Positions 1 to 64,000 of a stretch of DNA of 64,000 bases are shown here, piece by piece. The notes below the pieces were generated by a model, which was not told where the DNA came from, made no database searches, and worked only from the letters and a program-made list of their open reading frames with translations. Each line of letters starts with the position of its first letter. Positions within the stretch are counted from its first letter, which is position 1. The stretch lies in the sequence record JX128258; one strand, given 5' to 3'. Position numbers and translations under genes: made by a program. The DNA comes from Escherichia phage ECML-117.

Positions 1-94
1 TGATGTATTTATCAATTGTGCCGACGGTCTTAACCCTATGCTGACATTTGAGCGTCGCACCATCCGTGTTGCAACGTTTGGAGGGAAGTTATGA
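1..94 (+). CDS. 3' end of an upstream gene (partial; start lies outside window)
   Basis: Open frame from the window edge (frame of position 2) with no stop until TGA 92-94, overlapping the next start codon. Confidence 0.3.
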   Translation, partial: DVFINCADGLNPMLTFERRTIRVATFGGKL

Positions 95-276
95 GTACCG
101 AAGTCCACAACGCATCAGCCTTGGTTAGCTTTTACCGTAACAAAGGCGTGTCGCTCGTTAAAACGCCGCAAGGGATGTTGTTCTTTGGCACGCGATTCCT
201 GAAAGCATCGGAGCGTGAAACGCTGTCCAAGTTCGACCAGAAAACATTGCACGCAGTTTGGAGAAGACAACAATGA
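91..276 (+). CDS. hypothetical protein (61 aa)
   Basis: ORF-track ORF; GGAGGG Shine-Dalgarno just upstream of ATG 91. Confidence 0.5.
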   Translation: MSTEVHNASALVSFYRNKGVSLVKTPQGMLFFGTRFLKASERETLSKFDQKTLHAVWRRQQ

Positions 277-566
277 GACTAAGCCTAGCGCAAATTCAAA
301 CATTGTACCGGATGGAAGACGGAACGCCATACATGCTGCGCGGCGACCGCAAGAAGGCTTATGAAAAGCGGCCATCACTGTTTCACGACATCAATGCGCC
401 ATCAATCCCTGTCTTATTCCGGTTGGGCCTTGTTGATTGGGCGGCGCCAGGAGAGAAAGACCCGACGCGCTATTCATCCGTGGTGATGACAAAAGCAGGT
501 CGCGCGGCATTAAAAGAGATTAAAGAAAATATGGCTGGAGGTAAATATTATGACATCAAATCTTAA
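273..566 (+). CDS. hypothetical protein (97 aa)
   Basis: ORF-track frame 258..566; internal ATG 273 preceded by GGAGAAG chosen as start. Confidence 0.45.
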   Translation: MRLSLAQIQTLYRMEDGTPYMLRGDRKKAYEKRPSLFHDINAPSIPVLFRLGLVDWAAPGEKDPTRYSSVVMTKAGRAALKEIKENMAGGKYYDIKS

Positions 567-714
567 AGCCCGTTTATTATTCATCAAGCCGCATGTGCCA
601 TATAAGATTAGTAAGCGCACCTGGCTTAACATTTACAACCGCAGCGGCGACCGTTGTTTGTACAAGGCAAAGCGGCGCAAGAAGGTATATTCTTACACAA
701 CATCCATCAAATAA
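550..714 (+). CDS. small basic protein (54 aa), possible nucleic-acid binder
   Basis: ATG 550 preceded by GGAGG (536-540); K/R-rich; below ORF-track size cut-off. Confidence 0.3.
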   Translation: MTSNLKARLLFIKPHVPYKISKRTWLNIYNRSGDRCLYKAKRRKKVYSYTTSIK

Positions 715-732
715 GACTAGGAGAAGAATAAA

Positions 733-1245
733 ATGAAAATCGAACAACTCGAAGCAGTATTGGAAATGGCCGTAAAGGCAGGCGCAATCAAAAGCTATCG
801 TCGCGAGAAGTCAGATAGCGATAAGGTGTTTTGTCGCAACTTCTATATCGTTGGCAACCTTAACGACCACTACACCATCGAGTGGTATACTAACGTGATG
901 ACCCTTAAGTCGCGCACCATGGAGCTTTGGTGTGATGACATCTGTCTTTCGAATACTCACCCAAGCTATGATGTCGCCCTGGCATTCTATCACGGAAGCC
1001 GTCAACCTGTCGCCCACATCGGTGAGAAGCATGAGCATCTTAAGGCACGACCAGAGGAATCAATGGAAGGTTGGATTGAATGGGCTGGCGGAAAGAATCC
1101 GGTGCCTGGTAAGATGGTCGAATACAGGCTGCGCAATGAAGGGGATAAAGTGCTGTCAAGACTCTCTGACCATCTGCACTGGGCCCATATAGGAGGACTA
1201 AAAGGTAGTGACATCATTGCTTATCGGGTCGTTAAGGAGGGATGA
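733..1245 (+). CDS. hypothetical protein (170 aa)
   Basis: ORF with AGGAGAAG RBS; no motif recognised. Confidence 0.55.
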   Translation: MKIEQLEAVLEMAVKAGAIKSYRREKSDSDKVFCRNFYIVGNLNDHYTIEWYTNVMTLKSRTMELWCDDICLSNTHPSYDVALAFYHGSRQPVAHIGEKHEHLKARPEESMEGWIEWAGGKNPVPGKMVEYRLRNEGDKVLSRLSDHLHWAHIGGLKGSDIIAYRVVKEG

Positions 1246-1694
1246 TGGGTAAACGCCTTATCGCCGCTGGTTGGGCCATACCGAAGTGGGGTCATCGTGC
1301 GCATTACTTTGACGAAGGAGAAGTGCAAAGCCTTTGTGGTCGCGCAACGTATTTCGGTGATGAGCGCGTCAGCGGCGATTATATCGACTCGCTTTTAGGC
1401 AAAGGTGATTGCAAGAAGTGTCAGAATATATTAAGGGATATTCTTACGCAAAAAGGATTGCTTGAGCTTGATGAATCGGAAGAAGTAATTGAACTTAAGC
1501 TGGAAGCCAATCACCTTATTAATATGTTCAAGAACTATTACGCAACTAATATGCGCTCAAAAATGAGCGAGGAAGTAATAGAAAAGGTGTTCACCTACAA
1601 TCCGCTAAGGATGAATAAAACCAAATTGAAGAAGTTTAATATAATGTTAAGGAAAGAATTTAAAAGGCTAGGGGTGAAGAATTTTATATTTTAA
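1242..1694 (+). CDS. hypothetical protein (150 aa) with N-terminal Cys cluster
   Basis: Start overlaps previous stop (ATGATGG); Cys at C32/C57/C60 suggests a small metal-binding domain; AT-rich C-terminal half. Confidence 0.5.
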   Translation: MMGKRLIAAGWAIPKWGHRAHYFDEGEVQSLCGRATYFGDERVSGDYIDSLLGKGDCKKCQNILRDILTQKGLLELDESEEVIELKLEANHLINMFKNYYATNMRSKMSEEVIEKVFTYNPLRMNKTKLKKFNIMLRKEFKRLGVKNFIF

Positions 1695-1711
1695 TAGTGA
1701 TTAATGTTAAG

Positions 1712-1735
1712 AGGGCCGATTGGCCCTTTTTGTTT
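1712..1735 (+). terminator. rho-independent terminator
   Basis: AGGGCC-GATT-GGCCCT hairpin followed by TTTTTGTTTG, directly after the 1242..1694 stop. Confidence 0.6.
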
Positions 1736-2019
1736 GCCCGTGGGGTGTGAGTCTTTATTATCGGATAAAGCGATTGATTTGTGTAAATCTATTAGAGGAT
1801 GGTGGGGAATGAGGATTGTGACGTGATTTGTGTGTCTTGAATATGTGTGCGGATTTGGAAGAATATTGTACTGTGGTGCTGTGGGATTGGAGAGGGAATC
1901 ACTAGGTTTTGGGGCGTGTACCGTGGTGTGTGGGCCTGTAGGCTGCGCCGTCTCTGGGATTGCCGCCTGAAATTTAAAAGGAGATATAGTTAGCTGGCTA
2001 ACCTTACGTATAGAATTTA

Positions 2020-2310
2020 AGCGTATAATGACGTAAGATTTGGACCTATCCGTAGTTCACTCCACACACTTCTATGGTGCGCCGCGACTGGGTTCAGTGG
2101 TACATCTTACGGATGATACGGATGATACGCGTCGCCGCTATACTTTATACAACTTTGAAAAAAACAATTAACTCCATTTTGAATTAATTTAAATTAATTT
2201 TTTTCTACATCCTCATACTTATACTAAACTTATGTTTATACGTATTATCCGTAAGATATAAGTAAAAACAAAGACTTGCGGCAATACGGATGATACGTCA
2301 TGATACGCTT
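2020..2310 (+). promoter_or_regulatory. iteron/AT-rich regulatory element, copy A (candidate origin or operator-promoter module)
   Basis: CGTATAATGACGTA at 2022-2035; 45-nt block at 2104-2150 containing tandem GGATGATACG 9-10-mers; AT-rich core 2150-2250; further CGGATGATACG copies at 2285-2306; near-identical block at 18102-18148. Confidence 0.6.
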
Positions 2311-2535
2311 CAACCAGCCAGCAGCGGCTAAGTCATTGATTTGCATAACAAGCGGCGAAAGGGATGGATTTCTTTTATACGTATCAAACAGTACACCACG
2401 CACCACGGTCCGCTATTCATTCAGCACTATGATTTGTGTACTTTTACAGCCAATTTGAACATCAATCTGCACTTGAATATAATGTTCATTCATTGTATAA
2501 TTCACACTATTAATTTGCACTATGGGATTTGCACT

Positions 2536-3009
2536 ATGAGTCAAGATTATGTAGCAATGCCTGAAGACTTTGAAGACCCGCGATTTGCAGAGCATAATCA
2601 GGCATTATTCGATGAGTTCATTGACCTTGTTATTCAGGGCCATGACATGCGCGCAGCTTTTGCACTAGTATTTGGCATGGAGGTTGCGACCGATAACTAC
2701 ACTGGCCAGCGAATCCTCTGCACGCAACGCAATCCGTACTACAAGATGCGCTACAAAAAGCGTATGGAAGAGATGCCATTGAAGGAATTGTGGAGTGTAA
2801 AGAGTTCCATCCACAATTTAGTGAAGCTTGTGCGTGATCCAGAAGTCGCAGCATCAGCCAAGCTTAATGCCATTCGTGAACTGAATATCATCTACGGCAT
2901 CACGATGATTGATGAGAATGGCAATAGTAAAATGGGCCGTTCCATGGACGATTTCTACAAGGATTTTGGAGAGGCAGCCAAAGAGGGTGAGCAATTCTCC
3001 CGCCACTAG
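2536..3009 (+). CDS. hypothetical protein (157 aa)
   Basis: In-frame ATG 2536 inside ORF-track frame 2341..3009; the upstream part of that frame is AT-rich repeat DNA; no clear SD; start overlaps repeat copy 2. Confidence 0.45.
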   Translation: MSQDYVAMPEDFEDPRFAEHNQALFDEFIDLVIQGHDMRAAFALVFGMEVATDNYTGQRILCTQRNPYYKMRYKKRMEEMPLKELWSVKSSIHNLVKLVRDPEVAASAKLNAIRELNIIYGITMIDENGNSKMGRSMDDFYKDFGEAAKEGEQFSRH

Positions 3010-3028
3010 CCAATTTGCACTATAAAAC

Positions 3029-3062
3029 GGCCCTAGAACACATTTTCTCCACTTCTAGGGCC
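3029..3062 (+). other. perfect 10-bp stem-loop (possible terminator or RNA element)
   Basis: GGCCCTAGAA ... TTCTAGGGCC with 14-nt loop, 20 nt after the 2536..3009 stop; no T-run. Confidence 0.45.
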
Positions 3063-3407
3063 ATCGGTAATACGACGGGGAAGGTTACAACCATAAACGC
3101 TTTAGAAAGTGTATTATTATAAGTCATCTTTTAGTCACTTTACGTAACAATTTACGACCTTCCGCCGTCCAGTCGAACGACTCCACCAGCAGATTTGCAC
3201 TATAACCTAAGACGATGCGCCCTTTCTCGTTATCGACCCGCCAACAAGTCTCGAATAGCATTCGATTTGCACTATTAACTATCGCCGCAACGCGCGTTGG
3301 GTAAGCGCAATTTGCACTATGGTCGTAAAGGGATAAGGTGCGACCACTTCCGATGGACAACGTAGCGATGAGAATAAGCGTATTCATAAGCCACCAATTT
3401 GCACTAT

Positions 3408-3431
3408 GAAAAGCGACCCCGAAGGGCCGCC
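3408..3431 (-). terminator. candidate rho-independent terminator (minus strand)
   Basis: On the minus strand GCGGCCC-TTCG-GGGTCGC imperfect hairpin followed by TTTTC, just after the 3438..4064 stop. Confidence 0.4.
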
Positions 3432-3437
3432 ATTCGA

Positions 3438-4064
3438 TTAGATAATCTGGAATGTGTAGGACTTGTTGCCGAACTCAAAGGTCAAGCGTCCAGCTTCTTT
3501 AAGCTTCATGCGGAAGCGAATGTGCTTGCTATCCGGTAATCCCAGCGCGGCGAACGCTACGCGGACCGATTTGAACTCGCCTACACCTTCGACCATGACG
3601 CCGTTACGGGTGAGACGCTTTTGCGCCACTTCCTTGTTATCCCAACTTTTTGCAATACCTTCGCTATTCGAACGGCGATGGGAAGGACTGGCAATTTTAT
3701 CCGCGCCAACCGGAGCATCATTCAGGCCGCTTTTAACGAAGGCTTCATATTCTTCGTCGGTCATCGCGTCGAGTTCTTCCTGGGTCGGCTCCGCTTTTTT
3801 AACGACCGCACGCGCTTTGTGCGTTTTTACATCGCTGGACACTTCCTCGCGCGGCTTCGCGTCTGGGATGGGCGATTCGTTGGACGGCTCATCGAGCGCG
3901 TTTAAGGACTCGATTAACGCGATGACGCGAGTCTCAGCGGTGCGACGGTCCGCAAACTTCTTAATCGGTTTTGAGCCGGAGTTAGCGTTATAGAATGCAA
4001 CGAGGTCGGCGGTCTTAGTTGCGATAACGTCGCCGCTAGTAGAGAAACGATTCAAGCTAACCAT
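3438..4064 (-). CDS. hypothetical early protein (208 aa) with acidic/lysine-rich linker
   Basis: ORF with AGGAG RBS; driven by the leftward promoter at 4134-4161; CpG-rich codon usage unlike the structural genes. Confidence 0.6.
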   Translation of the reverse strand: MVSLNRFSTSGDVIATKTADLVAFYNANSGSKPIKKFADRRTAETRVIALIESLNALDEPSNESPIPDAKPREEVSSDVKTHKARAVVKKAEPTQEELDAMTDEEYEAFVKSGLNDAPVGADKIASPSHRRSNSEGIAKSWDNKEVAQKRLTRNGVMVEGVGEFKSVRVAFAALGLPDSKHIRFRMKLKEAGRLTFEFGNKSYTFQII

Positions 4065-4133
4065 AATAAACTCCTAGTTTGGGAGCGGCGTTAACGACCT
4101 ATTCGCTAACTCATCCCGTCCCGATATGAGTAC

Positions 4134-4161
4134 ATTATAATATAGTGTAGAAAAAAGTAAA
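4134..4161 (-). promoter_or_regulatory. sigma70-like promoter (leftward)
   Basis: Minus strand: TTTACT (-35) - 16 nt - TATAAT (-10); -35 embedded in CGAAAAAGTGCTTTACT, the same 17-mer that precedes the promoter at 4604. Confidence 0.5.
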
Positions 4162-4205
4162 GCACTTTTTCGATAAAAATGCGATAAATTATTTTATCTT
4201 TTTTC

Positions 4206-4233
4206 TTTACTTCTTCGTACACTCGCGTATACT
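4206..4233 (+). promoter_or_regulatory. sigma70-like promoter (rightward)
   Basis: TTTACT - 16 nt - TATACT upstream of gene 4290; shares CTTTACTTCTTCGTACACT with the promoter at 4604. Confidence 0.5.
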
Positions 4234-4289
4234 TGTTTATATCGAGACGGGCGATGGCCCTTCCTTCTACTAGCATCGGGAGCTTTATT

Positions 4290-4592
4290 ATGACTACTTT
4301 AATCTCTTCCATCCTTACTTACGACGAAGACCGTTTAACCGTTCGCTCTCTTATCGCCGCCGTTAACGCGGAACTAGAATCTAGCGCCATTAAGGTCCGC
4401 GCGGTCGCCTTCATCGGCCTTTCCTTCGACGATATGAAGTACGCCGAACGTAGCGCCATCCGCTTCGCGAAGACCGACGACGAAGCCGTTACCCTTATCG
4501 AGACGGTTACGCCGCGCGGCGAAGCGTTAATTATCGTCGAGTATATCGACGTAGAAGGCGATAAATCTTATAAACATTTTATCGCAGAATGA
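4290..4592 (+). CDS. small acidic protein (100 aa), early gene
   Basis: ATG 4290 with GGGAG RBS; net acidic; N-terminus MTTLISSI resembles the next gene's MITLAAI. Confidence 0.55.
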   Translation: MTTLISSILTYDEDRLTVRSLIAAVNAELESSAIKVRAVAFIGLSFDDMKYAERSAIRFAKTDDEAVTLIETVTPRGEALIIVEYIDVEGDKSYKHFIAE

Positions 4593-4603
4593 CGAAAAAG
4601 TGC

Positions 4604-4632
4604 TTTACTTCTTCGTACACTAAGACTATAAT
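4604..4632 (+). promoter_or_regulatory. sigma70-like promoter (rightward)
   Basis: TTTACT - 17 nt - TATAAT; preceded by CGAAAAAGTG upstream element. Confidence 0.55.
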
Positions 4633-4699
4633 GTTTTATATCGAGAGGGGATGAGGTAGCGAATAGGTCGCTACCCTCCCGACTAACTAGGAGAATATT

Positions 4700-4990
4700 A
4701 TGATTACTTTAGCCGCTATCCGTTCCGCTCGCGTCGAAACTTCCGAAAACTCTAACGTATTTGGCGAAACCTTAGAGAGCGTTTATCTCTCTAACGTAGA
4801 CGCAACTATCGAGTCTATTTATGAGCCGATCAACTTTCTCGACCTTTACAAGTATCGCGACGAGGACATCGTATCCTACCGCGTAACGATTAACGGCTTC
4901 GTTTATACGATCACCGAAATCGGCGGCGAATATATAGCTGTACCGCAACTCGGCGGCGAAGTAACTTACTTTAAAATCGTAAGCCTTTAA
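4700..4990 (+). CDS. small acidic protein (96 aa), early gene
   Basis: AGGAGAA RBS; net acidic; possible paralogue of the 4290 gene. Confidence 0.55.
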   Translation: MITLAAIRSARVETSENSNVFGETLESVYLSNVDATIESIYEPINFLDLYKYRDEDIVSYRVTINGFVYTITEIGGEYIAVPQLGGEVTYFKIVSL

Positions 4991-5001
4991 GGAGAAGAAA
5001 G

Positions 5002-5211
5002 ATGACTAATATGAATAACTCTCTTAACGCGCGCGCCCATCGCACCGCCGTAATCGATATGTTTCGCGAGCTTAAGGAATTATGCGATAATATGAACGCG
5101 ATGTTATCCATCGGCGGCTGGGGATACGAAGAAGAAGTTAAATACGCGGTTATGCGTCGCCGTCGCGATAACGTCCTTGGACAAATTAAACGCGCCGGAT
5201 TATTCCTTTAA
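5002..5211 (+). CDS. small protein (69 aa)
   Basis: AAGGAGAAG RBS; followed by a terminator. Confidence 0.5.
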   Translation: MTNMNNSLNARAHRTAVIDMFRELKELCDNMNAMLSIGGWGYEEEVKYAVMRRRRDNVLGQIKRAGLFL

Positions 5212-5237
5212 TTATAATCACCCACCGTTACTAATAG

Positions 5238-5262
5238 GCCGCGCTTAGTCGCGGCTTTTCTT
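5238..5262 (+). terminator. rho-independent terminator
   Basis: GCCGCG-CTTAGT-CGCGGC hairpin followed by TTTTCTT. Confidence 0.55.
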
Positions 5263-5381
5263 CGTCCCTATCTCAATGCGCTTCTCCGCGAAAATTCCTT
5301 TATCCTTCCCTTCGTCGTCGCATAATCTTCGTCGAGATGCTCCTTAGTTCGCATAACGGGTATTACGTTAAATGGAGAACA

Positions 5382-5457
5382 TCGCGTAAGTCCTTGTTTT
5401 ATATAGACACCTATATCGGACCGTTAAGGCGGGTCGCGTAAGTCGTTGTTTTATAAA
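5382..5457 (+). repeat. direct repeat, 2 x 24 bp (TCGCGTAAGTCNTTGTTTTATANA)
   Basis: Copies at 5382-5405 and 5434-5457 in non-coding DNA. Confidence 0.6.
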
Positions 5458-5733
5458 GGCGCAAAACTTTCCCTTCGTTCCGAACTAAAACGAGAAATAT
5501 GCGGACCCTTCGCCCGAAAATAGTACGCATGCGAAATTACCGACATCTAGAATAATCCCCGCCGATATTATCCTACACGCAATCATTAGCCTTCGAATCA
5601 TTATGCTTCATATTATTATGCATCGAATCATTCGCTTTCGAATTGTAACGCTGGAAACTGTAACGGCGATTGATTATTGCGTTCGTGTGGTTTTTATGGC
5701 ATGGGTCTTTTGGTGCGTTTTGGTACTTGATGA

Positions 5734-5845
5734 AATTTGCAGTACACTAATCAAAATACGACACATTTGGTCCACTAACTTTTCAAAGAAAAAGTCCTAG
5801 ACAGTACCGTACTATTTTGTGCCCACAGTAAATTTGCAGTACACT
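5734..5845 (+). repeat. direct repeat, 2 x 16-mer AAATTTGCAGTACACT
   Basis: Copies at 5734-5748 and 5830-5845; core ATTTGCA shared with the 11-mer array at 2513-3407. Confidence 0.6.
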
Positions 5846-5913
5846 CCTGCGCGGCAGGCAAAGAAAGGGCCGCCACAGCGACCCACGATTCACGGTTAAA
5901 TCAGCAACACCCA

Positions 5914-6324
5914 CTATTCGCTCTTATGGGCATCACCAAAGCCATCCGCAATCTGGCTGATCAATGATTCAATGGACACAGTTTTACCAATTGATCGAGC
6001 GGTAATAGCAAGCATATTATCAATCAAACCATGATTGGATGCATATGGTCCAGGTTTTGAATCATCTTCAGGACAGCCAAAAAGCTGGTCGCGCAAACTT
6101 TCGAGAGAACGCTCAATATTTTCCAGCTTCTCTTCTAAATCAGATTGGCGACGTAAAACCCATGTTAAGTCTCGGTTGCCGACTTCCAACCCATCAGAAT
6201 CGCAAGCTGGAACGTCAATTTTGATGCTGCCACCAAAGGCCATTCCGCTGCCTTTAGTATATGTGTTGTGAATAGAATCATTCTTATTTGACATATCATT
6301 ACCTTTCATGAGGGTGATTAACAA
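5914..6324 (-). CDS. hypothetical protein (about 126-136 aa)
   Basis: ORF-track ORF; start probably at internal Met (MSNKND...). Confidence 0.5.
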   Translation of the reverse strand: MLITLMKGNDMSNKNDSIHNTYTKGSGMAFGGSIKIDVPACDSDGLEVGNRDLTWVLRRQSDLEEKLENIERSLESLRDQLFGCPEDDSKPGPYASNHGLIDNMLAITARSIGKTVSIESLISQIADGFGDAHKSE

Positions 6325-6354
6325 TAACTATAATAAAGCCGCATAGCGCGGCAT

Positions 6355-6615
6355 TCAAATCGGTTTGTTAATTGTAACGATTGGATTCATCAATCGATAC
6401 CAACTGTGCTGGGTCGCCGGATACGGTCGAGCCAATGATACCCATCTGCTGAAAGAACTCTGAATAAACTTCCTTCCAGTATCTACGCGCTGCTTTCTGA
6501 GCCTGCCTTTGCGCTTGAAGCTTTTACCTTGAAAGATGAAACGGTCGCTTGCCGCTCGATACTCCACCACACCTTCCAGCCATTGTAAGAACGCTACTGA
6601 TTCATTCTGATTCAT
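6355..6615 (-). CDS. hypothetical protein, possibly frameshifted
   Basis: N-terminal part looks protein-like in the ORF-track frame; around 6520-6535 an alternative frame gives a more protein-like C-terminus (…KEVYSEFFQQMGIIGSTVSGDPAQLVSIDESNRYN). Confidence 0.35.
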   Translation of the reverse strand: MNQNESVAFLQWLEGVVEYRAASDRFIFQGKSFKRKGRLRKQRVDTGRKFIQSSFSRWVSLARPYPATQHSWYRLMNPIVTINKPI

Positions 6616-6622
6616 GTTAACC

Positions 6623-7018
6623 TCAATATTTTAATAAGAAAGCACCCAACCAACTTTCCTCAATCTCGCGGCCAGTAGCCACACGGTCGGTCTTTGCTAT
6701 GGGTCTGGATTCGCCGCAAGGTAATCCGTCTTGCAGTTGTGTACTATTGCCAATTCTCACCATGACCTTTCCATCAGGGTCGATATAAGCGCGACAACCC
6801 ATGATTTCGAGTCGTTGTAGACACTGGCGAATCGTTTTCAGCCTTTCACCGGACCGGATAGAGCGCGGTCGCGACCGCTGACCGTTCTTATTCACTGTCC
6901 GCTTAACGACCGGAATCTCATTGGTGCGTTTCGCTTTCGGTCGGTAATAGGCTTCTTCGCCAGGAGTCGCACCTGGCGTCAATTCACGCTTGAGCGCCTT
7001 TTCAATATCGATGATCAT
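6623..7018 (-). CDS. hypothetical protein (131 aa)
   Basis: ORF-track frame 6623..7078; start placed at internal ATG (MIIDIEKAL). Confidence 0.45.
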   Translation of the reverse strand: MIIDIEKALKRELTPGATPGEEAYYRPKAKRTNEIPVVKRTVNKNGQRSRPRSIRSGERLKTIRQCLQRLEIMGCRAYIDPDGKVMVRIGNSTQLQDGLPCGESRPIAKTDRVATGREIEESWLGAFLLKY

Positions 7019-7111
7019 AATTATGCCGCAGCAGCGTGGATGATTACGTAAACTATGCCAAATAGCGCGGCAATACATACCGTGCCCCAGAATGCAAAGC
7101 GTCGTGACTCT

Positions 7112-7321
7112 TTATCCATTGTCCACCGCTCCAATATCCTTCAAGAACTTGTGCAAGTCACCTTTCTTATTAAGCTTTTGCATAGTTTTGATATCATCAA
7201 GTGATATGCCTTGATCGCTTTGTTGTTTGTCAATGCAGACAATGCCGCCTTTCTTGGCCTTGATTGTCATGCCTTTGGCTTCAATACTTTTTACGAAATC
7301 GGACAATAATTTAATTTCCAT
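7112..7321 (-). CDS. hypothetical protein (69 aa)
   Basis: GAGGTG RBS before ATG (MEIKLLSD). Confidence 0.45.
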   Translation of the reverse strand: MEIKLLSDFVKSIEAKGMTIKAKKGGIVCIDKQQSDQGISLDDIKTMQKLNKKGDLHKFLKDIGAVDNG

Positions 7322-7402
7322 AATACACCTCACTTGTTAACGTATAATGAGTATAACTTAATAGCGCATAAAGTAAAGGCGCTTTTCAGCGCCTTGAGTG
7401 AA

Positions 7403-9760
7403 TTATTTTGCTGCTTTCAGCGCGGCTATTTCTGCCTTTAGTTCATCTATCTGATCCATCAATGCAAGAATTGCCTCGTGATGGAGTGCTGCTGCAACGC
7501 CAGAAGTGTTTACTGACTTTACGTCATCCAGAATTGACCCATCACGCAGGGTGACTGGTGATGATTTTGTTTCTGATACGGCTTCAGGGAAGTCTTTCTC
7601 TACGTCCTGCGCGATGAATCCGTATCCGATTGAGCCATTTGTCTCCAGGACCCATGTGACCCCTTTGATGTTTCTCATCTTGGAGAGCGGATTACTGATG
7701 CGCTCAATGTTGCTTTTAATTCTTTCGTCAGATGTGCTTCGCCATTCCTGGCATCTTGCTATGCCGTCAGCACCAAATAGATAAGAGGCACTGCTGCCAA
7801 TGCCATTCAAAATGTTAAGTTGCGCACGGTCCAATGCTGTTGTGCCACTTCTGACTCCGCCAAGCATCCAATTCCCGTCATACCAGTCGCCGCCAACGGA
7901 GTTTATATAGCCTCCTTCTGGCACATTCGCGTAGTTGATCATCCTGATGGCATTTCTTTCTGAAGCTGCCACCCCGACTGAATTCAACGGTTGTGCAACG
8001 ACATCCTTGGGCCTTACGTATGCGTCAATGTGTAATGCGCCGTCAGGCCTTAGTGTGCCAATTTGAGTCTCTGCGCTTGGGAAGTACAAAGTCCCAGCTT
8101 GGTTGAATGACCATTCTTGCACCCCATTAGATATCACCGCACCTTGTTCAGATGTTAATCCATCAATTTTTCCGTATGCCTGCAAGAATGCTTGATACGC
8201 AACGTTCGTGCCAATCTTATATTCAGATTTTACACTACCGCCTCTGACAAGCGTTCCGGCTGCAGGTTTTACTGCGTCGCCGTTAATCACACTCCAAGAA
8301 GTATTCGCGGCAACAAATCCACCCGATGCACGAATCACCCAAACGCCAACAAAGTTGCGACCCATGATTTCGTCAGTTGCCGCTCCATAAATCGGGCTTG
8401 ATCTGGATGCATCAATATTTATTGTATTGAGACGCCCCTCCACTGCCCCGCTTCCAACAGGTATGGTGTCGCCGCCGCCTTGGGGGTACAAATCGTTGTT
8501 TGTGTAAAAAGCACCTCGGACGGCTGTGCCAAAGATTTGCGCATAAGTGCCTGCCGATACACCAGCAGCTGAGCCTGTGATGTTTGGTGCAGCAGATTCA
8601 AATATTTGACCGTTCGCAGTGGAGTTGCCGCCATCACCGCGCCCGTAAAGCGCCCGTACAGAGCCTGTCTGGACACCGTTAAGGTCTGGGACACGGAATG
8701 TCGTTGTGCCGTTACCTGAAGAATATTTTGCACGTTTGAACTTATCCGCAAGCCAGTCGGCATCTGCGATGGGTGAAAGCATCTGCGCATACGCCCAAAG
8801 TTCAGGCCAGTCAGCACGGTTTAGCAATTGCCCGTCTGCAACGACTTCGTATGGCTGAATATATGATCTACTATTGCGAAGATGGAAATCGCCAACACCA
8901 TAGTTCATGACACCGTTCATACTTGGGCCAACGGTGCCTGTGTTTACTAAGTTTTCAACCCAACGCTTAGTCGCGGCATCATAATCATTTACAGGGTCGC
9001 CAGCGAGCGGCGTTGATCCTTGTGGACGGATGTTTAGCCACGCCTGAGCATTATCTGCAGAGCCTGTGCCGCCCATTGAAGTTGGAACGATGCTCTGATC
9101 AGCAACAGGGCCGAATCCGAAAGCAGTCTTCATTCCTTGAATGGTGGTCTGCCCAGTTCCGCCATTTGCAATTGGAATCGTGCTTTGCGTACTATACATT
9201 TGCACCCAATCCGACCAGGATGATGAGCCAGCATTGTATAGCCTTTGGTATATGGCGTTGATCCAATAAGGCGTATATCTTTGGACGCAGCTTTCTCCTG
9301 CGACGCCAGTATTGTAAACTTCAAGAATACCAGCTTGTGAGACTGGATAGTTCAGCGCCGATGATGCACCAGCATTTGCTGATTGATGATATTGACCAAA
9401 CCATGAACCAGTCAAGGCATTGAGATTTATTCCGTTAGGAATCTCTCCAAAGTTTCGGACAGTACCCGTCAAAGTTGCGGCAGTGGTTCGAATAGAAAGC
9501 ATGTCGCCAGCCGCCCATGCACGCGCTGCAGTCCCTTCTTGTGCACGCTGCACGGTCAGGACGTTTCCAACAACGGCTGTTACTGTGACGATTTCGAATT
9601 GGAGGCCTGTTGCAGCGTCGACGATTGTCGCCACTACACGCTCGTTTGCGCCCAAGGTCGGAAAGCCCGACCCTGAGCGAATTGTGATTGTGGTGTCTGA
9701 AGTCGTCGTTGGTTGAGCCAGCGCGACCTCAAAGTTGTTTTTGAATATTAGCCTTGGCAT
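7403..9760 (-). CDS. tail fibre/tailspike protein with C-terminal intramolecular chaperone (peptidase S74-like) domain
   Basis: 785 aa; fibre-type motifs (IPIANGGTGQTT; collar-like FRVPDLNGV); C-terminus STSDERIKSNIERIS...GVTWV matches the SDxRxK auto-cleaving chaperone signature. Confidence 0.75.
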   Translation of the reverse strand: MPRLIFKNNFEVALAQPTTTSDTTITIRSGSGFPTLGANERVVATIVDAATGLQFEIVTVTAVVGNVLTVQRAQEGTAARAWAAGDMLSIRTTAATLTGTVRNFGEIPNGINLNALTGSWFGQYHQSANAGASSALNYPVSQAGILEVYNTGVAGESCVQRYTPYWINAIYQRLYNAGSSSWSDWVQMYSTQSTIPIANGGTGQTTIQGMKTAFGFGPVADQSIVPTSMGGTGSADNAQAWLNIRPQGSTPLAGDPVNDYDAATKRWVENLVNTGTVGPSMNGVMNYGVGDFHLRNSRSYIQPYEVVADGQLLNRADWPELWAYAQMLSPIADADWLADKFKRAKYSSGNGTTTFRVPDLNGVQTGSVRALYGRGDGGNSTANGQIFESAAPNITGSAAGVSAGTYAQIFGTAVRGAFYTNNDLYPQGGGDTIPVGSGAVEGRLNTINIDASRSSPIYGAATDEIMGRNFVGVWVIRASGGFVAANTSWSVINGDAVKPAAGTLVRGGSVKSEYKIGTNVAYQAFLQAYGKIDGLTSEQGAVISNGVQEWSFNQAGTLYFPSAETQIGTLRPDGALHIDAYVRPKDVVAQPLNSVGVAASERNAIRMINYANVPEGGYINSVGGDWYDGNWMLGGVRSGTTALDRAQLNILNGIGSSASYLFGADGIARCQEWRSTSDERIKSNIERISNPLSKMRNIKGVTWVLETNGSIGYGFIAQDVEKDFPEAVSETKSSPVTLRDGSILDDVKSVNTSGVAAALHHEAILALMDQIDELKAEIAALKAAK

Positions 9761-9798
9761 TTTACGGTCCTCGTTTTGTCGACAACCGTATTATAACC

Positions 9799-10140
9799 TT
9801 AATTTCTTTTGAGAGGAATATGACGGTGGCTGCCATTATCTGGTTTAATAATGAGCATAAAAACGATTAGAAAGATGATGGCTGATATACTTAATTCAAT
9901 CAGCGCGGCCTGAGATATGGATTGATCTTCGTGATACTGCTTTTGCATTTCTGCTTTCTTCTGAGCGCAAACTTCAGGCGATATATAATCACCTTTTGAG
10001 TTGCCATAATAAATCTCGCCATTCTCAGAAATAAGTCTGCCGCAAATATCCGTATCGGCCTTTGCGCTTGACATCATAATAACAGTGCCGATGATAGCAG
10101 CAATTGTCCAGATTAGCAGTTGTGATAAAGTATTGTTCAT
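9799..10140 (-). CDS. small membrane/periplasmic protein (113 aa)
   Basis: Start at internal ATG with AGAGG RBS; N-terminal signal/TM, two Cys in the central domain, C-terminal TM. Confidence 0.5.
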   Translation of the reverse strand: MNNTLSQLLIWTIAAIIGTVIMMSSAKADTDICGRLISENGEIYYGNSKGDYISPEVCAQKKAEMQKQYHEDQSISQAALIELSISAIIFLIVFMLIIKPDNGSHRHIPLKRN

Positions 10141-10336
10141 GATAACCTCTTTAAATTCCCTTCCCATATCGGGAAGGGCGAATGTTATTTTACGCGAAAG
10201 AATAGGCGCGTGCCACACAGCGAGTCCCAACGGCCCTCACCATCCCATATCGACCCAACACCAGCGGTGATTGGGCCAGCAGAATTGGCGGCATTGGCCC
10301 AGGCGAGACGTTTCAACTTCCAACTGCACCAACGAT

Positions 10337-10570
10337 TCACAGTTCACCTCCAGATTGCAAAACAAGTCCCGCATAGAGGATTGCTAAAGCTAAAGGCGCA
10401 CCACTTCCAGCTTCTCTATTCTCTTTGATTTGAAGAGTGTCCTTAAGGAATTGCAGCTGAACGTTGAATTCATTTTCAATTCCAAGCACTCCAGCTAATT
10501 CTTTTACAGAATCTGCATATGCCTTGTCTAGCACTTCTTTTGGTACTGTTAAAGTCAATTCATTTGCCAT
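10337..10570 (-). CDS. hypothetical protein (77 aa) with C-terminal hydrophobic segment
   Basis: Internal ATG (MANELTL) preceded by GGAGTGG. Confidence 0.45.
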   Translation of the reverse strand: MANELTLTVPKEVLDKAYADSVKELAGVLGIENEFNVQLQFLKDTLQIKENREAGSGAPLALAILYAGLVLQSGGEL

Positions 10571-10781
10571 TTTCTTTCCACTCCACAAATGTGCTGCCAC
10601 TTGTTTCTCTATTTAGCAGGTATCTGCCGCGCATTCCATGAAGGCTGAATTCAACCGTCGATGGATTAGATTTTGAAAGCCACATCGCTTGACCGTCGAA
10701 TGGTCCGCCAACGCATGTGTATTTGGCTTTTGGCTCACTCCTTTTGGGCCGTTTTGCCCGCTCTTTGATTGATAGTCTCAT
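10560..10781 (-). CDS. hypothetical protein (73 aa)
   Basis: ORF-track ORF in a tightly packed leftward operon. Confidence 0.4.
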   Translation of the reverse strand: MRLSIKERAKRPKRSEPKAKYTCVGGPFDGQAMWLSKSNPSTVEFSLHGMRGRYLLNRETSGSTFVEWKENGK

Positions 10782-10996
10782 CAGTCTTCACCTTGAGATT
10801 CAAGACAAGTAAGAACAAGCCATGTCATCGGAAGAATCAAAACCAGAGAAATAAGGGACCAGATGGACCAGCACAAGATGACAGACTTGAATGTGTGAAC
10901 GTCGCCAAACGCAGCAGTGAAACAAAATCCCATCACGAAAGCAAGCGCGGTGGAGTGGTTATCAATGGCTTTGATGGCACGGTCGATGAGTTTCAT
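10781..10996 (-). CDS. small membrane protein (71 aa), holin-like candidate
   Basis: Two predicted hydrophobic helices and a charged C-terminus. Confidence 0.4.
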   Translation of the reverse strand: MKLIDRAIKAIDNHSTALAFVMGFCFTAAFGDVHTFKSVILCWSIWSLISLVLILPMTWLVLTCLESQGED

Positions 10997-11085
10997 ATTA
11001 CCTCCGGTTTTGAGTTAATATGATTATAACGCAGAGCTTCAGAAAGGCAAACTTTTTGTGAATTTATGCCGTCCATGGCAAATGA

Positions 11086-11316
11086 TTAGTGAGAAGACAC
11101 GACTAATGTGCCGCTTCCTTTCGCGAAAATCTCAACACCTGGCGGGATTGTGACCGTGCCAACCACTGCGATTCCGATCAACTTGTCATCGGCTTTTTCT
11201 TCGAAACAGATCTCTGCGCCACCGCCGCGAACTTGAATAAGTGCGCCTGATACGTTTTCAGCAACAGAAAGAACGGAAGTGTAAGATGGAGTGAGTTGAA
11301 TATTTACTAGGGCCAT
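11086..11316 (-). CDS. hypothetical protein (76 aa)
   Basis: AGGAG RBS; first gene of the leftward operon. Confidence 0.45.
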   Translation of the reverse strand: MALVNIQLTPSYTSVLSVAENVSGALIQVRGGGAEICFEEKADDKLIGIAVVGTVTIPPGVEIFAKGSGTLVVSSH

Positions 11317-11330
11317 GATTTACTCCTGAT

Positions 11331-11357
11331 AAAAAAATGGCCAGAAAGAATCTGGCC
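11331..11357 (-). terminator. intrinsic-terminator-like hairpin in the leader of the leftward operon
   Basis: Minus strand: GGCCAGA-TTCTT-TCTGGCC hairpin followed by T7, ending about 6 nt before the RBS of gene 11086..11316. Confidence 0.4.
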
Positions 11358-11404
11358 GAAAAGATCACCCTTTATCCACTACTAAGCTGGAATCATAATT
11401 TTAC

Positions 11405-11434
11405 TTGATATAGCTGTCGCAAGCAAACTATAAT
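11405..11434 (+). promoter_or_regulatory. sigma70-like promoter upstream of the terminase gene
   Basis: TTGATA - 18 nt - TATAAT; the -10 abuts ATG 11435, so the true start may be Met at 11468. Confidence 0.4.
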
Positions 11435-12895
11435 ATGAATAAAATATTAACACATAATTGGAAAGTCATGTACCAGTTGAATCCTGCTTTAAGAGAAGTC
11501 TGGAAGACGAAAGCGCGATACAAAGTAATATACGGTGGTCGTGCATCTTCCAAATCGCATGATGCCGCTGGTTTTGCTATTTATTTGGCGGCAAACTTTA
11601 AATTAAAATTCCTTTGCGTTCGACAATTCCAGAACAAGATTTCTGAATCAGTATATACGCTATTAAAAGACAAAATAGAAATTTCTGATTTCAAAGATGA
11701 GTTCAACTTATTAAAGAACTCCATTGAACACAAAAGAACAAAATCTGAATTCTTATTTTACGGTATCGCACGCAATGTTGACGAAATCAAATCAACAGAA
11801 GGCGTTGATGTTCTTTGGCTTGAAGAAGCGCACGCACTTACTGAAGAGCAGTGGGACATCATTGAGCCGACAATTCGTAAGGAAGGGTCAGAAATATGGA
11901 TCATATTTAACCCTGATGAAGAGGCTGATTTCGTCTACCAGAACTTTGTTATGCGACCGCCTAAAAATGCCATCGTTAAGAAGATTAACTGGCAGGACAA
12001 TCCATTCTTGTCGCAAACAATGCTGGACGTTATCGCTGGCATGTATGAGCGCGACCCGAAAAAGGCAGAACACGTTTATGGCGGAGTACCGAAGACAGGC
12101 GGCGACAAGTCGGTCATCAACCGTGCATTCGTCAAGGCCGCGCTAAACCTCCACAAACACCCTACGTTGGGATGGAGCTTGTCAGGGTCTAACCGTATAG
12201 GCTTTGACGTGGCAGACGACGGCGACGACTTAAACGCCACAGCATTTGTCACGGGCAACGTATTGCGCGGCATCAAGACATGGGAAGGTCTGGAAGATGA
12301 ATTGCTTAAGTCCGCAAGCGGAGTTTGGAAAGATGCATTAACATTCGGCGCATCAATTACCTATGACGCCATCGGTGTTGGTGCATTTGCTGGTTCAAAA
12401 TTTGATGAGCTTAATGAGTATGCAATCCATGAAAATCCAACATTCCCAAGAATCGAATTTAATGCGTTCAACGCGCAAGGTGCTGTTGATGATCCTGATG
12501 ACGTCTTCCTTGAGTTACCACACGTTGAAATACTCAATAAAGACCATTTCGCAAACATAAAAGCGCAAAAATGGACTGAGATTGCCGAACGATTCAGGAA
12601 GACATATGAGTATGCAACAGGGCAGGCCGTATACCCGACTGATGAGCTGATTTCCATCGACACAGACGGCATTCCAGAACTTGGGATTCCTGCTTGGTCT
12701 GCGGAAGAAATTGAGACATTTCTTTTTGAGATGTCAGCGCCGCGCAAAGACACGTCTGTGCTTGGTAAGTTTAAAGTTGAATCGAAAAAGGATATGGCAA
12801 AGCGTGGAGTCAAATCGCCTAACAAAGCGGACGCAGCAATCATGGCGTTGATGAAACCAATTGTTGCAGCATCCGGCTTCTTCTCTAACCTTTAA
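11435..12895 (+). CDS. terminase large subunit
   Basis: Walker A GGRASSKS, Walker B VDVLWLEEAH, C-terminal nuclease acidic motif FDVADDGDD; alternative start 11468. Confidence 0.9.
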   Translation: MNKILTHNWKVMYQLNPALREVWKTKARYKVIYGGRASSKSHDAAGFAIYLAANFKLKFLCVRQFQNKISESVYTLLKDKIEISDFKDEFNLLKNSIEHKRTKSEFLFYGIARNVDEIKSTEGVDVLWLEEAHALTEEQWDIIEPTIRKEGSEIWIIFNPDEEADFVYQNFVMRPPKNAIVKKINWQDNPFLSQTMLDVIAGMYERDPKKAEHVYGGVPKTGGDKSVINRAFVKAALNLHKHPTLGWSLSGSNRIGFDVADDGDDLNATAFVTGNVLRGIKTWEGLEDELLKSASGVWKDALTFGASITYDAIGVGAFAGSKFDELNEYAIHENPTFPRIEFNAFNAQGAVDDPDDVFLELPHVEILNKDHFANIKAQKWTEIAERFRKTYEYATGQAVYPTDELISIDTDGIPELGIPAWSAEEIETFLFEMSAPRKDTSVLGKFKVESKKDMAKRGVKSPNKADAAIMALMKPIVAASGFFSNL

Positions 12896-13713
12896 CAATT
12901 AAAGCATTCCGTGCTGAAGGTCGAGTTTTCTTGCGGCAAACGACCTGGCACGGAATCGCTTACCCGCCCTTACTGCCTGTCGAATCTTCTTTTGCAAACA
13001 CTTACGATCAAAATCGTTGCGGTCGACGGCTTCGAGTAAATCACGACGCAGAGCACCCAGTGTCGACTTTTCAGAGACTTCAACGCCCAGCGCCGCTGCA
13101 ACGTCTTTCAAAACATCGAGTTCGGTTAAAGTTCTCATTTGATAATCCCCTTGATGTCTGATTCTGCCATAAAGATTGGAGTTCCGCCGCCAGGAACAAT
13201 CGAGCGCGTGACTTTATCAAACATATCGTTTTCTTCAACTTGAATACGATAGAATTTATTTTTGGATGAAGATGGGCACAATCCCATAAATTTGCCGATT
13301 CCGCGAACGCATTCATCTTCAAAGTATACTGTTTCACCTTGGATGGAGTCGATGTCGTCTACTGGATAGACCTTGCGACCCAATAGCCACTCGTCCATAG
13401 TCGCCTGCAAGACGTTTCGCGCATCTAAAATCCACGGGTCAATAGTAGCACCTTCGTATCGCGCAGCAGTGGCCTTTGCCAGTTCTTCATATTCGCATAC
13501 GTTAACGACTTCGCCGTTGTGCAAGACGACAAATACAATTGTTGTGCTCATTTCAATCTCCTTTCGTTTGGTTAACTAAAATATAACTCAAAATGATGCA
13601 AAAGCAAAATATTTTATGAACTATTTATGATCACCATACATATCATTTGCTTACAAACACATGAATATTTATAATATAGATTGATTCCCTTTCACTGTCA
13701 GGTGGCGTTAACA

Positions 13714-16089
13714 ATGAAAATTCTTGGCATAAAACTCTGGGAGAAGACGCAACCAGAAGCCGAACCAGCGGAGATGCCGCCAGGCGACCCATTGGCACCG
13801 TTTGAACGCCTTGAAAGGCGCGGCAGCGGTCAACGCTGGGAAAAGACTGAAAGCAATCGACCTACCTTTAAGACGGTTGATGACTTCCCTTTGTATGAGC
13901 CTGATATTAATGGCGACGGTGTTGCTATCATAAAAGGTCGTTCAGTCGATTCCGCAACAGTATCCAAAAAAGTTATGGATAATGCCTTGAAGAACATCAG
14001 TTCAGAAGGGCAGGTCAACCCATACACAGTACCTATTCAACTTCAAAACTGGTATTTGTCACAGTCATTCATCGGCTATCAAGCTTGCGCAATCATCGCG
14101 CAGCACTGGCTGGTGAACAAAGCGTGTTCCATGGTAGGCCGCGATGCAGTCCGTAAAGGCTGGGAAGTCAAATCCAGTTCTGAGTCCGAATTATCAGTGC
14201 AGGCCAGCGAACGCCTAAAGCAAATTGATAAAGAATTTAATATCAAAGAGCACTTAGTTGAAGCCGAACGATTCAAAAATATTTTTGGTATCCGCGTCAT
14301 CATATTTGATGTGCGTAGCGATGACCCAGAATACTACAGTAAACCTTTTAACATTGATGGTGTGACAAAGGGGTCTTATAAGGGAATCATTCAGGTTGAC
14401 CCTTATTGGATGATGCCGTTTCTGACGTCTGAAAACACAGCAGACCCTGCATCACAGCACTTCTATGACCCAGAATATTGGGTAATCAGCGGACAACGTT
14501 ATCATCGCAGCCACCTCATAATCTTGCGCAACGATGAGCCAGCTGATATTCTCAAGCCGACTTATATTTACGGCGGCATTCCTCTGACTCAGCAGATTTA
14601 TGAACGCATCTATGCCGCTGAACGTACCGCCAACGAAGCGCCATTGCTGGCGATGTCCAAGCGTACAACGACGCTGCGGACCGACGTTGACAAGGCTATT
14701 GCCAATGAGCGGTCTTTTGCAGAACGTCTGATGATGTGGATCAAGTACCGCGACAACTATGCAGTCAAAGTGCTTGGCCAAAAAGAAGAGATGGACCAGT
14801 TTGACATCAACTTGTCAGACTTCGACAGCATCATCATGAACCAGTACCAGCTTGTGGCCGCAATCGCAAAAGTTCCGTCGACCAAACTGCTTGGGACTTC
14901 GCCAAAAGGCTTTAACGCCACTGGTGAATTCGAGATGGTCAGCTATCACGAAGAGTTGGAAACGTGCCAGCAGCATGACCTGACAAAAATTCTCGACCGC
15001 CATTACAAAATCCTTCTCAAATCAGAAGGGGTGGATGTCGATGTTAAGGTTGCATGGGAACCAGTTGGCTCACTTACTGCTACTCAACTTGCAGAAATCA
15101 ATGATAAGCGAGCCAACACTGGCAAAACTCTTATTGATGCTGGCGTCATTTCTCCTGATGAAGAGCGCGACCGCATCAAAGACGACAAAAACAGCGGCTA
15201 CAACCGTCTGCCGGAAGACGCAGCAGAAGAAACCCCAGGGATGTCTCCAGAGAATATGGCATTGCTTGGCAAGTCTGCTGGTGAAGTCCTGCAAGGTAAG
15301 GCCGATATTGAACAGGCGAAGGCTGATGTCGTTAAGATGGGCGGCCAGTTCTATAGCGAAACAGGTATTATGCCAGAGGGTGCCGCGCGTGGTGAGTTGG
15401 CGGAAAACCCTGACAAAGCGCCTGTCGAAATCAACATGGACGACACCGATGATGAATCAAGCCATCAGGTTGATGTCCTAACGCAGTTGAAAGAAGGGCT
15501 GGAGGGCATTGCGGATTACTACCTGAAAGAAGGTCAGGATGTGGATTTTGACCCTCAAAAAGATTCACGGTCGGTGCAACCGTCTACCCTTCCAAGCGTT
15601 AAAGGACACGTCGTCAACTTACGCCACAACGTGGGTAAAATGGACGCAGCATCATTACCTAAGATGAAGTTGCACGGAATGATTCTTGGCATTGAGAATC
15701 CGCGAAACAGCATTCGTAGAGGAAACAGCCTTGACGGTGAATGGGCCGTGAAGATGCCGCACCACTACGGATTCATCAAGGGCACCAAGGGCGCAGACGG
15801 TGATGAAGTCGACTGCTTTGTGGGTCCAAATCTGAAGTCGCCGAAAGTCTTTATCGTGAACCAAAACGATAACTACTCTGGCGAGTTTGATGAACACAAG
15901 TGTATGCTTGGATTCGATTCAGCAGAAGAAGCGAAAGAAGCTTATCAAGCATCATTTGGTAACGGTTGGAACGGATTCGACTCAATCCACGAATTAGATG
16001 TGAACTCATTCAAGGAGTGGTTGAAGGGTGATTGCTCTCAAGCATACGGAGCACTCAATAATCCTACTAATTCACCGAAGCAAGGTTGA
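13714..16089 (+). CDS. portal protein with long C-terminal extension
   Basis: 791 aa directly downstream of terminase; ATG 13714 with GGTGG RBS; C-terminal ~250 aa form an acidic linker plus an extra domain. Confidence 0.55.
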   Translation: MKILGIKLWEKTQPEAEPAEMPPGDPLAPFERLERRGSGQRWEKTESNRPTFKTVDDFPLYEPDINGDGVAIIKGRSVDSATVSKKVMDNALKNISSEGQVNPYTVPIQLQNWYLSQSFIGYQACAIIAQHWLVNKACSMVGRDAVRKGWEVKSSSESELSVQASERLKQIDKEFNIKEHLVEAERFKNIFGIRVIIFDVRSDDPEYYSKPFNIDGVTKGSYKGIIQVDPYWMMPFLTSENTADPASQHFYDPEYWVISGQRYHRSHLIILRNDEPADILKPTYIYGGIPLTQQIYERIYAAERTANEAPLLAMSKRTTTLRTDVDKAIANERSFAERLMMWIKYRDNYAVKVLGQKEEMDQFDINLSDFDSIIMNQYQLVAAIAKVPSTKLLGTSPKGFNATGEFEMVSYHEELETCQQHDLTKILDRHYKILLKSEGVDVDVKVAWEPVGSLTATQLAEINDKRANTGKTLIDAGVISPDEERDRIKDDKNSGYNRLPEDAAEETPGMSPENMALLGKSAGEVLQGKADIEQAKADVVKMGGQFYSETGIMPEGAARGELAENPDKAPVEINMDDTDDESSHQVDVLTQLKEGLEGIADYYLKEGQDVDFDPQKDSRSVQPSTLPSVKGHVVNLRHNVGKMDAASLPKMKLHGMILGIENPRNSIRRGNSLDGEWAVKMPHHYGFIKGTKGADGDEVDCFVGPNLKSPKVFIVNQNDNYSGEFDEHKCMLGFDSAEEAKEAYQASFGNGWNGFDSIHELDVNSFKEWLKGDCSQAYGALNNPTNSPKQG

Positions 16090-16090
16090 T

Positions 16091-16942
16091 ATGGCTTTTA
16101 AAGCTTCGAAAAAACGTGAACGCCGCTCACCCGATAGAATTGGGCGCGGCAGTCCGATAATCCCATCAAACGCTATTGCGATGGCCTACCGTCGTGAGAT
16201 GAAAGGTCTTTGCTATGCGATGATTGATGACTATCAGGCAGGAATTTCAGAGTGGCTTGAAAAGAAGCAGGTGCAGAAGTTCTTTGCGCAAGACTCTGCT
16301 GATTCAACATTCCAAACTCTTATGAAACGTCTGCAGCTGAAATGGGCAAAGGCGTTTGCTCGTGTTGGGTCGAAGATTGCCGCTGATTTTATCAAATCGG
16401 TTGAAAAGGGTGCTACTTCTGCTACATTCGCCAGCCTTAAGTCCGCAGGCATAGAAGCGCCAAAGGCCACATATAACAAATTCGTTGAGAACACTCTTAG
16501 AACAAGCGAGACGTTTAACACGACTCTAGTGACTAAGGTCGGCGAGGATATTCACAACAGAGTGTACGAAGCAGTCATGCTTTCGCTGACTTCGCCCGAC
16601 CCAGCCCAGCAAGGCACGTCAGGCATTCAGGCGGCGTTGCGAAACGTAAAACACTTCTCTGCAAAGAGAGTCGACTTAATCGCTAAAGACCAGACAAGCA
16701 AATTGTATTGCGTTCTAAGCGATGAAAGGATGCGCCAGAATGGAGTCGAAGAATTTGAGTGGGCGCACTCAGGAGCAGGAAAGGAGCCGCGAATCTCTCA
16801 TGAACACGTCGACGGAATGAGATTCAAACTTGATGACAAGCGCCTATGGGAAGTTGGCGGCGAATTGAAGTTCAAAAAGGGTGACATCGGTCCTCCTGGA
16901 TGGGCAATACACTGCAAGTGCAGAAAAATACCAATCATTTGA
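16091..16942 (+). CDS. head morphogenesis protein (MuF-like position)
   Basis: 283 aa, starts 2 nt after the portal stop; assignment by synteny and size only. Confidence 0.4.
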   Translation: MAFKASKKRERRSPDRIGRGSPIIPSNAIAMAYRREMKGLCYAMIDDYQAGISEWLEKKQVQKFFAQDSADSTFQTLMKRLQLKWAKAFARVGSKIAADFIKSVEKGATSATFASLKSAGIEAPKATYNKFVENTLRTSETFNTTLVTKVGEDIHNRVYEAVMLSLTSPDPAQQGTSGIQAALRNVKHFSAKRVDLIAKDQTSKLYCVLSDERMRQNGVEEFEWAHSGAGKEPRISHEHVDGMRFKLDDKRLWEVGGELKFKKGDIGPPGWAIHCKCRKIPII

Positions 16943-16949
16943 GGTCATT

Positions 16950-17870
16950 ATGACGATACCAATCAGCACGTTTCCTCTATCTGGACAAACGCCAGTATTG
17001 CCTGCTGTATATGCTAACGGCTTGGCGATTGTTTCAGAATTTACATCTGATAAAAACCTGATTGTTCCATTGAGTCCGCCATTGGCGTCTGGTTACAACT
17101 CAGTTGGTCAATTCTTTATGATCGGTAATGATGGCGATTCTACCAGCAAGCCGAATCTGACACTTTCAGTTCCCAAAATGAACATAACAGACGTGCAGAC
17201 TGGTTTAACTGCATCTACAATCACCATCGCTTTTGGAGAAGCAGTGATTATAGGTATGGAGTCTGGAGGGTCAAAGAATGCTGTCGCCGTTAAAGTGGTA
17301 AAATCAAGCGGCAACCAATACACGTTACCAGCGGCAACGGCTTCTGTTCTCGGCGGCGTCAAGATAGGAAGTGGCATAAGTGTTGCAGGCGACGGTACAA
17401 TTAGTGTTACTCAATACTCGTTACCGATTGCATCAGCATCAACCTTGGGTGGCGTAAAAGTAGGAACGACACTATCAATTGATGGTTCTGGAGTTCTCAA
17501 TGCTGCTGCAAGCAATGTGCAAAACACAAGCAATAGTGTAAGCAATCCTCCGACAACTCTGGTGAATCTGGCAACATTAAACCTGCCTGCAGGGAAATGG
17601 CTTGTGACAGCAAGTCAGTTGACTGTAGCAACAGAAGGAGTTCAAGCGAATACCGGAATTACAGTAAAATTGTCAACAAGTAATTCAGATATTACGGATG
17701 ATGCATTTACGATGTCGGCTGGCATTCGGGCTGCAGGTCGTTTCGGCGGCAATATTCCAACAAAGATAATTACTCTTGCCGCGCCTGGCAACGTGTATCT
17801 AAACTATCAATGCACAGACGCATTGACATCTACCGTTTACGGACAGATCACCGCAATTAAGTTGAACTAA
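16950..17870 (+). CDS. virion protein with fibre-type repeats (putative head fibre/decoration)
   Basis: Tandem LGGVKIGSGISVAGDGTISV / LGGVKVGTTLSIDGSGVLNA repeats typical of phage fibre proteins; GAGG RBS. Confidence 0.4.
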   Translation: MTIPISTFPLSGQTPVLPAVYANGLAIVSEFTSDKNLIVPLSPPLASGYNSVGQFFMIGNDGDSTSKPNLTLSVPKMNITDVQTGLTASTITIAFGEAVIIGMESGGSKNAVAVKVVKSSGNQYTLPAATASVLGGVKIGSGISVAGDGTISVTQYSLPIASASTLGGVKVGTTLSIDGSGVLNAAASNVQNTSNSVSNPPTTLVNLATLNLPAGKWLVTASQLTVATEGVQANTGITVKLSTSNSDITDDAFTMSAGIRAAGRFGGNIPTKIITLAAPGNVYLNYQCTDALTSTVYGQITAIKLN

Positions 17871-17880
17871 AGAGGAAGTT

Positions 17881-18018
17881 ATGCAAAAGATTATCCAGTC
17901 ACGTTACGTTAAAGTGCGAAATATTAATTGCAACTCTTTGCTTTCTTGGAAATGGGCTGTTTACGACTCGATGCTGATTGGCGTTTTAGTTGCTGGAGTG
18001 CTTTTTAATATTCACTGA
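17881..18018 (+). CDS. tiny membrane protein (45 aa)
   Basis: AGAGGA RBS 6 nt before ATG; one hydrophobic helix. Confidence 0.35.
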   Translation: MQKIIQSRYVKVRNINCNSLLSWKWAVYDSMLIGVLVAGVLFNIH

Positions 18019-18049
18019 ATCGCCTGGCAATGGATTGTCGCAGGATTTT

Positions 18050-18330
18050 ACGCGTATAATGACGTATCATCCGTATCAAGTAAGTAGTTGTTTTCAAAAG
18101 AATCTTACGGATGATACGGATGATACGCGTTGCCGCGATACTTTATAGGAATTCAAATAAATTAATTTAAAATTATATATCTAATTTAATTTTATTTTTT
18201 TATAAACTCTTATATATGAAAAGTATCCGTATCATCCGTATCATCCGTAGCACACCAGTGATAGCGCGGCTTATACACCGATACGGATAAAAAATACGCC
18301 TCATCTTATCCGTATCATCCGTATCACACT
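18050..18330 (+). promoter_or_regulatory. iteron/AT-rich regulatory element, copy B
   Basis: CGTATAATGACGTA at 18053-18066; 45-nt block at 18102-18148 (about 44/47 identity to 2104-2150); CCGTATCATCCGTATC arrays at 18063-18077, 18225-18248 and 18309-18326; AT-rich core 18146-18225. Confidence 0.6.
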
Positions 18331-18383
18331 AATTAAGGCGCGGCTATATCGGCTGTTATACATATTCAAACCATAATTATTGT

Positions 18384-18412
18384 TTGCCTAAGTTTTTTTC
18401 ATTAGATATAAT
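18384..18412 (+). promoter_or_regulatory. sigma70-like promoter for the capsid gene block
   Basis: TTGCCT - 17 nt - TATAAT, 24 nt upstream of the RBS/start of gene 18436. Confidence 0.5.
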
Positions 18413-18435
18413 ACACAATACTTATTTGAGGGTGG

Positions 18436-19854
18436 ATGCGAATGCAAACGGCACGCGAAATTGACAAAAATGGATTCTTGACGATTGTGGGTTGTCCCAT
18501 TTCGTCATTTGGCATTTTTGATTATTCTGCAGGTCAGGTTGGACTTGATGGTGATCCGAATCGCATCGTAAAAGTTTATCGCCCAGAGTCAGCGGTGAAA
18601 GACCCCGAAGCGATAGATTCATTCAAAAATATCCCTTTCATCGACAATCACGAAATGCTTTCTGGATTCGAAGGTGATGAGGATAACACAGCACCCGAAG
18701 AGTATGGCGTTGATGGCGTTCTAACTGGCAATGTTTATTATGACAAGCCATGGATGCGCGGCGACCTTAAAGTTTTTAGCCGTCGTCTGAAGAAGGCCAT
18801 CGACTCTGGAAAGGTTGACTTGTCTTTGGGCTATGACTGTGAATTCATCATACAGTCTGGAGAGTTTGACGGGCAGCCGTATGAAGTGGTACAGACAACT
18901 CTTCGCGGCAACCACATTGCTCTCGTGGACGTTGGTCGAGTACCAGGTGCACGGGTGCTGGATGGTCGTTGCTTTGACCATCTTTGTTTGACGACTGTAA
19001 CACCATCCAACGAGGATTTAGACATGCCAAAACCGTTAAAAGGTAAAGCGCGTGATAATGCTGTTGAACAGCTGAAATCACTGATCCCTGCGCTCGAACA
19101 ATTTCTGAATGAAGAGAGCACCGAAGCTGCTCATCAGGACGAAGTTGAAGTGAAAGCAGAAGAGAAGGATTCAACCGAAGAACGTGAAGAAGTGATGGTT
19201 GATCCAGAAGTCAAAGCAGAAGCTGAAGAGACTCCAGAAGGTGAAGAGAAGTTTGAATTTGAAACTGAATCTCACGCTGGCGGCGAGCTTCCGCAACTGA
19301 TCAGCCAAATCGAAGCACTTATTGCAAAACTGAAAGGTGGCGCGGTAGGTGATGAAGAAGAAGTTGAAGCCGAAGTCAAAGACGAAGAAGTTGAAGTCAA
19401 GGCTGAAGATGTATCACCTTGCGACAAAGCTGAAGATGTGGTTAGCGGCCTGCAAAACAGCAACGTAAAGGGGGCTTCGGTCGAAAAAGATGACAAACCG
19501 ACAAAAGCGGCGAAAGCGTCGCCAGGTCCAGCAAAAGGGGAACACTCAATGGCATCTGATTCAGCAGTTGCTGCTTTCTACGCTGATTCTGCTCGTAAGA
19601 ATAGCCTCTACCAGCGCCTGTCTAAAGTTGTTGGTGCCTTTGATCATGCAACTATGGACTCCAAGTCCGTAGCGAAATATGGCGCTAAAAAGTTAGGCTT
19701 GAAGTGCGTTGATGGTGCTGAGTTTGACGTGGTGGATAATTATCTGCGCGGCGTTGAACACGGTCAAAAACAGCGTGTAGTCGCAAAACAAAAGGCCGCT
19801 GCGGATTCTGCAGCAACTGACGAAGCGTTTGAAGCTTGGTTGAAAGGGGAATAA
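18436..19854 (+). CDS. prohead protease/scaffold-like protein with acidic C-terminal region
   Basis: 472 aa; Glu-rich low-complexity C-terminal half typical of scaffolds; sits before the major capsid gene. Confidence 0.45.
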   Translation: MRMQTAREIDKNGFLTIVGCPISSFGIFDYSAGQVGLDGDPNRIVKVYRPESAVKDPEAIDSFKNIPFIDNHEMLSGFEGDEDNTAPEEYGVDGVLTGNVYYDKPWMRGDLKVFSRRLKKAIDSGKVDLSLGYDCEFIIQSGEFDGQPYEVVQTTLRGNHIALVDVGRVPGARVLDGRCFDHLCLTTVTPSNEDLDMPKPLKGKARDNAVEQLKSLIPALEQFLNEESTEAAHQDEVEVKAEEKDSTEEREEVMVDPEVKAEAEETPEGEEKFEFETESHAGGELPQLISQIEALIAKLKGGAVGDEEEVEAEVKDEEVEVKAEDVSPCDKAEDVVSGLQNSNVKGASVEKDDKPTKAAKASPGPAKGEHSMASDSAVAAFYADSARKNSLYQRLSKVVGAFDHATMDSKSVAKYGAKKLGLKCVDGAEFDVVDNYLRGVEHGQKQRVVAKQKAAADSAATDEAFEAWLKGE

Positions 19855-19856
19855 AC

Positions 19857-20474
19857 ATGACTTTCCAAACTAGTGTAGGCCGTCAATATACAACTGGCTT
19901 TCCTGGCGACATCGTTCGCGACGGCCCACAGCGTGGGAAGCCAGGCCGAATTGCCAACGCTAACGAAGGCGCAAACGTAAACGCCATCAGCCGTGTGTTC
20001 GGTTTTAAGACTGACGTATCCTTAATGGGTACTGGTCAAACCAAAACTTTGGGCGCGCAGGACTTTGAAGTTGAGCTGGGCGGCACTAACTACTACGGCA
20101 TCCTCGGCAATAGCAAGCGTTACGCGCTGTATGGCAACTCTACTGGTCCTTTGGGTGCCAGCATGGTTCTGCCTCAATATAGCGAAGGCGAGTTCTATGA
20201 TATGTGCACGGGCCTCGTAGTTGAAGTATTCAACCCAAGCACCAGTCCGCAGACGCTTAACTATGGCGACCTGCTTGCTTATGTACCTAAAGGCATTTCC
20301 AGCGGTAACAACCCGAACAACTTGCCTATTGGTGCAATTATCGCCTATACTGGCTCATTGCCAACTGGCATGGTTGCCATCCCAGGCGGTATTGTGATTG
20401 ACCCGACGACTATTGCCCTTTCCGGCCCAAGCGTCCAGTCTTCCACTTATACCATTGTACAATTGACTCGTTAA
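19857..20474 (+). CDS. head protein (205 aa), possible decoration/auxiliary capsid protein
   Basis: Internal ATG 19857 with AAAGGGGA RBS; lies between scaffold and major capsid genes. Confidence 0.4.
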   Translation: MTFQTSVGRQYTTGFPGDIVRDGPQRGKPGRIANANEGANVNAISRVFGFKTDVSLMGTGQTKTLGAQDFEVELGGTNYYGILGNSKRYALYGNSTGPLGASMVLPQYSEGEFYDMCTGLVVEVFNPSTSPQTLNYGDLLAYVPKGISSGNNPNNLPIGAIIAYTGSLPTGMVAIPGGIVIDPTTIALSGPSVQSSTYTIVQLTR

Positions 20475-20488
20475 TAGGCAGGTGAATA

Positions 20489-21628
20489 ATGACTCGCATT
20501 AGCCAAACACACTCTCGCCTCCCAGCGAGCAAGGTGCGCCCTTTTGATATGCAATCCGTGACCGACGCGGCTGTTTCCCAGCTTGCGCGTATCGGTATTG
20601 TGTTTGATTCCGCGATTGTGCGTGATCAGATTGAGCACTTAAACCGTGCAGGCGCTTTCCGCGTAGGTGACGCCGCATTTACTGCGCCGCAAACCACGCC
20701 ATCAATCCCGACCCCGCTGCAGTTCCTGCAACAGTGGCTGCCTGGCTTCGTCAAAATCATGACCGCTGCCCGTAAAATTGACGAGCTGGTTGGTATTGAC
20801 ACCGTTGGTCAGTGGGAAGATGCAGAAATCGTTCAGGGCATCGTTGAACCAGCTGGCACCGCAGTTGAATATGGTGATTTCACCTCTATTCCTCTGGCAA
20901 GCTGGAACGTGAACTTTGAACGCCGTTCCATCGTTCGCGGTGAAATGGGCATGGCAGTCGGCATGCTGGAAGAAGGCCGCGCGTCTGCGATGCGTCTGAA
21001 CTCTGCAGAGACCAAGCGCCAGCAGGCTGCTGTATCTCTGGAAATCATGCGTAACGCAATCGGCTTCTATGGTTGGTATAACGGGAACAACCGCACGTTC
21101 GGCTTCCTGAATGATCCAAACCTGCCAGCGGCAATGACTTCAAACACCACTTCCGGCTGGGCTACTGCGACCTTCCAACAGGTGACTGCAGACATCCGTT
21201 TGATGGTTCGTCAAATCCGTGTCAACTCTCAGGACCAGATTGATCCAGAGAAGGTTGATATGACTCTGGCGCTGCCGACCAACTCTATTGATTGGCTGTC
21301 AAACACCACCGACTTCGGTATTTCTGTACGTGACTGGATCACCCAGACTTATCCGAAGATGAAGATCAAATCTGCACCGGAACTCAACGGCGCACTTGGC
21401 AGTGACCCGACTTTCCTGAACGTGGCATATCTGTACGCTGATCACATCGATTCCTCAATTGATGGCTCAAGCGATGATGGTTCCGTATTCAGTCAGCTGG
21501 TCCAGACTAAGTTTATGACTCTGGGCGTTGAGAAACGCGCTAAGAGCTACGTTGAAGACTACGCAAACGCAACAGCAGGCGTTCTGCTCAAGCGTCCTTT
21601 CGCAGTCGTCCGTATGACTGGTATCTAA
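20489..21628 (+). CDS. major capsid protein
   Basis: 379 aa, canonical position after protease/scaffold; followed by a strong stem-loop. Confidence 0.6.
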
Positions 21629-21653
21629 TTGCTGTGATTACACAGTAAAACAC

Positions 21654-21682
21654 ATGGGGCGTGGTCGAAAGGCTTCGCCCCA
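21654..21682 (+). other. stem-loop 3' of the major capsid gene
   Basis: ATGGGGCG ... CGCCCCAT 8-bp stem with 13-nt loop; no T-run. Confidence 0.4.
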
Positions 21683-21743
21683 TATCAATAGACCTCAAGG
21701 GCTGTAGGGGCTTATCTGAGGCTTATATAAATAGGACTACAAA

Positions 21744-22208
21744 ATGCCAAAATACATCGTTTCAACTATGTCTATGTCAGTCAACTACACTTTCTATACG
21801 GAAGTGAAAGAAAACCCGAATGCAAAAGCTGGTTCAGGCGCTCTTCCAAATATTCGCAAACAGATTCTGATCAAGGGCGGTGCTGGTCTTACTTCGGCAA
21901 CTTCCGGCTTTGGTGAAATGGCAAAAGGCGCTGATGGTGCACCTTTGTGGACTCCTGAAGGAATCGTCACCGTTGTAAGCGATGCTGATTTTGAACATTT
22001 AAAAGATCATCACGTATTCAAGCAGCACCTTGAAAAAGGTCTGGTTAAAGTGGTTAACCACGACATCGTTGGCAATCATAAAGCTGTCGCTAAAGAAGTG
22101 CGCGGCATGTCAGATGACCCGTTCGCACCTATGACGCGTGAGACGGCTGACAAGCGCATCAAGGTTAAATTGAGCGGCGAACAAGAAGATGATTTGTTCC
22201 GCGTTTAA
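21744..22208 (+). CDS. hypothetical structural protein (154 aa)
   Basis: ORF in the head-to-neck gene block. Confidence 0.45.
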   Translation: MPKYIVSTMSMSVNYTFYTEVKENPNAKAGSGALPNIRKQILIKGGAGLTSATSGFGEMAKGADGAPLWTPEGIVTVVSDADFEHLKDHHVFKQHLEKGLVKVVNHDIVGNHKAVAKEVRGMSDDPFAPMTRETADKRIKVKLSGEQEDDLFRV

Positions 22209-22213
22209 ATAAG

Positions 22214-22678
22214 GTGAATGCCATGTCATTAGATTACGAAAAGTTCAGAATAAAATTTCCACAGTTTGCTGATCAGGTAAAATTCCCTGACACAACGCTT
22301 CAAGTATTCTATGACATGGCATGTGAATTTATTGAATCACAAGACAGTCCTTGTCGTGTTTTAAATGGCAGTAAATTGGAGCTGGCATTGGAATATATGA
22401 CGGCTCATCTTTTATGCATAGCCACAGACCAACAGGTGTCTGTGTCTTCTGGTGACGGAGTTGAACAAGGCGGCTTCGTGACTGGTGCAACAATCGGTGA
22501 CATCACCGTGAATAAGGTAGCGCCGCCTGCAAGTGATGGTTGGGAATACTGGCTTTCAAGCACTCCTTATGGCATGGCGCTTTGGGCGCTTCTGCAAGCA
22601 CTGGCTGTCGGCGGCTTGTCGTTTGGCGGTCTTCCAGAGCGCGAAGGATTTCGTAAAATTGGTGGGGTATTCTGGTGA
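22214..22678 (+). CDS. head completion/connector protein (putative)
   Basis: 154 aa; synteny only. Confidence 0.35.
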   Translation: MNAMSLDYEKFRIKFPQFADQVKFPDTTLQVFYDMACEFIESQDSPCRVLNGSKLELALEYMTAHLLCIATDQQVSVSSGDGVEQGGFVTGATIGDITVNKVAPPASDGWEYWLSSTPYGMALWALLQALAVGGLSFGGLPEREGFRKIGGVFW

Positions 22679-23061
22679 GGATTCCTGGCGTAAACTTATA
22701 TCGAGTTGCGACAAAGGTCATCGGTCGCCAACCGATTCAATATTACATGTACAAGGGGCGTACTCTTGATAAAATGCGCAACTACGTTACCACTTATGAA
22801 GAGCCAATCACCCTGCTTGCTTCGGTGCAGGCTGTGCTTCGAAATCAATACGTCGAGCTTGGATTAGAGCTTCAAAAGAACTATGTCAAAATCTGGGTGG
22901 ACAAAGACATCGTTGACCTTGACCGCGACGCTTCCGGCGACTATTTTGTGTTTGGTGGGAAAACGTATAAAATGGAAGACGAAACGACATGGTTTGACCA
23001 AGATGGTTGGACGTCTTGCCTTGCCGTGGAAGTAAAACAAAGCTTTCCAGTGTCTACTTGA
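22675..23061 (+). CDS. neck/head-tail joining protein (putative)
   Basis: 128 aa; translationally coupled to the previous gene. Confidence 0.35.
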   Translation: MRIPGVNLYRVATKVIGRQPIQYYMYKGRTLDKMRNYVTTYEEPITLLASVQAVLRNQYVELGLELQKNYVKIWVDKDIVDLDRDASGDYFVFGGKTYKMEDETTWFDQDGWTSCLAVEVKQSFPVST

Positions 23062-23062
23062 G

Positions 23063-23644
23063 GTGCATATGACAGATGTCGACCTGATTGACATGCTGGC
23101 AACGCGAATTGAAGAAGGTCTGGCGGCGTATAGTCGTGCAGACCTTTCTGCTGTTCCGGTCCAGAAAAAGTATCAACCGACTCAACAGGGTATTCCGACT
23201 GGTGACCAAATTTGGTTTAACCTTTTATTCTCAGTTCCTTTTGGTTGGTCCATGAGGAAAAGTGAATTTGTCAATGATGAGTCTCAATTCGTAAACGGAA
23301 AATTCAAGGATATTGAAGATCAAATATACGCTACACGTTTTCAAATTAGCGGCTTATTTCCAGAAGTCCCTGGCAATCCAGAAAAGCCTACTGCTAATGA
23401 CGTGTTGACTTATTTGGCAAGATTCATAACTCATAAAGCTAATCTGAGAGATTGGTTCAAAAAGCACCAAGCTTCAGTATATCGAATCGACATGAATAAT
23501 AATGAAAAGTTTTATGATGACATGTCGCAATTTGAATCATTCCCTTCTTTTGATTTAGTAATACTTCACAGAAACGCAATTTCAATTGATACTCCTGCAG
23601 TTGCAAGAGCTGTTAATAATGACTTGGGTGACGTTCCGGTGTAA
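23063..23644 (+). CDS. hypothetical structural protein (193 aa)
   Basis: ORF in the neck region. Confidence 0.4.
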   Translation: MHMTDVDLIDMLATRIEEGLAAYSRADLSAVPVQKKYQPTQQGIPTGDQIWFNLLFSVPFGWSMRKSEFVNDESQFVNGKFKDIEDQIYATRFQISGLFPEVPGNPEKPTANDVLTYLARFITHKANLRDWFKKHQASVYRIDMNNNEKFYDDMSQFESFPSFDLVILHRNAISIDTPAVARAVNNDLGDVPV

Positions 23645-23645
23645 T

Positions 23646-24131
23646 ATGACAAAATCAAAAATGATAGAAAAACAGATTAAGGCACTTCAATCTATGAAGG
23701 GTCTTACTGTTGAGGCAGGATGGTTTGATTCAACAAGATACCCTTCAGAAACTGGTGGAGAAGGAATGTTGGTGTCAGAAGTCGCGCGGCTTAATGAATT
23801 TGGTCACATAGCCGTTTTGAACTTTGGGCAAGGGCCAGTCAGGGTAGAAGTTCCACCCAGACCATTCATGAGATATGCCTATGAATTATTCGTTAGTGAG
23901 CGCAGTGAAATAGAGAATAAAATTGCTAAAAAGATTTTTTCCGGTAAAATAGACGCTAGACAGGCATTAGGTCAAATTGGGCTTGCGATGGAAGCAAAGA
24001 TTGTCGAATCAATTAAAAACGGACCGTGGCAACCAAACGCCAGATATACTGTACGTGTGAAGGGATTCGACAAGCCTTTGATTCACACTAGCCTCATGTG
24101 GCAATCTGTCAGCAGCCAAGTCATTAAATAA
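23646..24131 (+). CDS. tail completion protein (putative)
   Basis: Internal ATG 23646 in ORF-track frame 23586..24131; directly upstream of the sheath gene. Confidence 0.35.
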   Translation: MTKSKMIEKQIKALQSMKGLTVEAGWFDSTRYPSETGGEGMLVSEVARLNEFGHIAVLNFGQGPVRVEVPPRPFMRYAYELFVSERSEIENKIAKKIFSGKIDARQALGQIGLAMEAKIVESIKNGPWQPNARYTVRVKGFDKPLIHTSLMWQSVSSQVIK

Positions 24132-24143
24132 GAGGACACCGAC

Positions 24144-25682
24144 GTGATCAGTCAATCTCGTTATATTAAAATTGTATCAGGGGTCGGAGCAGGCGCGGCT
24201 GTTGCAGTTCGCAAACTGTCGCTTCGCGTCATGACTTCTAATACAGTTCTGCCGCCAGGCATTGTAGCAGAATTTTCAACGGCTGATGCTGTTGGATCAT
24301 ATTTCGGTTATTCTTCCGAGGAATATAAGCGCGCAGCATTATATTTTGGATTCATCAGCAAGCAAATTAACTCGCCTGATTCAATCAGCTTCTCGCGTAT
24401 TGTTTCAACTGCGATTCCAGCAATGGTAATCGGTGATACTGAGCCTAAAGTGCTTGCTACGTTTCAAGCATTCACTGGCGCTATATTAAGCATCACTTAC
24501 GATGGCACAGACTACCTGACTGACGCAATTAACCTTTCAGCGGCGACAAGTCTGGCGAATGTTGCTGAACTTCTGGAGACGGCAATCAATACTAAATTTG
24601 CAGCAGAAGGTGGCACATCGGTGCCTGCACTTGCTGATGCAGAGGTGTATTGGAATGCTAATACTCAGCAGTTCACGCTGGAAGCAGCGCCGTCTACCGC
24701 TGGTGCAGGCAACCTGTCTATCAACGTCACAGGCCAACCGACCGACCCGTCTCAAGCGTTGGGTTGGACCACCACTGGCACCGTAACAGTTGCAGGCCAG
24801 GGCGTTTCAAGTCCGGTAGAAGCAATCGCAGCATCTGTGGAAATCTCCAACAACTTCGGCTCATTCCTTTTCGCTGGAGCAGACCGAACTCTGGAAGAGA
24901 TTACCGCTGTGGCAGCGTGGACTCATTCGCAGAATAATATGTACATGTATTTATTCTCGACTTCTTTTGCTAATATCGGGTCATACTACACCGCTCTGAA
25001 AGGGTACTCAGGCGTTGGCATGATGATTCGCGCAACTAACCTTGCAAACGATTACATCGACCAAGCACCTGCTGAAATCCTCGCGGCAACAAACTATAAT
25101 ACTGTGAATGCAACTCAAAACTACATGTATTATCAGTTTGACACTCGCAACGTGACTGTTTCAACTGACTCTCGCGCAGATACTGCTGATCAAAACCGTG
25201 CCAACTACATCGGCGCTACTCAGCAGGCAGGACAAACATTGGCGTTCTTCCAGCGCGGTGTATTGATGGGCGGGTCAACTGCAGCAGTCGATATGAACAC
25301 TTATGCCAACGAGATGTGGCTCAAGTCCGCTATTACATCTCAGCTGTTCAGCATGTTCTTGAATCTTGGTCGCGTCCCTGCTAACGAAGAAGGGAAAGCG
25401 ACTGTACAAGCCATGATTCAGGTTGCTGTGGATAACGCAAAAGTAAACGGCACCATCTCTGTTGGCAAGGCGCTGACTGAGATTCAGAAACAATACATCA
25501 CGCAAACTTCCGGTGACAACACTGCTTGGCGGCAGGTTGAAACTATCGGTTACTGGCTGACTGTAGATTTTGATACTGAAACCACTTCCGATGGGCGCAC
25601 CGAATACTATGCAACATACACGCTAATCTACTCTAAAGATGATGCTGTGCGTCGCGTTGAAGGTCGTGACGTTCTTATCTAA
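24144..25682 (+). CDS. tail sheath protein (putative)
   Basis: 512 aa, GTG start with AGAGGA RBS; directly upstream of tube-like gene; GCCGCC..GGCGGC hairpin after the stop. Confidence 0.5.
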   Translation: MISQSRYIKIVSGVGAGAAVAVRKLSLRVMTSNTVLPPGIVAEFSTADAVGSYFGYSSEEYKRAALYFGFISKQINSPDSISFSRIVSTAIPAMVIGDTEPKVLATFQAFTGAILSITYDGTDYLTDAINLSAATSLANVAELLETAINTKFAAEGGTSVPALADAEVYWNANTQQFTLEAAPSTAGAGNLSINVTGQPTDPSQALGWTTTGTVTVAGQGVSSPVEAIAASVEISNNFGSFLFAGADRTLEEITAVAAWTHSQNNMYMYLFSTSFANIGSYYTALKGYSGVGMMIRATNLANDYIDQAPAEILAATNYNTVNATQNYMYYQFDTRNVTVSTDSRADTADQNRANYIGATQQAGQTLAFFQRGVLMGGSTAAVDMNTYANEMWLKSAITSQLFSMFLNLGRVPANEEGKATVQAMIQVAVDNAKVNGTISVGKALTEIQKQYITQTSGDNTAWRQVETIGYWLTVDFDTETTSDGRTEYYATYTLIYSKDDAVRRVEGRDVLI

Positions 25683-25729
25683 ATAATTGCCGCCGTAATT
25701 GGCGGCCATCTCTCTGAGAGGAATCTGTA

Positions 25730-26197
25730 ATGATTAACGTTTCCGGTTTTGGCGCTTCGATTCGTTTAGTGGCATCAAACACTTTTCCAAATGGTGTAAC
25801 CCTTTCTGATTTCGCAGATGATGCTGATCCGATTGACGCGCCTGATCTTCAAATCTCTGAAGCGGCAATGGGATTGAACGGTGACTTGGTAGTCTGGAAC
25901 CGTGCCAACCCTCTTGAAGTAGGCGTCAACATCATCCCTACTTCTGAAAGCGATGTAAACTTAGATGTTCTGGCAGCAGCTAACCGTGTAGGCAAGCGCA
26001 AGAACTCTGCGAAAGACGTGATCACCCTTATTCTGACCTACCCTTCTGGCATGGTCATCACACTGAACAAGGGCACTTTGACGACTGGTTCAGTGATTCC
26101 TGGCATCCAGTCTCAGGGTCGTGTAAAAACACGTCAATATCGCTTTAAGTTTGAGAACGTAGTCAAAACTGGCGTGAGCAACCAAGAGATTTTATAA
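25730..26197 (+). CDS. tail tube protein (putative)
   Basis: 155 aa after the sheath gene; paralogue at 27148..27645 with shared N-terminus. Confidence 0.45.
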   Translation: MINVSGFGASIRLVASNTFPNGVTLSDFADDADPIDAPDLQISEAAMGLNGDLVVWNRANPLEVGVNIIPTSESDVNLDVLAAANRVGKRKNSAKDVITLILTYPSGMVITLNKGTLTTGSVIPGIQSQGRVKTRQYRFKFENVVKTGVSNQEIL

Positions 26198-26526
26198 TGT
26201 ATCAAATACCACTTGACAGCGTACCTAACCAGAATATCAGCTTTAACGTTGACGGTGCTTATTGGCAGCTGCACATATTCGCCGCAATTGAGCACATGTG
26301 CGCAGATGTTTACCGCAATGGCGAATTGTTGATTCAAGGGGTGCGCTGTTTTGGTGGTGTACCAATGGTGCCTTATAAATATCTCATGATTGGGTACGGC
26401 AACTTTATTTTTGACAGCGTACCCGATTATGAGAATTTTAACTCTGGCGGCTGTAATTTATATTACATGTCAGAATCTGAGTTGGCTGAATTCCAGAAAA
26501 CTGCTGAAGCGGAGTTTGCAATTTGA
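26197..26526 (+). CDS. hypothetical tail protein (109 aa)
   Basis: ORF, translationally coupled. Confidence 0.4.
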   Translation: MYQIPLDSVPNQNISFNVDGAYWQLHIFAAIEHMCADVYRNGELLIQGVRCFGGVPMVPYKYLMIGYGNFIFDSVPDYENFNSGGCNLYYMSESELAEFQKTAEAEFAI

Positions 26527-26879
26527 CAACTCTAACGATTGAAGTTAATGATAACAACGACCTGTTTCTGCCTGATGGAAGAAATTTGAATATTCTGTCA
26601 GGAGAAAAGGCTATGGTACAAGTTATCAAGGCAGCGCATCAAATGCGACTTGGTGAAGACTTGTACGATGTTGAAAACGGAGTCGATTATTTGGGCACTG
26701 TTTTCAAATCGCCCGTTGATGAAGACGGTGCGAGAAAGTCGATTGCAGATGCTATTCTGAAGAAAGCAGACGTTGCCGGAATCGACTCATTGACTGTCAC
26801 CATCCAAAACGGTATTCTTGGATTTACCGCTGAAGTGGTGACTATTTATGGCGAACGTATAAAGGTGAGTAATCAATAA
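26523..26879 (+). CDS. hypothetical tail protein (118 aa)
   Basis: ORF-track ORF with non-ATG start; true start uncertain. Confidence 0.35.
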   Translation: MTTLTIEVNDNNDLFLPDGRNLNILSGEKAMVQVIKAAHQMRLGEDLYDVENGVDYLGTVFKSPVDEDGARKSIADAILKKADVAGIDSLTVTIQNGILGFTAEVVTIYGERIKVSNQ

Positions 26880-27145
26880 TGGCACAAGTAATTCATTTTG
26901 CTAATGGCGTCATGAAATTTGGCGAAAAATTTGAAGACGCATCGGAATTATTTAACAAGACTTCAAAGCCTGTTGCGGAGAAGAAAGAACAGGTCGAAGA
27001 GAAGACATTAGAGTCGAAAGTTGATTTTGATTCAATGAGCGTCTCTGAATTGAAGGCTTATGCAAAGGAACATGAGATTGACATCAAAGGTCTTTCTTAT
27101 AAGGATGAAATTCTTGCGGCAGTTAAATCTGCATCTGCGGAGTAA
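26879..27145 (+). CDS. small protein with helix-extension-helix (Rho-N/SAP-like) motif
   Basis: 88 aa; C-terminal MSVSELKAYAKEHEIDIKGLSYKDEILAAV resembles HeH/Rho-N motifs. Confidence 0.4.
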   Translation: MAQVIHFANGVMKFGEKFEDASELFNKTSKPVAEKKEQVEEKTLESKVDFDSMSVSELKAYAKEHEIDIKGLSYKDEILAAVKSASAE

Positions 27146-27147
27146 AC

Positions 27148-27645
27148 ATGGTCAATATTAGTGGATTTGGCACAAGCATTAGAATTGTCGCTCTCCAATC
27201 TTTCCCTGTTGGGCTGAATATCAGTTCTTTGTCTGATGACCAGGATTCGCTAATTATTGAGGAAGTTGAATCAGTAGGCTATCAACTTACTTATGACGGC
27301 GGCATTTGTATTTATGATAAGGCCGCCGTCGTTCGCGTATCCATTGCGGTGATCCCAAACACTGAAGACGACATAAACCTAAAGCTTTTGCTTTCCGCTC
27401 GTAAAGGCGGATTCAAGTGGCTTCCTATACAGGATGTCACGTCAATGCTTATTACATATCCTGATGGCGGCAGAGTAGCATTTTCGAACGGGACCATAAT
27501 CAGCGGTCCGCTTGGCGACTCCATTGAGCAATCCGGTCGCCGTAAGACAAACAGATACACATTCGTGTTTGCCAGCTACGGCGGCGCACAGAGCACATCA
27601 CAAATTGCAAAAGGCGTGGTGCAGAGTATATTGGGGTCAATTTAA
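27148..27645 (+). CDS. tail tube-like paralogue
   Basis: 165 aa; N-terminus MVNISGFGTSIRIVA parallels MINVSGFGASIRLVA of 25730..26197. Confidence 0.45.
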   Translation: MVNISGFGTSIRIVALQSFPVGLNISSLSDDQDSLIIEEVESVGYQLTYDGGICIYDKAAVVRVSIAVIPNTEDDINLKLLLSARKGGFKWLPIQDVTSMLITYPDGGRVAFSNGTIISGPLGDSIEQSGRRKTNRYTFVFASYGGAQSTSQIAKGVVQSILGSI

Positions 27646-28178
27646 TGGCTATCGATTTATTGTCATATAGTCTTTCCAACAGAAGCTTCACAATAAGAAG
27701 CTTCAACCTTGGGGAAGTGTCAACGCTTGGTTGGGCGATTGTTAACGTTAAAATAAGACTCCAAGCAAAGATATTCAAGAACCAAAGGGAGGATGGGAGC
27801 TATATTGTCGATGGCAGGGTCAAAATGCCTAGAATATTGACTGTGACTGTAATAGCACAGACAAAAAGCGCGTCCGAAGCAATCGCAAAGATGCTGCAAA
27901 ATAGGTCCACTATATACACAATAAATTCTCGTGGGCTAATATTTGAACGTATGGTGCTGCAAAATAACAATTTCAGCCAAGATGCTGACAATATAACTTC
28001 ACAACCCATACAACTGGTCTTCCATGAGATATTAACACAGCAGGATGTGTCTATTCAAACAGCGCAAGCAGCCGACTCCACTGTCATTGAGCGCGGCATC
28101 GCTTATATAAAAGAGACTACTGCCAGCGTCACTGGCGTTGCAACAAAGGTGATGAATGGCATCAAGGGGATGTTCTGA
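27645..28178 (+). CDS. hypothetical tail protein (177 aa)
   Basis: ORF, coupled start. Confidence 0.4.
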   Translation: MAIDLLSYSLSNRSFTIRSFNLGEVSTLGWAIVNVKIRLQAKIFKNQREDGSYIVDGRVKMPRILTVTVIAQTKSASEAIAKMLQNRSTIYTINSRGLIFERMVLQNNNFSQDADNITSQPIQLVFHEILTQQDVSIQTAQAADSTVIERGIAYIKETTASVTGVATKVMNGIKGMF

Positions 28179-28738
28179 TGGACTTTGTTTCGATTCTGCT
28201 TTCTGGTCAATCTCTGACCATAACGAATGAGTCGACAGGGCTTCCTGTCTGGACAAGGCTTTCTCCAGTGTCTGCAGAAATAACATCACCAGCAGAAACT
28301 ACTCAATTTCCCCTTGCTGGAACGGCGATGCAGGTGGTGGAAGTATCAAGCACATCCTCAGTAAGCAATTTACAGGCGGCAAAAGTAATAATGCCAGCGC
28401 ACATGGCGCTAAACGTAATTTGCAACGACCAATCGACTATTGAAAACATAATTAATACATTCGACAATGATGAAGTCACATTTTCGATAACTTCTCGAAG
28501 CATAATTGCAAGCAAAATGTCGATGTCTGATGTCGAAATAACTCAGTCAGAAGAAAACCTGAATGGAGTCTCAATTGTAATAACATTTGAACAGACGTCA
28601 TTTAGTATTCAAGGAAGCTTTGACCCTAAACAGTCCGCAGATGAATCGTCAAATGGCGTGGCTATTAAAGAGCCAGTCAGTTTGACTACAACTGTGAGTT
28701 CGTTATATAATAAAATAAAATCAACAGTAGGAATATAA
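28178..28738 (+). CDS. hypothetical tail protein (186 aa)
   Basis: ORF, coupled start. Confidence 0.4.
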   Translation: MDFVSILLSGQSLTITNESTGLPVWTRLSPVSAEITSPAETTQFPLAGTAMQVVEVSSTSSVSNLQAAKVIMPAHMALNVICNDQSTIENIINTFDNDEVTFSITSRSIIASKMSMSDVEITQSEENLNGVSIVITFEQTSFSIQGSFDPKQSADESSNGVAIKEPVSLTTTVSSLYNKIKSTVGI

Positions 28739-28739
28739 A

Positions 28740-29156
28740 ATGAAGATCACCAATAAACAAACTGGTCGCAAAGTAGAAATTAAAATCAGCAAAATGACTG
28801 CGATGGAAGGTTGGAACATACAGCGCCGATTCATCGAATTTGCGATGTCAAAAGACCCTGCCTTTCGTTCAGAATACACAATGGAAGTATTAAGCTTTGC
28901 GAAGGTTGAACTTGATGTCGGGCAAGAAATTCCTCTGAGCACTGGCGCACTTATTGACAACCATCTTGGCGACTGGGAAAACTTGAAATTGGTTTTCGAA
29001 GCAGTATTGATGGAAAACGGAATCAACCCAGAGACTCACGCTGAACGTGAAGGATACTGGGAACAAGCTGGCGGCGAAATGGCTGCAGCATTTATTGGCG
29101 AATCGATGCGATTAATCGCGCCATTCCTCAGCGGCGAGACTCCAAACAAGGGGTAA
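28740..29156 (+). CDS. tail assembly chaperone (putative)
   Basis: 138 aa immediately upstream of the tape measure gene; synteny only. Confidence 0.35.
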   Translation: MKITNKQTGRKVEIKISKMTAMEGWNIQRRFIEFAMSKDPAFRSEYTMEVLSFAKVELDVGQEIPLSTGALIDNHLGDWENLKLVFEAVLMENGINPETHAEREGYWEQAGGEMAAAFIGESMRLIAPFLSGETPNKG

Positions 29157-29159
29157 ACT

Positions 29160-31340
29160 GTGTCTGACTCATTAGAAAAATTTGTTCTTCAATATACGGT
29201 GGACTTGAAAGAGTCCATCAATCGTCTTGAGCAATTGCAAGATAAGGTTGATCAGACAAACAAAAAGGCAAAGTCCGCTGGTAAAGACTTCACCGGAGCA
29301 TTCAAAGATGTGTTTGGTGAGTTGAAGCCTCTCACAGCTGAACTGGGGTCTATTGACGGAATCCTTGCGCGGCTTACTTACCGCTTTGCCGCGCTCGTTC
29401 CTGTTGTCGCAGGATTGGCTGTCGTCGTCAAATCCATTGTTGATGTTCGAAAAGAATACGAAGCGCAAAGGAAGCTGGGATTTGAAGCAGGACTTTCACC
29501 AATTGGCGTGGAGCAATTACAGCGACAATTGAATGAGAGTTCAGGCGGAGTTCTTGGTGCGCAAGGGTCAAGGGATTTAATCAGCAAGGCTTCTAATCTC
29601 GCATTCAACGCATACACCAACCCCGATGTGATGAACAAGGACAACTTGTTGCTGAACAAGATGGGGACCAGTCCTTTCAACAGTAACGGCGGCATAAAAG
29701 ACACGAACCAGCTGCTTGATGAAATTGGCACAAAGCTGAGAAGTGTGAATGAGCAAACCGCTCGTGCTATTGGTGCTCTGGCAGGTTTTACCGCCGATGA
29801 AGTCCGTGCGCTTCGTGAGCGAAATCAATCAGTCAAAGAAAGCACCCGTATAAGCGACGAAGAAACCGCGAAGCTGCAAAGACAGCAGGCTGCGCTTGAA
29901 ACGATACGAAACAGCATGGGGCAAATTCAAGAAGACTGGCGACGCATTGAACTGGTAATCGGTGAGAACGTGATGCCAGCATTCTCGACGCTTGTCAGTA
30001 AAACCGCCGATACAGTCGAAGGATTCCAGATGATGTTCCAAAGAATGTCTGATGGATGGTCCGAATTTGTCGACAATTTCATTGCTGACTTGAAGCACCC
30101 GTTTGATAAACAGGCGGCTGTTAACGAGCGCCACGAGCGCGCCGTTGATAGATGGATCACACAGATGGCAGACGGCGATGTGAAACGCCAGAGGAACCAG
30201 GAGCAAAACGCGGCTGAACAACGTTCTGCGCAAGCACTTTTCACTCGCGACATCAACCTGTTTTCAAGTGCCGTTTCAACCTTTGCTGGAGTCATTGATG
30301 AGCGACAAGCATGGGCTGCATGGGCTGGTGAGATAGGACGAAGCGCAGGCCAATCCGCAATGCCTGGCACGCCAGCACTAAGCACTGGTGCGACCGTAGG
30401 CAACAACTTGGGGTCAGGAAATCCGACTGCATATGACTCAATCTATGAGGAAGCCTCCAAGCGTTATGGAATCCCTGTTGCGATGATGAAGGCCGTCACA
30501 GAAGTCGAATCTGGATTCAACCCTAATGCCGTAAGCGGAGCAGGTGCGACCGGATTGATGCAAATAATGCCTTCCAACTTCAAGGGGCTTGGCATTACAG
30601 ACGGTAACGACCCAAGACAAAACATTATGGGCGGCGCTCAACTTCTCAAGGAATATTTAACTGCTGCCAATGGCGATTGGAATCTTGCGCTGACTATGTA
30701 TCACGGCGGATATGACCGCAGCGGATGGGGGAAGAACACCCGTGCATACCCTGGCAAGGTAATGGCCGCTCTCGAACGACAGGCAAATGGAGAATACGCC
30801 ACGGGAGCGCCGCAAGGTGCACCAGTGACTCCAGTCCTTAGCGGTAGCGGAGTAGAAGCGCCGAAAGGAAGCTATGCACCAGTACAAGGCCAATCCCGCC
30901 AAACGGTGCAATACAGACAGTTGCAAGAAGCCATTGCAGGATACCTAAACGTGCCAGTTGAGCAGTTGATGCAAGGGCAAGTTAACAAAGGCGATATTGA
31001 CTTTGCTCAAACTTACCTTAAACTTGGAACGCAAAGGGATTATATTAAAAACATGCAGCTGGCTTCAACTCCAGGCGTAAGACCGAACATTCAGGCCGAA
31101 GCGATGAAGAATGCTCGTCTTGCCGCATTCCAGCTTGAGGCGTTCCAGAAATACGGCGGCGACCTCTCCGCGAATAGTCGACCTGGTGGGCGTGATATTA
31201 CTATGGGTCAGAAAAACGTTGTCATCAACGTCAACGGCGCTCAAGACCCACGAAGCACGGCTATTGAGACTAAGCGCGTGCTTGAACAAGATGATATCAA
31301 CGACATAAACAACCTTACTGCTACACCTTTGAAGTGGTGA
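29160..31340 (+). CDS. tail tape measure protein with lytic transglycosylase (SLT) domain
   Basis: 726 aa, GTG start; SLT-like motifs ESGFNPNAVSGAGATGLMQIMPSNF and GGAQLL. Confidence 0.75.
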   Translation: MSDSLEKFVLQYTVDLKESINRLEQLQDKVDQTNKKAKSAGKDFTGAFKDVFGELKPLTAELGSIDGILARLTYRFAALVPVVAGLAVVVKSIVDVRKEYEAQRKLGFEAGLSPIGVEQLQRQLNESSGGVLGAQGSRDLISKASNLAFNAYTNPDVMNKDNLLLNKMGTSPFNSNGGIKDTNQLLDEIGTKLRSVNEQTARAIGALAGFTADEVRALRERNQSVKESTRISDEETAKLQRQQAALETIRNSMGQIQEDWRRIELVIGENVMPAFSTLVSKTADTVEGFQMMFQRMSDGWSEFVDNFIADLKHPFDKQAAVNERHERAVDRWITQMADGDVKRQRNQEQNAAEQRSAQALFTRDINLFSSAVSTFAGVIDERQAWAAWAGEIGRSAGQSAMPGTPALSTGATVGNNLGSGNPTAYDSIYEEASKRYGIPVAMMKAVTEVESGFNPNAVSGAGATGLMQIMPSNFKGLGITDGNDPRQNIMGGAQLLKEYLTAANGDWNLALTMYHGGYDRSGWGKNTRAYPGKVMAALERQANGEYATGAPQGAPVTPVLSGSGVEAPKGSYAPVQGQSRQTVQYRQLQEAIAGYLNVPVEQLMQGQVNKGDIDFAQTYLKLGTQRDYIKNMQLASTPGVRPNIQAEAMKNARLAAFQLEAFQKYGGDLSANSRPGGRDITMGQKNVVINVNGAQDPRSTAIETKRVLEQDDINDINNLTATPLKW

Positions 31341-31344
31341 TCAT

Positions 31345-32217
31345 TTGAAAAAGAGAATCCTTAAAGTCACCTTATCCATGCCGGATGGCACAAGCCAAGT
31401 GCTTGACGAAGGATTGATGCTTAGATGCCGAATCAAAAAGGCAGCACTTTCCGTTCAGAATAAGGCCACGATTGAAGTTGCAGGATTAACAGGGTACTTG
31501 AGAGAGTACCTGCTTTCCAACTTCACGGCATTCAACAAACGTCTGCGTGATCAAGGCCAGCTGGCGGCGAACTACGTCAACGTGACTATTGAAGCTGGAT
31601 ACAGAGAAGGGAGTGTAATCAGCAGCAACTTGGTATACAAGGGACAGGTGACGACAGTTGAGATAACAGCGCCGCCGCCGAATATTGTCATCAGAATCAC
31701 TTGCTACACCAACCAAATAAACAGAACTAAGTTCATCACTCAAGCTGCGCCATCCAACCCGACTTTCAAAGAGTTTGTGGAATGGTCTGCAAAACAAATG
31801 GACATCGATACTGTTATTTGTGATACGTCGATTAACAATCAGCGACTTGTGAATCCAGGAAGAACGACATATGTTGCTGCTGCGCTGCTGCTTGAGATCC
31901 AGAACTATCAACGCAACTCCATCGCGGCATACATTGATGACGATACGTTAATTGTCAAGGATAAAGACAAAATTCTAAATCCAGACCAGATTACGGTCAT
32001 TGAGGAATTTGTCGGAATACCGATGTGGAACGAGTGGGGTGCAGACTTCACTTGTATGTATAACGCAGATTTGAAGCTTGCACAAGGTGTTAAATTCAAA
32101 TCAGTCTTAAACCCAAGCTTGAACGACACCACATTTGTCATCATGCAACTTGAATATGATTTAGCAAGTCGTGATGATATATTTACGGTGACGGGCGGCG
32201 TTGCACCATCGGCATAA
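31345..32217 (+). CDS. tail/baseplate protein (putative)
   Basis: 290 aa downstream of tape measure; synteny only. Confidence 0.35.
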   Translation: MKKRILKVTLSMPDGTSQVLDEGLMLRCRIKKAALSVQNKATIEVAGLTGYLREYLLSNFTAFNKRLRDQGQLAANYVNVTIEAGYREGSVISSNLVYKGQVTTVEITAPPPNIVIRITCYTNQINRTKFITQAAPSNPTFKEFVEWSAKQMDIDTVICDTSINNQRLVNPGRTTYVAAALLLEIQNYQRNSIAAYIDDDTLIVKDKDKILNPDQITVIEEFVGIPMWNEWGADFTCMYNADLKLAQGVKFKSVLNPSLNDTTFVIMQLEYDLASRDDIFTVTGGVAPSA

Positions 32218-32219
32218 AT

Positions 32220-32741
32220 ATGAGAAAGAATAAAATAATCGACTTGTTTGGCGTGACTTATGAAATTCATCAATTCAGTGCAATAGATGCATTTGAAATG
32301 GTGGATGACATAAGCATATTGACTCCACTTGAATTATTAAGTGAATGTTATGTGATCAAATATGACGGAACTAAAGTCAGATTAAATTCTGAGAAGGCCA
32401 TCAGTGAAGAAGTGAAAAGTGTGCCAAATCACTTGCCGCCCAACCTTGTATTGAAAGTTCTAATGGAAGCGGTGAAGAAGCACAATTTTGGATTCCTCAG
32501 TGATTGGAAAGGCACTAAGATTCCAAATAGATTCTTGGCTGACGTACCGACCGTAGAGCCTAATTATCTTGAGCCGATGGTTGCAAGCCTAATAAACAAT
32601 GGTCTTGCTTCGTTAAAAGAATTGGAAGAATATTATTCATTGCGTGATGCATTCGCTATGTTTGATGGACTAATAGCAAAATCACTTAATGAAGCCTACT
32701 CAAACGAAGCTGCCATTAAAGAATCAAAGTCAAATCGCTAA
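32220..32741 (+). CDS. hypothetical baseplate-region protein (173 aa)
   Basis: ORF. Confidence 0.4.
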   Translation: MRKNKIIDLFGVTYEIHQFSAIDAFEMVDDISILTPLELLSECYVIKYDGTKVRLNSEKAISEEVKSVPNHLPPNLVLKVLMEAVKKHNFGFLSDWKGTKIPNRFLADVPTVEPNYLEPMVASLINNGLASLKELEEYYSLRDAFAMFDGLIAKSLNEAYSNEAAIKESKSNR

Positions 32742-32798
32742 AATATTGCTTATAGACTCCTTATAGATTATAATTTGTTGATCAGATATAAGGAGTCT

Positions 32799-33527
32799 AT
32801 GATGGCAGAAAAGTTAACCCAACTTACAAGCCCCAACCAAACTGACAAATCAAGTATGTTTGCCGCGCTGCAGGGAATGCTGGACCGTGGCAAGTATACC
32901 ACTGACGGCATGATTCCTGCACAAGTAATATCTTATGACCGCAAACAGAATTTAGCAGTCATAAAGCCTGTTATTCATTTCGTAAGTCTTGATGATAAGC
33001 CAGTGGAGCGTCAACCTTTGGTGTCAATTCCGGTACTGGCAATCGGCGGCGGCGGCTTCGTGATCAACTTCCCTTTGAAGGAAGGGGACTTGGGCTGGAT
33101 ATTCGCTGGCGACCGAGAGTTGTCGACATTCCTTGAAGAATTGAAGCCGACTGCGCCTACCAATGGCCGTGTAAAAACTTTCGCTGATGGACTGTTCATA
33201 CCGGATGTATTCCGAAAATACACCATAAGCGGAGAGGATGCAGGGTCAATGGTAATTCAATCCCTCAGCGGCGCTGTGAGAATTGCACTAAGCGATGACT
33301 CAATAAACATAACTGCGTCTGCTGGAGTAAACGTCAAGACCCCGATAACCACTATCGATCAACAATTGATAGTAAATGGAAAGGCAACATTCAATGGTGG
33401 GATAGAAGGCAAAGAAGGAACGACGGCAACGCTTCCGACTGGCACAACGGTCGGCGGCATTGATGTATCCACTCACGGGCATATCGGTAACGGGCCTGGA
33501 AACAGAACTGGGAATATGATAGAATGA
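32799..33527 (+). CDS. baseplate spike/assembly protein (V-like, putative)
   Basis: AGGAG RBS then ATG 32799; 242 aa; position before the J-like gene. Confidence 0.4.
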   Translation: MMAEKLTQLTSPNQTDKSSMFAALQGMLDRGKYTTDGMIPAQVISYDRKQNLAVIKPVIHFVSLDDKPVERQPLVSIPVLAIGGGGFVINFPLKEGDLGWIFAGDRELSTFLEELKPTAPTNGRVKTFADGLFIPDVFRKYTISGEDAGSMVIQSLSGAVRIALSDDSINITASAGVNVKTPITTIDQQLIVNGKATFNGGIEGKEGTTATLPTGTTVGGIDVSTHGHIGNGPGNRTGNMIE

Positions 33528-34795
33528 GTGCACAATATTCTTACATAGTAAGCACTGGTGTGATCACCATTGACACGGCAGATTTATTGGCTGATGTTCA
33601 AGGTGAATGGATTGAGTCTTTAGGGGTCGGGCTTGATGTTGATGCTTCGACGCCGCAAGGCACGCTAATCGCAACAGAGACATTGGCAAGAACTTCAGTG
33701 ATGAAGAACAATGCCGAATTGGGAAGCCTCATCAACCCTAACTACTCATATGGAGTATACCTTGATGCAATCGCGGCGCTTCTTGGCATCGAGCGCACAA
33801 AGAATGTAAGCACAATGTTGAAAGGTGTGACTGCAGAGGGAACGCCTCTGCTGGAAATTCCTGCTGGAAGTCTTCTTACTGATTCAAATGGTACATACTG
33901 GTATGTGCTGGAAGACGTTCAAATCACTTCGACTGGCAAGACAAGTAATATGACTCTTGCGTCAAAAGATTATGGATCATTCACTGTTGCGCCTGATGAA
34001 GAGTTTACAGTGGTGCAAGGTTATGACGTCATCGGATGGTCAAGAACTTATTCAACGTCGGCAACAACGACCGTGCCAGGAACACAATACATGAGCGACG
34101 GAGCATTAAAGGCCGCTCGCGTTAAGCGTCTTTACCAGCAGGGCATTGCATCACTTGGTGCCATTCGCGCTCGCGCCATGTCGGTCGACGGTGTAGAATC
34201 TGTGATGGTCGTGGAGAACGACACAGGAGCGCCTGGAACGGTGCGCGGCATCACCTTCTCAACGCCTAACGGTGTTTGGGTGTGCGCAAGCGGAACATTT
34301 GACAAGCAAGTTTTTGCGGAGACGATATTCAAGGCGAAGATGGGCGGTCAACCTTGGGACTTTGGCGCTGCTAATCAAGGTGATCCGGTAAACTCTCCTG
34401 ATGGAATCGAAGTGGTCGATGCAGAATCACAGCTGTCTTATTTCGTCAAATTCAACAATGCAGTGATATATGATTTGTATGTTGATATAACCGTTTCAAG
34501 AGGAACGGCTACCGCTGATGCTGAGTCTATCATTGCCGCTGTGCTGAATTACGGCAATGGCAATTTTAACGGTGAGCAGGGATATACAGTAGGTCAATCT
34601 CAATCTTCTTTTGAAATCGCTTCAGCAGTATCCTGTGAATATCCAGGACTTTATATCAAAGATTGCAAAATTGCAGCAGTCAAAAGCGGACAGGCAGCGC
34701 CAACTTATCCTTCCGATTATGGCAGCGAGTGGATTGCCAATCCATGGGATAAGGCCAATACTATGCGCGGCTTCATCAACGTTAAATTTGTGTGA
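33524..34795 (+). CDS. baseplate J-like protein (putative)
   Basis: 423 aa; synteny and size. Confidence 0.4.
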   Translation: MSAQYSYIVSTGVITIDTADLLADVQGEWIESLGVGLDVDASTPQGTLIATETLARTSVMKNNAELGSLINPNYSYGVYLDAIAALLGIERTKNVSTMLKGVTAEGTPLLEIPAGSLLTDSNGTYWYVLEDVQITSTGKTSNMTLASKDYGSFTVAPDEEFTVVQGYDVIGWSRTYSTSATTTVPGTQYMSDGALKAARVKRLYQQGIASLGAIRARAMSVDGVESVMVVENDTGAPGTVRGITFSTPNGVWVCASGTFDKQVFAETIFKAKMGGQPWDFGAANQGDPVNSPDGIEVVDAESQLSYFVKFNNAVIYDLYVDITVSRGTATADAESIIAAVLNYGNGNFNGEQGYTVGQSQSSFEIASAVSCEYPGLYIKDCKIAAVKSGQAAPTYPSDYGSEWIANPWDKANTMRGFINVKFV

Positions 34796-34801
34796 GGAAC
34801 T

Positions 34802-37540
34802 ATGCAAAAGTTTGACACAAACCTGTTGCAAAACCTTAAGTGGATGCAGAACAACGCGCCAAACATCACATCTTTGGTTCAGAAGAAGAGTGACTGGTAT
34901 GAGCGATATCAAGATCAGTTTTGGATTGACTGGTACAAGAACATATTCAACATTGATACTTGTGATGCAATGGGCATCTATATTTGGTGTGACATACTAT
35001 GCATACCAAGGGATTTTGTTGACTTAAGCAACTATGAGCACAACTGGGCATTTGGACCCACACGCGACAACTTCGAAGGGCCGGACAATATCGGCGGCAA
35101 CTTCTTTGGTGCTGGCGGAAAGGTTGTGAAAAACATCGAAGAAGCCCGCATCCTTCTGAAGCTTCGTTATCTGACGCTTACAAGTGATGGCCGCATAGAA
35201 AGCATCAACCGTATGCTTAAGTGGATTTTCAACCGTGGAGAAGATTGGGATTACTCTTCATCGCGCTACGCATATGTGACAGATAATACTCAAGGCGCGG
35301 TGTCTTCTTCTGAAGCAACAAACGGCTCATTCCTTCTGTACGACTGGCAGGGGTCAACTGAGATTCAGCACGATTATAAACAAGTTCTTTTGAGCCACGG
35401 CAACAACGCAGGACTTACCATAAGTGGGGTGGCAGGGACCGTTTCGCGAATGGCACACCCAGACTGGTATTCATGGGGTAATGGTTCCGGCGCTGGTATT
35501 GTCGGCGGTGATACACGACAATATGGCGGCCCTGACTATTACGGCCAACTGTGCGGTGACTACCCAGGAGAGGCCATAGAGAATTTCGCCAACGCAGTAC
35601 GGGTCATCAAGACCGCTTCCAGCGGCGAGCCTGTGTATTCTTTGGCCAATAATCCAAGCGCCAAATCTATTGCTCTTCCTTCTCAGGCTGGTGTAAACGT
35701 TTGCTATAGCTTCTACATAAAAGTGCTTTCTGAAAACGTGGCTTCTGTTTCCGTAACAGAGAACAGTGATGCATCGAGTAATGGAAAACTTTTCGACCCA
35801 GTGACTGGGCAGTTCAACCTTGACTCTTCTTTGAGTTATTTCATCACAGGCAAGTTCGACGGTGTGAGAAGGGAATCAAACCGTGGTGGCATCAAGGCAA
35901 TCGGCGGCGATTGGTACAGAATCTGGATTGTAGAGCAAACTGCAAACGCGACGGCTGGGGTGAAAACAAGCTTTTCAATTGAGTTGAAAGCAACTGCCGC
36001 TGGATCAACCCAGACTCGCGAATTGCCTGAAGGGTCTGATGCGCTTCTTTTTGGATACTCCATTTGTGTTTGCGACCCTGTTCAAAATCCTAATGGACCT
36101 GAGCCTTATTTCTATGGGACTCAAAATCCTCCTGCAGATGGAACGGCAATCCTGTCTGTTACGGCAGGAACGCTCAACAACATATCTTGCGCAAACGGTC
36201 CGTTGACAACAAGGGATGGCGTGGTAGGTGAATCATTCATGCAGCCTGGTTCATCGCTTGCATACTCTGGTTCAATCGACGGCTACCCGTACCCAGGAAA
36301 CGCAACATTGATTGCAGAGACTGACGGCATCAGACGCTCATGGAACGTTAGCCGATTGGACGGCGTACCGCCGCCGCCGACCGCTGACTATTACATGGAA
36401 TATGTCATCGGGCCTTATTTCGCCAACAACTTATCCGACAACTTTAAGACGCTAGTTGGCGACAGGAATGAAGGATTCTTGCCAGCAAATGCCGGAATAC
36501 GTTGGCAGCTTTACCAAGAAGTCGCAGACTTATCTGATATTGATTTGACTGTCAGCAACATAACAGACACGCGAGTAGGATTCGAAACGGAAGGTGTCGC
36601 ATGGATTAACACTGACGGCATCATCAGAGTTGGCGGCATAAACGAGTGGCCGTTGAACAACTTCAAAGGTGTTATACGACAGCTTGAATCTTTGAAAGGT
36701 GTGAACCAAGTTATCGACGGCGCACTTGTCAACGACTATTCAATCTCAAAAGCATCAAGAGATGACTTTGGTCGTGAAATCCCACGTGCCGCGATCACAA
36801 ACTACTGGCGATACACACAACCCAATGACGGCACATCTTTTGGCAATATCGTCAAGGACGGAGATAACACGGTAACGGCGACGCCAATCAGCGGTGTGCC
36901 CAACCAGTTCCCATCATTCAAGCTTTCCGCTACAATAGGGACTGTGCCAGCATCCGGCTATGCACGTGCTGTACTTGCTACTAAATACACTGGCAACCTG
37001 ACTGGTCCTTTGTCATTTATCGCAATAGTTAAAAACAACACGGTAAACGGTCAAAAACTTTTCGTAACCGTACCGGATGGTATGGGCGGCTATATCCCTA
37101 AATTCTACAGCATAGGCGCAGGTGATTTGCAACGTATCGAAATTGACCTTGCCGCTGAGATTGTTGCAGGAACGACTTGGGATGGTTCGACAGGTGGAAT
37201 CAGCATTGGTTTGATATCAGGGAAAGACTTGCCGACCGAAGTTGGTACGACTCTTGAACTTGATATTTTAAGCTTGATGCTTGTTTCTGGTAATACGATG
37301 AATGCGCTTGCGATTTCAACAAGCGAAGACTTTGCAAAGAAAACTGCAACTTCTATATACATCAAAAACCCAGGGTCACTGGCGACTGGAGTTCAATTGA
37401 TAGCTTCGAATGGGGATGTTGTAGCGACAGTAAACTTTCCAAGAAGTGCTGCTGGCGGTTATGTTTCAAGCATGAATATAACTGACTTAACTGGTGATTG
37501 GGCATCAACCCTTTTATCAAAAATTAAATACATCGTGTAG
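34802..37540 (+). CDS. large baseplate wedge/tail fibre protein
   Basis: 912 aa, Gly/Ser/Thr/Asn-rich beta-type composition; precedes the distal fibre gene. Confidence 0.5.
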   Translation: MQKFDTNLLQNLKWMQNNAPNITSLVQKKSDWYERYQDQFWIDWYKNIFNIDTCDAMGIYIWCDILCIPRDFVDLSNYEHNWAFGPTRDNFEGPDNIGGNFFGAGGKVVKNIEEARILLKLRYLTLTSDGRIESINRMLKWIFNRGEDWDYSSSRYAYVTDNTQGAVSSSEATNGSFLLYDWQGSTEIQHDYKQVLLSHGNNAGLTISGVAGTVSRMAHPDWYSWGNGSGAGIVGGDTRQYGGPDYYGQLCGDYPGEAIENFANAVRVIKTASSGEPVYSLANNPSAKSIALPSQAGVNVCYSFYIKVLSENVASVSVTENSDASSNGKLFDPVTGQFNLDSSLSYFITGKFDGVRRESNRGGIKAIGGDWYRIWIVEQTANATAGVKTSFSIELKATAAGSTQTRELPEGSDALLFGYSICVCDPVQNPNGPEPYFYGTQNPPADGTAILSVTAGTLNNISCANGPLTTRDGVVGESFMQPGSSLAYSGSIDGYPYPGNATLIAETDGIRRSWNVSRLDGVPPPPTADYYMEYVIGPYFANNLSDNFKTLVGDRNEGFLPANAGIRWQLYQEVADLSDIDLTVSNITDTRVGFETEGVAWINTDGIIRVGGINEWPLNNFKGVIRQLESLKGVNQVIDGALVNDYSISKASRDDFGREIPRAAITNYWRYTQPNDGTSFGNIVKDGDNTVTATPISGVPNQFPSFKLSATIGTVPASGYARAVLATKYTGNLTGPLSFIAIVKNNTVNGQKLFVTVPDGMGGYIPKFYSIGAGDLQRIEIDLAAEIVAGTTWDGSTGGISIGLISGKDLPTEVGTTLELDILSLMLVSGNTMNALAISTSEDFAKKTATSIYIKNPGSLATGVQLIASNGDVVATVNFPRSAAGGYVSSMNITDLTGDWASTLLSKIKYIV

Positions 37541-37550
37541 AGGAACGGCA

Positions 37551-39335
37551 ATGCCAACACTTATTAACAGACCTTTCGCGCAAAGCGGTGATGTATCCGT
37601 GGTGCCGGATGCAAGCCCAAGCGGTTATGTGAACTTCCAGCGCGGCTACACTCCTGACTATGCGCTTGCGCTGGAGGCCGGAAACGTCGCCGCGAAAGCT
37701 GTTGAGCGCGAATCGATGAACTGGTTGCTGAATTTGATTACAGACAACCTTATGTTTATTCAAGATCATGGCGCTCAACAATATTTCTCTTCTGACTTGA
37801 AGCCGGATGGATACCCGAAAAACGCCATTGTTGTCAGCAACTCTGGAACGCCTTCAGCACCTGAGTGGCGCATCTTTCAAAGCGTGGTCGACGGCAACAC
37901 AAGCGCCGTACCAGCTAACGGAGAAACGGAATCTTGGCAGGAATTAACACTGCCCAGCGAAGCGCGAAAATACATTCCTATGCCTGCTGGCGGCGATGCG
38001 CAAAACCCGTACTTCGTTCGCGGATTGATTTCAAGCTTTGTTGACTTCGATAATATTACGACTTCCACAACTATCGTCATTCAATCCGATGCCGTCGCCG
38101 CTCTTTGCTCTAACATCCCGAATGCGGTTGGCGCAACGAAGGTTGCAGGTCGACTGCAGGTCTGCGCTTGGCAGGTCAATGCGCAGACCTTTGCTTTGCA
38201 GCAATATACATCAATGAATGGCTATTTGTTTACTCGCTCTTATACTTCTGGTGCTTGGAGTGCTTGGATTCAAAATGCCACTGTTCAAGACGTGCAAATC
38301 GGAACTCCAAACCTTGCATCTGGTAAAGGCGCGCAAGATATAATCCTCACCGTTCCAGCAGGGTATTCATGGCCGCCTTCTGCGGGTAGTCGTTTGACCA
38401 TCGTCAATGACGTGACTACTACCGGACCTGTCACCGTGACCATTGGTGTAAACAAAGTTGCCGTTCTTGGATTCGACGGCGGCGAGTTACCAGCTGGCGC
38501 TATCGTAGGCTTGTTGCCATTCACCATCATTTATGACGGCGCTGTTTGGCGTCTCCTTCAGGCATTTGGCGCGGCGCAAATCGGCGTTGATGCTACTGAG
38601 CCGCAACAGTTTGTTACAAAGCGCCAACTCGATGCTTTGGCTGCGAAGTTGATCACTATGGGTGACGTATTCGAAGTCGGTGAGACTCGATTCCTTACCA
38701 ACGGAACCAACCCAAATACTAAACTGGGCGCTTACGGTCAGGTATGGACACGACTGCCTGATAACATGGTCATTAGAACATCTGGAACGTCGCGGAACGG
38801 TCTTGCCACTGGCGGCGCGGACTCTGTCACCCTTACCGCTGCCATGCTCCCTCTTCACAACCACAGCGTAAACATAACTACGCGTCAGAGCGGCCCATGG
38901 TCCAATACTACTGGAGATGCTGGAAATCACAACCACACAGGCGATACCAGTCAGAACGGCGCTCACTCTCATGGTATGGATGCAGCAGGAAATCATTACC
39001 ATGACAGCGGTTGGGGAGAGGCGTATGCGGACCAAGCGCGTTACGGAGTTTATGACGGTACTCACAACAACCTTGGGAGTGCAAGGTCTGATTATGATAA
39101 CTACAAATACAACACTTCAACTAATGGCAACCACGTCCATAATATTCAATCTTCTGGATCACACACTCATGGTTTGAATATAAATTACGCTGGCAATCAC
39201 AGCCATGGCTATACCCTTCCCGCTCACACTCACGATGTGGTCGGTAATACTGGCGATGCAGGGCAGTCGGTGCCAACGGCTGTTGCGACTTTGCCGCGAT
39301 ACGTTGTTTTGAATGGCTGGTACAGAAGCGCATAA
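37551..39335 (+). CDS. tail fibre protein with C-terminal HxH metal-binding repeats
   Basis: 594 aa from ATG 37551 (GAGGAA RBS); C-terminal GNHNHTGD, AHSHG, GNHYHD, GNHVHN, SHTHG, GNHSHG, AHTHD motifs as in receptor-binding fibre tips. Confidence 0.6.
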   Translation: MPTLINRPFAQSGDVSVVPDASPSGYVNFQRGYTPDYALALEAGNVAAKAVERESMNWLLNLITDNLMFIQDHGAQQYFSSDLKPDGYPKNAIVVSNSGTPSAPEWRIFQSVVDGNTSAVPANGETESWQELTLPSEARKYIPMPAGGDAQNPYFVRGLISSFVDFDNITTSTTIVIQSDAVAALCSNIPNAVGATKVAGRLQVCAWQVNAQTFALQQYTSMNGYLFTRSYTSGAWSAWIQNATVQDVQIGTPNLASGKGAQDIILTVPAGYSWPPSAGSRLTIVNDVTTTGPVTVTIGVNKVAVLGFDGGELPAGAIVGLLPFTIIYDGAVWRLLQAFGAAQIGVDATEPQQFVTKRQLDALAAKLITMGDVFEVGETRFLTNGTNPNTKLGAYGQVWTRLPDNMVIRTSGTSRNGLATGGADSVTLTAAMLPLHNHSVNITTRQSGPWSNTTGDAGNHNHTGDTSQNGAHSHGMDAAGNHYHDSGWGEAYADQARYGVYDGTHNNLGSARSDYDNYKYNTSTNGNHVHNIQSSGSHTHGLNINYAGNHSHGYTLPAHTHDVVGNTGDAGQSVPTAVATLPRYVVLNGWYRSA

Positions 39336-39343
39336 GGTGATTT

Positions 39344-39988
39344 ATGATTAATGCAAACGTAATATCTAAAGGGACCGGATGCAGCATGGATGTTGCAGAG
39401 AAATGGGTGGACCCTTTCAAGCAGGCTTGTGAGCACTACGGAATCAAAAGCAAGAATGCCATCGCGGCATTCCTTGCAAATGTAGGAGTAGAGACAGGCA
39501 GCTTGAAGACATTTGTGGAAAATCTCAATTACTCCGCTCAAGGTCTTGCCAATACATGGCCTAGTCGTTACAGCGTCAACGGTCGCTCTGGAAGCGCCCC
39601 GAACTCATTGGCCCTGTCTATTGCCCGTAAACCTGTGGAAATCGCCAATAATACATATGCAAACCGCATGGGCAACGGTTCAGTAGCATCTGGCGACGGT
39701 TGGAAGTACCGTGGCCGTGGTGCCATTCAGCTGACTGGTAAGGCGAACTATGCGGAATATACGCGCCAATCAGGTTATGATGCATTGAACAATCCTGATA
39801 TTCTGACTGAACCAAAATACATCGCTGACAGCGCGGCATGGTTCTTTAAGAATAGCGGCTGTATTCCTCTTGCGGATGCAGGAAATTTTGATTCAACCGT
39901 TAAGCGGATTAACGGGGCCGCGCCGAACGCAGCAAACCACGGTGAGTTGCGAAGAAAGCGTTACAAAGATGCACTAGCAGTTATGTAA
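39344..39988 (+). CDS. endolysin, glycoside hydrolase family 19-like
   Basis: AAFLANVGVETGSL and YRGRGAIQLTGKANY match GH19 lysozyme/chitinase catalytic-region signatures. Confidence 0.75.
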   Translation: MINANVISKGTGCSMDVAEKWVDPFKQACEHYGIKSKNAIAAFLANVGVETGSLKTFVENLNYSAQGLANTWPSRYSVNGRSGSAPNSLALSIARKPVEIANNTYANRMGNGSVASGDGWKYRGRGAIQLTGKANYAEYTRQSGYDALNNPDILTEPKYIADSAAWFFKNSGCIPLADAGNFDSTVKRINGAAPNAANHGELRRKRYKDALAVM

Positions 39989-40020
39989 GAAAAAGGCCCA
40001 TATGGGCCTTTGTTTATTTT
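39988..40020. terminator. bidirectional rho-independent terminator
   Basis: AGGCCCATATGGGCCT palindrome flanked by A-run upstream and TTTGTTTATTTT downstream, between convergent genes. Confidence 0.65.
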
Positions 40021-40244
40021 ACGGCTTCAACTTGGACGGGCGGAGCGGAACTTGTATCAATGTCTGGTAAGTCGAAATAATACCCCGCCATACCAATTGC
40101 ACCCACAATCGCGGCCCGTGCCACCTTGTTGCTAATTGACTCCCCAATAAGCTTTACCAACAGGGACAAGATTTGAGACGTCAAAGCCTTTTTCAGCCTT
40201 TTGTTTTCTTCCAAATCTTTCTGCATAACTACCACCCATGTCAA
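40014..40244 (-). CDS. small membrane protein (76 aa)
   Basis: One hydrophobic segment (AAIVGAIGMAGYYF); low-GC codon usage. Confidence 0.4.
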   Translation of the reverse strand: MTWVVVMQKDLEENKRLKKALTSQILSLLVKLIGESISNKVARAAIVGAIGMAGYYFDLPDIDTSSAPPVQVEAVK

Positions 40245-40783
40245 CGCACTTCCTGTGTCTTAACATTACCTGAAGCATCTCTCAAGGGCAGTGGATAGTA
40301 GGCCATTTGGTAGTCTGATACGCCTTCAATGTGATAAAACACGATTACGTCTTTGCTGTTGATGAGCATGTTAACGACATCTGATTTATCTTCTGGAGTG
40401 AGTATTAGTGCGCCGCCTGTCCTGCTGTCTACTGCAACAGGGTATGTCTTGTCGACAAGGCCGCTGTCCAATGTATTATACCTGACAACGATTTCAGGGG
40501 CATCAACTTTTGCCATTGACATTCCGAACACAAACGACACGACTTGTCGACCGCGATCATTCATTACGCACATCTTTTCTTTGTCAAATCTTTCTTTTAT
40601 TACGTCGTATTTGTTCCAGCAGAACTCAAAGGATTGCCCATTGTTGAAATATCTCGTCAAAACTTTCGCAATTCCATTCGGCGGAGTAAACATATTTTCA
40701 GCCGATGCAGTCTTGGTGAAGAATATAACTGTCAGCATGGCCATGATGATGATCAAAACAATCTTTAATTTGTTAGCTTTCAT
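40241..40783 (-). CDS. secreted/periplasmic protein (180 aa)
   Basis: N-terminal signal peptide (KLKIVLIIIMAMLTVIFFTKTASA); AT-rich codon usage distinct from neighbours. Confidence 0.5.
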   Translation of the reverse strand: MKANKLKIVLIIIMAMLTVIFFTKTASAENMFTPPNGIAKVLTRYFNNGQSFEFCWNKYDVIKERFDKEKMCVMNDRGRQVVSFVFGMSMAKVDAPEIVVRYNTLDSGLVDKTYPVAVDSRTGGALILTPEDKSDVVNMLINSKDVIVFYHIEGVSDYQMAYYPLPLRDASGNVKTQEVR

Positions 40784-40844
40784 TATAATTCACCTTTTGA
40801 TTATGAATATTAATAGTATAGGCTTAAGGTTTTGAAAGTAAATA

Positions 40845-40884
40845 CGCCGAAAGTAAATAAAAGAAAAGCCGGAAATTTCCGGCT
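40845..40884 (-). terminator. rho-independent terminator (minus strand)
   Basis: AGCCGGAAATTTCCGGCT hairpin followed on the minus strand by TTTTCTTTTATTT; ends the leftward replication-gene transcript. Confidence 0.55.
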
Positions 40885-40957
40885 TATGTATACACTGTAT
40901 ATTAAATTCTATAAAACGGCGCGATAGATTATACGCAACAATTATTTATCCAGTGTG

Positions 40958-41932
40958 TTAAAAATACTCCATATCGGTAATATCACGGAAGCACTTATAC
41001 AAGGCAGAGCGCGGCACGTCAACGATGCCAAAGTTAAAGAATTTATATGTCAGATATTTGTTGCGATAGTTCTCGCGATTCTCCCAAAGCATTTTTCTCT
41101 CTGCCATAGGCATTGAACCAGCGGAGACGCGGAAAGGAATCATTTCGCCTTTCTCATCAACATATTTTGGATTGACAACCACAAATGATCCAAGGTATCC
41201 TTTCGCAACTAAGCCTTCAGCCTCTTTCGAACGCTTAGTGCGACCCAACTCATCAATGAATGCCTCGTTGTTGTTCTCCATCATCTCAACGAAGTCTATG
41301 ATCAATCCTTCTTCATCGGTCCACGGCTTGTCCTTCCACACATCACGTGACTTTGGCGTCGCGCGGCCATGCTTGTATTTGCCCGTCCAAGACTTGCCAT
41401 ACAAGCCTTCATAGCCAAGCTGGTCTGCTTCGATTTGCATTGCCGCGTACTGTTCCATATTTTCGATGTTTCGATATTCGAGAGCGCGAAGGAATGGGCG
41501 TCGACCATGGTTGATGAGGTGCTGATTGACTTCAGCAACTCTAGCGCGATAGTTTGCATAACGCTTTTCAAAAGGCAAATCAGGGTCGCTGAAGTCATCA
41601 AACACCCACCATGTAAAGTTAGTGATTGCATCAGTATTCATGCAGGCTGTATAGGCTTGCTGCATGACGTTCTTGTCGTTCGGATTGCCGTCAATAAGCT
41701 CTCCATCAAGGCCATGAATCAATTCACCCAAAAAGAGGAACTCTTTTTTGATTTGAATGTTGCGCAGAGCCATGCCGGACGTGCCCATTGGCAAGTTGTC
41801 ATACGCCATCGCGCGTATGCCATCGACCTTGAAGGACAACCCGCAAGGCAGCGGCACATCTTCGCCGCGCTCGATAATTTGCTTACGCTGGCAACCCTTC
41901 ATTGGTTTTAATGCTTTGATTTCCCCTGCCAT
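40958..41932 (-). CDS. ATP-dependent nucleic-acid ligase
   Basis: 324 aa with nucleotidyltransferase motif I KVDGIR (KxDG). Confidence 0.55.
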   Translation of the reverse strand: MAGEIKALKPMKGCQRKQIIERGEDVPLPCGLSFKVDGIRAMAYDNLPMGTSGMALRNIQIKKEFLFLGELIHGLDGELIDGNPNDKNVMQQAYTACMNTDAITNFTWWVFDDFSDPDLPFEKRYANYRARVAEVNQHLINHGRRPFLRALEYRNIENMEQYAAMQIEADQLGYEGLYGKSWTGKYKHGRATPKSRDVWKDKPWTDEEGLIIDFVEMMENNNEAFIDELGRTKRSKEAEGLVAKGYLGSFVVVNPKYVDEKGEMIPFRVSAGSMPMAERKMLWENRENYRNKYLTYKFFNFGIVDVPRSALYKCFRDITDMEYF

Positions 41933-42525
41933 TATTCGCGACCCTCATTCATTACTTGTTCCATTGCGTAGGCATAAGCCTGATCAGTCGATTTGATGAA
42001 CGTGCCGTTGTACATCACCCCTTTACGGTCCTTGATGTCTTCATAGGCGGCTTGAGCGCAATCAGAAAGTCGAAGTCCATAATCATGCGCTACGCCGGAA
42101 AGATAATCCACAGCGGCCATGATGGTGACATCAATATCCATGCTCTGATTTTTAGCAATGGCGTCGCCAAGTCGTCCGAGCGTCTTTGCCAAGCGAAGGA
42201 TAAAGGAATGAGGGTGAGCGCCTTTGTCAGCGCAACCGCCGCCGTTAATGTCTTCGATTTTTGCGCCATTTTGCGCGGCAAGAATAGTTAACACAACAAG
42301 GCAATCGCCGATGTCGTCCTTGATGGCGGCTTGTAAATCACAGATGGCCTGCTCTGTATATCCGATTTCAGGGTCAAAGAACACAAGGTCATGTAATTGA
42401 TCAACGTGGTCGGTCAACTCCCCAAACTCGCTAATAAGCTTCGGGTATTGGTCTTTAAGGCCGCAACCTTTGATGATGTTACGGTCAGAAGCCCACTGGC
42501 GAATGTTTGCATAAATCTGGTTCAT
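41932..42525 (-). CDS. MazG-like nucleotide pyrophosphohydrolase
   Basis: 197 aa all-alpha with EFGELTDH and acidic metal-binding motifs. Confidence 0.5.
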   Translation of the reverse strand: MNQIYANIRQWASDRNIIKGCGLKDQYPKLISEFGELTDHVDQLHDLVFFDPEIGYTEQAICDLQAAIKDDIGDCLVVLTILAAQNGAKIEDINGGGCADKGAHPHSFILRLAKTLGRLGDAIAKNQSMDIDVTIMAAVDYLSGVAHDYGLRLSDCAQAAYEDIKDRKGVMYNGTFIKSTDQAYAYAMEQVMNEGRE

Positions 42526-43040
42526 TTATTTTCCTTTGATGCGTTGAATTGGTCGATTTTAATTTTAGCCTGATTATAAGTATCAATCAAGCTATTAACT
42601 TTCTCTTTTAATCGGTTCGTTTCTGCGGCGAACTGAACAAGAAATCGGACATCCTCTTCTGATAGTCCACAGTTTCCTTCTGGGATAGAGAGGCGTCCAG
42701 TGGTCGCAGAGTCGGGCACACTCCTGAGTAATTCACGGGAGCAGCTGAGTTGCTCGCGCAGCTTGATATTCCCAGACTTGTAACGAGCAATAGTGTCATC
42801 AGCAACCAGTTGCGCTTCCTGGCGACCCTTCTCATATGCCGATGCCGATTCAACCTGTAAAGATGCAATTTGCTCTTCGAGTGCATTTATCTTGTCCTTA
42901 CGCTCATTAAGCGATGTCAGATATTGATTATCCTTGGCCAGTGATGCGTTGGTTTGCTGAAGGTCTTCAACGTATGATCCAGCGGCGAACGCGCCAACAA
43001 GGGCCAGAATTTTCAGAAGCGGCACAATTCTTTCTATCAT
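42522..43040 (-). CDS. Rz-like inner-membrane spanin
   Basis: 172 aa; N-terminal TM (IVPLLKILALVGAFAAGSY) followed by coiled-coil-like periplasmic domain; embedded lipoprotein ORF in another frame. Confidence 0.55.
   Translation of the reverse strand: MIERIVPLLKILALVGAFAAGSYVEDLQQTNASLAKDNQYLTSLNERKDKINALEEQIASLQVESASAYEKGRQEAQLVADDTIARYKSGNIKLREQLSCSRELLRSVPDSATTGRLSIPEGNCGLSEEDVRFLVQFAAETNRLKEKVNSLIDTYNQAKIKIDQFNASKENK
42608..42835 (-). CDS. Rz1-like outer-membrane lipoprotein spanin (embedded)
   Basis: Entirely inside 42522..43040 in a different frame; signal MRRVARKRNWLLMTLLLVTSLGISS-C with lipobox, Pro-containing mature part with a second Cys. Confidence 0.5.
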   Translation of the reverse strand: MRRVARKRNWLLMTLLLVTSLGISSCASNSAAPVNYSGVCPTLRPLDASLSQKETVDYQKRMSDFLFSSPQKRTD

Positions 43041-43097
43041 GATGCACCAGATAAATAAAAGGCCGCCAATCGGCAGCCTTGTTGATTTGATTGTCGA

Positions 43098-43958
43098 TTA
43101 AAACTCTTCTGCGTCAGTCGGAGTTTCGTTGACAGGACCAGCGGCACCGCTTGCTTCTTCCTGCTTGCTGCGGTCAATGTTAACGTTGCCGCCAACTACG
43201 TCGTTGTGGAATGCTTTGGCGACTTCATACAGACCTTTGTCCTGCACCAGACCTTCCAGCTCAAACTTCAGAACTGACCAGGTGTTGCCGTCTTTGGACT
43301 GAGACGCAGTACCCATGCGAACGATGTTCATAAAGGTCGGCGGAGTTTTCAGGCCCTGCGGAGTCTGAACTTTCTTCTGCTGCAGAGCGGTCATCAGCAT
43401 GCGAGACGGCTTGATCATGGAAGAAGTCAGAGACAGCATTGCGCTACCAAATTCACCAGTTTCTTCGTTTAACAGGATCACAAAGTGGTTACGTGTATCT
43501 GCGTAGTAAGGTGATTTCTTCTCGTGCACTTTGCCGTTTTCATCCGGCACAAACACCTTACCGTTGATCTCAACAGCGCGGCCTGCCGCGACTTCTGCAT
43601 CAACGTGCTCTTTGGTGAATTCACCTTTAAAGCCTTTATCGTCTGACTCGCGACCGCCCCAAAGGATGAAGGTGCGTTTGAATGCGCAAGGGATGATCTG
43701 CACGCCTTTCTTGCCGTCATACAACTCACCAGTAACTGTGTTGTACAGCATACCAGCTTTTGCGCCAGGCACGTGTTTTGGATCATCTTCGTCGACCATC
43801 GGAGACATCTTTTGCAGTACAACGATAAAAGGAATGGCATAAGCGTCGGCATCGGCACCTTCAAAACCAGCGCCAAAATCGGTCATATCGACAAAATCAG
43901 CCATAGCGGACATCTGGGTGTTTTTCACTGCAACTTCGGTAGTTTCTTTCTTAGACAT
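43098..43958 (-). CDS. hypothetical replication/recombination-module protein (286 aa)
   Basis: ORF in the replication module; acidic C-terminal tail; no motif recognised. Confidence 0.4.
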   Translation of the reverse strand: MSKKETTEVAVKNTQMSAMADFVDMTDFGAGFEGADADAYAIPFIVVLQKMSPMVDEDDPKHVPGAKAGMLYNTVTGELYDGKKGVQIIPCAFKRTFILWGGRESDDKGFKGEFTKEHVDAEVAAGRAVEINGKVFVPDENGKVHEKKSPYYADTRNHFVILLNEETGEFGSAMLSLTSSMIKPSRMLMTALQQKKVQTPQGLKTPPTFMNIVRMGTASQSKDGNTWSVLKFELEGLVQDKGLYEVAKAFHNDVVGGNVNIDRSKQEEASGAAGPVNETPTDAEEF

Positions 43959-44017
43959 TTGATGTTTTCCTATAGTATCAAGTTTCGTGGCAACCTGATT
44001 TCAAGATAAAGGTTAAA

Positions 44018-44575
44018 TTACTTTTTGCTTTTAGGCAAGGTTATTTTAGCTTCTTTATACTCAAAAACGCTAATATCTTCACTAACTGGATTACCCGCTT
44101 CCAGCTGTTCTTTTACAAATGACTTCAGTGTAGCAGAATGAACGCCTTGTTTCAACGTGGCTTCAACACCGTCTTCACGCAGCGCGGCAACAATCTCTTG
44201 CGCTTGCTCGATTTCTTCGCGACCGAACTCAGCCGTGACGCTGGACTTGATCAAGCCGCCGTAACCGTTGTTGACAAGCCAATCGAATACTTTCAATTCA
44301 TTTTCTTTCTTGATTGAAGCATTGACTTTTGACTCTACCTTGATTTTGGTTTTGTCTTCAAGCTTGATTTCGGACACGCCAAGCTCATCCATAACGCCAG
44401 GAAGCAGAACAGTTTTGATTTCACTGATGCGCTGCTTTTGCATATCAGCTTCATCTTCAAGCTCTGTCAAAGCTTCTTGGCGTTCTGCCAATTCCGATAC
44501 TAAGCGCGCAAGGCGCTCTTGAATGCTCTCAGGAGCGACCTGCGGCAAATCATCTTCCCAATTAATATTGCTCAT
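44018..44575 (-). CDS. hypothetical replication/recombination-module protein (185 aa)
   Basis: Coiled-coil-like acidic N-terminus; position next to SNF2 helicase. Confidence 0.4.
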   Translation of the reverse strand: MSNINWEDDLPQVAPESIQERLARLVSELAERQEALTELEDEADMQKQRISEIKTVLLPGVMDELGVSEIKLEDKTKIKVESKVNASIKKENELKVFDWLVNNGYGGLIKSSVTAEFGREEIEQAQEIVAALREDGVEATLKQGVHSATLKSFVKEQLEAGNPVSEDISVFEYKEAKITLPKSKK

Positions 44576-44835
44576 ATTTTACCTTCTTGCATTAGCCCTT
44601 CAACACGGGTCATTTGATAACGTTCAGGTTTCCAAGCCGCCAAAGCCTTCTCAGCGCCTTTTAAAGTTTTATATGCCTTGATGCCAGGCATAATAACGGT
44701 ATTCACCCCAGCACCGTTGCCATAATCAAACTCTTTTACAACGCGGAATATGCCGTCAATTTCTTTGACCAAAAGACGTTTGAACGCGATTGCGCCAGTA
44801 GCTTCATTTTTGTAACGTTCAAGGATGCGTACCAT
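44572..44835 (-). CDS. hypothetical protein (87 aa)
   Basis: ORF coupled to the downstream gene. Confidence 0.4.
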   Translation of the reverse strand: MVRILERYKNEATGAIAFKRLLVKEIDGIFRVVKEFDYGNGAGVNTVIMPGIKAYKTLKGAEKALAAWKPERYQMTRVEGLMQEGKI

Positions 44836-44909
44836 TTTGTATTCCTCTGTTTCGTTTCGATGAAGTAATTATGACTCATCTTCCCTGACAAGTCAAATTA
44901 TTTTTGATA

Positions 44910-46433
44910 TTAATTCATCTTTTTGCCGTCGAGGATGTGATCAGCAAGCATAGACTTCATACTTAGTGAACGCTGAATTTCTTCGTCGATGGTATCAACA
45001 CCAATAAAATCAACATACAATACGCTTGATTTTGTTCCGATGCGGTGATTTCGGTCTTCGGATTGCTTGCGCAACTCGTTGTCATAGTTGCAAGAATAGT
45101 AGATTGCCAAGTCAGCGGCGGTAAGCGTGATGCCGATGCCTGCCGCTGCAGCGTGGCAAACCAATACCTGTGTTCCGCCATTCGCCACTGTGTTCTTCTG
45201 GAAGTCATCAATTAAGAACTCGCGTTGCTCTTTTGACGTTTCACCGTTGTATACACCAGTGACCACGCCTTCAGACTCAAGCCAATCCTTAATCTGGTTC
45301 ATCTCTTCCTTAAAGATGGCCCAAACAATGAATTTGCGCTCTGGGTCATCTTCCAACACCCCTTCCACATAGTCCTTAAATGCCGTGAATCGTGGGTTGT
45401 CTTCCATGTAGACCATCTCATCATACACCTTAACAAAGCCGGATGTCACCTGCTTCATCTTAGTGCGCGACGCGATCATCTCAAACTTGACGTTTTCTTC
45501 TTCGCCTTTGTACTCCATCAGATAGTTGTACTCATTCTTGAGTTCATCGTAAACATCGCGTTGTTTAGGCGACAACTCGAAGTCAATAAACTTGTACACC
45601 TTCTCTGGAAGGTCCGGCAAGTATTCCGCTTTTGTCGCACGAAAATAGTGCGGTTCCATCAGCCGGATAAGCTTGTCAAGGTTTTTGTACATCGGTCGGC
45701 CAAACTGGTCTTTGCGCGGCACTTGCGGAATCCCATGGCCATTGCCGCCGATTTTCTTGAGGATGGCTTGCATCTCTGGGTCGTGCGCTTCAAGTAGCAC
45801 CGTGAATTCAGAGTTGAATGCACGGAATGATTTGGTGCCGAGCAAGCCTGCTTCAAGGAAGTGGTATTGCATGTAAATATCCGCAGGCGAGCGCGGCAAC
45901 GGCGTGCCAGAAAGGATTCGACGGGCCTTTGCCAGCCGTCCCAATTCCACAACCTTGATGGAGCGTTTTGCTGTGTTATTCTTGATTCGCGTTGATTCGT
46001 CGATAATCATCAGGCAGCGGTATTTCTTCAAGACCGACTCGATGTGTTGATAACCGACTGGTGTGTTGACTGTGTCGATGTTGAATGAGAAAATGCGCGC
46101 AGGCACTTCGCCTTCAGGGTAGTGATCAGCAAACATCTTCTCCCAAAGCGCCTTGCCCTTTTTAGTCTTCATCTTGTCATTGCCGCGCCAGTAGTGCCCA
46201 ATCCACTTGATGGAAAGGTGTTCTGGTGCTTCACGACGAATCCAGTTTGAGTGGACACCGTTTGGAGCGATGACGACCATGGCATCGAACGCGCCAGCGA
46301 CGAAGTGCTTTTCAAACTCTGCCAAAGCGGTCCAAGTTTTACCAAGACCCTGTTCCATGAAATAGGCAAAGTATTTTCTGCGGCCTGCTTTATCAAGCGC
46401 CAGAAGCTGGTGGCGCATCCCTTGTGTTTTCAT
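44910..46433 (-). CDS. SNF2-family helicase/ATPase
   Basis: Walker A GLGKTW, DEST box (DESTRIKN), C-terminal helicase motifs. Confidence 0.75.
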   Translation of the reverse strand: MKTQGMRHQLLALDKAGRRKYFAYFMEQGLGKTWTALAEFEKHFVAGAFDAMVVIAPNGVHSNWIRREAPEHLSIKWIGHYWRGNDKMKTKKGKALWEKMFADHYPEGEVPARIFSFNIDTVNTPVGYQHIESVLKKYRCLMIIDESTRIKNNTAKRSIKVVELGRLAKARRILSGTPLPRSPADIYMQYHFLEAGLLGTKSFRAFNSEFTVLLEAHDPEMQAILKKIGGNGHGIPQVPRKDQFGRPMYKNLDKLIRLMEPHYFRATKAEYLPDLPEKVYKFIDFELSPKQRDVYDELKNEYNYLMEYKGEEENVKFEMIASRTKMKQVTSGFVKVYDEMVYMEDNPRFTAFKDYVEGVLEDDPERKFIVWAIFKEEMNQIKDWLESEGVVTGVYNGETSKEQREFLIDDFQKNTVANGGTQVLVCHAAAAGIGITLTAADLAIYYSCNYDNELRKQSEDRNHRIGTKSSVLYVDFIGVDTIDEEIQRSLSMKSMLADHILDGKKMN

Positions 46434-46852
46434 GACAATTCCTCTAAATACTTGATGATGTGGTGAATAGTTCCCTTCACGATTATCTCACGTTGAACGT
46501 CTGCAATATTATAACGCTTTAATTCAATCGAAGGGTGGACTAAATAAAACATCTTCTCAGAATCGACTTTAAGCAAAACAAATGATGGGTATTTCCAATC
46601 ATTCCACGAAGAAAGAAAGCTGCACTGACCTTTCTCAAATGCATTTCTGAAAGGTGCAGTGGTGGCCCTTGCAGGCCACGATTCAAAGAACTTCATTTCA
46701 AGCCAAAAGCCGCGCCCTTTCCGGTTGGTGCCGATTACGTCCGGCACGCCATCACCCGTCATCGATTCGATTCGTTGAAGCTTCAATATTGATTCTGAAT
46801 GTTTCTTCAAAGGAACGAAAATGTATTTTTGTTCACGGTTATTTGTTGCCAT
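46430..46852 (-). CDS. VRR-NUC-like nuclease
   Basis: 140 aa with PD-(D/E)xK-like GVPDVIG...WLEMK; overlaps the SNF2 start, a common pairing. Confidence 0.5.
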   Translation of the reverse strand: MATNNREQKYIFVPLKKHSESILKLQRIESMTGDGVPDVIGTNRKGRGFWLEMKFFESWPARATTAPFRNAFEKGQCSFLSSWNDWKYPSFVLLKVDSEKMFYLVHPSIELKRYNIADVQREIIVKGTIHHIIKYLEELS

Positions 46853-49736
46853 CTGGATACACCTGTTTGATCACGTCGACGATAAACATGTCAATGCCTT
46901 CAAGCTTGCGGCCTTTCATCAGGAAGAATGCACCGTTCCCAACGTTCTCTGCGATGTATTTCCCGTACTTCTGGAACTTCTCTGGGCGAATCCTGAAGCG
47001 CATTGGCGAGTCTGTCGAATCATCCTTGCACATAAGGTCGATGAACTGGGTCTCAATCTTGTTTCCAAACTTATCCTTATCCGCATAGCGGCCATCAGCT
47101 TGAAGACCCTTTTTAAGTTTGCCGTGCTTTGTATAAATGCCGCGCTCAAGACGTTTACGGATGCGTGTTGCTTCGTTTTCATCTGCCAGCACTTTCTTGG
47201 TCAACTTGCCGATTACTATTGCACGCTCGTCATCGCCGACTTCCTTCATCTGGCGTATTGAAGCACCGGAAGTAACGCCAATCAGATATGGGTCATTATA
47301 CGCCCAACCGAACTTGGTGTGCATCTCTGTAAGGTCGCCGTATTTGACTTCAGCATTTGCCAATGCGTCCTTTTGTTTTTGCGTTAAGGTTCCGGCTTCA
47401 CGTGCTTCGATGTACTTCATCGCCTTCACCATTCCGTACCCTTTAGCGTTCATTATGCCGCCAATTAGCTTTCCGTTAGCGATGGTCCAGTTCATTGAAG
47501 AGTGATCAGGGTCGATTGGCACATAATCCACGCCTTCCTTCGCAAGTTCACGTAATATCGCAATCGTCTGGTCTTCGTCCTTAGCAGCGCGTAAGCAAGC
47601 AGCAGCAAATTCCAACGGGTAGTGTCGTTTAAGCCACAAGGTCCAGTAGGTCACGACCGCGTATGACACGGAGTGTGACTTGTTAAAGCCCCATGACCCG
47701 AACGTCGCCATCGCCTGCCAAAGCTTTCTTGCATCCGCTTCCGGTACGCCGTTATTTATTGCGCCTGCAACGAAGTCTTCGCCAAGCTTGTTAAAGTATT
47801 CCTCACCCTTACGACCTGACATCGCCTTACGTACAGCGGATGTTTTCGCCCAGTCAAATGAACCAATCTCTTTAACCACGGCCATGATTTGCTCTTGGTA
47901 AAGAAACACGCCGTAAGTCTCTTTTAAGTACGGCTCAAGTTGCGGTACGTCGTACTCAATCGGCGCACGTCCTGCCGCGCGTTCAATGTATTTCTGGGCC
48001 ATACCGGACGACAACGGGCCAGGTCGGCCAAGTGCTGTCAGGTTATCGATTTTGTTAAAGTTATCAACGTGCACAAAGTTGGTCACTGAGCGTACAGCGT
48101 CGCCTTCAAACTGGAAGATGCCTGACATCTTGTTTTCGTTAAGGATGTCAAGGACGCTTTGGTCATCAAGCTTGATTCCGTACAGCGTTTCAGCATCTAT
48201 CACACCAGTATCAGAAATGATTCCGAGGGTACGAAGACCCAATGCATCAAGCTTCAAAAGGTTAAGGTATTCGCTGTCAGGCTTATCAATTTGCGCAATC
48301 CCTTCCGCCGTCACTGTACAGTAATCAGAGATTGGGTCATTACACACGATGATTCCCGCTGCGTGAACGCCAGTGTGGGAAGGGTGAATCTCAAGGTCAC
48401 CCATGCATCGCGCGGCATCGGGATATTTAGCCACAAACTCTTGGCCCGTGGTCGTTGTTGCAAAGGTATCCTCCAGGCCGTGACCATAACGGGCGTCACC
48501 AGATGAGTATTCAAGCAATGCGTTTTTAATGTTGGCCGTTTCGTGATATCCAATGTTGAATTTCTTACCAACTTGAGCCATTACTGAGTTGGCCTTAAGC
48601 GTGTTGATGTTGCCAAGCTTTGCAACGTTCATTTCGCCGTATTTTTCTTTAAGGTAATCAAACACCATATAGCGTTTGGTATCCTCAAAGTCAATATCAA
48701 TATCAGGAAGGTCGGCGCGGCTTACGTCGATGAATCGGGCGAACAGCAGCTTATACGGGATTGGGTCAACTTCCGTGATGCCGAGGCAATAACAAACCAG
48801 TGAACCAGCCGATGAGCCGCGAGCGGGTCCGACGAGCATTTTTGTTTTTGCAAATCGTACAAGGTCCGCTACCACCAGAAAGTATGAGTCGAAATCTTTC
48901 AGCTGAATCTGGTGAATCTCTTCGTTGAATCGGTCCTCATATTCCTGAGTCCATTCTTTGATGTGACCTGCCTTAAGGCGGTACTCCATACCCTCACGAG
49001 CAAGCTTTACCATGTCACCAGCAAGGTGGATAATCGGTGCCTTGCGCAGCTTCAGGTCAAGTCCCACGATTCCGTTTGCAATATCAACCGCATTGGCAGT
49101 TGCTTGATTCAACTCATCTTCGGTCAGGATTCCTTTAAGCTGTTTGCGCAAGTCTTCCGCGTCAACAATGCAGTGCGGCTTGACCGTGTCGCGAACTTCC
49201 CAAGCATAAGCAAAGTCAACGTGCTCAGGTGAAGGCATGTGGTTGTATCCGGTTAAAACCAGCGGCCTTCCGTTGCTGCGGTGAGCCAATACCTGGCGCT
49301 TGGCCAAAAGGAACGATGATGGGTTGACGTCTATATAATCGTAGTCCTCTGGCCGCAGCAACTCCACGGCACCGCCACAGAATTTAACGACTCCATCGAG
49401 CGCCCCGAACTCTGCACGGGTCAGTCCGCCGCGTTGTGTTGCAAGCGTGGTCGCGTTGTAAAAGGACTTCAGGTCAAGCGCCAATATCCAAGCCTTCGGT
49501 TTGAATCCATTTTTCGGGTCCGCATCAGGGTCGATGATTGGAATTTCCATGCCGAACATAGGCTTGATATCATTCTTCTGACATTCCTTTTCCCAGCGAA
49601 CGTGACCCCATGTATTATTATCAACTAATGCCGCGACTTCGCAGCCCAACTCTTTGAGCCGTGCTATAATTTCAGGATGCCGTCCATATACTTCTTTGAA
49701 CGTGTAACCGCTGCGAACTCTCAATTGTGGAAACAT
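46839..49736 (-). CDS. dnaE: DNA polymerase III alpha subunit homologue (DnaE-type, with PHP domain)
   Basis: 965 aa; N-terminal PHP-type region; LLKLDALGLRTL palm motif and overall C-family polymerase organisation. Confidence 0.8.
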   Translation of the reverse strand: MFPQLRVRSGYTFKEVYGRHPEIIARLKELGCEVAALVDNNTWGHVRWEKECQKNDIKPMFGMEIPIIDPDADPKNGFKPKAWILALDLKSFYNATTLATQRGGLTRAEFGALDGVVKFCGGAVELLRPEDYDYIDVNPSSFLLAKRQVLAHRSNGRPLVLTGYNHMPSPEHVDFAYAWEVRDTVKPHCIVDAEDLRKQLKGILTEDELNQATANAVDIANGIVGLDLKLRKAPIIHLAGDMVKLAREGMEYRLKAGHIKEWTQEYEDRFNEEIHQIQLKDFDSYFLVVADLVRFAKTKMLVGPARGSSAGSLVCYCLGITEVDPIPYKLLFARFIDVSRADLPDIDIDFEDTKRYMVFDYLKEKYGEMNVAKLGNINTLKANSVMAQVGKKFNIGYHETANIKNALLEYSSGDARYGHGLEDTFATTTTGQEFVAKYPDAARCMGDLEIHPSHTGVHAAGIIVCNDPISDYCTVTAEGIAQIDKPDSEYLNLLKLDALGLRTLGIISDTGVIDAETLYGIKLDDQSVLDILNENKMSGIFQFEGDAVRSVTNFVHVDNFNKIDNLTALGRPGPLSSGMAQKYIERAAGRAPIEYDVPQLEPYLKETYGVFLYQEQIMAVVKEIGSFDWAKTSAVRKAMSGRKGEEYFNKLGEDFVAGAINNGVPEADARKLWQAMATFGSWGFNKSHSVSYAVVTYWTLWLKRHYPLEFAAACLRAAKDEDQTIAILRELAKEGVDYVPIDPDHSSMNWTIANGKLIGGIMNAKGYGMVKAMKYIEAREAGTLTQKQKDALANAEVKYGDLTEMHTKFGWAYNDPYLIGVTSGASIRQMKEVGDDERAIVIGKLTKKVLADENEATRIRKRLERGIYTKHGKLKKGLQADGRYADKDKFGNKIETQFIDLMCKDDSTDSPMRFRIRPEKFQKYGKYIAENVGNGAFFLMKGRKLEGIDMFIVDVIKQVYPDGNK

Positions 49737-50278
49737 TATTTACTCCATATGTCATATACGCCAATTTGTTGGCAGACTTTGTGCAGTAATATTACGTCGT
49801 CTAATGCACGGTGCTTCTGTTCATATTTTCCGAAATATAATTCATACAGCTCTTGAAGCTTAACTCTTCGGCCAAAAATAGGCAAGGTTTGCTCGACTGT
49901 ACAAATGTTTATTTCTGGAAAATTAACATCACCAAGTGTAAGACCTTCGCGCTGTAATGCATAGTCAAGAATGTTTTTATCAAACGCATGGTTGTGCGCG
50001 ATAGTTGCATCCGTCTTCTTGAAGATTTCTTTTAGTTGCGGAACGAAATGGATGAAGGGTGGATTACACTCAAGGTCTTCGTTGGTTAATCCGGTAATCT
50101 TTGTGATGATTTCTTCAATCACAATTTCAGGATTAATTATGAACTCGAACGTTTCAAGAATCTCTTTGCCGTCCGTCAGCAGTCCTGCAAATTCAATAGG
50201 GCGCGGCTGCATTCCAAGCGGCGCTTTCGGGTGCACGGTTAATCCGGTTGTTTCGAAGTCATAAGGGAGAAATAACAC
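49736..50278 (-). CDS. DnaQ-like 3'-5' exonuclease
   Basis: Exo motifs DFETTG, HNHAFD, HRALDD; AGGAGG RBS; coupled to the polymerase gene. Confidence 0.75.
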   Translation of the reverse strand: MLFLPYDFETTGLTVHPKAPLGMQPRPIEFAGLLTDGKEILETFEFIINPEIVIEEIITKITGLTNEDLECNPPFIHFVPQLKEIFKKTDATIAHNHAFDKNILDYALQREGLTLGDVNFPEINICTVEQTLPIFGRRVKLQELYELYFGKYEQKHRALDDVILLHKVCQQIGVYDIWSK

Positions 50279-50332
50279 ATTGGCCTCCTACAAAAAGGCC
50301 GCCCATTAGGACGGCCACAGATTCACGATTCG

Positions 50333-50884
50333 TTATGCAGTGTACGGAGTACCGTCTTGATTCAAGCGCACGATAAACTTCAAATCAACGCCGATGATTT
50401 CACGCGTATCAAAGATCACATAGTTGTAACGACGCTGACCAGCAATATTTGGGTTGGTGTGAGAGTCGGTCACAACTTCCTGCGCAACCTGAATGCCTTC
50501 TTCTTTAAAGAACTTGCGCCATTCAGCAAGTTCAGCGGCAGTCACGTGCATACCAAGATGGCTAACCTGATTGTCGTGCGCATCGATGTATTCGATGTTT
50601 TCGTGAATCCAGTTGCAACCTTTTGTATAGTCAAGAATTTCAAGCTCAAGAGGCTTACCAGCGCCGCCATCGGTGCCGTTGCCAGCCTGATAGTTGAAGC
50701 GCAAGTCAGCTTCGTTGGTGCAATCGCCGCGCTGACCCTTAAAGACATCAGCTTCAAATACGCGACCAGTAGCAACAACGTGATCATGGAACCATTCTGT
50801 CAGGCCGATTTTAGCCAGGAAATTCTGTGCGCGCTGAGCACCTGGAATTGACAGGGCGATTTGTTCAATTTTAAAGTGTGGCAT
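50333..50884 (-). CDS. VOC/glyoxalase-fold-like protein (tentative)
   Basis: 183 aa with two beta-alpha-beta-beta-beta-like modules (FKIEQIAL...; SHLGMHV...); weak. Confidence 0.3.
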   Translation of the reverse strand: MPHFKIEQIALSIPGAQRAQNFLAKIGLTEWFHDHVVATGRVFEADVFKGQRGDCTNEADLRFNYQAGNGTDGGAGKPLELEILDYTKGCNWIHENIEYIDAHDNQVSHLGMHVTAAELAEWRKFFKEEGIQVAQEVVTDSHTNPNIAGQRRYNYVIFDTREIIGVDLKFIVRLNQDGTPYTA

Positions 50885-50980
50885 TTTGTTTCCTTAATTA
50901 AATATTATTGATTAATTACTGTGTTATCTTCGTCCTGTTTCTTTTCAGGAGCGGGTGTGACAACTTCAAATGTTCGTGAT

Positions 50981-51664
50981 TTATTTCCCAAATGGAATAT
51001 CAGTACCAGACATAAAACGCCATGCGCCCGTAATTAAGATATGGCGAATGAAGTCAGCAATTACTTGCGGCTCAGTCTCCAATCCATTCATCAACGCCTT
51101 TTTCTGGTATTCAGCAGCATACTCAGGAGTCCAGCCGCGAGTCGCGCAAACAGCATCTTCAATCTGTTTGGACATACCAGTGCCGCGCAACTTGTTAGGA
51201 CTAATAGAAAATACCGTGATCCCGTATTTAGGCGTAAGCTCGTGAGCCATCTGCTTGCTAATCATGAGCGCAGCAGCCTTGGAAGCATTATAACACAAGC
51301 TGGACGTCATAGGAATATGCGCAGCGTTGGAAACGATATTGATCACAAAACCTTTGTTGTCGATAAGACTTTTCAGCGCGGCTTGAGTCGTGTTGACGAA
51401 AGAGAAGGCGTTGGTGTGCATAACGCGATTGAACTCTTCGTAGTTAACATCTTCAAACCAGTTGTTGGAGTTGACGCCAGCACAGTTGATCAAGCCTTCT
51501 ACATCATATGGGCTTAAAATTTCTTTCATCTGTTTCGCGTCGCGGACGTCATATCCGTATGCTGAATCGATTCCAAGCACGTTATGACCGTAAGCGCCAA
51601 GGGTGTCAAAAATAGATTTACCAAGACCGGAATTGGAACCTGTTACAACAATTACTTTTTTCAT
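50981..51664 (-). CDS. short-chain dehydrogenase/reductase (classical SDR)
   Basis: N-terminal VTGSNSGLGKS cofactor motif and catalytic YNASK (YxxxK). Confidence 0.7.
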   Translation of the reverse strand: MKKVIVVTGSNSGLGKSIFDTLGAYGHNVLGIDSAYGYDVRDAKQMKEILSPYDVEGLINCAGVNSNNWFEDVNYEEFNRVMHTNAFSFVNTTQAALKSLIDNKGFVINIVSNAAHIPMTSSLCYNASKAAALMISKQMAHELTPKYGITVFSISPNKLRGTGMSKQIEDAVCATRGWTPEYAAEYQKKALMNGLETEPQVIADFIRHILITGAWRFMSGTDIPFGK

Positions 51665-51729
51665 TTATTTATCCTTTTTGGACTTCGTTTCGATGAGATA
51701 AATATAACTCATCGAAACGCACAAGTAAA

Positions 51730-52602
51730 CTATTTATTGAAATTAATATTGTGGGTGTTGACGAGACGTTCACACATGGCGCTGTAAACACCATCGTCGT
51801 GTATAGAGTCTTCGTGCTTCAGGCCGCTGATTGCAAAGCGTGTAAGCTTGACAATCTTAAGCTCGAACAGATGCCACATGTGGTAGTCTTCCGGCGTTTT
51901 CAACGTTACGCCATTAGGGAAAAGCACCTGCATAACCTGGCCAACCATCACGGCATTATCGCCATAGACAGCGTTGCGCTCACGGAAGGTTGCTGCCATT
52001 GCATCAAGAATATCGGCGGCAGTTGCCGGAGATTGTTCAACTTCCACAGTCTTAGTCTCTTCTTGTCCTGTTGCGCTTGGATCAATTGCTAATTGTTGCA
52101 CCACTTCACCTGCCTTGCAAAGATTAAATGTAAAAGCGATTTTATTTTGAGCAACGGAATTATAATACAATGCTTCATCTTGCATCCGCGCGAGCACGTC
52201 TTGTCGGTCGTCGAATACATTGATGATTCGATAATCGCCGTGCCGCAATGCGTGCGATAGCCATGCAGATTTCATAATAGTTGATGGACGTTTGTCGCCA
52301 TAGTCTCTCATCTTGATTGTAAATTCATCAAAAGGAAAAACATTGTCCAGACGTTCAAAAGTCACTTGTCTGTATTTTTCTGGCCTTGCAGTCCAATATT
52401 CAACCGCCTCACCGCGAAGAGATGCCGACTCTACTGCTGATGCAATGCGAGGATAGAACTGATCATAACCAATACCGCTGTGATAGTCATCATAGTCTGA
52501 CAACGGACCTGCCACCTTTATGCGGTCCAAGCGCCAACGGTCATCAAACAGCGTTCCGTCAAGGTCGAATACGTTTAATATTTGGTTATTTTTAATACTC
52601 AT
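51730..52602 (-). CDS. HAD-superfamily phosphatase/nucleotidase with extra C-terminal domain
   Basis: Motif I FDLDGTLFD near the N-terminus; additional ~110-aa C-terminal domain of unknown type. Confidence 0.55.
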   Translation of the reverse strand: MSIKNNQILNVFDLDGTLFDDRWRLDRIKVAGPLSDYDDYHSGIGYDQFYPRIASAVESASLRGEAVEYWTARPEKYRQVTFERLDNVFPFDEFTIKMRDYGDKRPSTIMKSAWLSHALRHGDYRIINVFDDRQDVLARMQDEALYYNSVAQNKIAFTFNLCKAGEVVQQLAIDPSATGQEETKTVEVEQSPATAADILDAMAATFRERNAVYGDNAVMVGQVMQVLFPNGVTLKTPEDYHMWHLFELKIVKLTRFAISGLKHEDSIHDDGVYSAMCERLVNTHNINFNK

Positions 52603-53402
52603 CCCTTTGACACTCCATCTTTAGCAACTGGATTGTTGGTGATTGGCGCGGCATCCCAAAACTGGATGCGCAACTCTTCTTGCTGTGCCGTGGTATCCAT
52701 CCAATCACGATACCAAGGGCAATGGGCTTTGCCATGACGAGGAAACGCGCATTTACCCATACCGATGCATTGCGGCTGTAGTAAAGGATTAGCCCACGGG
52801 TGCACCTTGAGGACTTCCGCAACCATTGCGCGAAATACTTCTTGATACTCGCCTTGGGTGCGCGTGCACAAGCGGTTGGAAGCCATCTGTTGCAGCGTGC
52901 GCAAGTTGAACTTTGCCATGATATGCGTTTGCATATTAGAAGGCAACACGGCACGTGCATCTTGAATCTCTGCGCCAGCCGCGCGAAGTTCTTGGTATAG
53001 GGCGTCAATGGTCGCCATTGCATCATCCCAGGTGTTAGCCAACTTCAAACGCTGCTCGTCGATTCTCTCGCCGATAACCCTGTCAGGGTCGTCATACTCA
53101 AACGCTTTCGGACGAATCGCATCAAACGCAGAAGACTCCTGAGCGCGGCTGGTGCGTTCTTGATATGCGCCTGTGCGTGTGCGTACCATCTGATGGGTCA
53201 TGTTCTTTGATACATCTGTGATATCAAAAATATAGTCCACAAAGTCAAAAGGTGACTTGATTGTATCGAGCATGTAGCGCCAATGCTCTTGCTTCTCTGA
53301 TTCCGTCATCTCAGAGACAGGCTTACCAGTCATGCGCGTGTTCTTTGTTTCCAGCAAAAGGTCAAGTGCATCTTGGGTGTATCGAATTAATTCAACTTTC
53401 AT
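52599..53402 (-). CDS. ThyX-like (flavin-dependent thymidylate synthase family) protein, divergent
   Basis: VRTRTGAYQERTSR aligns to the ThyX RHRxxSxxxxSxRY motif with His replaced by Thr; NLRTLQQM...EYQE resembles the ThyX NARSLxNL...E motif; extra Cys-rich C-terminus. Confidence 0.45.
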   Translation of the reverse strand: MKVELIRYTQDALDLLLETKNTRMTGKPVSEMTESEKQEHWRYMLDTIKSPFDFVDYIFDITDVSKNMTHQMVRTRTGAYQERTSRAQESSAFDAIRPKAFEYDDPDRVIGERIDEQRLKLANTWDDAMATIDALYQELRAAGAEIQDARAVLPSNMQTHIMAKFNLRTLQQMASNRLCTRTQGEYQEVFRAMVAEVLKVHPWANPLLQPQCIGMGKCAFPRHGKAHCPWYRDWMDTTAQQEELRIQFWDAAPITNNPVAKDGVSKG

Positions 53403-53415
53403 TTTAATTATCCTA

Positions 53416-53862
53416 TTAACGGTAATTCACTAGTTGCTGATCACCAGAGAAGGTGCAATGATAAACGAATTGTGCGTTATAAAGCAACTGAAAACTTTTC
53501 TTTGGTTCACTATTAGCACTCATCGATGTGAATACTTCTGCACCGGAACGGTTTTCACCGATTAAGTTGACAAAGCCGCCAGTTGTGCGAGGTTGAACGA
53601 AAGTGAAGCGTTGCATCCACGGAGTCCGGTTGGCACCTTTACCTGTGAATCCTTGAATCTGAATATTCAGACCTTCTTGCTCGTTCACACCGATGTAAGT
53701 GGTAATCTTTGCACCAGTCGTTGCTGCGGTCTTCCCGTCCATCGCTTCGCAATCGTAAACAGCGATTGAATCGGAAGTGCGGATGGCAGCTTCAGTCGCT
53801 TCCATATACATGGTGCCGAGAATAGCAGTTGCGGCAAGCGCGATTCCAGTGATTCGTTTCAT
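53416..53862 (-). CDS. secreted protein (148 aa)
   Basis: N-terminal signal peptide (ITGIALAATAILGTMYMEATEAA). Confidence 0.45.
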   Translation of the reverse strand: MKRITGIALAATAILGTMYMEATEAAIRTSDSIAVYDCEAMDGKTAATTGAKITTYIGVNEQEGLNIQIQGFTGKGANRTPWMQRFTFVQPRTTGGFVNLIGENRSGAEVFTSMSANSEPKKSFQLLYNAQFVYHCTFSGDQQLVNYR

Positions 53863-53927
53863 TTTCGTTTCCTCTATGAGTTCTGCTTCAATGATTAAAG
53901 TATACGCCCATTGAAGCAGAAAGCAAA

Positions 53928-54923
53928 TTATTTATTAGCAATATAAGCAAATTTTTGATAGTTATTTGCTTTGATGAGTTTTTCGACTTCAACAAGGTCA
54001 TGAGCGACGTCATCAAGCAAAATGTTTCGCCAGGTAGCGAATCTACCGACACTAAAAACGTTCAAATCCATAGTCAGCTGCAGGAGTAGGGCGTGTCGCA
54101 AGTCTTTCGGAATGTCGACAATCTTGCCATATTTCTGGTCGACCTTTTCAACTTCTTCAAGAGCGATATCACTCCATGAAAGGCCAAATGCCGTCAACAC
54201 TTCGTCGACTTCTGCGCGAAGCTTCATGTCACGGTAACGAGTGATGCCTCCAGCGGCTTCAACTGCAGCTTCACTTACGCTGACTAAAGGAATTGTTTCA
54301 ATGATAAGCGTGTCACCAGTAATTGATGCGCGGTAAGTTCTGACGGAGTAGTCAGGGAAGTAAATTGTCTGATACAAATCACACTTACGTTTAATCTTAA
54401 AGCGGTAAACGCGAATGTTTGCTTTATCAAATGAAAAATCAAGCTTTTGATCAATTCCAGCAAGCTTCATCATGACTGGCAGCGGCGACGTGTTGATGAT
54501 TGGCGTCTCGCTATAGCCGCAAAGAGTATCAACAGGAGTATTAAAGAATATGCGGTCACCCAGTTTGTCGACAAGCTGATCATAAAAGTCATCAGGCGCA
54601 ATATAACGCGTTGCAGTCTTAAGCTTCATGATTGAACGGCTGCCAAACTGATTGGTGACCTTCATGGAATACATATTGGCAAGGTTAATTGGGCAATGGT
54701 CATGGTAGTAGTTGCCGCGAAAATACACAGCCTTGTCAACTGTCACGGCCTTAAAGGGGATTCCGGTAATACGGCTTACTTCTTCGCCACGGAAGCGTAG
54801 CAATGCCTTGTGCTGTTGCGCTCGTTCCCCTGCTTCGTACACAACAGAGTTCGGGAAGTGACACGCTGTGATAAGTCCTGCCAGTCCGCCGCCGATAATC
54901 ATTACAGGTTGTTTCATGTTCAT
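53928..54923 (-). CDS. FAD/NAD(P)-binding flavoprotein oxidoreductase
   Basis: N-terminal dinucleotide-binding motif VMIIGGGLAGL; C-terminal GRFATWRN resembles the GR(L/F)A motif of UDP-galactopyranose-mutase-like enzymes (tentative). Confidence 0.5.
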   Translation of the reverse strand: MNMKQPVMIIGGGLAGLITACHFPNSVVYEAGERAQQHKALLRFRGEEVSRITGIPFKAVTVDKAVYFRGNYYHDHCPINLANMYSMKVTNQFGSRSIMKLKTATRYIAPDDFYDQLVDKLGDRIFFNTPVDTLCGYSETPIINTSPLPVMMKLAGIDQKLDFSFDKANIRVYRFKIKRKCDLYQTIYFPDYSVRTYRASITGDTLIIETIPLVSVSEAAVEAAGGITRYRDMKLRAEVDEVLTAFGLSWSDIALEEVEKVDQKYGKIVDIPKDLRHALLLQLTMDLNVFSVGRFATWRNILLDDVAHDLVEVEKLIKANNYQKFAYIANK

Positions 54924-55055
54924 TTGTCCTTTGTGGGTGATATGAGAAGTATAATAGCTAAATTATTTTACAGCAACAAGTCATTTTATTTAGTACAGAT
55001 GAAAAAAGACCCACAACAAGTGTGGGTCAATTACCGCTGCATAACCGTCCTAAGG

Positions 55056-55901
55056 TTATTCCGCTTGATCACCGTCTTCGGCATCGTCGTTGGATTCAAC
55101 ATCGACAAACTCGATGTGACCCATCTCTTCCAGCTTGCTCAGGTAGGAGCGAACGGAAGCGCCAAACAGTTGATCTTTAACTTTTTCGCCCAGCTCATCG
55201 ATAGACTGCGCCACGCCAACTTCGCCTTCTTTGATCGCCGCCAGAACGCGTCCACGGGTGGAGTGCTCTTGCGGCTGGCTCAGGCCATTGCCAGTGTAGA
55301 TGAAGTGAGTAGCTTTTGCACGACGCTGACCGTTTGCCTTTTTAGCGGCCTTACGTTCTGCGATGGCTTTGCGACGTTCTTCAGCTTCTTTCTTACGCTG
55401 TTCTTTCTGCTGTTCTGCAGCTTCTTTCGCCGCAATCTTAGCAGCTTCACGCTCTGCCTTGCGTTTCGCTTTAGCTTCTTCTTTAGCCTTCTCTTTTTCG
55501 GCCTTCGCTGCAGCACGGGCTTGATCACGCTCTGCTTTCTTAGCAGCAGCTTGCTCAGCTTTCAGACGCTTGGCTTCTTCTTTAGCCTTCGCCTTTTCGA
55601 TTTCTTTTGCTGCTTTAGCGGCTTCACGCTCTGCCTTCTTAGCAGCAGCCTTTTCTGCACGCTCTTTGGCTTTCTTCGCTGCTTCTTCAGCACGTTTCTG
55701 AGCCTTCTCATCAGCAGCCTGCTTACGTTTCAGTGCAGCTTCTTCACGCTTGGCTTGTTTTTCCTGCTCACGCTTTTGGCGTTTTTCTTCGGCTTCTTTC
55801 TTTTTAGCCAGGCGTTTTTCTTCAGCCACGCGACGACGTTCTGCTGCAGCTGCTTGTTTTTCTTCTTTAGATAATACTTTGATTGCTTCGGCCATGTTCA
55901 C
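55056..55901 (-). CDS. Lys/Ala/Glu-rich coiled-coil protein with C-terminal globular domain
   Basis: About 190 aa of AEEKR/AKKA low-complexity repeats, then a ~80-aa non-repetitive acidic C-terminus; DNA shows internal tandem repeats. Confidence 0.55.
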   Translation of the reverse strand: MNMAEAIKVLSKEEKQAAAAERRRVAEEKRLAKKKEAEEKRQKREQEKQAKREEAALKRKQAADEKAQKRAEEAAKKAKERAEKAAAKKAEREAAKAAKEIEKAKAKEEAKRLKAEQAAAKKAERDQARAAAKAEKEKAKEEAKAKRKAEREAAKIAAKEAAEQQKEQRKKEAEERRKAIAERKAAKKANGQRRAKATHFIYTGNGLSQPQEHSTRGRVLAAIKEGEVGVAQSIDELGEKVKDQLFGASVRSYLSKLEEMGHIEFVDVESNDDAEDGDQAE

Positions 55902-56054
55902 AGTCCTTAAATAAATTAGTTTATTTTATATTCCCCGTTTGGGATAACTTAATTATGCCTTCAGTCGCCGCCAGTAGCAACTAAAAACTCTGGCGGCAAT
56001 GCCACTTTAATTAAACTGATTTTCAGTTTTATTTTTCGTAAATTTACGTCAACA

Positions 56055-57239
56055 TTAACGCGCTTTCAAATCACGGTACACAGTCAGATTCTTCTTAGCG
56101 CGGGTAATAGCCGTATACATCATCTTGGCATACGGAACGCCGCGCAAGATTTCTTCCAGCACGCACACATTGTCCCACTCGCTGCCTTGCGATTTGTGCA
56201 CCGTTATGACATAGCCATAGTCCATTCCTCCAACAGCGCGTTGGGCCTCTTTGCGCACTTCCTGATCAGTAGAGAAGGAAAGAGGATTTATCTTCACCTT
56301 TATATCTTTGCCATCGGTAAGCGAGCGCAAATTGACATACATTATTTCATTAGACTCATCTTCATCCCTTTCAAAGTCCGGCACTGGCTCATAACTAATA
56401 ACAATTCCTTGTTCGCCATTACAGAATCCTGGCCCGTGTTGGTTGAATGTGCAAATAACTTTCTCGCCGATTCCTGGCATTGGCGTTATACGTCCGCTCA
56501 CTTGTCGCAATAATGAATTCCATTTATCTTTGGTGCTATTATAAGAGCAAATAATTTGATCATCTTCGCCCATAAATTTCTTCAGAGCGGTAACGCGCGG
56601 CGATTCAGCCAACACCTTTACATCATCATATTCACGCGGAGGAAGTCGGTTGCCCTGTCGCACGAAGAAGGAAGCGCGGATTATGTTGGACTCTTTCCCC
56701 TGCCGCATGATTTCGGTCAACAGTACGTCAACTGCATCTTCAGTAAAGTAGGCAGCGGCTTTTACCGGAGGGACTTGTCCAATGTCGCCTAATGCCAGCA
56801 CAGGGATGCGGTGATCAAGAAGGCGTTCTGTGTCCCACTCACCGACCATTGAAGCTTCATCAAGGACGACAAGATGCGGCCTTTCATCAAGAGTTGACTT
56901 TCTTGCGAATATTGGTTCATTGTCATCGTTAACGCCGCGCACGTTATAGATGAACTGGTGAAGGGTCTTAGCGCCACGACACCCTTTCTGCTTCAATCGG
57001 CTGGCTGCCTTTCCGGTCGGCGCAATATAAATGGCACCGTACTCACCGACACAACGGCGCACAATCTCACGCGCAATAGAGGTTTTACCTGTTCCTGCAT
57101 AGCCAGCGATGAAAAATACGCGCTTCGTTGTTTTACCGTCCTGCAATCGCTTGTACCATGCAACGGCCTTTTCGATGGCATCAATTTGTTGCGCGTTGAA
57201 CTGAATCACCGGCTCATCATTAAATTCTGGAATGTTCAT
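56055..57239 (-). CDS. Dda/RecD-like superfamily 1 DNA helicase
   Basis: Walker A GYAGTGKTS, Walker B VVLDEASMV, C-terminal VITVHKSQGSEW motif. Confidence 0.8.
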   Translation of the reverse strand: MNIPEFNDEPVIQFNAQQIDAIEKAVAWYKRLQDGKTTKRVFFIAGYAGTGKTSIAREIVRRCVGEYGAIYIAPTGKAASRLKQKGCRGAKTLHQFIYNVRGVNDDNEPIFARKSTLDERPHLVVLDEASMVGEWDTERLLDHRIPVLALGDIGQVPPVKAAAYFTEDAVDVLLTEIMRQGKESNIIRASFFVRQGNRLPPREYDDVKVLAESPRVTALKKFMGEDDQIICSYNSTKDKWNSLLRQVSGRITPMPGIGEKVICTFNQHGPGFCNGEQGIVISYEPVPDFERDEDESNEIMYVNLRSLTDGKDIKVKINPLSFSTDQEVRKEAQRAVGGMDYGYVITVHKSQGSEWDNVCVLEEILRGVPYAKMMYTAITRAKKNLTVYRDLKAR

Positions 57240-57565
57240 TATAACTCCACTACGCTTTCAAGGTCCAGATATACTGGAATAAAATGGCAATCTTCTTTTC
57301 GTTCAAACATCTCACCGTCAACTCGGCTGAAGAAAACAGTCGTGTTTGGTATCTTCCACCCTTGCTCGTCGCGCACCAGGTACGCCATGGATTCAACAGG
57401 GATGTAAAGTGATACCGGATTTGCGGCAAAGATGAATTTGATTCTGTCTGGTTGACCCAGGAATCGCATAATTGTAAGACTTGAATTCAGTCTTGTATTA
57501 AGGAAGGACTCAACGATGCCGACGTGTGTTGCACGTTCGCGTTGCTTCGTATCTTTTTCGTTCAT
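57239..57565 (-). CDS. hypothetical protein (108 aa)
   Basis: ORF coupled to the helicase gene. Confidence 0.4.
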   Translation of the reverse strand: MNEKDTKQRERATHVGIVESFLNTRLNSSLTIMRFLGQPDRIKFIFAANPVSLYIPVESMAYLVRDEQGWKIPNTTVFFSRVDGEMFERKEDCHFIPVYLDLESVVEL

Positions 57566-57668
57566 TTCAGGCGACCTTTGTTAGTGCGGAAATATTTTCT
57601 GATAGTATAATTGCAGATATAGTATAAAGCAAAGTAAATCGAAATTGTGAAATAAATGGTAAATATTG

Positions 57669-57696
57669 TTGACTTTGTATCACTCAATATTATACT
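57669..57696 (+). promoter_or_regulatory. sigma70-like promoter for the primase operon
   Basis: TTGACT - 16 nt - TATACT, 30 nt upstream of ATG 57726 (RBS GGAAAG). Confidence 0.55.
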
Positions 57697-57725
57697 GCAG
57701 GTATTGATCACCGAAGGAAAGAAAG

Positions 57726-58808
57726 ATGGCTAGTTTAAGAGAAGAAGCAAAAATAATTGAAGAGTTTTTGACGGAACTCCAAAGAGGCATTCCAGAAGAT
57801 GAACGCGTCATGACCGTGTTTGCGCCTGAAGCAACGGTGCAGACCGACGAGCGCGGCAAAAAGATTAACAGCAGCTTCTGGCCTAAGCCTTGGAAGCTTG
57901 GCAAGCCGCTGATGCAACATCAGAACGGTTACGCCTGCATAAGTTCAATGCGTAAGTCTCCCAACCCCAAGACAGGCGAGATGCGATACTGGCGCACGGA
58001 ATCGGCTTTCGGTCATGGCATGGCGATGATGGTCGACGACATTGGTCACGGTAAAGGGTCCAAAGGCGATTTAGATTTGGAATTCTTTTTCGAGCGCCTG
58101 AAGCCAACCGTCATTGTCGAGACTTCACCGAACAACCACCAGCTGTGGTATTTCTTTAAAGACCCGATTGACCATCTTATCCAGTTCAAAGCATTCCTTG
58201 GGTCTTTCGTAAACATGGTACTCAAGAAGGGCGGCGACAACACGATTAAAGATGTAACGCGCGTGGGCCGTGTTCCTGGGTGCATCAACAACAAGCGTGT
58301 GACTCACGACGGCCCCTATAAATATGTCGATGAGAACGGCGACCCGTTCCGCTGCCGACTTGTTCATGCAGACTATTCTTTGCGCTACACAATCGAAGAG
58401 ATTTGCCAAGCCTTCGGTTTCCACGTCGTTATGCCGCAAAAGCGTGAAATTCAAATCGACGTTGACGAATACAAATATGACGCTGTTTGGTATAAGATAG
58501 CCCAGCAAATCCTTGCGCGCAATAAGATGGGCGAAGGGTCCGATGGCGATGTGGTTGAAAATATGTCAGGTAAATGTCGCATCATCTGTCCTTGGGGTGA
58601 AGAGCACACCAACGGCGACCCATACGGCGCTTATTTTCGCGGCCCAATCCCTGGCGCTGAACATGAATTCGTTTTCGGTTGCGCTCACGACTGTCACCGG
58701 AAAGGGGAAGGCAAGAAAGGATGGACCGCTTTTGTTGAAGCAGTAGTCATGCCTTATATTGAGAATCAACTTGATATGATAAATCGTCGCGCAGGTGGCA
58801 TAAAATAG
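57726..58808 (+). CDS. DNA primase (primase-polymerase fold) with C-terminal zinc-binding region
   Basis: AEP-like motifs (MVDDIG; NNHQLWYFF; RVGRVPGCINNK) and a Cys/His cluster (CRIICPWGEEH...CAHDCH). Confidence 0.5.
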   Translation: MASLREEAKIIEEFLTELQRGIPEDERVMTVFAPEATVQTDERGKKINSSFWPKPWKLGKPLMQHQNGYACISSMRKSPNPKTGEMRYWRTESAFGHGMAMMVDDIGHGKGSKGDLDLEFFFERLKPTVIVETSPNNHQLWYFFKDPIDHLIQFKAFLGSFVNMVLKKGGDNTIKDVTRVGRVPGCINNKRVTHDGPYKYVDENGDPFRCRLVHADYSLRYTIEEICQAFGFHVVMPQKREIQIDVDEYKYDAVWYKIAQQILARNKMGEGSDGDVVENMSGKCRIICPWGEEHTNGDPYGAYFRGPIPGAEHEFVFGCAHDCHRKGEGKKGWTAFVEAVVMPYIENQLDMINRRAGGIK

Positions 58809-58809
58809 T

Positions 58810-58837
58810 TTGCTTTTATTTTTCTAGCAACTATAAT
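58810..58837 (+). promoter_or_regulatory. sigma70-like promoter
   Basis: TTGCTT - 16 nt - TATAAT directly after the primase stop. Confidence 0.45.
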
Positions 58838-58866
58838 CATTTTATGAACTGAAGCAGAGGTGATCT

Positions 58867-59013
58867 ATGCAAAGCGAAGAATTGAACATCGAGCTTGAAG
58901 GTCTGTTAAATTCGTTAGAACCTAAGCACGTAGAGCTTCCCACCCTTGAAGGTGTCATGGCTCACAACCAATCGGCTGCGGCCAAACACTACTTTGAATT
59001 TGTTAAGGAATAA
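58867..59013 (+). CDS. small protein (48 aa)
   Basis: AGAGGTG RBS before ATG 58867; below ORF-track cut-off. Confidence 0.35.
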   Translation: MQSEELNIELEGLLNSLEPKHVELPTLEGVMAHNQSAAAKHYFEFVKE

Positions 59014-59015
59014 AA

Positions 59016-59306
59016 ATGAACGAACCAAAAATGATGACTCCTGAAGAAGCGCAAAAACTTCGCGTGGAGAACGAGCTTAAGCTTGTCAATGAAATTCTTC
59101 CTCTGTTTAAAGGCTATGCGGTTGAAGAAGTCGTTGGCGCAATCCTTAATGTGTCGACGCACGTAGCGATGAATCTGAATGCAGAGCGTTTCAATACTTT
59201 GCTGACGATCAACAAATTTACTGTCAGTGCAACATTCACCGTTGAGCCAGTAAATTTTGAAGAAGCTGCAGCCGCAATTCAACAACAGCGAGATCAAGAG
59301 GTGTAG
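59016..59306 (+). CDS. hypothetical protein (96 aa)
   Basis: AAGGAA RBS; ORF-track ORF. Confidence 0.45.
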   Translation: MNEPKMMTPEEAQKLRVENELKLVNEILPLFKGYAVEEVVGAILNVSTHVAMNLNAERFNTLLTINKFTVSATFTVEPVNFEEAAAAIQQQRDQEV

Positions 59307-59307
59307 C

Positions 59308-59571
59308 ATGGGCGCTTTCCGCAACGAGTTTATTTGGAACGTCACAAGCAGTCTTTCGACTTGTCCTAACTGTGCGAGCGATGTGATCAAGGTGCGGCAG
59401 CATCGCAGTGCAGAGGAAGGTGCCTGGGAGGACGGCGACCTTGTAGAGTGCCAGTGCTGCTCTCACGAAGGCGTGGTGGAGCTTTACGCAGGAGAAGGTT
59501 GTCCACCAGCAGAACGTTCAGCACGCGTTGAATGGGATGCGACAGACTCCATCGGTGATCCTCAACAGTAA
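59308..59571 (+). CDS. Cys-rich small protein (zinc-ribbon-like, 87 aa)
   Basis: CPNC ... CQCC Cys pairs; GAGGTG RBS before internal ATG 59308. Confidence 0.45.
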   Translation: MGAFRNEFIWNVTSSLSTCPNCASDVIKVRQHRSAEEGAWEDGDLVECQCCSHEGVVELYAGEGCPPAERSARVEWDATDSIGDPQQ

Positions 59572-59589
59572 ATTTAGGTATAGATACAT

Positions 59590-59694
59590 ATGAAAGCCGT
59601 AAAGAAATACACATTAATCATTTCCCTTGTTATCATCCTGGGGCTATTATATGTATTGGATATGGCATATTATTTGGCAGGGGTGAGTAAATGA
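59590..59694 (+). CDS. tiny membrane peptide (34 aa)
   Basis: Single hydrophobic helix; stop overlaps next start (ATGA). Confidence 0.25.
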   Translation: MKAVKKYTLIISLVIILGLLYVLDMAYYLAGVSK

Positions 59695-59981
59695 ATATTG
59701 TAATTCTTTATGGTGAGAATATCAGCGATGACGACATCGAAGTTGCCGTTGATGTTTACGGTATCGATGAGGTGAAACGTGTTGAAGAAATTAATGGCTC
59801 AAATCTTAATGAGATTGCCAAAGAAGCTGGTTGCCCTTCGGAAGAGATTTTGGTGGTTACTAACGATGACCTGTCTTCTATGGATTGTTTGCGCCGCATC
59901 TTCACCGATTGCCAATACCTTCATTCTGTTCAGTCAGTAAACAAATTGAGAAAGGCATACGCTGACCAATTTCCTTGCTGA
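59691..59981 (+). CDS. hypothetical acidic protein (96 aa)
   Basis: ORF-track ORF with GGGGTGAG upstream. Confidence 0.45.
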   Translation: MNIVILYGENISDDDIEVAVDVYGIDEVKRVEEINGSNLNEIAKEAGCPSEEILVVTNDDLSSMDCLRRIFTDCQYLHSVQSVNKLRKAYADQFPC

Positions 59982-60033
59982 TAGTTCACCAGTTATATTG
60001 CTTTAAACTGAGTTTTACTATATTAATATACAA

Positions 60034-60060
60034 CGCCAGATTTCTGGCGTTTATTTACCG
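60034..60060 (+). terminator. candidate terminator
   Basis: AACGCCAGA-TTTC-TGGCGTT hairpin followed by TATTTACC. Confidence 0.4.
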
Positions 60061-60117
60061 CACCCTGAAAGGATATATCCATGCAACAATATAACAAAGC
60101 CGTATCAGGAGGATTAA

Positions 60118-61788
60118 ATGTCAATTGAACATGACAATCTTCCAGAGGATACAGGTGATGAATTTGGTGCAATCTTTGACGAAATTCAAGACGCTGGTGT
60201 TTCAGAAGAGATGCAAGCGGCAGAGCAGCAAGGCACCAGAGCTAAAATCAGCCTCCAGCATAAGGCTGTTGAGAAAGATGCAGAGCGCATGGAATGCTAC
60301 GGTGAAGAAGACTTGGTTGAAAGAGCACGCTTGCTCGCCTCACTTCAGGTAATCAAGTTCCCTCATTATAAACCGACGAAAGATGATTTTGTTCTTCAGG
60401 CGGACCGGACGAGTGACATGAACCGTTATGCGGTTTTCGACGCGTTGTTTGATAAGGGAAGCGGCATTGTCCCATTCCCTCACAAAGATACTTTTCGTGG
60501 ACGCTTAGTCGACCATCGCGGAGAAACATTCACCGACCGGACGTTGGAAGTCACAGAGATAGTTGCCGCTGTCGACGCAGCAGGCCTGTCCAACCCAAAC
60601 TCACGTCAGGTCGCTCAATCCTATAAGGAATGGGCCATGCGTTATCAGCGCGACGACCTGATGGACTTCTTCTACAAGAAGCTGCCTGAATGGGACGGTA
60701 CTGCGCGCATTGAAAAATACCTTATCGAGCTATTCCGACCGTTCGATACAGAGTTAAACCGACAAATCGGTGTGTATTTTTGGCTATCGCTCTATAACCG
60801 CCTGACCAATCCTGGCTGTCAAGCGCCAATCTCCATTGCGCTAATCGGCGGCCAGAACGCAGGGAAGAGTTATTTTAGTAAGCTACTTTGCGAAGCTATT
60901 ATGAACGACCGCCACGCAACACCGATTCCGTTGAACTTGGCCGCGCAAAACTTCAACCCGTTCTTGCGAGCTATTACGGGTCGCTCAATTATCGCGAACG
61001 TTGGCGAGATGACAGGCTTTAAAAAGGCTGACATCGAAAACATGAAAGCATTCCTGACTAAGACGGAAGATGACCTGGACTTCAAATTTGAAGACACGCA
61101 GGTTAAACCACGCCAGTGGATTGCTATCATGGACGGCAACGAATACGCAGGCATGCAGCGTGACGATACGGGCAACCGTCGTGTTTACCCTATCTTTGTT
61201 GGCCAACTTGCTGACAAGGACGGGCAACCGAACTGGTCTAAAGACTTCCAAGCTGACCTTTCCACTTTGAAAGAAGATGTTTGGCAGCTTATGGCTGAGT
61301 GCGCTGCGTGGATGGAGAAGCACGGCGAAGCAGGTTACAACGCCTTTGTTGGTGAAACGTCTCGTATGCTTACTGAGTTCAGCAAGAATGAAATGGAACG
61401 CGCTCGCGGCGTTATCCGTGATGAGATGGTCGACAACGACCTTGTTGAAGTCGTCATTACCGCGCCTTATGACCGACATCACAGCGGACGCTGGCACATC
61501 ACCAGTGGTGCAATCGCTATGGGATTCAGAGCTAAGTGCGGCAAGTCGCCTTTCTCACGCACCCTTGCGCCGCACATGTCGAAGCTTGGATTTGAGCCTG
61601 CCACCTATCGCAACCAGCGCGGCTACTTCACGCCACTGATTAAGAATGAAGCAGGGGAATACATTTCTGACTTGATGACTATCTTGGCGTATCTTATCCG
61701 CGACGAGTCTGACCCTGAAGATATTGAATTCTTGAAGAAGGTTATTGAGCGCAAACGTTCTTTAGGAAGAGATAAGGATGAATTCTGA
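60118..61788 (+). CDS. SF3-type (P4/D5-like) replicative helicase
   Basis: 556 aa; P-loop IALIGGQNAGKSYF in the C-terminal half; strong AGGAGG RBS. Confidence 0.55.
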   Translation: MSIEHDNLPEDTGDEFGAIFDEIQDAGVSEEMQAAEQQGTRAKISLQHKAVEKDAERMECYGEEDLVERARLLASLQVIKFPHYKPTKDDFVLQADRTSDMNRYAVFDALFDKGSGIVPFPHKDTFRGRLVDHRGETFTDRTLEVTEIVAAVDAAGLSNPNSRQVAQSYKEWAMRYQRDDLMDFFYKKLPEWDGTARIEKYLIELFRPFDTELNRQIGVYFWLSLYNRLTNPGCQAPISIALIGGQNAGKSYFSKLLCEAIMNDRHATPIPLNLAAQNFNPFLRAITGRSIIANVGEMTGFKKADIENMKAFLTKTEDDLDFKFEDTQVKPRQWIAIMDGNEYAGMQRDDTGNRRVYPIFVGQLADKDGQPNWSKDFQADLSTLKEDVWQLMAECAAWMEKHGEAGYNAFVGETSRMLTEFSKNEMERARGVIRDEMVDNDLVEVVITAPYDRHHSGRWHITSGAIAMGFRAKCGKSPFSRTLAPHMSKLGFEPATYRNQRGYFTPLIKNEAGEYISDLMTILAYLIRDESDPEDIEFLKKVIERKRSLGRDKDEF

Positions 61789-62435
61789 TGAATAAAGCAA
61801 TCAACATCGCTAAATTCTTTCAAAATCTCGGTGAACTGAACAAAGATAGTGACGTTCACGGAGAAGAAATGAACCGGATGATTTCAACCGTGTTGCGTGG
61901 TTTTGGGTACGATAAGGACTCCATCACCTGTAAACGCACGAAGCTTGTCGATGAGACATACCTTTACTACGTTGAATTGCGCGTAGGCAAAGATTTGATG
62001 ATCATCGACCCTAAATTGGAAGGGGCACATTGTTTTGGCGCTCACCCTCGTGCAAGTGAATTCAAGGGGCGCGGTCGCAACCGACTCCAGAAGCTTGATG
62101 ATGCAGGCGACCTGAACATCTCAATGTTCCTCAAAGAGTTCCTTGCGCTGCCGAAGGTCGCATCTTCAACGGGTCGTGATGACCTGTGCAAGATTGGATT
62201 CAGAACTAAAGATTTGCGCAATGCGCTACGCAAGAAGGGATTTGTACCTTCTTATGATAACGTCGCCGCGCTGATGGCTTCCATGGAGGAAGCTGAAGCA
62301 ATGGACAAGGTGCGCGGCTATTTCCTGAATACAGGCTACACAATGTATGAGTGGCACACCAAAGGATTGACTGTCGCCGACTTCATCTATTCATTAGAGC
62401 AGAAGTATGTACGCAATATGCAGGCCACAGGATAA
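61788..62435 (+). CDS. hypothetical protein (215 aa)
   Basis: ORF coupled to the helicase stop. Confidence 0.45.
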   Translation: MNKAINIAKFFQNLGELNKDSDVHGEEMNRMISTVLRGFGYDKDSITCKRTKLVDETYLYYVELRVGKDLMIIDPKLEGAHCFGAHPRASEFKGRGRNRLQKLDDAGDLNISMFLKEFLALPKVASSTGRDDLCKIGFRTKDLRNALRKKGFVPSYDNVAALMASMEEAEAMDKVRGYFLNTGYTMYEWHTKGLTVADFIYSLEQKYVRNMQATG

Positions 62436-62474
62436 TTATCATCAAAATATTTGCTTTTCTGACGAGGTGATATT

Positions 62475-62699
62475 ATGATTAATTTAGACAGGATTGAGTT
62501 AGCACTTAGTACCTTAATCAAATATTACCAGTTTGCTTTTAAGGCTAGTTTGTTTGGCTTGTTCAATCCTCATCAAGCAACAAAGGCGCGAAGCAATGCC
62601 AACCGCCTGCGCTGCACTGGTATAGTCATCCACGACCGGATATTGACAGAGGGTAGATTCAGCCATGAATACACAAGGGAGAATAACAAAGCAACGTAG
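62475..62699 (+). CDS. hypothetical protein (74 aa)
   Basis: GAGGTG RBS. Confidence 0.4.
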   Translation: MINLDRIELALSTLIKYYQFAFKASLFGLFNPHQATKARSNANRLRCTGIVIHDRILTEGRFSHEYTRENNKAT

Positions 62700-62874
62700 G
62701 GCTTTACAAGTCCTCATCTACTACCTGACACGCCTTTATCCAACGGCGCACGAGCAGAATCCATCAACGGGTCACCTGTTTAAGCGCCGTAACCTTTCGT
62801 TGAAAACATTCGCTTTAATCCAATACGACCGCTACCTGGACGGGCGCTACTGCGGCCCGAAGGACTCACTATGA
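62665..62874 (+). CDS. hypothetical basic protein (69 aa)
   Basis: ORF-track ORF overlapping previous gene end. Confidence 0.3.
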   Translation: MNTQGRITKQRRALQVLIYYLTRLYPTAHEQNPSTGHLFKRRNLSLKTFALIQYDRYLDGRYCGPKDSL

Positions 62875-63149
62875 TTACTACATACAAAGTATTCTTTGTC
62901 AAATGCACATCATCAATTGATGACCAGTTTACTGCTGGAAAGAATTATCCCGTGATTTCTGAGTCAAGGTTAGATATAATCTTGAACGATCATGAAATAT
63001 ATGAGCCGATGCCAGCAACTGCGTTTGATGTTATCGGTCACGTTCGGATTAAGACGAATGTTGAAACGATGCATGACCCGTTGTTCAAGAAGCAAATTAA
63101 GAATGCCATGCAAGACTTTTGCGCGGCAATGTTTAAATACTATAAGTGA
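62871..63149 (+). CDS. hypothetical protein (92 aa)
   Basis: AAGGA RBS; coupled start. Confidence 0.4.
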   Translation: MITTYKVFFVKCTSSIDDQFTAGKNYPVISESRLDIILNDHEIYEPMPATAFDVIGHVRIKTNVETMHDPLFKKQIKNAMQDFCAAMFKYYK

Positions 63150-63156
63150 GTTGAAG

Positions 63157-63378
63157 ATGAGCAAGAAAACTCTTAAGGTTGGCGACCGTATCCGTTGGGT
63201 GTCAGGACAAAATATGCGCGCAGGCACCATCCTTGAGCTTGATCAGTACCTTACCGATTCGCGCGGTCGCAATCATTACCGTGTTCGAATCGATACGGTA
63301 AAAGAAGATGACAAGTCACTTGTTGGTGAAGTGGTCATCGTTACTCCACGTCAAATTAAGGCGGCTTGTGAAGTATGA
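63157..63378 (+). CDS. hypothetical protein (73 aa)
   Basis: Internal ATG 63157 in ORF-track frame 62992..63378. Confidence 0.4.
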   Translation: MSKKTLKVGDRIRWVSGQNMRAGTILELDQYLTDSRGRNHYRVRIDTVKEDDKSLVGEVVIVTPRQIKAACEV

Positions 63379-63530
63379 ATAAATTTCAGTTCAACGATAA
63401 CAAGATTAGTAAAGCGGACGCAATCAAGCAGCTTCGTCGCGTACTTGAAGCCAGCGGCCATACGAAAGAGCGTGCACGCGTCTTAGCCAAAGAACATTAT
63501 AAACGTTTTGTGTCAAAAACCAGAGGTTAA
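63375..63530 (+). CDS. small basic protein (51 aa)
   Basis: ATG overlapping previous stop; below ORF-track cut-off. Confidence 0.3.
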   Translation: MNKFQFNDNKISKADAIKQLRRVLEASGHTKERARVLAKEHYKRFVSKTRG

Positions 63531-63532
63531 TT

Positions 63533-64000
63533 ATGATCATCCATCGCCCTTTAATGTTAAGTAAATCAGAAGCCGCAATTATTTTAGCGGCAGCAAGTCA
63601 ATGTAACGTCCCAATTTCATTAAGGATGAAAATAAATAAATTTATCGACAACGAGTTTGCAAATGTTGAGTCATTCGATATTGTACCGCCAACCAAAAGG
63701 CATGTTGAAAGACTTGTACACCATCAATCACGTTGCGTAAGAGTTCCTATTCAAACTTATGCTGATAAAAAGCCGCGCCTTAAGCCAATTGACATATTTG
63801 ACATAAAGAACGGCGATTCAATCATAAGCAAGGACGCGGAAGATGGCGCAATTCCTGTCAATGGACGAGTTATTTACGTGTCGCATGACGCTGACCAGAC
63901 TTTAATTCAATGGGTAAGTTTTGATAAAACTAGCGGCGGAAAGTATCGCTACTATGGCGACGAGCGATTCACCACTAAATTTTATAAGGTACTCGACCAT
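63533..64000 (+). CDS. hypothetical protein, 5' portion (continues beyond window)
   Basis: ATG 63533 preceded by AGAGG; open to the window end (over 155 codons). Confidence 0.4.
   Translation, partial: MIIHRPLMLSKSEAAIILAAASQCNVPISLRMKINKFIDNEFANVESFDIVPPTKRHVERLVHHQSRCVRVPIQTYADKKPRLKPIDIFDIKNGDSIISKDAEDGAIPVNGRVIYVSHDADQTLIQWVSFDKTSGGKYRYYGDERFTTKFYKVLDH

Follow-up and report, generated by a model that had tools for sequence, protein, structure and literature searches.

Escherichia phage ECML-117 poses the question of whether its lysis genes are scattered, with a spanin pair lying among genes for replication. In the window analysed here, the whole 64,000-nucleotide stretch of DNA from sequence record JX128258, an earlier note had read a 172-residue product and a second reading frame inside its gene as an embedded Rz/Rz1-type spanin pair, placed well away from the endolysin. 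Over a 5.6-kb stretch around the pair, ECML-117 is 96–97% identical at the DNA level to CWP003, vB_EcoM_WFH, RCIP0319, Ro157lw and Mansfield, phages of Escherichia and Shigella in the genus Wifcevirus. Wifcevirus phages are myophages of about 68 kb and distant kin of the PB1-like phages of Pseudomonas, Pbunavirus (PMC11990801; PMC6753283), and Mansfield and ECML-117 have a nucleotide similarity of 90.9% (PMC6753283). We conclude that the ECML-117 pair is very probably an embedded two-component spanin, the last-acting part of the phage lysis machinery.

Architecture and family of the gene pair

The reading frame for the 172-residue product is exactly that described in the earlier note, on the minus strand (Table 1). 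Kyte-Doolittle analysis with a 19-residue window gave a hydropathy maximum of 1.8 at residues 5–23 and no second hydrophobic segment, in agreement with the proposed N-terminal transmembrane helix. An AlphaFold2 model was built with six sequences as input and a query lacking Met1 (residue numbers are given +1). It consists of a helix at residues 5–106, an unstructured linker at 107–127 and a second helix at 128–171, with a mean pLDDT of 79. In a crude heptad test, the a and d positions of helix 2 were hydrophobic in a fraction of 0.75–0.88 (shuffle P = 0.017), whereas the pattern in helix 1 was no better than in shuffled sequences. The predicted helix–linker–helix organisation agrees with the periplasmic domain postulated in the earlier note, and a heptad pattern is clear only in the distal helix. 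The most conserved stretch of the protein, FAAETNRL, also lies in this helix.

The second reading frame is fully contained within the first, in the +1 frame, which is the embedded arrangement of two-component spanins as classified by Summer et al. 2007 and Kongari et al. 2018. Its lipoprotein signal was judged by a match to a PROSITE PS51257-type pattern. The lipobox LLVTSLGISS-C, with Ala at position +2, matched this pattern, which contains the LGISS-C motif given in the earlier note; Ala rather than Asp at +2 fits sorting to the outer membrane. The mature protein has 50 residues, among them four Pro (8%) and one further Cys. It is Pro-containing, as had been noted, though not Pro-rich. The i-spanin has two invariant cysteines, Cys100 and Cys124, and the mature o-spanin has one, Cys15; these conserved residues are predicted to be available for intermolecular disulfides.

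Table 1. Positions of the gene pair, its sequence features and its proposed functional partner in the ECML-117 window
Feature	Position	Strand	Description
i-spanin (Rz-like) gene	42522..43040	-	172 aa; ORF list; PHROG 1327 match
i-spanin N-terminal transmembrane segment, about residues 5-24	42969..43028	-	Kyte-Doolittle; within a continuous predicted helix
i-spanin distal periplasmic helix, residues 128-171, heptad periodicity	42528..42659	-	AlphaFold2 and heptad test
Embedded o-spanin ORF, GenBank form, first ATG	42608..42886	-	92 aa; +1 frame
Alternative shorter o-spanin, second ATG (MRRVARKRN...)	42608..42835	-	75 aa; signal peptide of normal length
Lipobox I-S-S-C	42758..42769	-	Read from the sequence; Cys codon 42758..42760
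AAGGA Shine-Dalgarno-like motif	42895..42899	-	8 nt before the first o-spanin ATG
Terminator-like hairpin and T-run	43059..43080	-	Ends 18 nt before the i-spanin ATG
GH19-type endolysin, functional partner	39344..39988	+	PF00182 Glyco_hydro_19, E=1e-7; phrog_181, E=3.6e-70

Profile searches related the larger protein to known spanins. It matched PHROG 1327 ('Rz-like spanin') with E=8.6e-27, residues 6–160 aligning with positions 9–156 of the 158 in the profile, and the o-spanin ORF gave a weak match to phrog_4306 (E=7e-4). No meaningful match to either product was obtained in Pfam or NCBIfam. The i-spanin did not match PF03245 (Phage_lysis, the lambda Rz family) at E<=0.1, and a provisional profile comparison with lambda Rz, made with an approximate lambda sequence, gave an hhalign probability of 0.6%. 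By its sequence, the protein forms a family of its own outside the lambda Rz Pfam family, yet the gene pair has the architecture of an embedded two-component spanin. The observations that count against a spanin are the missing PF03245 and NCBIfam matches, the negative comparison with lambda Rz, the 8% Pro content, the lack of demonstrable heptads in helix 1, and the absence of an adjacent holin or endolysin.

Homologous sequences were found by tblastn with the i-spanin in Yersinia phage P840 (E=1e-13, 29% identity) and as ORF63 of Yersinia phage PY54 (E=3e-13, 29% identity), both Rz-like spanins, and as gp065 of Pantoea phage LIET2 (E=6e-12, 46% identity over the C-terminal half). Burkholderia phage Mica, where an i-spanin and an o-spanin are annotated, was also matched. 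The PY54 protein matches Pfam DUF2514 (E=3.7e-8) and that of LIET2 comes near PF03245, whereas the ECML-117 protein matches neither; its links to PF03245 are transitive and sub-threshold only, through LIET2 (E=1.6e-4) and PY54 (E=6.6e-3). Both PY54 and LIET2 encode embedded +1 lipoproteins homologous to that of ECML-117, for example ...LAISGC...GICPFLPPVDSSLMQPETADFQTQMSGFLF, with conserved cysteines and the common motif G.CP..PP(L/V)D..L..PET.D(Y/F)Q..MS.FLF. ECML-117 and PY54 were placed in separate singleton families in the 2018 catalogue (PMC6139136); despite this separate listing they are detectably homologous in both genes at the sequence level.

The earlier note had suggested a comparison with the lysis cassettes of related phages. 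The homologous pair of PY54 comes directly after a holin and a glycoside-hydrolase endolysin, in a canonical holin–endolysin–spanin cassette, a placement that the ECML-117 pair does not share. The assignment to the embedded Rz/Rz1 type is upheld because of the PHROG 1327 match, the predicted topology, the conservation of the embedded frame described below and the PY54 cassette.

The resemblance to lambda Rz/Rz1 is one of organisation. In both systems the i-spanin is anchored at its N-terminus and has two helices in the periplasm with a linker between them, and the o-spanin is a lipoprotein whose gene lies in the +1 frame inside that of the i-spanin, covering in each about 0.3–0.4 to 0.83 of the i-spanin length. 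Each system also has a pair of periplasmic Cys in its i-spanin and a single Cys in its mature o-spanin. Lambda Rz1 has 25% Pro (10 in 40 residues, PMC6139136) against 8% in the mature ECML-117 protein. Unlike Rz/Rz1, the ECML-117 pair is not adjacent to a holin or endolysin, and no sequence similarity between the two systems was detectable.

A unimolecular spanin of the T1 gp11 or PB1 type was also considered and rejected: the i-spanin is anchored at its N-terminus and carries no lipobox, and the lipoprotein has no C-terminal hydrophobic segment. The PB1 group has been placed among the unimolecular spanins (PMC6139136). The PB1-type protein of Pbunavirus, the sister genus, consists of one chain, with an AWAC lipobox and a membrane anchor at its C-terminus, whereas ECML-117 has two proteins; the two systems presumably do the same job of disrupting the outer membrane.

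Conservation of the embedded frame

In a search of 5.8 billion proteins we found four divergent relatives (L004–L007), 53–65% identical to the ECML-117 i-spanin over the aligned length, all on metagenomic contigs with the same gene order as ECML-117. The +1 frame was open in all four, and in each the encoded protein opens with basic residues, followed by a hydrophobic core and a lipobox (AISGC, AISSC or ATSSC), and has a mature sequence with the motif SGVCPTLxPL(D/E)xSLSxxET(V/A)DYQxxMSxxLF. The o-spanins of these relatives are 57–63% identical to that of ECML-117, so that the embedded protein is conserved to about the same extent as the i-spanin. Conservation of the second frame among homologues, on which the earlier note had made its reading depend, was thus found in L004–L007 and likewise in PY54 and LIET2. 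The lipobox and mature sequence were kept in seven homologues, with i-spanin identity down to 29%, and all seven passed the lipobox pattern with a residue other than Asp at +2.

Codon variation among the i-spanin genes also differs where the two frames overlap. At identical i-spanin residues, codons differed in 18–35% of cases inside the overlap versus 38–66% outside it. Synonymous change was lower inside the overlap in every one of 10 pairwise comparisons, eight of them with Fisher p<0.05, and third-codon-position variability was 0.28 inside versus 0.50–0.60 outside. This drop at third positions is the signature expected of dual coding.

Could the 172-residue protein be the only functional product, with an accidental +1 ORF that the composition of the i-spanin tolerates and an outer-membrane partner, if there is one, encoded elsewhere? 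When synonymous codons were resampled according to phage codon usage, the +1 frame remained stop-free over the span of the o-spanin in 8–34% of trials per sequence. An open +1 frame is therefore weak evidence alone, and we dropped its length as an argument, the per-sequence resampling being not significant. The low score of the embedded ORF against its PHROG family would also suit an accidental frame. Chance, however, would not be expected to preserve the signal peptide, lipobox and mature motif together in homologues as distant as those described above, to suppress synonymous change specifically within the overlap, or to keep the o-spanin Cys invariant. We regard the conservation of the lipobox and mature sequence, together with the synonymous suppression, as decisive for a real embedded frame, and an accidental one as extremely unlikely.

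Genomic context and proposed role

The endolysin gene closes the rightward structural block, and the spanin pair lies in the leftward block for replication and nucleotide metabolism rather than in a lysis cassette. The distance from the end of the endolysin gene to the spanin stop is 2534 bp, with the two on opposite strands, in accordance with the separation of about 2.5 kb given in the earlier note. Its placement of the pair between MazG-like and replication genes was also accurate. The spanin stop and the MazG-like start share four bases (ATGA), and a DNA ligase gene comes next; upstream, on the same strand, are genes for Pam3 gp34-like and gp33-like proteins, an SNF2 helicase and Pol III alpha. 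The position of the spanin genes is the same in all four divergent relatives. In L004 and L005 a peptidase-type endolysin (phrog_90) takes the place of the GH19 enzyme, and the slot of the spanin pair is unchanged. Judged by gene order, the dispersal of lysis functions suspected from the ECML-117 sequence is real and conserved. Such a layout has precedent, because T4-like phages do not have their lysis genes in a cluster either (PMC6139136).

A terminator-like hairpin with a T-run precedes the i-spanin gene. It has nine base pairs, six of them G-C, and a calculated folding energy of -15.9 kcal/mol. Each of the five relatives keeps the hairpin; in L004 and L007 both arms of the stem carry changes. 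In Mansfield it is annotated as a terminator. Expression of the spanin, MazG-like and ligase genes probably depends on read-through of the hairpin or on a promoter that escaped detection.

No recognisable holin flanks the endolysin, as the earlier note had also found. One of its two holin candidates, ORF 40014..40244, adjoins the endolysin; this ORF has no segment at the hydropathy cut-off and matched only phrog_5165, a family of unknown function. None of the small ORFs beside the endolysin matched an informative family. The other, ORF 10781..10996, and ORF 9799..10230 are membrane ORFs specific to Wifcevirus. They are hypothetical in every annotated record, have Wifcevirus hypothetical proteins as their sole homologues and matched no PHROG family, and a Pfam search with ORF 10781..10996 gave nothing above threshold. 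A holin is annotated neither in the first 50 kb of the Bas101 record nor in the Wifcevirus records examined.

By analogy with lambda Rz/Rz1, the pair may work as follows. The single N-terminal helix of the i-spanin would be anchored in the inner membrane, with the two long helices and flexible linker of the model reaching into the periplasm. Cleavage of the o-spanin signal peptide ahead of the lipobox Cys would leave a lipoprotein seated in the inner leaflet of the outer membrane. The two proteins would bind one another through their C-terminal parts, giving complexes that span the periplasm through the mesh of the cell wall and are restrained by it. Intermolecular disulfides, which have been described for Rz/Rz1 (PMC6139136), may form through the invariant cysteines (i-spanin Cys100 and Cys124, mature o-spanin Cys15) and give homodimers. 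Removal of the wall by the GH19 endolysin would then free the complexes, and the outer membrane would be fused or broken to let the progeny out.

The genes around the pair are of kinds usually expressed before late genes, and such timing would be unusual for a lysis gene. The complex could instead span the envelope for a non-lysis function, or have an extra early one, such as superinfection exclusion or envelope remodelling during replication, and this would explain where the genes lie. The pair is indeed co-oriented with the MazG-like gene, which it overlaps stop to start, is followed by the ligase gene and lies downstream of the helicase and polymerase genes; its position is moreover kept where the type of endolysin has been swapped. 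Set against this are the place of the homologous pair in the canonical PY54 cassette and the unclustered lysis genes known in T4-like phages. All features of the ECML-117 pair match the definition of a spanin, and nothing in the sequence hints at another activity. We consider a separate early role very unlikely and prefer a lysis function as a two-component spanin; expression of spanins at an early stage is expected to do no harm while the cell wall is intact.

A more tentative proposal, which on balance we doubt, combines lysis with early expression. Transcripts reading through the hairpin would express the pair together with early or middle replication genes, the complexes would be installed across the envelope long before the endolysin is made, and throughout the PB1-like lineage the locus would serve as a conserved slot for envelope or lysis functions. 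The notion of such a slot arises because Pbunavirus has at this position an unrelated membrane protein of coiled-coil type whose holin-like signal is faint. In the Pbunavirus phage datas, the syntenic slot contains this 201-residue protein (gp45) and not a spanin pair. Its N-terminus is rich in Gly and Ala, its middle part is coiled-coil-like, and its C-terminal part has two hydrophobic segments. We found no homologue of gp45 within the 64-kb ECML-117 window and no PB1-type AWAC lipobox in the datas locus. We do not designate gp45 a holin, its sole family signal being a sub-threshold match to GTA_holin_3TM (E=0.018). If spanins were pre-loaded in this way, they could contribute to the very short time from adsorption to progeny release, reported as 3–5 min for two Wifcevirus isolates (as cited in PMC11990801).

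Existing annotation and the start of the o-spanin

The spanin pair has been recorded before. CPT_Mansfield_057 and 058 are annotated as i-spanin and o-spanin in the Mansfield record (MK903282); the ECML-117 i-spanin is 100% identical to the Mansfield protein QEG09882.1, and the o-spanin differs in one residue. Bas101_0037 and Bas101_0038 are likewise annotated as an Rz-like spanin and an o-spanin, and the same is true of Bas98–100. Mansfield and Bas98–101 have the same +1 architecture as ECML-117, in the same slot between the Pam3 gp34-like and MazG-like genes and with matching coordinates relative to their neighbours, and nothing of substance differs. ECML-117 was itself listed by Kongari et al. 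2018 as having an embedded two-component system, with its i-spanin and its o-spanin each forming a singleton family (PMC6139136). The pair is thus genuine and had been correctly read from the sequence, but it was already annotated and catalogued and is hence ordinary.

Annotation is uneven across the genus: in several Wifcevirus records the pair is called 'hypothetical protein' or the embedded gene is uncalled. We found no discussion of Wifcevirus lysis genes in the literature, and the announcement of the Mansfield genome is silent on such genes. Automated annotation often misses this pair, and its importance beyond correct annotation is small; it fills part of the lysis gene set in a genus of phages that has some interest for therapy and biocontrol. 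What the present analysis adds is the conserved terminator-like hairpin upstream of the pair and a doubt about the annotated start of the o-spanin.

In GenBank the o-spanin starts at the first ATG (42886). The second ATG (42835), which gives a protein of 75 residues, may be the real start, a question of detail that leaves the function untouched. From the second ATG the signal peptide has 25 residues and the lipobox Cys becomes residue 26, matching L004–L007, whereas the first ATG would put this Cys at position 43. In PY54 and LIET2 a stop lies just upstream and only the short form is possible. The 17-codon extension between the two ATGs is poorly conserved in sequence, with a third-position variability of 0.53, as in the single-coding parts of the gene, versus 0.28 in the rest of the overlap. 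On the other side, only the first ATG has an AAGGA motif at 8-nt spacing, and AAGGA(T/C) and this ATG occur together in all five relatives, though the i-spanin residue encoded there varies (N, Y, H or D). We consider the two starts about equally likely, with even chances that the GenBank start is wrong. The second ATG lies inside an invariant motif of the i-spanin, AYEKGR, and its own conservation is uninformative either way.

A wider spanin family and the o-spanin start

In the 2018 spanin catalogue, the ECML-117/Wifcevirus spanins and those of Yersinia phage PY54 were placed in separate singleton families (Kongari et al. 2018; PMC6139136). Despite these separate entries, the i-spanins of the two groups are homologous (E=3e-13), and their embedded o-spanins have a motif in common. 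The ECML-117/Wifcevirus, PY54 and Pantoea phage LIET2 spanins constitute one wider family.

In GenBank the o-spanin is a 92-aa product, and a second conserved ATG occurs 17 codons downstream of its annotated start. Initiation at the second ATG would yield a signal peptide of normal length, and in PY54 and LIET2 the 17-codon extension is impossible. No dual-coding constraint was seen over the extension. A Shine-Dalgarno-like motif precedes only the first ATG, whereas the second is without one.

Coordinates of features in ECML-117 (window) and related loci
Feature	Location	Strand	Remark
Small membrane-protein ORF, about 113-143 aa	window 9799..10230	-	upstream of terminase gene
Small membrane-protein ORF, 71 aa	window 10781..10996	-	upstream of terminase gene
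About 70-aa protein, phrog_5165 (unknown function)	window 40014..40244	-	convergent with endolysin
180-aa protein, N-terminal signal or anchor	window 40241..40783	-	convergent with endolysin
17-codon extension between two candidate o-spanin ATGs	window 42835..42886	-	
Terminator-like hairpin with T-run	window 43059..43080	-	3' edge 18 nt before i-spanin start codon
Hairpin equivalents in relatives	L004 about 5960-5985; also L005, L006, L007		
Peptidase-type endolysin, phrog_90, about 150 aa	L004 (metagenomic) 9065..9520	-	
Peptidase-type endolysin, phrog_90, about 150 aa	L005 (metagenomic) 9078..9530	-	
datas gp45, 201 aa	L003 (Pseudomonas phage datas) 4988..5593	-	syntenic with window 42522..43040
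LIET2 spanin	L009 4234..4734		
PY54 spanin	L010 2471..2992		

Spanin slot and endolysin in relatives

At the endolysin position, two metagenomic relatives (L004 and L005) carry a phrog_90 peptidase-type enzyme, whereas the window and the metagenomic relative L006 carry a GH19 enzyme. L004 and L005 retain the spanin pair in an unchanged slot despite the different endolysin type, so exchange of the endolysin has taken place independently of the spanins.

In Pbunavirus, the sister genus, a protein unrelated to the window spanins, datas gp45, occupies the slot flanked by the MazG-like and Pam3 gp34-like genes. Its N-terminus is rich in Gly and Ala, its middle part resembles a coiled coil, and two hydrophobic segments lie towards the C-terminus; it matched phrog_1544 (unknown function) and, below threshold, GTA_holin_3TM (E=0.018). 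The 'putative holin' label in one record, that of phiLCL12, belongs to the Pam3 gp34-like neighbour and not to the slot protein. No gp45 homologue was found in the window.

Candidate lysis genes and the upstream hairpin

No annotated holin was present among the inspected Wifcevirus records. The two small membrane-protein ORFs upstream of the terminase gene, found in Wifcevirus only and with no family match, are holin candidates. In the 71-aa product, residues 39-57 form the one hydrophobic segment that exceeds the cut-off, and a second, weaker hydrophobic stretch lies close to the N-terminus; the longer product begins with a signal-like sequence and carries a membrane segment towards its C-terminus. 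Beside the endolysin, the 180-aa protein gave no family match. The phrog_5165 gene has an apparent counterpart adjoining the endolysin in Pbunavirus (datas gp42), the likeness being judged by eye, and apparently also in the metagenomic relatives. Conserved adjacency hints that these two endolysin-adjoining genes may have a lysis-related role.

All five divergent relatives retain the terminator-like hairpin before the i-spanin gene, and both sides of its stem carry changes. This conservation implies one of two arrangements: expression of the spanin, MazG-like and ligase genes by read-through, or use of the hairpin as the 3' terminus of the message upstream.

Follow-up and report, generated by a model that had tools for sequence, protein, structure and literature searches.

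Five genes on the minus strand of the window (the whole 64,000-nucleotide stretch analysed) may form a polymerase-coupled module that makes a hypermodified thymidine, bearing a sugar or polyol, for the phage's own DNA, a reading to which we give about an even chance. A sixth gene lying among them, g5, would be an unrelated insertion. The genes and their surroundings are as follows.

Lys-rich protein: 55056-55901, upstream flank of the six genes
Upstream terminator-like hairpin: 55008..55028, minus strand, GACCCACA..TGTGGGTC then a T-run, in the gap that separates g6 from the Lys-rich gene
g6: 53928-54923, minus strand, 331 aa, FAD-type flavoprotein
g5: 53416-53862, minus strand, 148 aa, protein with a signal-like N-terminus
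g4: 52599-53402, minus strand, 267 aa, divergent ThyX-like flavoenzyme, extended at the C-terminus by a segment with four cysteines
g3: 51730-52602, minus strand, 290 aa, HAD phosphatase with a C-terminal four-helix bundle
g3 N-terminal domain: 52108..52602, minus strand, HAD-superfamily phosphatase of the PNKP-phosphatase type
g3 C-terminal domain: 51733..52020, minus strand, predicted four-helix bundle, highly conserved
g2: 50981-51664, minus strand, 227 aa, classical SDR
g1: 50333-50884, minus strand, 183 aa, VOC (glyoxalase/dioxygenase) superfamily
Downstream terminator-like hairpin: 50297..50316, minus strand, GGCCGTCC..GGGCGGCC then TTTTT, directly past g1
DnaQ-like (RNase_T) proofreading exonuclease: 49736-50278, minus strand, downstream flank of the six genes
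DnaE-type PolIII-alpha: 46839-49736, minus strand, genetically linked context

The original prediction placed six co-directional genes of these families between the DnaQ-like exonuclease and the Lys-rich protein, and the ORF reading of the window bears this out, with all six ORFs found on the minus strand within 50333-54923 and both flanks in place. The start of g3 overlaps the stop of g4 by 4 bp. The two hairpins are the predicted upstream and downstream limits of a six-gene transcription unit, and terminators are annotated at matching places for both in the record of phage Mansfield. The source phage of the window is an E. coli Wifcevirus.

The module keeps a single gene order in all 52 informative IMG/VR loci: flavoprotein, ThyX-like, HAD, (SDR, VOC), DnaQ, and PolIII-alpha, the last two lying downstream of the module in unchanged order in every locus. 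The SDR and VOC genes are both present in 34 of these loci and both missing in 16. Homologs of g6 and the ThyX-like enzyme invariably co-occur in module loci, and in Cronobacter phage Ss1 they are translationally coupled. The SDR, the VOC protein, the helical domain, and the ThyX-like enzyme also adjoin DnaE-type polymerases in actinophages: Microbacterium phage Sparcetus has a flavoprotein, HAD, SDR, VOC, and helical protein next to DnaE, plus a ThyX-like gene, and mycobacteriophage Gumball has a similar set. An hhalign comparison of the actinophage flavoprotein with g6 aligned the GxGxxG motif alone and did not establish homology. When actinophage segments were compared with the window, homologs were detectable for PolIII-alpha and the module genes and for no other window protein. 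Module phages infect hosts as different as Pseudomonas, Xanthomonas, Mycobacterium, and Microbacterium. Judged by gene content and order, the module is an ancient, widely conserved companion of DnaE-type phage polymerases across phages of Proteobacteria and Actinobacteria, rather than the compact local island first proposed.

The proposed synteny search thus recovered the gene set in other phages as five genes and not six, and the ancestral module, as these loci portray it, consists of g6, g4, g3, g2, and g1. Homologs of g5 were confined to Wifcevirus in tblastn (27 of 27 records) and absent from the metagenomic module loci (0/52). The N-terminus of g5 (K2, R3, a hydrophobic core, then ATEA-A) is a signal-like segment, and family searches with g5 gave no match. 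We consider g5 to be probably a Wifcevirus-specific insertion outside the pathway.

g4 matches Pfam Thy1 over the full profile (6.7e-30, 104.7 bits), scores 81.4 against the NCBIfam thyX equivalog (cutoff 87.9), and matches PDB ThyX at no better than 1e-5 in a sequence search and 1e-11 in a profile search. In T. maritima ThyX numbering, Q75, R78, R80, R90, R147, N163, R165, and R174 are kept, and the changes are H53I, H59F, H79T, S88T, Y91A, and H178R, which turn the RHR motif into RTR. Clade-wide in the ThyX-like family are H53I, H79T, S88T, and Y91A, together with retention of R78, R80, R90, R147, and R174. The claim of an altered substrate motif therefore holds for the residues, but not for nucleotide binding: the aligned dUMP-binding arginines are retained, and the alterations lie on the flavin/folate/carbinolamine side. 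His53 stacks the folate in T. maritima ThyX structures. In true ThyX, Tyr91 and Ser88 are 'strictly conserved' and critical, Tyr91 assists carbinolamine chemistry, and the reduced flavin reacts directly with an aldehyde in a formaldehyde shunt (PMC8316439). The 60-residue C-terminal extension of g4 carries four cysteines (C179, C212, C218, and C228) that covary in the family alignment, all four or none being present. They align with four cysteines of mycobacteriophage Gumball gp70, and the motif is conserved as far as actinophages.

Given its good Thy1 score, g4 could simply make dTMP, which counts against the modification reading. It would then be a working flavin-dependent thymidylate synthase feeding replication, g3 would act as a nucleotidase or as a DNA-repair 3'-phosphatase of the PNKP type, and g6, g2, and g1 would be auxiliary metabolic genes that take no part in DNA chemistry, with the Pbunavirus modification described below arising from other anonymous genes. 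We regard this as doubtful but worth weighing, as g4 matches the full Thy1 profile and has all the dUMP-binding arginines, every public annotation names it thymidylate synthase, HAD_PNKP-type phosphatases are frequent in phages, and these genomes still hold many hypothetical proteins. The loss of Y91 and H53 and the sub-cutoff equivalog score argue otherwise, as do the collinearity of five genes in 52/52 loci and the joint gain or loss of SDR and VOC. Conservation of the module genes and PolIII-alpha alone between the window and the actinophage segments examined would also be hard to explain for unrelated passengers.

g6 carries GxGxxG and E30, and its AF2 model (pLDDT 85) has a GR2-type FAD fold. 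By this model, g6 is of the UGM/PPOX/amine-oxidase fold class, the closest fold being UGM, whose flavin forms a covalent N5-sugar adduct. The family is large and phage-only, is covered by no Pfam or NCBIfam model, and has many invariant Arg/Lys; the pI is 8.5 in the window protein and 5.9 in that of the Pbunavirus F8. A second dinucleotide-binding domain is absent from the g6 model.

The Mansfield annotators named the g6 homolog UDP-galactopyranose mutase, which would suit cell-envelope sugar chemistry: the host O-antigen/LPS would be remodelled, for example in superinfection exclusion, by g6 as a UGM-like mutase together with the SDR, g3 as a HAD phosphatase of sugar phosphates, and the secreted g5. 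The O-antigen is the Wifcevirus receptor, and g5 has a putative signal peptide. However, g6 failed to match Pfam GLF at a threshold as loose as E<=10, and no glycosyltransferase, flippase, or polymerase genes for such chemistry were found among the window ORFs. The module also sits inside the replication operon and is kept in phages whose hosts have unrelated envelopes, and g5 is missing everywhere outside Wifcevirus, so that we find this explanation scarcely credible.

The constant pairing of g6 with the ThyX-like enzyme, coupled as they are in phage Ss1, could also reflect cofactor support. In this case g6 would be a flavin reductase or electron donor for ThyX, possibly feeding the four-Cys site as a redox centre, the SDR would be a pteridine/dihydrofolate-type reductase like FolM, PTR1, and DHPR, and the HAD and VOC proteins would act on folate/flavin precursors, all for faster dTMP synthesis. 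Several pterin reductases are indeed SDRs, but a reductase would be superfluous, as ThyX yields THF instead of DHF. Since g6 also lacks the second dinucleotide-binding domain, the helical domain and VOC protein get no role, and the published T hypermodification of core-module phages is left without genes, we consider cofactor support very unlikely.

The remaining profile searches largely agree with the families first proposed: adh_short, Thy1, and HAD_PNKP were matched and VOC was reached through family members, but g5 and g6 were assigned to none. Residues 11-142 of g3 match HAD_PNKP at 8e-8, g3 matches phrog_4889 at 2e-122, and its HAD motifs are intact and conserved (DLDGT for DxDGT, TARP, K, and DDRxD). 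Modelling folds the extra C-terminal domain into a four-helix bundle, and its homolog in Microbacterium phages is a stand-alone protein. HAD_PNKP-type phosphatases are common in phages. g2 matches adh_short at 2.6e-31 and has the SDR motif residues by direct reading (TGxxxGxG at 8-15, N85, S112, Y125, and K129), with D33 after beta-2 suggesting a preference for NAD(H). It met no NCBIfam cutoff, and its best PDB matches are FabG-like at around 1e-12. Homologs of g2 occupy the equivalent position in Xanthomonas, Serratia, and Pantoea phages and adjoin PolIII-alpha in Gordonia, Mycobacterium, and Microbacterium phages. The window g1 protein alone matches Pfam Glyoxalase_4 weakly (E=0.09), and 10 of 13 family members match it (best 7.5e-6). 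Candidate g1 ligands, invariant in the family alignment, are Q8, E80/E82, H109/H113, and H142, and g1 is 34% identical to Sparcetus gp58.

Pbunavirus, the sister genus, shares with the window the core of flavoprotein (about 40% identity for g6), ThyX-like enzyme (about 50%), and HAD-helical protein. In Pbunaviruses F8 and 14-1, about a quarter of T is replaced by a hypermodified thymidine that carries a sugar or polyol/sugar-alcohol moiety and occurs in TG context, with nucleoside masses by LC-MS of 362 Da (F8) and 390 Da (14-1) and no biosynthetic genes assigned (Yee et al., 2025 preprint, PMC12191111). The two are therapeutic Pseudomonas phages closely related to the source phage of the window. 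The F8 annotation (1-57000 of 66015 bp) lists no enzyme-like genes outside replication other than those for ThyX, HAD, the g6 homolog, and a MazG-like protein. On gene content, the module is the best candidate for making this modified thymidine, and we infer the link between the Pbunavirus modification and the window module. The original prediction of a modified-nucleotide pathway therefore points in the right direction, as phages sharing the core have hypermodified thymidine and the ThyX-like enzyme has lost critical residues, but its tie between genes and modification did not gain support. Since neither the SDR nor the VOC gene occurs in Pbunaviruses, the Wifcevirus product, if any, should differ chemically.

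In the thymidine hypermodification that we favor, the ThyX-like enzyme would activate C5 of dUMP as true ThyX does, and its reduced flavin would react with an aldose or aldose-phosphate in place of the folate-derived one-carbon unit. The formaldehyde shunt of ThyX via an N5-carbinolamine and the flavin N5-sugar adduct of UGM would be precedents for this step. Reduction would then give a 5-(polyhydroxyalkyl)-dUMP (dU 228 + pentose 150 + 2H - H2O = 362), and ring closure with no reduction would give a C-glycoside (dU 228 + hexose 180 - H2O = 390). An O-linked alternative would fit the masses equally well (5-hmdU 258 + erythritol 122 - 18 = 362; 258 + pentose 150 - 18 = 390). The UGM-fold g6 may supply or open the sugar, and the g3 phosphatase may strip its distal phosphate. 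In Wifcevirus-type phages, SDR and VOC would tailor the side chain further by redox or isomerisation, and the dedicated polymerase would incorporate the product. No dNMP kinase able to raise a bulky dUMP derivative to the triphosphate was found among the window ORFs, which weighs against this scheme.

The TG context in F8 suggests that an enzyme reads the sequence at the DNA level, which counts against the module reading; the module has no obvious sequence-reading candidate, and by pI comparison no module enzyme is notably basic. Together with the replacement of about 25%, this specificity would suit post-replicative oxidative coupling, in which g4 just supplies dTMP, g6 takes a hydride from the T 5-methyl in TG context to give an exocyclic methylene, a sugar/polyol hydroxyl adds, and the PNKP-type HAD dephosphorylates the DNA-bound sugar phosphate. 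The masses fit (T 242 + erythritol 122 - 2H = 362; T + pentose 150 - 2H = 390), the HAD domain belongs with polynucleotide phosphatases, and g6, with its many invariant Arg/Lys, resembles in fold the PPOX/amine oxidases that dehydrogenate activated C-H bonds. Nevertheless, a DNA-binding domain or sequence-reading module was not detected, the basic pI of g6 in the window is not shared by F8, and the ThyX active-site remodelling, the four-Cys motif, and the linkage to a polymerase rather than a DNA-binding protein are left unexplained. We consider this route unlikely.

Restriction phenotypes bear on the module reading as well. Wifceviruses withstand most restriction systems tested (EcoRI, EcoRV, and type I/III) "without known protection", with EOP about 0.3-1 on EcoRI, EcoRV, EcoCFT_I, and EcoCFT_II hosts, and the window holds 17 GAATTC and 9 GATATC sites. 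EcoRI cuts F8 DNA (PMC12191111), so the phenotypes are not the same as the in vivo EcoRI resistance of Wifceviruses, which counts against the module reading. TG-containing GC-rich palindromes escape avoidance in the window (O/E 0.79), F8 (1.06), Sparcetus (1.01), and 27 module loci (0.87), and in the controls T7, lambda, and phiKMV these palindromes are avoided (0.19-0.69). The within-genome ratio of TG to non-TG is 2.1 in the window (Fisher p 0.027) and 1.2-2.1 in controls, so the contrast is suggestive only. Because 21 six-bp palindromes are extremely avoided in the window, a large share of the genome acts like DNA that lacks protection, and this counts against the module reading. So does the infectivity of yeast-cloned, unmodified JG024 DNA.

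Among known systems, PurZ-DpoZ (2-aminoadenine) is a precursor-modifying pathway inherited with a dedicated replicative polymerase. The window module, linked to DnaE/DnaQ, has the same genetic logic, but the enzymes are unrelated, the base is different, and replacement is complete there and partial here. A sugar or polyol on a pyrimidine C5 substituent in DNA is found in base J, T4 glucosyl-hmC, RB69 arabinosyl-hmC, and SP-15 5-(4',5'-dihydroxypentyl)uracil, the last coming nearest in chemistry to a C-linked polyol chain. The understood sugar-bearing systems use hydroxymethylases or JBP-type oxygenases with glycosyltransferases, none of which was found in the window. For g6, UDP-galactopyranose mutase (Glf/UGM) and the PPOX/amine-oxidase flavoproteins are among the closest known systems. 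F8 and 14-1, myoviruses of the sister genus, share the replication module and enzyme core, and their sugar-bearing thymidine could plausibly come from a flavoprotein with the UGM fold, a phosphatase of the sugar-phosphate type, and a ThyX-like enzyme that activates C5; they differ in SDR/VOC content and EcoRI sensitivity. The pathways of M6, ViI, PaMx11, SP10, and PhiW-14 likewise replace T partially with a C5-methyl-substituted derivative, cluster tailoring enzymes with replication genes (including a flavoenzyme in PaMx11), and serve restriction protection (PMC8989533). They rely on a dUMP hydroxymethylase of the ThyA family, a P-loop kinase for 5-hmdU DNA, and amino-acid:DNA transferases of the aGPT-Pplase type (PMC8989533), none of which was found among the Pfam-scanned window ORFs; the C5 enzyme in the window is of the ThyX family, and the proposed appended group is sugar-derived, theirs coming from an amino acid or polyamine. 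With ThyX itself (PMC8316439), g4 shares the fold, the full-length Thy1 match, the dUMP-binding/polarising arginines, and a presumed FAD cofactor, and it differs in RTR for RHR, Thr for Ser88, Ala for Tyr91, Ile for His53, the sub-cutoff score, the extension with four covarying cysteines, and a constant partner flavoprotein.

The interval 50333-54923 is filled by six minus-strand ORFs, which confirms the original prediction of six co-directional genes between a DnaQ-like exonuclease and a Lys-rich protein. From the exonuclease side, they encode a VOC-like protein, an SDR, a HAD protein with a C-terminal helical domain, a ThyX-like protein, a secreted protein, and a flavoprotein. The region is shared at 92-97% nucleotide identity with 27 Wifcevirus genomes (E. 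coli/Shigella myoviruses, e.g. WFH, WFC, Mansfield, and Bas98-101). The features around the six genes are the following:

46839-49736, PolIII-alpha, adjoining the DnaQ-like exonuclease
49736-50278, DnaQ-like RNase_T exonuclease, flanking the six genes and followed by PolIII-alpha
50316-50297, minus strand, terminator-like hairpin just past the VOC-like gene (a terminator is annotated at the same place in Mansfield)
55028-55008, minus strand, terminator-like hairpin upstream of the flavoprotein gene (a terminator is annotated at the same place in Mansfield)
55056-55901, Lys-rich protein, the flank on the flavoprotein side

The 96-bp spacer between the VOC-like and SDR genes (50885-50980) lacks a small ORF of the relatives (Mansfield_067, 71 aa; Bas99_0047, 56 aa), and megablast alignments to several relatives are fragmented because of this missing ORF. 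The Lys-rich protein (55056-55901), also rich in Ala and Glu, has 281 aa and a pI of 9.6, and it is kept in Pbunavirus and Xanthomonas phages, where its homologs are annotated 'putative structural protein'. A plus-strand ORF of 354 aa (54810-55874) overlaps its gene and looks like a low-complexity antisense artefact.

The predicted domain assignments hold. Public records label the six genes as hypothetical, FabG-like reductase, polynucleotide kinase/phosphorylase, and thymidylate synthase, and the Mansfield record adds UDP-galactopyranose mutase (UGM) and glyoxylase-family protein. Labels of this kind ('thymidylate synthase', 'FabG-like reductase', 'polynucleotide kinase/phosphorylase', and 'UDP-galactopyranose mutase') are best read as describing the fold and nothing more. 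The SDR is a classical one (adh_short, 2.6e-31), with TGxxxGxG at T8-G15 and the tetrad N85, S112, Y125, and K129; we rejected FabG (3-oxoacyl-ACP reductase) as its identity, as the highest-scoring NCBIfam FabG models reach 59-75 bits and their cutoffs are 222-298. The HAD protein matches Pfam HAD_PNKP with 33.0 bits (cutoff 27.6), and the four HAD motifs (D13xD15GT, TARP, K, and DDRxD) are conserved in its family alignment. Its C-terminal domain is better conserved than the HAD part and is modelled as a four-helix bundle (pLDDT 88), for which a structure search returned no specific structural relative; a PDB sequence search with the protein found nothing. We also rejected a polynucleotide kinase/phosphatase, given this bundle as the C-terminal half and no detectable P-loop kinase domain. 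The VOC-like protein alone reaches 13.5 bits against the Pfam Glyoxalase family, below the cutoff of 27, and 10 of 13 members of its family match Glyoxalase_4 (best 7.5e-6). Judged at the family level, it appears to be VOC-like; PDB searches with its sequence and with its family profile found nothing. The flavoprotein has no Pfam (GLF / NAD_binding_8) or NCBIfam match, even at E<=10, and no match in a PDB sequence search. Its predicted fold is UGM-like with an FAD-binding Rossmann domain, and its structural relatives in BFVD Foldseek include mycobacteriophage 'oxidoreductases' of ~260 aa. The best-known member of the UGM fold forms a flavin N5-sugar adduct.

With tblastn, 360 phage records contain the flavoprotein, and the clade of ThyX-like proteins that goes with it occurs in essentially the same set. 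The carriers are Pbunavirus, phages of Serratia, Pantoea, Erwinia, Xanthomonas, and Rhizobium, and one Cronobacter podovirus. In IMG/VR we counted 52 loci, each capturing both the flavoprotein and DnaQ/PolIII-alpha. The ThyX-like and HAD genes lie between these two in the same order at all 52 loci; SDR and VOC genes are present at 34, neither is found at 16, and the secreted protein is encoded at none. Xanthomonas phage XcP1 has the order flavoprotein, ThyX, HAD, SDR, VOC, DEDDh exonuclease, and PolIII-alpha. A search for the same gene set in other phages, proposed with the original prediction, is answered by a recurring five-gene set (XcP1 and the 34 IMG/VR loci). Pbunavirus has the core of flavoprotein, ThyX, and HAD-helical protein, and lacks SDR and VOC.

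The set also extends to actinophages. The Microbacterium phage Sparcetus carries, directly upstream of DnaE, a flavoprotein, a HAD protein, an SDR (35% identity to ours), a VOC protein (34%), and a stand-alone homolog of the C-terminal domain of our HAD protein (49%), and its ThyX-like gene lies downstream of DnaE. A comparable gene set is found in mycobacteriophage Gumball. When the 324 window ORFs of at least 50 aa were compared with the actinophage segments, matches were obtained for PolIII-alpha and the module genes only. The Sparcetus flavoprotein (gp55) aligned with ours in hhalign over the GxGxxG segment alone (probability 48%), and we treat the actinophage flavoproteins as analogous, not as proven homologs. 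In Sparcetus, the DnaE-like polymerase (17293-20790) is split into gp61 and gp63 with a 63-aa ORF between them, and a GT2-type membrane glycosyltransferase (gp65) comes next. Judged from sequence comparison, the module appears to be ancient rather than an island. The 'compact island' of the original prediction is not borne out, as the module is conserved from Pbunavirus to actinophages and keeps its order at every IMG/VR locus. The secreted protein (53416-53862), which has a signal-like N-terminus, has no detectable homologs beyond the 27 Wifcevirus genomes; being Wifcevirus-only and missing from the IMG/VR loci, it should be dropped as a pathway member. Its gene sits mid-way in the otherwise ancient operon, where Pbunaviruses have five unrelated small ORFs.

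The ThyX-like protein matches Pfam Thy1 with 104.7 bits (cutoff 24.8) over profile positions 2-191 of 191, and falls just under the NCBIfam TIGR02170 thyX equivalog cutoff (81.4 against 87.9 bits). Its matches to solved ThyX structures are no better than 1e-5 in the sequence search and 1e-11 in the profile search. The residues that bind or polarise dUMP in T. maritima ThyX (Q75, R78, R80, R90, R147, and R174) are kept and invariant in the clade; R78, R80, R90, R147, and R174 correspond to R74, R76, R86, R150, and R177 of the window protein, invariant in the clade alignment. The ThyX motif RHRxxxxxxxS and the Tyr after its second Arg (T. maritima H79, S88, and Y91) are absent from the window protein, which reads R74-T75-R76 ... 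T84-S85-R86-A87, a clade-wide pattern. Relative to T. maritima ThyX, H53 is replaced by Ile, H59 by Phe, H79 by Thr, S88 by Thr, Y91 by Ala, and H178 by Arg. The position of His53, the residue that stacks the folate in folate-bound T. maritima ThyX, is I48 in the window protein and invariant in the clade. The alternative that the SDR is a FolM/PTR1-type pterin reductase and the flavoprotein a ThyX reductase has a low probability. On the folate side, the residues of the ThyX-like protein are remodelled. According to Bou-Nader et al., Tyr91 and Ser88 of ThyX are strictly conserved and critical for activity, and are placed to help the hydroxyl of the flavin N5-carbinolamine depart (PMC8316439). 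The same study shows a direct reaction of the reduced ThyX flavin with formaldehyde as the aldehyde (PMC8316439).

The clade also has a C-terminal extension of ~60 residues with three Cys, which make four together with C179 of the core. These Cys (residues 179, 212, 218, and 228; RLC...QC-x5-C-x9-C) are all present or all absent across the clade, the window protein (52599-53402) contains no other Cys, and they align with four Cys of Gumball gp70 (hhalign probability 99.6%). This pattern suggests a metal site (Zn or Fe-S) that is not in canonical ThyX.

Phenotypes of relatives have been published. In virion DNA of the Pbunavirus phages F8 and 14-1, new nucleosides derived from thymidine, with masses of 362 and 390 Da, have been shown (PMC12191111, 2025 preprint), which replace ~1/4 of T in a TG context (PMC12191111). 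As for known modification genes, the authors stress that phages of this kind 'do not carry' them (PMC12191111), and our literature search found no paper linking Pbunavirus or Wifcevirus genes to modification. In the F8 annotation (1-57000 of 66015 bp), the enzyme-like genes beyond core replication are ThyX, HAD, the flavoprotein homolog, and a MazG-like gene only. The module proteins of F8 and 14-1 are 97% (flavoprotein), 94% (ThyX), and 81% (HAD) identical, and their substitutions show no informative clustering that would point to the determinant of 362 versus 390 Da. The most divergent F8/14-1 protein of the region is ORF070 (12894-14301 in the Pbunavirus sequences; 57% identity, 398 vs 434 aa), which is Cys-rich, coiled-coil-like, and on the opposite strand. 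A 197-aa window ORF at 41932-42525 has no Pfam match; at the matching position, Bas99 (0036) and F8 (gp049) have a 'MazG-like pyrophosphatase', common to Wifcevirus and Pbunavirus; an enzyme of this kind could adjust the dNTP pool in favour of a modified nucleotide.

Wifcevirus phages plate with an EOP of ~1 on EcoCFT_I, EcoRV, and EcoCFT_II, and of 0.27-0.9 on EcoRI (raw data of PMC11990801), with EcoP1_I as the exception to their restriction resistance (PMC11990801), which extends to most of the systems tested. The window contains 17 GAATTC and 9 GATATC sites. Bas98-101 give zero plaques on EcoP1_I (AGACC) hosts, yet their resistance to EcoCFT_II is complete and the two systems have similar numbers of sites; the sequence context in which a modification occurs may account for this selectivity. 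Taking comparative genomics, residue-level divergence, and these published phenotypes together, we regard the module as a strong candidate, not assigned before, for a pathway that hypermodifies thymidine with a sugar-derived group. The predicted non-canonical nucleotide or base-modification pathway is partly supported, in this five-gene form with the secreted protein removed. As Wifcevirus has SDR and VOC genes in addition, its product is probably distinct from the Pbunavirus product.

The core would unite an enzyme that renders C5 of dUMP nucleophilic and uses a flavin N5 adduct as carbon donor, a UGM-fold flavoprotein, and a sugar-phosphate-type phosphatase. In the simplest scheme that we infer, an 'aldose shunt', an aldose, or its phosphate, would first add to the reduced flavin. 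The resulting adduct would be attacked by C5 of dUMP, and release would follow with or without reduction. A reduced product would have a mass of 362 (dU 228 + pentose 150 + 2H - H2O) and a ring-closed one of 390 (dU 228 + hexose 180 - H2O). The HAD enzyme would take off the distal phosphate, the SDR and VOC proteins would tailor the chain in Wifcevirus-type phages, and the polymerase inherited with the module would build the product into DNA. On the most far-reaching reading, the ThyX-like clade would be a new kind of flavoenzyme. Its carbon donor would be a sugar aldehyde, which the UGM-fold partner delivers or opens, in place of the folate C1 unit, and a C-C bond would be formed from C5 of dUMP to C1 of a pentose or hexose. 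The products would be polyhydroxyalkyl or C-glycosyl deoxyuridylates (nucleosides of 362 and 390 Da), written into DNA by the DnaE-type polymerase. We consider this last reading unlikely. O-linked products of 5-hmdU or oxidised T fit the masses equally well (258 + 122 - 18 = 362; 258 + 150 - 18 = 390), and this equal fit is the basis of an alternative in which T is altered after replication, inside DNA, and the ThyX-like protein merely supplies dTMP. The TG specificity implies a sequence-reading step, probably at the DNA level, for which the module has no candidate. Further points against the proposal are that the module's enzymes are not basic, that no dNMP kinase was found among the Pfam-scanned window ORFs and in the Bas99 annotation, and that unmodified yeast-cloned DNA of JG024 can start infection. 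Another such point is that F8 DNA is cut by EcoRI (PMC12191111), unlike the Wifcevirus phenotype.

Palindrome usage in the window bears on the extent of protection. Of the 64 six-bp palindromes, 21 are strongly avoided and 16 are absent, including AGCGCT (0 vs 19 expected), CGATCG (0 vs 17), GGATCC (0 vs 10), GAGCTC, GCCGGC, CCGCGG, CGGCCG, CTCGAG, GCTAGC, and all four NCCGGN. GATC has an O/E of 0.4, and AAGCTT (48), TGATCA (49), and GTCGAC (30) occur at ~2x the expected number. This extreme avoidance counts against the proposal, as a large share of the genome evolves like DNA open to restriction. Taking the palindromes that have two A/T bases, we compared those containing TG/CA with the rest. 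The former have an O/E of 0.79 in the window (1 of 8 strongly avoided) and the latter 0.38 (11 of 16; Fisher p=0.027). The corresponding values are 1.06 vs 0.66 in F8, 1.01 vs 0.68 in Sparcetus, and 0.87 vs 0.58 in 27 pooled module loci, with controls at 0.19 vs 0.12 (T7), 0.69 vs 0.55 (lambda), and 0.52 vs 0.25 (phiKMV). The controls avoid TG-containing palindromes too, AA/TT-containing sites are spared in all genomes compared, and the within-genome TG/non-TG ratio of module phages overlaps that of the controls. The absolute sparing of TG sites fits TG-context protection and is suggestive only. Like the restriction resistance, it is an indirect sign of a non-canonical thymidine in virion DNA.

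Few Pseudomonas phages are used in therapy as much as the Pbunaviruses, and their DNA hypermodification is a recent finding without assigned genes. A concrete, testable gene set would open the pathway to knock-outs, reconstitution, and engineering. If the reading of the ThyX-like clade as C-C-forming enzymes is true, an ancient system common to phages of Proteobacteria and Actinobacteria would explain both Wifcevirus restriction resistance and the modification of therapeutic Pbunaviruses. The gene set would also flag phages by the hundreds, both cultured and metagenomic and with actinophages among them, as likely carriers of modified DNA. This bears on sequencing, cloning/rebooting, the prediction of host range, and defence systems, for example END nucleases, which target hypermodified DNA only. 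The module differs from known thymidine hypermodification systems of the 5-HMUDK / aGPT-Pplase type, whose hallmark genes were not found in the window scan. A Pfam scan of 26 window ORFs, among them the largest that are non-structural, detected no ThyA-family dUMP hydroxymethylase, P-loop 5-hmdU DNA kinase, or aGPT-Pplase, and no glycosyltransferase or TET/JBP hallmarks among the scanned ORFs; the Bas99 and F8 annotations list no ThyA/5-HMUDK/aGPT-Pplase-type genes. If the proposal is true, the DNA hypermodification repertoire would gain a route based on ThyX that has no relation to the known ThyA/kinase/transferase route.

Follow-up and report, generated by a model that had tools for sequence, protein, structure and literature searches.

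A variant ThyX-like flavoenzyme in Escherichia phage ECML-117 and its possible role in a thymidine hypermodification module

Introduction

The best described relatives of the protein considered here are the orthodox flavin-dependent thymidylate synthases, or ThyX enzymes (EC 2.1.1.148), such as T. maritima TM0449 (TmThyX) and M. tuberculosis Rv2754c, which as homotetramers with bound FAD form dTMP from dUMP, using CH2-THF and NAD(P)H. In this family Tyr91 and Ser88 are described as strictly conserved and critical on mutagenesis, flavin oxidation is about 1000-fold slower in a Tyr91 mutant, and a hydrogen bond between His53 and Tyr91 shuts, or gates, the folate site (PMC11940539, PMC8316439). 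Within the ThyX fold, another role in pyrimidine C5 chemistry has been reported for PolB alone, an enzyme of polyoxin biosynthesis and UMP/dUMP C5-methylase (PDB 4P5A; PMC5954106), which still methylates and belongs to Streptomyces secondary metabolism, with no phage gene context. A similar logic, on an unrelated fold, is found in the ThyA family, where homologues with a changed active site initiate the hypermodification of phage bases (T4 dCMP hydroxymethylase, the SPO1, ViI and M6 dUMP hydroxymethylases and RB69 gp48, a 5-hydroxy-dCMP synthase). These neofunctionalised enzymes differ by a few diagnostic substitutions, make a mononucleotide precursor of the hypermodified base and have sugar enzymes encoded nearby, including a UDP-galactopyranose mutase (UGM) in one such cluster (PMC8989533, PMC13326640).

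Pbunaviruses, which are among the phages most used in Pseudomonas therapy, contain sugar-type hypermodified thymidine, for which Yee et al. (2025) identified no biosynthetic genes (PMC12191111). In Pbunaviruses F8 and 14-1 about a quarter of T, at TG, gives way to nucleosides with masses of 362 and 390, which the authors describe as derivatives of the sugar-alcohol and aldopentose kind. How sensitive the DNA is to END nucleases and to many restriction enzymes depends on the modified thymidine (PMC12191111). Wifceviruses are restriction-resistant, and the literature gives no mechanism. No paper tying ThyX to hypermodification or to Pbunavirus was found in the literature. The window analysed here (64,000 nucleotides of record JX128258) is that of a Wifcevirus-type E. 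coli myophage, and hosts a ThyX-like gene that can be compared with all these systems.

The ThyX-like gene and its family

52599..53402, minus strand: gene of a ThyX-like flavoenzyme, 267 aa (ORF, Pfam Thy1, AF2 and Foldseek).

The ORF is a genuine gene, with an AGGA located 8 nt 5' of its ATG and a stop that overlaps the start of the following gene as ATGA (52599-52602). The homology to ThyX claimed in an earlier note on this DNA is borne out by profile searches: Pfam PF02511 (Thy1) matches residues 5-203 with E=6.7e-30 (104.7 bits for a gathering threshold of 24.8, over positions 2-191 of the 191-position profile), phrog_85 with E=1.4e-37, and T. maritima ThyX is found with E=4.5e-5 (3n0b; HMMER alignment to 3n0b/1kq4). 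PolB is a much weaker match than the latter (4p5a, E=0.14), and the phage protein is thus not closer to it than to orthodox ThyX. The NCBIfam thyX equivalog profile, TIGR02170, gives 81.4 bits, under its cut-off of 87.9.

The protein has the ThyX fold. The AF2 model (pLDDT 88, pTM 0.82) finds 1o27_A as its best Foldseek match in the PDB (E=8.6e-11, probability 1.0, TM 0.63 by query and 0.76 by target), and each of the top 50 PDB matches is a ThyX.

Active site residues

53145..53183, minus strand: variant ThyX motif RTRTGAYQERTSR, residues 74-86, equivalent to TmThyX R78-R90 (HMMER alignment to 3n0b/1kq4).

In the alignment RTRTGAYQERTSR pairs with TmThyX RHRIASYNELSGR, reading RTRxxAxxxxTxR where ThyX has RHRxxSxxxxSxR, so that three Arg are kept while the His and both Ser are exchanged. 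The replacement of the motif His by Thr (H79T) had been noticed earlier and is correct, whereas the altered spacing proposed along with it is not found, both motifs being 13 residues long and in register. The changes in this region are H79T, S83A, S88T and G89S within the motif, and Y91A at the residue right after it. Over the whole protein, in TmThyX numbering, it is set apart from orthodox ThyX by His53Ile, His59Phe, His79Thr, Ser83Ala, Ser88Thr, Gly89Ser and Tyr91Ala, plus Glu144Gln, Asn169Gln and His178Arg. The three positions of the Tyr91, Ser88 and His53 set are hence Ala, Thr and Ile in the phage protein.

Residues Gln75, Arg78, Arg80, Glu86, Arg90, Arg147, Asn163, Arg165 and Arg174 are kept. 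In T. maritima ThyX, Gln75, Arg78, Arg80, Arg90, Arg147, Arg165 and Arg174 bind the phosphate of dUMP and polarise its uracil ring. The dUMP binding and activating set Gln75, Arg78, Arg80, Arg90, Arg147 and Arg174 is entirely present, and near-invariant in 131 aligned relatives. The RTR and the subsequent Ala occur in 120 of the 120 closest homologues, with identities down to 53%, and because it is fixed in all of them the variant motif, as judged from the alignment, exceeds chance.

Distribution of the variant

The 80 best loci retrieved from 185,579 species genomes comprise 77 that are orthodox at all these positions and 3 variant ones, which adjoin PB1-type polymerase and exonuclease genes. 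As far as these sequences indicate, the variant active site is restricted to phage contexts. The gene is present in hundreds of phages; counted by host genus, the ThyX-like and the UGM-like protein described below are each found in 292 Pseudomonas, 25 Escherichia and 9 Serratia phages, and in 10 and 8 Rhizobium phages, respectively. The module is found in E. coli Wifceviruses, in phages of Serratia, Pantoea and Xanthomonas, in a podophage of Cronobacter and jumbo phages of Rhizobium, and in numerous uncultured viruses. A look-up of the clusters of distant representatives returned metagenomic entries only, labelled thymidylate synthase.

Inteins and homing endonucleases target the ThyX-like gene, with the inteins inserted near the active site, which argues that the gene is under selection. 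Domain fusions were considered as a functional clue and dropped: the long ThyX-like proteins bear inteins, a GIY-YIG-like or HNH-like N-terminus (assigned by eye) or unassigned extensions, and none of them is fused to a partner protein.

Gene block and partner proteins

55008..55028, minus strand: terminator-like hairpin directly 5' of a six-gene block (8-bp stem and T-run).
53928..54923, minus strand: FAD-type flavoprotein of 331 aa, UGM/protoporphyrinogen-oxidase-like by predicted structure, the constant partner of the ThyX-like gene.
53416..53862, minus strand: 148-aa ORF whose N-terminus resembles a signal peptide, inserted in Wifcevirus only between the genes of the flavoprotein and the ThyX-like protein.
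51730..52602, minus strand: HAD (PNKP-type) phosphatase with a fused helical C-terminal domain, its start overlapping the ThyX-like stop (HAD_PNKP, phrog_4889).
50981..51664, minus strand: classical short-chain dehydrogenase/reductase (SDR), accessory (Pfam adh_short, E=2.6e-31).
50333..50884, minus strand: 183-aa protein, weakly glyoxalase/VOC-like, accessory (Glyoxalase_4, E=0.091, sub-threshold).
50297..50316, minus strand: terminator-like hairpin directly 3' of the six-gene block, ahead of the exonuclease gene (8-bp stem with 7 G-C pairs, and T-run).

The association of the ThyX-like gene with two of these neighbours is broad. In viral (IMG/VR) loci the UGM-like flavoprotein stands alongside the variant ThyX in 79 of 80 cases, down to 40% identity, and the HAD phosphatase in 77 of 80, often as two separate ORFs. 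The co-occurrence of the variant ThyX with flavoprotein and HAD protein spans three unrelated phage types, i.e. myo-, podo- and jumbo phages, with direct adjacency in two; the ThyX-like and UGM-like ORFs overlap in podophage Ss1, and the pair is also found in the 206-kb Rhizobium phage RHph_Y65. None of the 77 cellular ThyX loci shows a UGM-like neighbour within 6 kb, and orthodox ThyX works without a partner flavoprotein. It should be noted that the linkage may partly be inherited synteny, since most of the co-occurrence comes from phages sharing a DnaE-type polymerase/exonuclease module.

Concerning the nature of the partners, searches of Pfam, PHROG, NCBIfam and the PDB gave no match for the 331-aa protein, for the VOC-like protein (a sub-threshold Pfam hit apart) or for the C-terminal half of the HAD protein. 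For the 331-aa protein only structure prediction was informative, its top Foldseek matches including eukaryotic UGMs with NADPH or NADH bound; the likeness to UGM is at the level of the fold, with 18% identity, and protoporphyrinogen oxidases (PPOs) score nearly as high. The HAD protein matches Pfam HAD_PNKP over residues 11-142 (E=8e-8) as well as phrog_4889.

The remaining genes are less constant. The SDR is clustered in 33 of the 80 viral loci and the VOC-like gene occurs only in loci that also bear the SDR; a role of the SDR as folate or pteridine reductase was ruled out, its best PDB matches being generic FabG and carbonyl reductases. The 148-aa ORF has no family match in Pfam or PHROG, and homologues in just two of the 80 loci (L010 and L011). 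A promoter and terminator scan returned a total number of sites no higher than in shuffled sequence, the two block-flanking hairpins being the strongest, which lends weak support to a six-gene block bracketed by them.

Possible link to hypermodified thymidine

The Pbunavirus protein annotated as FAD-dependent thymidylate synthase (phiKTN6 gp59, 14-1 gp60 and its F8 counterpart) is the syntenic orthologue, with about 50% identity. It shares the variant motif, four cysteines (see below) and the flanking flavoprotein and HAD genes, which together with it keep the same order in F8, 14-1, phiKTN6 and LBL3. It differs in having some 40 residues inserted between C218 and C228, and Pbunaviruses lack the SDR, the VOC-like gene and the 148-aa ORF. 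In the F8 and 14-1 genomes this orthologue is the sole pyrimidine-C5 enzyme annotated. Of the known 5-hmdU route to hypermodified thymidine (SP10, PhiW-14, ViI and M6), neither a ThyA-family dUMP hydroxymethylase, nor a 5-hmU DNA kinase, nor amino-acid or pyrophosphate transferases are annotated in the complete genomes of ManiWeber, a near-identical phage, or of Pbunaviruses, and the same holds for a dNMP kinase and a glycosyltransferase; ThyA-based systems, in contrast, have a dNMP kinase of their own as well as transferases or kinases. Hypermodified thymidine is reported for F8 and 14-1 and not for Wifcevirus, for which restriction resistance is indirect evidence only.

Proposed function and alternatives

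We tentatively favour the view, built on sequence and gene context, that the ThyX-like protein could be the C5 carbon-transfer enzyme of a thymidine hypermodification module. It is a divergent ThyX-fold flavoenzyme, found in phage contexts only, that may well act as part of a dedicated operon instead of serving on its own as a thymidylate synthase. Such an enzyme would still activate C5 of a deoxyuridine nucleotide, and the carbon unit would reach it from an adduct at N5 of the reduced flavin. The reaction would not be the orthodox reductive methylation, because the His53-Tyr91 pair which, with Ser88, closes the folate site and helps to expel the carbinolamine hydroxyl is gone. The most likely product would be a C5-substituted deoxyuridylate, either of the hydroxymethyl type or bearing a sugar-derived carbon chain, that would lead to the sugar or sugar-alcohol thymidine derivative of Pbunavirus DNA and would also account for Wifcevirus restriction resistance. 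The neighbouring flavoprotein would act on the sugar or on the redox state of the flavin, and the HAD protein would remove phosphate groups. Against this proposal, all residues needed to bind and activate dUMP are kept, and the sequence dictates no product other than dTMP. The TG specificity, moreover, is not given by a mononucleotide enzyme and therefore needs one acting at the DNA level.

In a more specific and rather unlikely version of the carbon-transfer proposal, the ThyX-like enzyme, together with the UGM-like protein, would attach a sugar-derived carbon chain directly to C5 of deoxyuridylate. The N5 of the reduced flavin would form a carbinolamine/iminium adduct with an open-chain aldose, replacing formaldehyde or CH2-THF; the activated C5 would attack this adduct, and the resulting exocyclic alkene would then be reduced or trapped by a sugar hydroxyl. 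Two known reactions make such chemistry plausible: T. maritima ThyX has a formaldehyde shunt, and UGM forms an adduct between its flavin and C1 of a sugar. The mass arithmetic gives 228 + 150 - 18 + 2 = 362 for a pentose with reduction, i.e. the F8 nucleoside, and 228 + 180 - 18 = 390 for a hexose with trapping, i.e. the 14-1 nucleoside. By this aldose route the "methyl" carbon of the modified thymine would derive from the sugar and not from folate.

The main alternative, plausible and nearly as likely as a hypermodification role, is an ordinary dTMP synthase acting on dUMP and CH2-THF, with a lineage-specific active site in which the lost His and Tyr are compensated elsewhere. The UGM/PPO-like flavoprotein would then be an NAD(P)H-dependent reductase or redox partner, as the NADPH- and NADH-bound UGMs among its top structural matches would suit, the HAD protein with its helical domain would feed dUMP, and the hypermodified thymidine of the relatives would be made by other genes acting on DNA, in line with the post-replicative hypermodifying step that the TG specificity implies. 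The Thy1 score far over threshold, the fitting fold and the retention of every Arg that binds or activates dUMP all agree with such an enzyme. Thymidylate synthases are common among phage genes at this genomic position, and the gene indeed lies in a replication module beside the polymerase, as phage thymidylate synthase genes usually do; in RHph_Y65, of whose 207 kb 70 were covered, it is near dUTPase and ribonucleotide reductase genes. However, mutations of Tyr91 and Ser88 cripple TmThyX, and here Tyr91 is Ala and its partner His53 is Ile. The sub-cut-off equivalog score and the partner flavoprotein also speak against it, and for an equally good thymidylate synthase it would be odd that no cellular genome among the 80 best loci, 77 of them orthodox, carries the variant. 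The suspicion, raised from the sequence at the outset, that this may not be a simple thymidylate synthase is thus strengthened by the changed critical residues, the phage-only subfamily, the second flavoprotein and the hypermodified thymidine of related Pbunaviruses, while falling short of proof.

It is improbable that the enzyme is instead post-replicative, with the ThyX-like tetramer and the UGM-like flavoprotein acting on T or U in DNA at a short motif. In one such route the last ThyX half-reaction would be reversed, a hydride passing from the methyl group to FAD to leave an exocyclic methylene, to which a sugar hydroxyl would then add. The Pbunavirus modification is indeed motif-specific (TG), T before G making up 26.6% of T in the window, near the approximately one quarter replaced in Pbunavirus; Tyr91Ala and Gly89Ser in the active-site loop might in principle make room for a polynucleotide; and the masses fit, T plus a tetritol minus 2H giving 362 and T plus a pentose minus 2H giving 390. 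On the other hand, ThyX-fold proteins have no known DNA binding and Pfam detected no DNA-binding domain here, the Arg residues that clamp the phosphate in the mononucleotide site are all kept, and in our assessment reverse hydride transfer from methyl to flavin is energetically unfavourable. The protein is also acidic (pI 5.9); as a hint on DNA binding, isoelectric points proved non-discriminating. Finally, a catalytically dead ThyX relic with a structural or regulatory role, to which the loss of several residues deemed essential in orthodox ThyX might point, is hardly credible for a gene kept in so many phages, with 76 columns invariant across 63 sequences, including every substrate-binding Arg, and with inteins near the active site, which are typical of genes with a function to keep.

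If the hypermodification role is true, this would be the first case of a ThyX-fold enzyme taken up into base hypermodification, mirroring the repeated cases in the ThyA family, and if the aldose reading is true it would add a novel flavin-mediated C-C bond formation. If the link is false, the family would constitute a natural experiment on a ThyX working without Tyr91, Ser88 and His53, of interest both for the disputed mechanism of ThyX and for the design of inhibitors. Either way the ThyX-like enzyme, the UGM/PPO-like flavoprotein and the HAD-fusion protein, with the SDR and the VOC-like protein in some lineages, make up a testable candidate set.

C-terminal extension and conserved cysteines

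52602..52793, minus strand: C-terminal extension spanning residues 204-267, for which a compact helical structure is predicted and in which C212, C218 and C228 are invariant (per-column conservation, pLDDT).
52866..52868, minus strand: codon of C179, the fourth invariant Cys, in the catalytic core at the position of TmThyX Asp176, two residues past the equivalent of Arg174.

About 64 residues, including CIGMGKCAFPRHGKAHCPWY, extend past the Pfam domain and are missing from every solved ThyX, as judged by PDB sequence and structure comparison; AF2 gives a pLDDT of 92-95 over residues 200-250. The earlier note had described an extra C-terminal segment with four Cys/His. The segment is real, but it contains 3 Cys and 2 His and the latter are not conserved, His223 varying as H/W/Y and His227 as H/Q/N among 120 relatives. 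C179, C212, C218 and C228, on the contrary, are each invariant in 120 of 120, and the protein has no other cysteines.

The four cysteines co-vary across distant ThyX, with CCCC in 74 of 131 sequences and nearly all others lacking the whole set. The same set is present in 77 cellular ThyX that are orthodox at His53, His79, Ser88 and Tyr91, and in the ThyX of Clostridium phage phiCP26F; the Cys-rich tail, put forward earlier as a sign of new chemistry, was therefore dropped as evidence for it. A literature search on Fe-S, zinc or cysteine in ThyX found nothing relevant. This clade (Bathyarchaeia, Planctomycetota, Deferribacter abyssi, Thermincola and Anaerolineales, plus phiCP26F) has cysteines at the C179, C212 and C218 positions and a fourth C-terminal Cys, and shares with the phage protein a THQxVR context and Arg178. 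Its cellular members are the nearest cellular relatives by sequence (26-33% identity), and differ in having the orthodox His53, His59, His79, Ser83, Ser88 and Tyr91 and no UGM-like neighbour within 6 kb. The four-Cys site of the phage protein is inherited from this large clade of orthodox cellular ThyX, which is represented in no solved structure, and the cysteines may form a putative metal site, for Zn or Fe-S.

Locus organization

Between 50000 and 56000 of the window (6 kb), the sequence shares 95-97% identity with Wifcevirus-type E. coli/Shigella myophages such as WFH, ManiWeber Bas99 and kaset. The ThyX-like gene, with AGGA 5' of its ATG and a TGA stop overlapping the ATG of the next gene, belongs to a minus-strand run that continues after the last gene listed with a DnaQ-like exonuclease and a DnaE-type polymerase.

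53928..54923, minus strand: 331-aa flavoprotein
53416..53862, minus strand: 148-aa ORF whose N-terminus (MKRITGIALAATAILG...) resembles a signal peptide, separating the flavoprotein gene from the ThyX-like gene
52599..53402, minus strand: ThyX-like ORF, 267 aa
51730..52602, minus strand: HAD-type protein
50981..51664, minus strand: SDR
50333..50884, minus strand: 183-aa VOC-like protein

These six genes are exactly bracketed by the two strongest terminator-like hairpins of the window, which is weak evidence because the total hairpin count equals that of shuffled sequences. The 148-aa ORF has homologues only in two Wifcevirus loci and no family match, and hence seems to have been inserted into the operon specifically in this lineage. 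A 354-aa antisense ORF (54810..55874, plus strand) overlaps a Lys/Ala/Glu-rich 281-aa gene (55056..55901, minus strand), annotated in relatives as TolA-like or structural protein; the antisense ORF probably arises artefactually from the low-complexity repeat. A MazG-like pyrophosphatase (41932..42525, minus strand; weak Pfam match, E=0.011; so annotated in ManiWeber) is located ~10 kb away from the block and could have a role in nucleotide-pool editing.

A ThyX fold with an altered active site

The ThyX-like assignment of the earlier note is borne out. The Pfam Thy1 profile is matched along its full length by residues 5-203 (E=6.7e-30), and a second match, with E=1.4e-37, is to PHROG 85 'thymidylate synthase'. 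An AlphaFold2 model from 63 homologues, whose confidence is high throughout (pLDDT 88) and extends to the C-terminal segment, retrieves only ThyX structures with Foldseek. The closest solved relatives, T. maritima and M. tuberculosis ThyX, reach an E of only ~5e-5, and against the NCBIfam thyX equivalog model the protein reaches 81.4 bits, short of the 87.9 required.

The HMMER alignment and a 131-sequence alignment were used to map residues, numbered here as in T. maritima ThyX. Gln75, Arg78, Arg80, Tyr84, Glu86, Arg90, Arg147, Asn163, Arg165 and Arg174 are kept, and the substitutions are His53->Ile, Glu58->Asp, His59->Phe, His79->Thr, Ser83->Ala, Asn85->Gln, Ser88->Thr, Gly89->Ser, Tyr91->Ala, Glu144->Gln, Asn169->Gln and His178->Arg. 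The His to Thr change noticed earlier in the motif is therefore real (His79 by the HMMER alignment), while the altered spacing reported with it is wrong, since the motif is 13 residues long in this protein and in T. maritima ThyX alike. Searching 5.8 billion proteins yielded 772 relatives (E<=1e-5). RTR...RA is present in all of the top 120, which range from 99% to 53% identity and are mostly on 60-75 kb contigs.

For ThyX, Tyr91 and Ser88 are described as strictly conserved and critical, mutation of Tyr91 slows flavin oxidation ~1000-fold, and the folate site is held in its closed state by hydrogen bonding between His53 and Tyr91 (PMC11940539, PMC8316439). T. maritima ThyX can also use free formaldehyde via a flavin N5-carbinolamine. 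From sequence and model, the protein is certainly a ThyX-fold flavoenzyme, with predicted binding of a deoxyuridine-type mononucleotide, and it is not an orthodox ThyX.

The four cysteines

The earlier note also pointed to four Cys/His in the C-terminal segment. Its cysteines C212, C218 and C228, together with C179 in the core, are the only ones in the protein and are invariant in all 120 best relatives; His223 and His227 are not conserved there. When 1.84 billion cluster representatives were scanned exhaustively with HMMER, 1668 matched at E<=1e-3, and the best of those of at least 200 aa, together with the query and two reference ThyX, compose the 131-sequence alignment. All four cysteines occur in 74 of the 131 sequences, and nearly all others lack them together and have a different terminal helix. 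The set is missing from every solved ThyX in these alignments; the residue at the C179 position is Asp in T. maritima, Ser in M. tuberculosis and Ala in T. thermophilus.

The set is found in the ThyX of Clostridium phage phiCP26F, orthodox at every catalytic position, and in 77 catalytically orthodox cellular ThyX (Bathyarchaeia, Planctomycetota, Deferribacter abyssi, Thermincola and others), a large clade with Cys at the C179, C212 and C218 equivalents plus a fourth. We therefore rejected the cysteines as a sign of new chemistry. As far as the alignments indicate, the site is older than the altered motif and, being shared with orthodox ThyX, is probably a metal site (Zn or Fe-S) inherited from the orthodox clade. 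By taxon names, many carriers of the cellular form appear to be anaerobes, a hint in favour of an Fe-S cluster over zinc.

Distribution and gene partnership

The altered active site was found in phage contexts only. Among the 80 best loci of a scan of one genome per species (185,579 species; Thr, His or Ser allowed at position 79), only 3 have the variant set (Ile53, Phe59, non-Tyr91), and all adjoin PB1-type polymerase and exonuclease genes, hence they represent phage DNA inside MAGs.

The subfamily is tied, in phages only, to a second flavoprotein and a phosphatase. An IMG/VR scan gave 80 loci (40-93% identity), of which 79 have the 331-aa protein and 77 the HAD protein by tblastn, the order 331-aa, ThyX-like, HAD being kept even on 4-7 kb fragments. 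In cultured phages the genus counts of the 331-aa and ThyX-like proteins match (Pseudomonas 292, Escherichia 25, Serratia 9). Much of the overall co-occurrence comes from phages with a common replication module. The trio is also present in two further phage types: the 206-kb Rhizobium phage RHph_Y65, with the three genes inside ~6 kb, and the 42-kb Cronobacter podophage Ss1, where the 331-aa homologue (phmmer E=8e-61) overlaps the ThyX-like gene. Around the 77 orthodox cellular ThyX, the 331-aa protein was found within 6 kb of none.

The 331-aa protein matches nothing in Pfam, NCBIfam or any named PHROG family; its AlphaFold2 model is a two-domain FAD protein (pLDDT 88), predicted to resemble UDP-galactopyranose mutase (UGM) at the fold level only. 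The HAD protein fuses a PNKP-type phosphatase domain to a helical domain; the two halves are separate ORFs in many viral loci, and in Ss1 the helical domain joined to the HAD domain gave no match to the window protein. Of the block's enzyme genes, this fusion differs most between Pbunavirus F8 and 14-1 (79% identity, 16 gaps); the ThyX-like protein is 94% identical, and the polymerase, exonuclease and flavoprotein are 96-98% identical. Since the attached sugar differs between these phages, the fusion is a candidate specificity determinant.

The SDR and VOC/glyoxalase-like genes (50333..51664, minus strand) form an accessory pair, absent from Pbunavirus and confined to a subset of IMG/VR loci (clustered: SDR in 33 of 80, VOC-like in 20 of 80, the latter only with SDR), that might diversify the attached group.

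Several loci carry further elements. Of four distant ThyX-like proteins (P0158, P0170, P0161, P0157), two have inteins beside the active-site motif and two have GIY-YIG-like and HNH-like N-terminal extensions, so selfish elements target this gene. In 20 IMG/VR loci (e.g. L063, 3115..3624), the ThyX-like gene is immediately followed by a member of a 169-aa ORF family starting MNIFYLDHDP..., with no window counterpart and no Pfam match. RHph_Y65 (L173, L090) combines variant ThyX, UGM-like and HAD proteins with dihydrofolate reductase, a 2OG-Fe(II) oxygenase, dUTPase and ribonucleotide reductase.

Thymidine hypermodification and possible function

All that is said here on function is inferred from the sequence, a structure prediction, the gene neighbourhood and two papers, of which one is a preprint. 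According to Yee et al. (bioRxiv 2025; PMC12191111), DNA of F8 and 14-1 resists enzymes with TG in their site. In place of ~1/4 of the thymidines it carries nucleosides with masses of 362, described as a sugar-alcohol derivative, and 390, described as a circularised derivative of an aldopentose. Pbunavirus serves there as an example of phages lacking genes previously implicated in hypermodification, ThyX going unmentioned, and our literature search found no paper linking ThyX to hypermodification. It is established that phage base hypermodifications can start from ThyA-family homologues bearing diagnostic substitutions, and one such cluster contains a genuine UGM (PMC8989533, PMC13326640).

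A dedicated role in making a C5-substituted precursor is our tentative preference, because the enzyme is not an orthodox ThyX, because it is tied to the flavoprotein and phosphatase in phages, and because its only chemically examined members come with sugar-type thymidine hypermodification. That modification is known for the subfamily from F8 and 14-1, and its extension to Wifcevirus is putative. The chief argument against it is that specificity for TG calls for an enzyme acting on DNA, of which none is identified; nor is a dNMP kinase or glycosyltransferase among the annotations of the ManiWeber and Pbunavirus genomes. Plain dTMP synthesis with a partner reductase, slightly less likely, is a serious competitor to the precursor role. 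The masses do not discriminate between routes to a precursor, as O-linked products of 5-hmdU (258 + 122 - 18 = 362; 258 + 150 - 18 = 390) and C-linked products of dU and an aldose (228 + 150 - 18 + 2 = 362; 228 + 180 - 18 = 390) fit equally well.

In the window, 26.6% of T precede G, and ManiWeber has 38 EcoRI, 8 EcoRV and 92 EcoCFT_II sites. The window itself has 17 EcoRI, 9 EcoRV, 77 EcoP1I and only 1 XbaI site, with TA depleted (observed/expected 0.69) and GC enriched (1.29).
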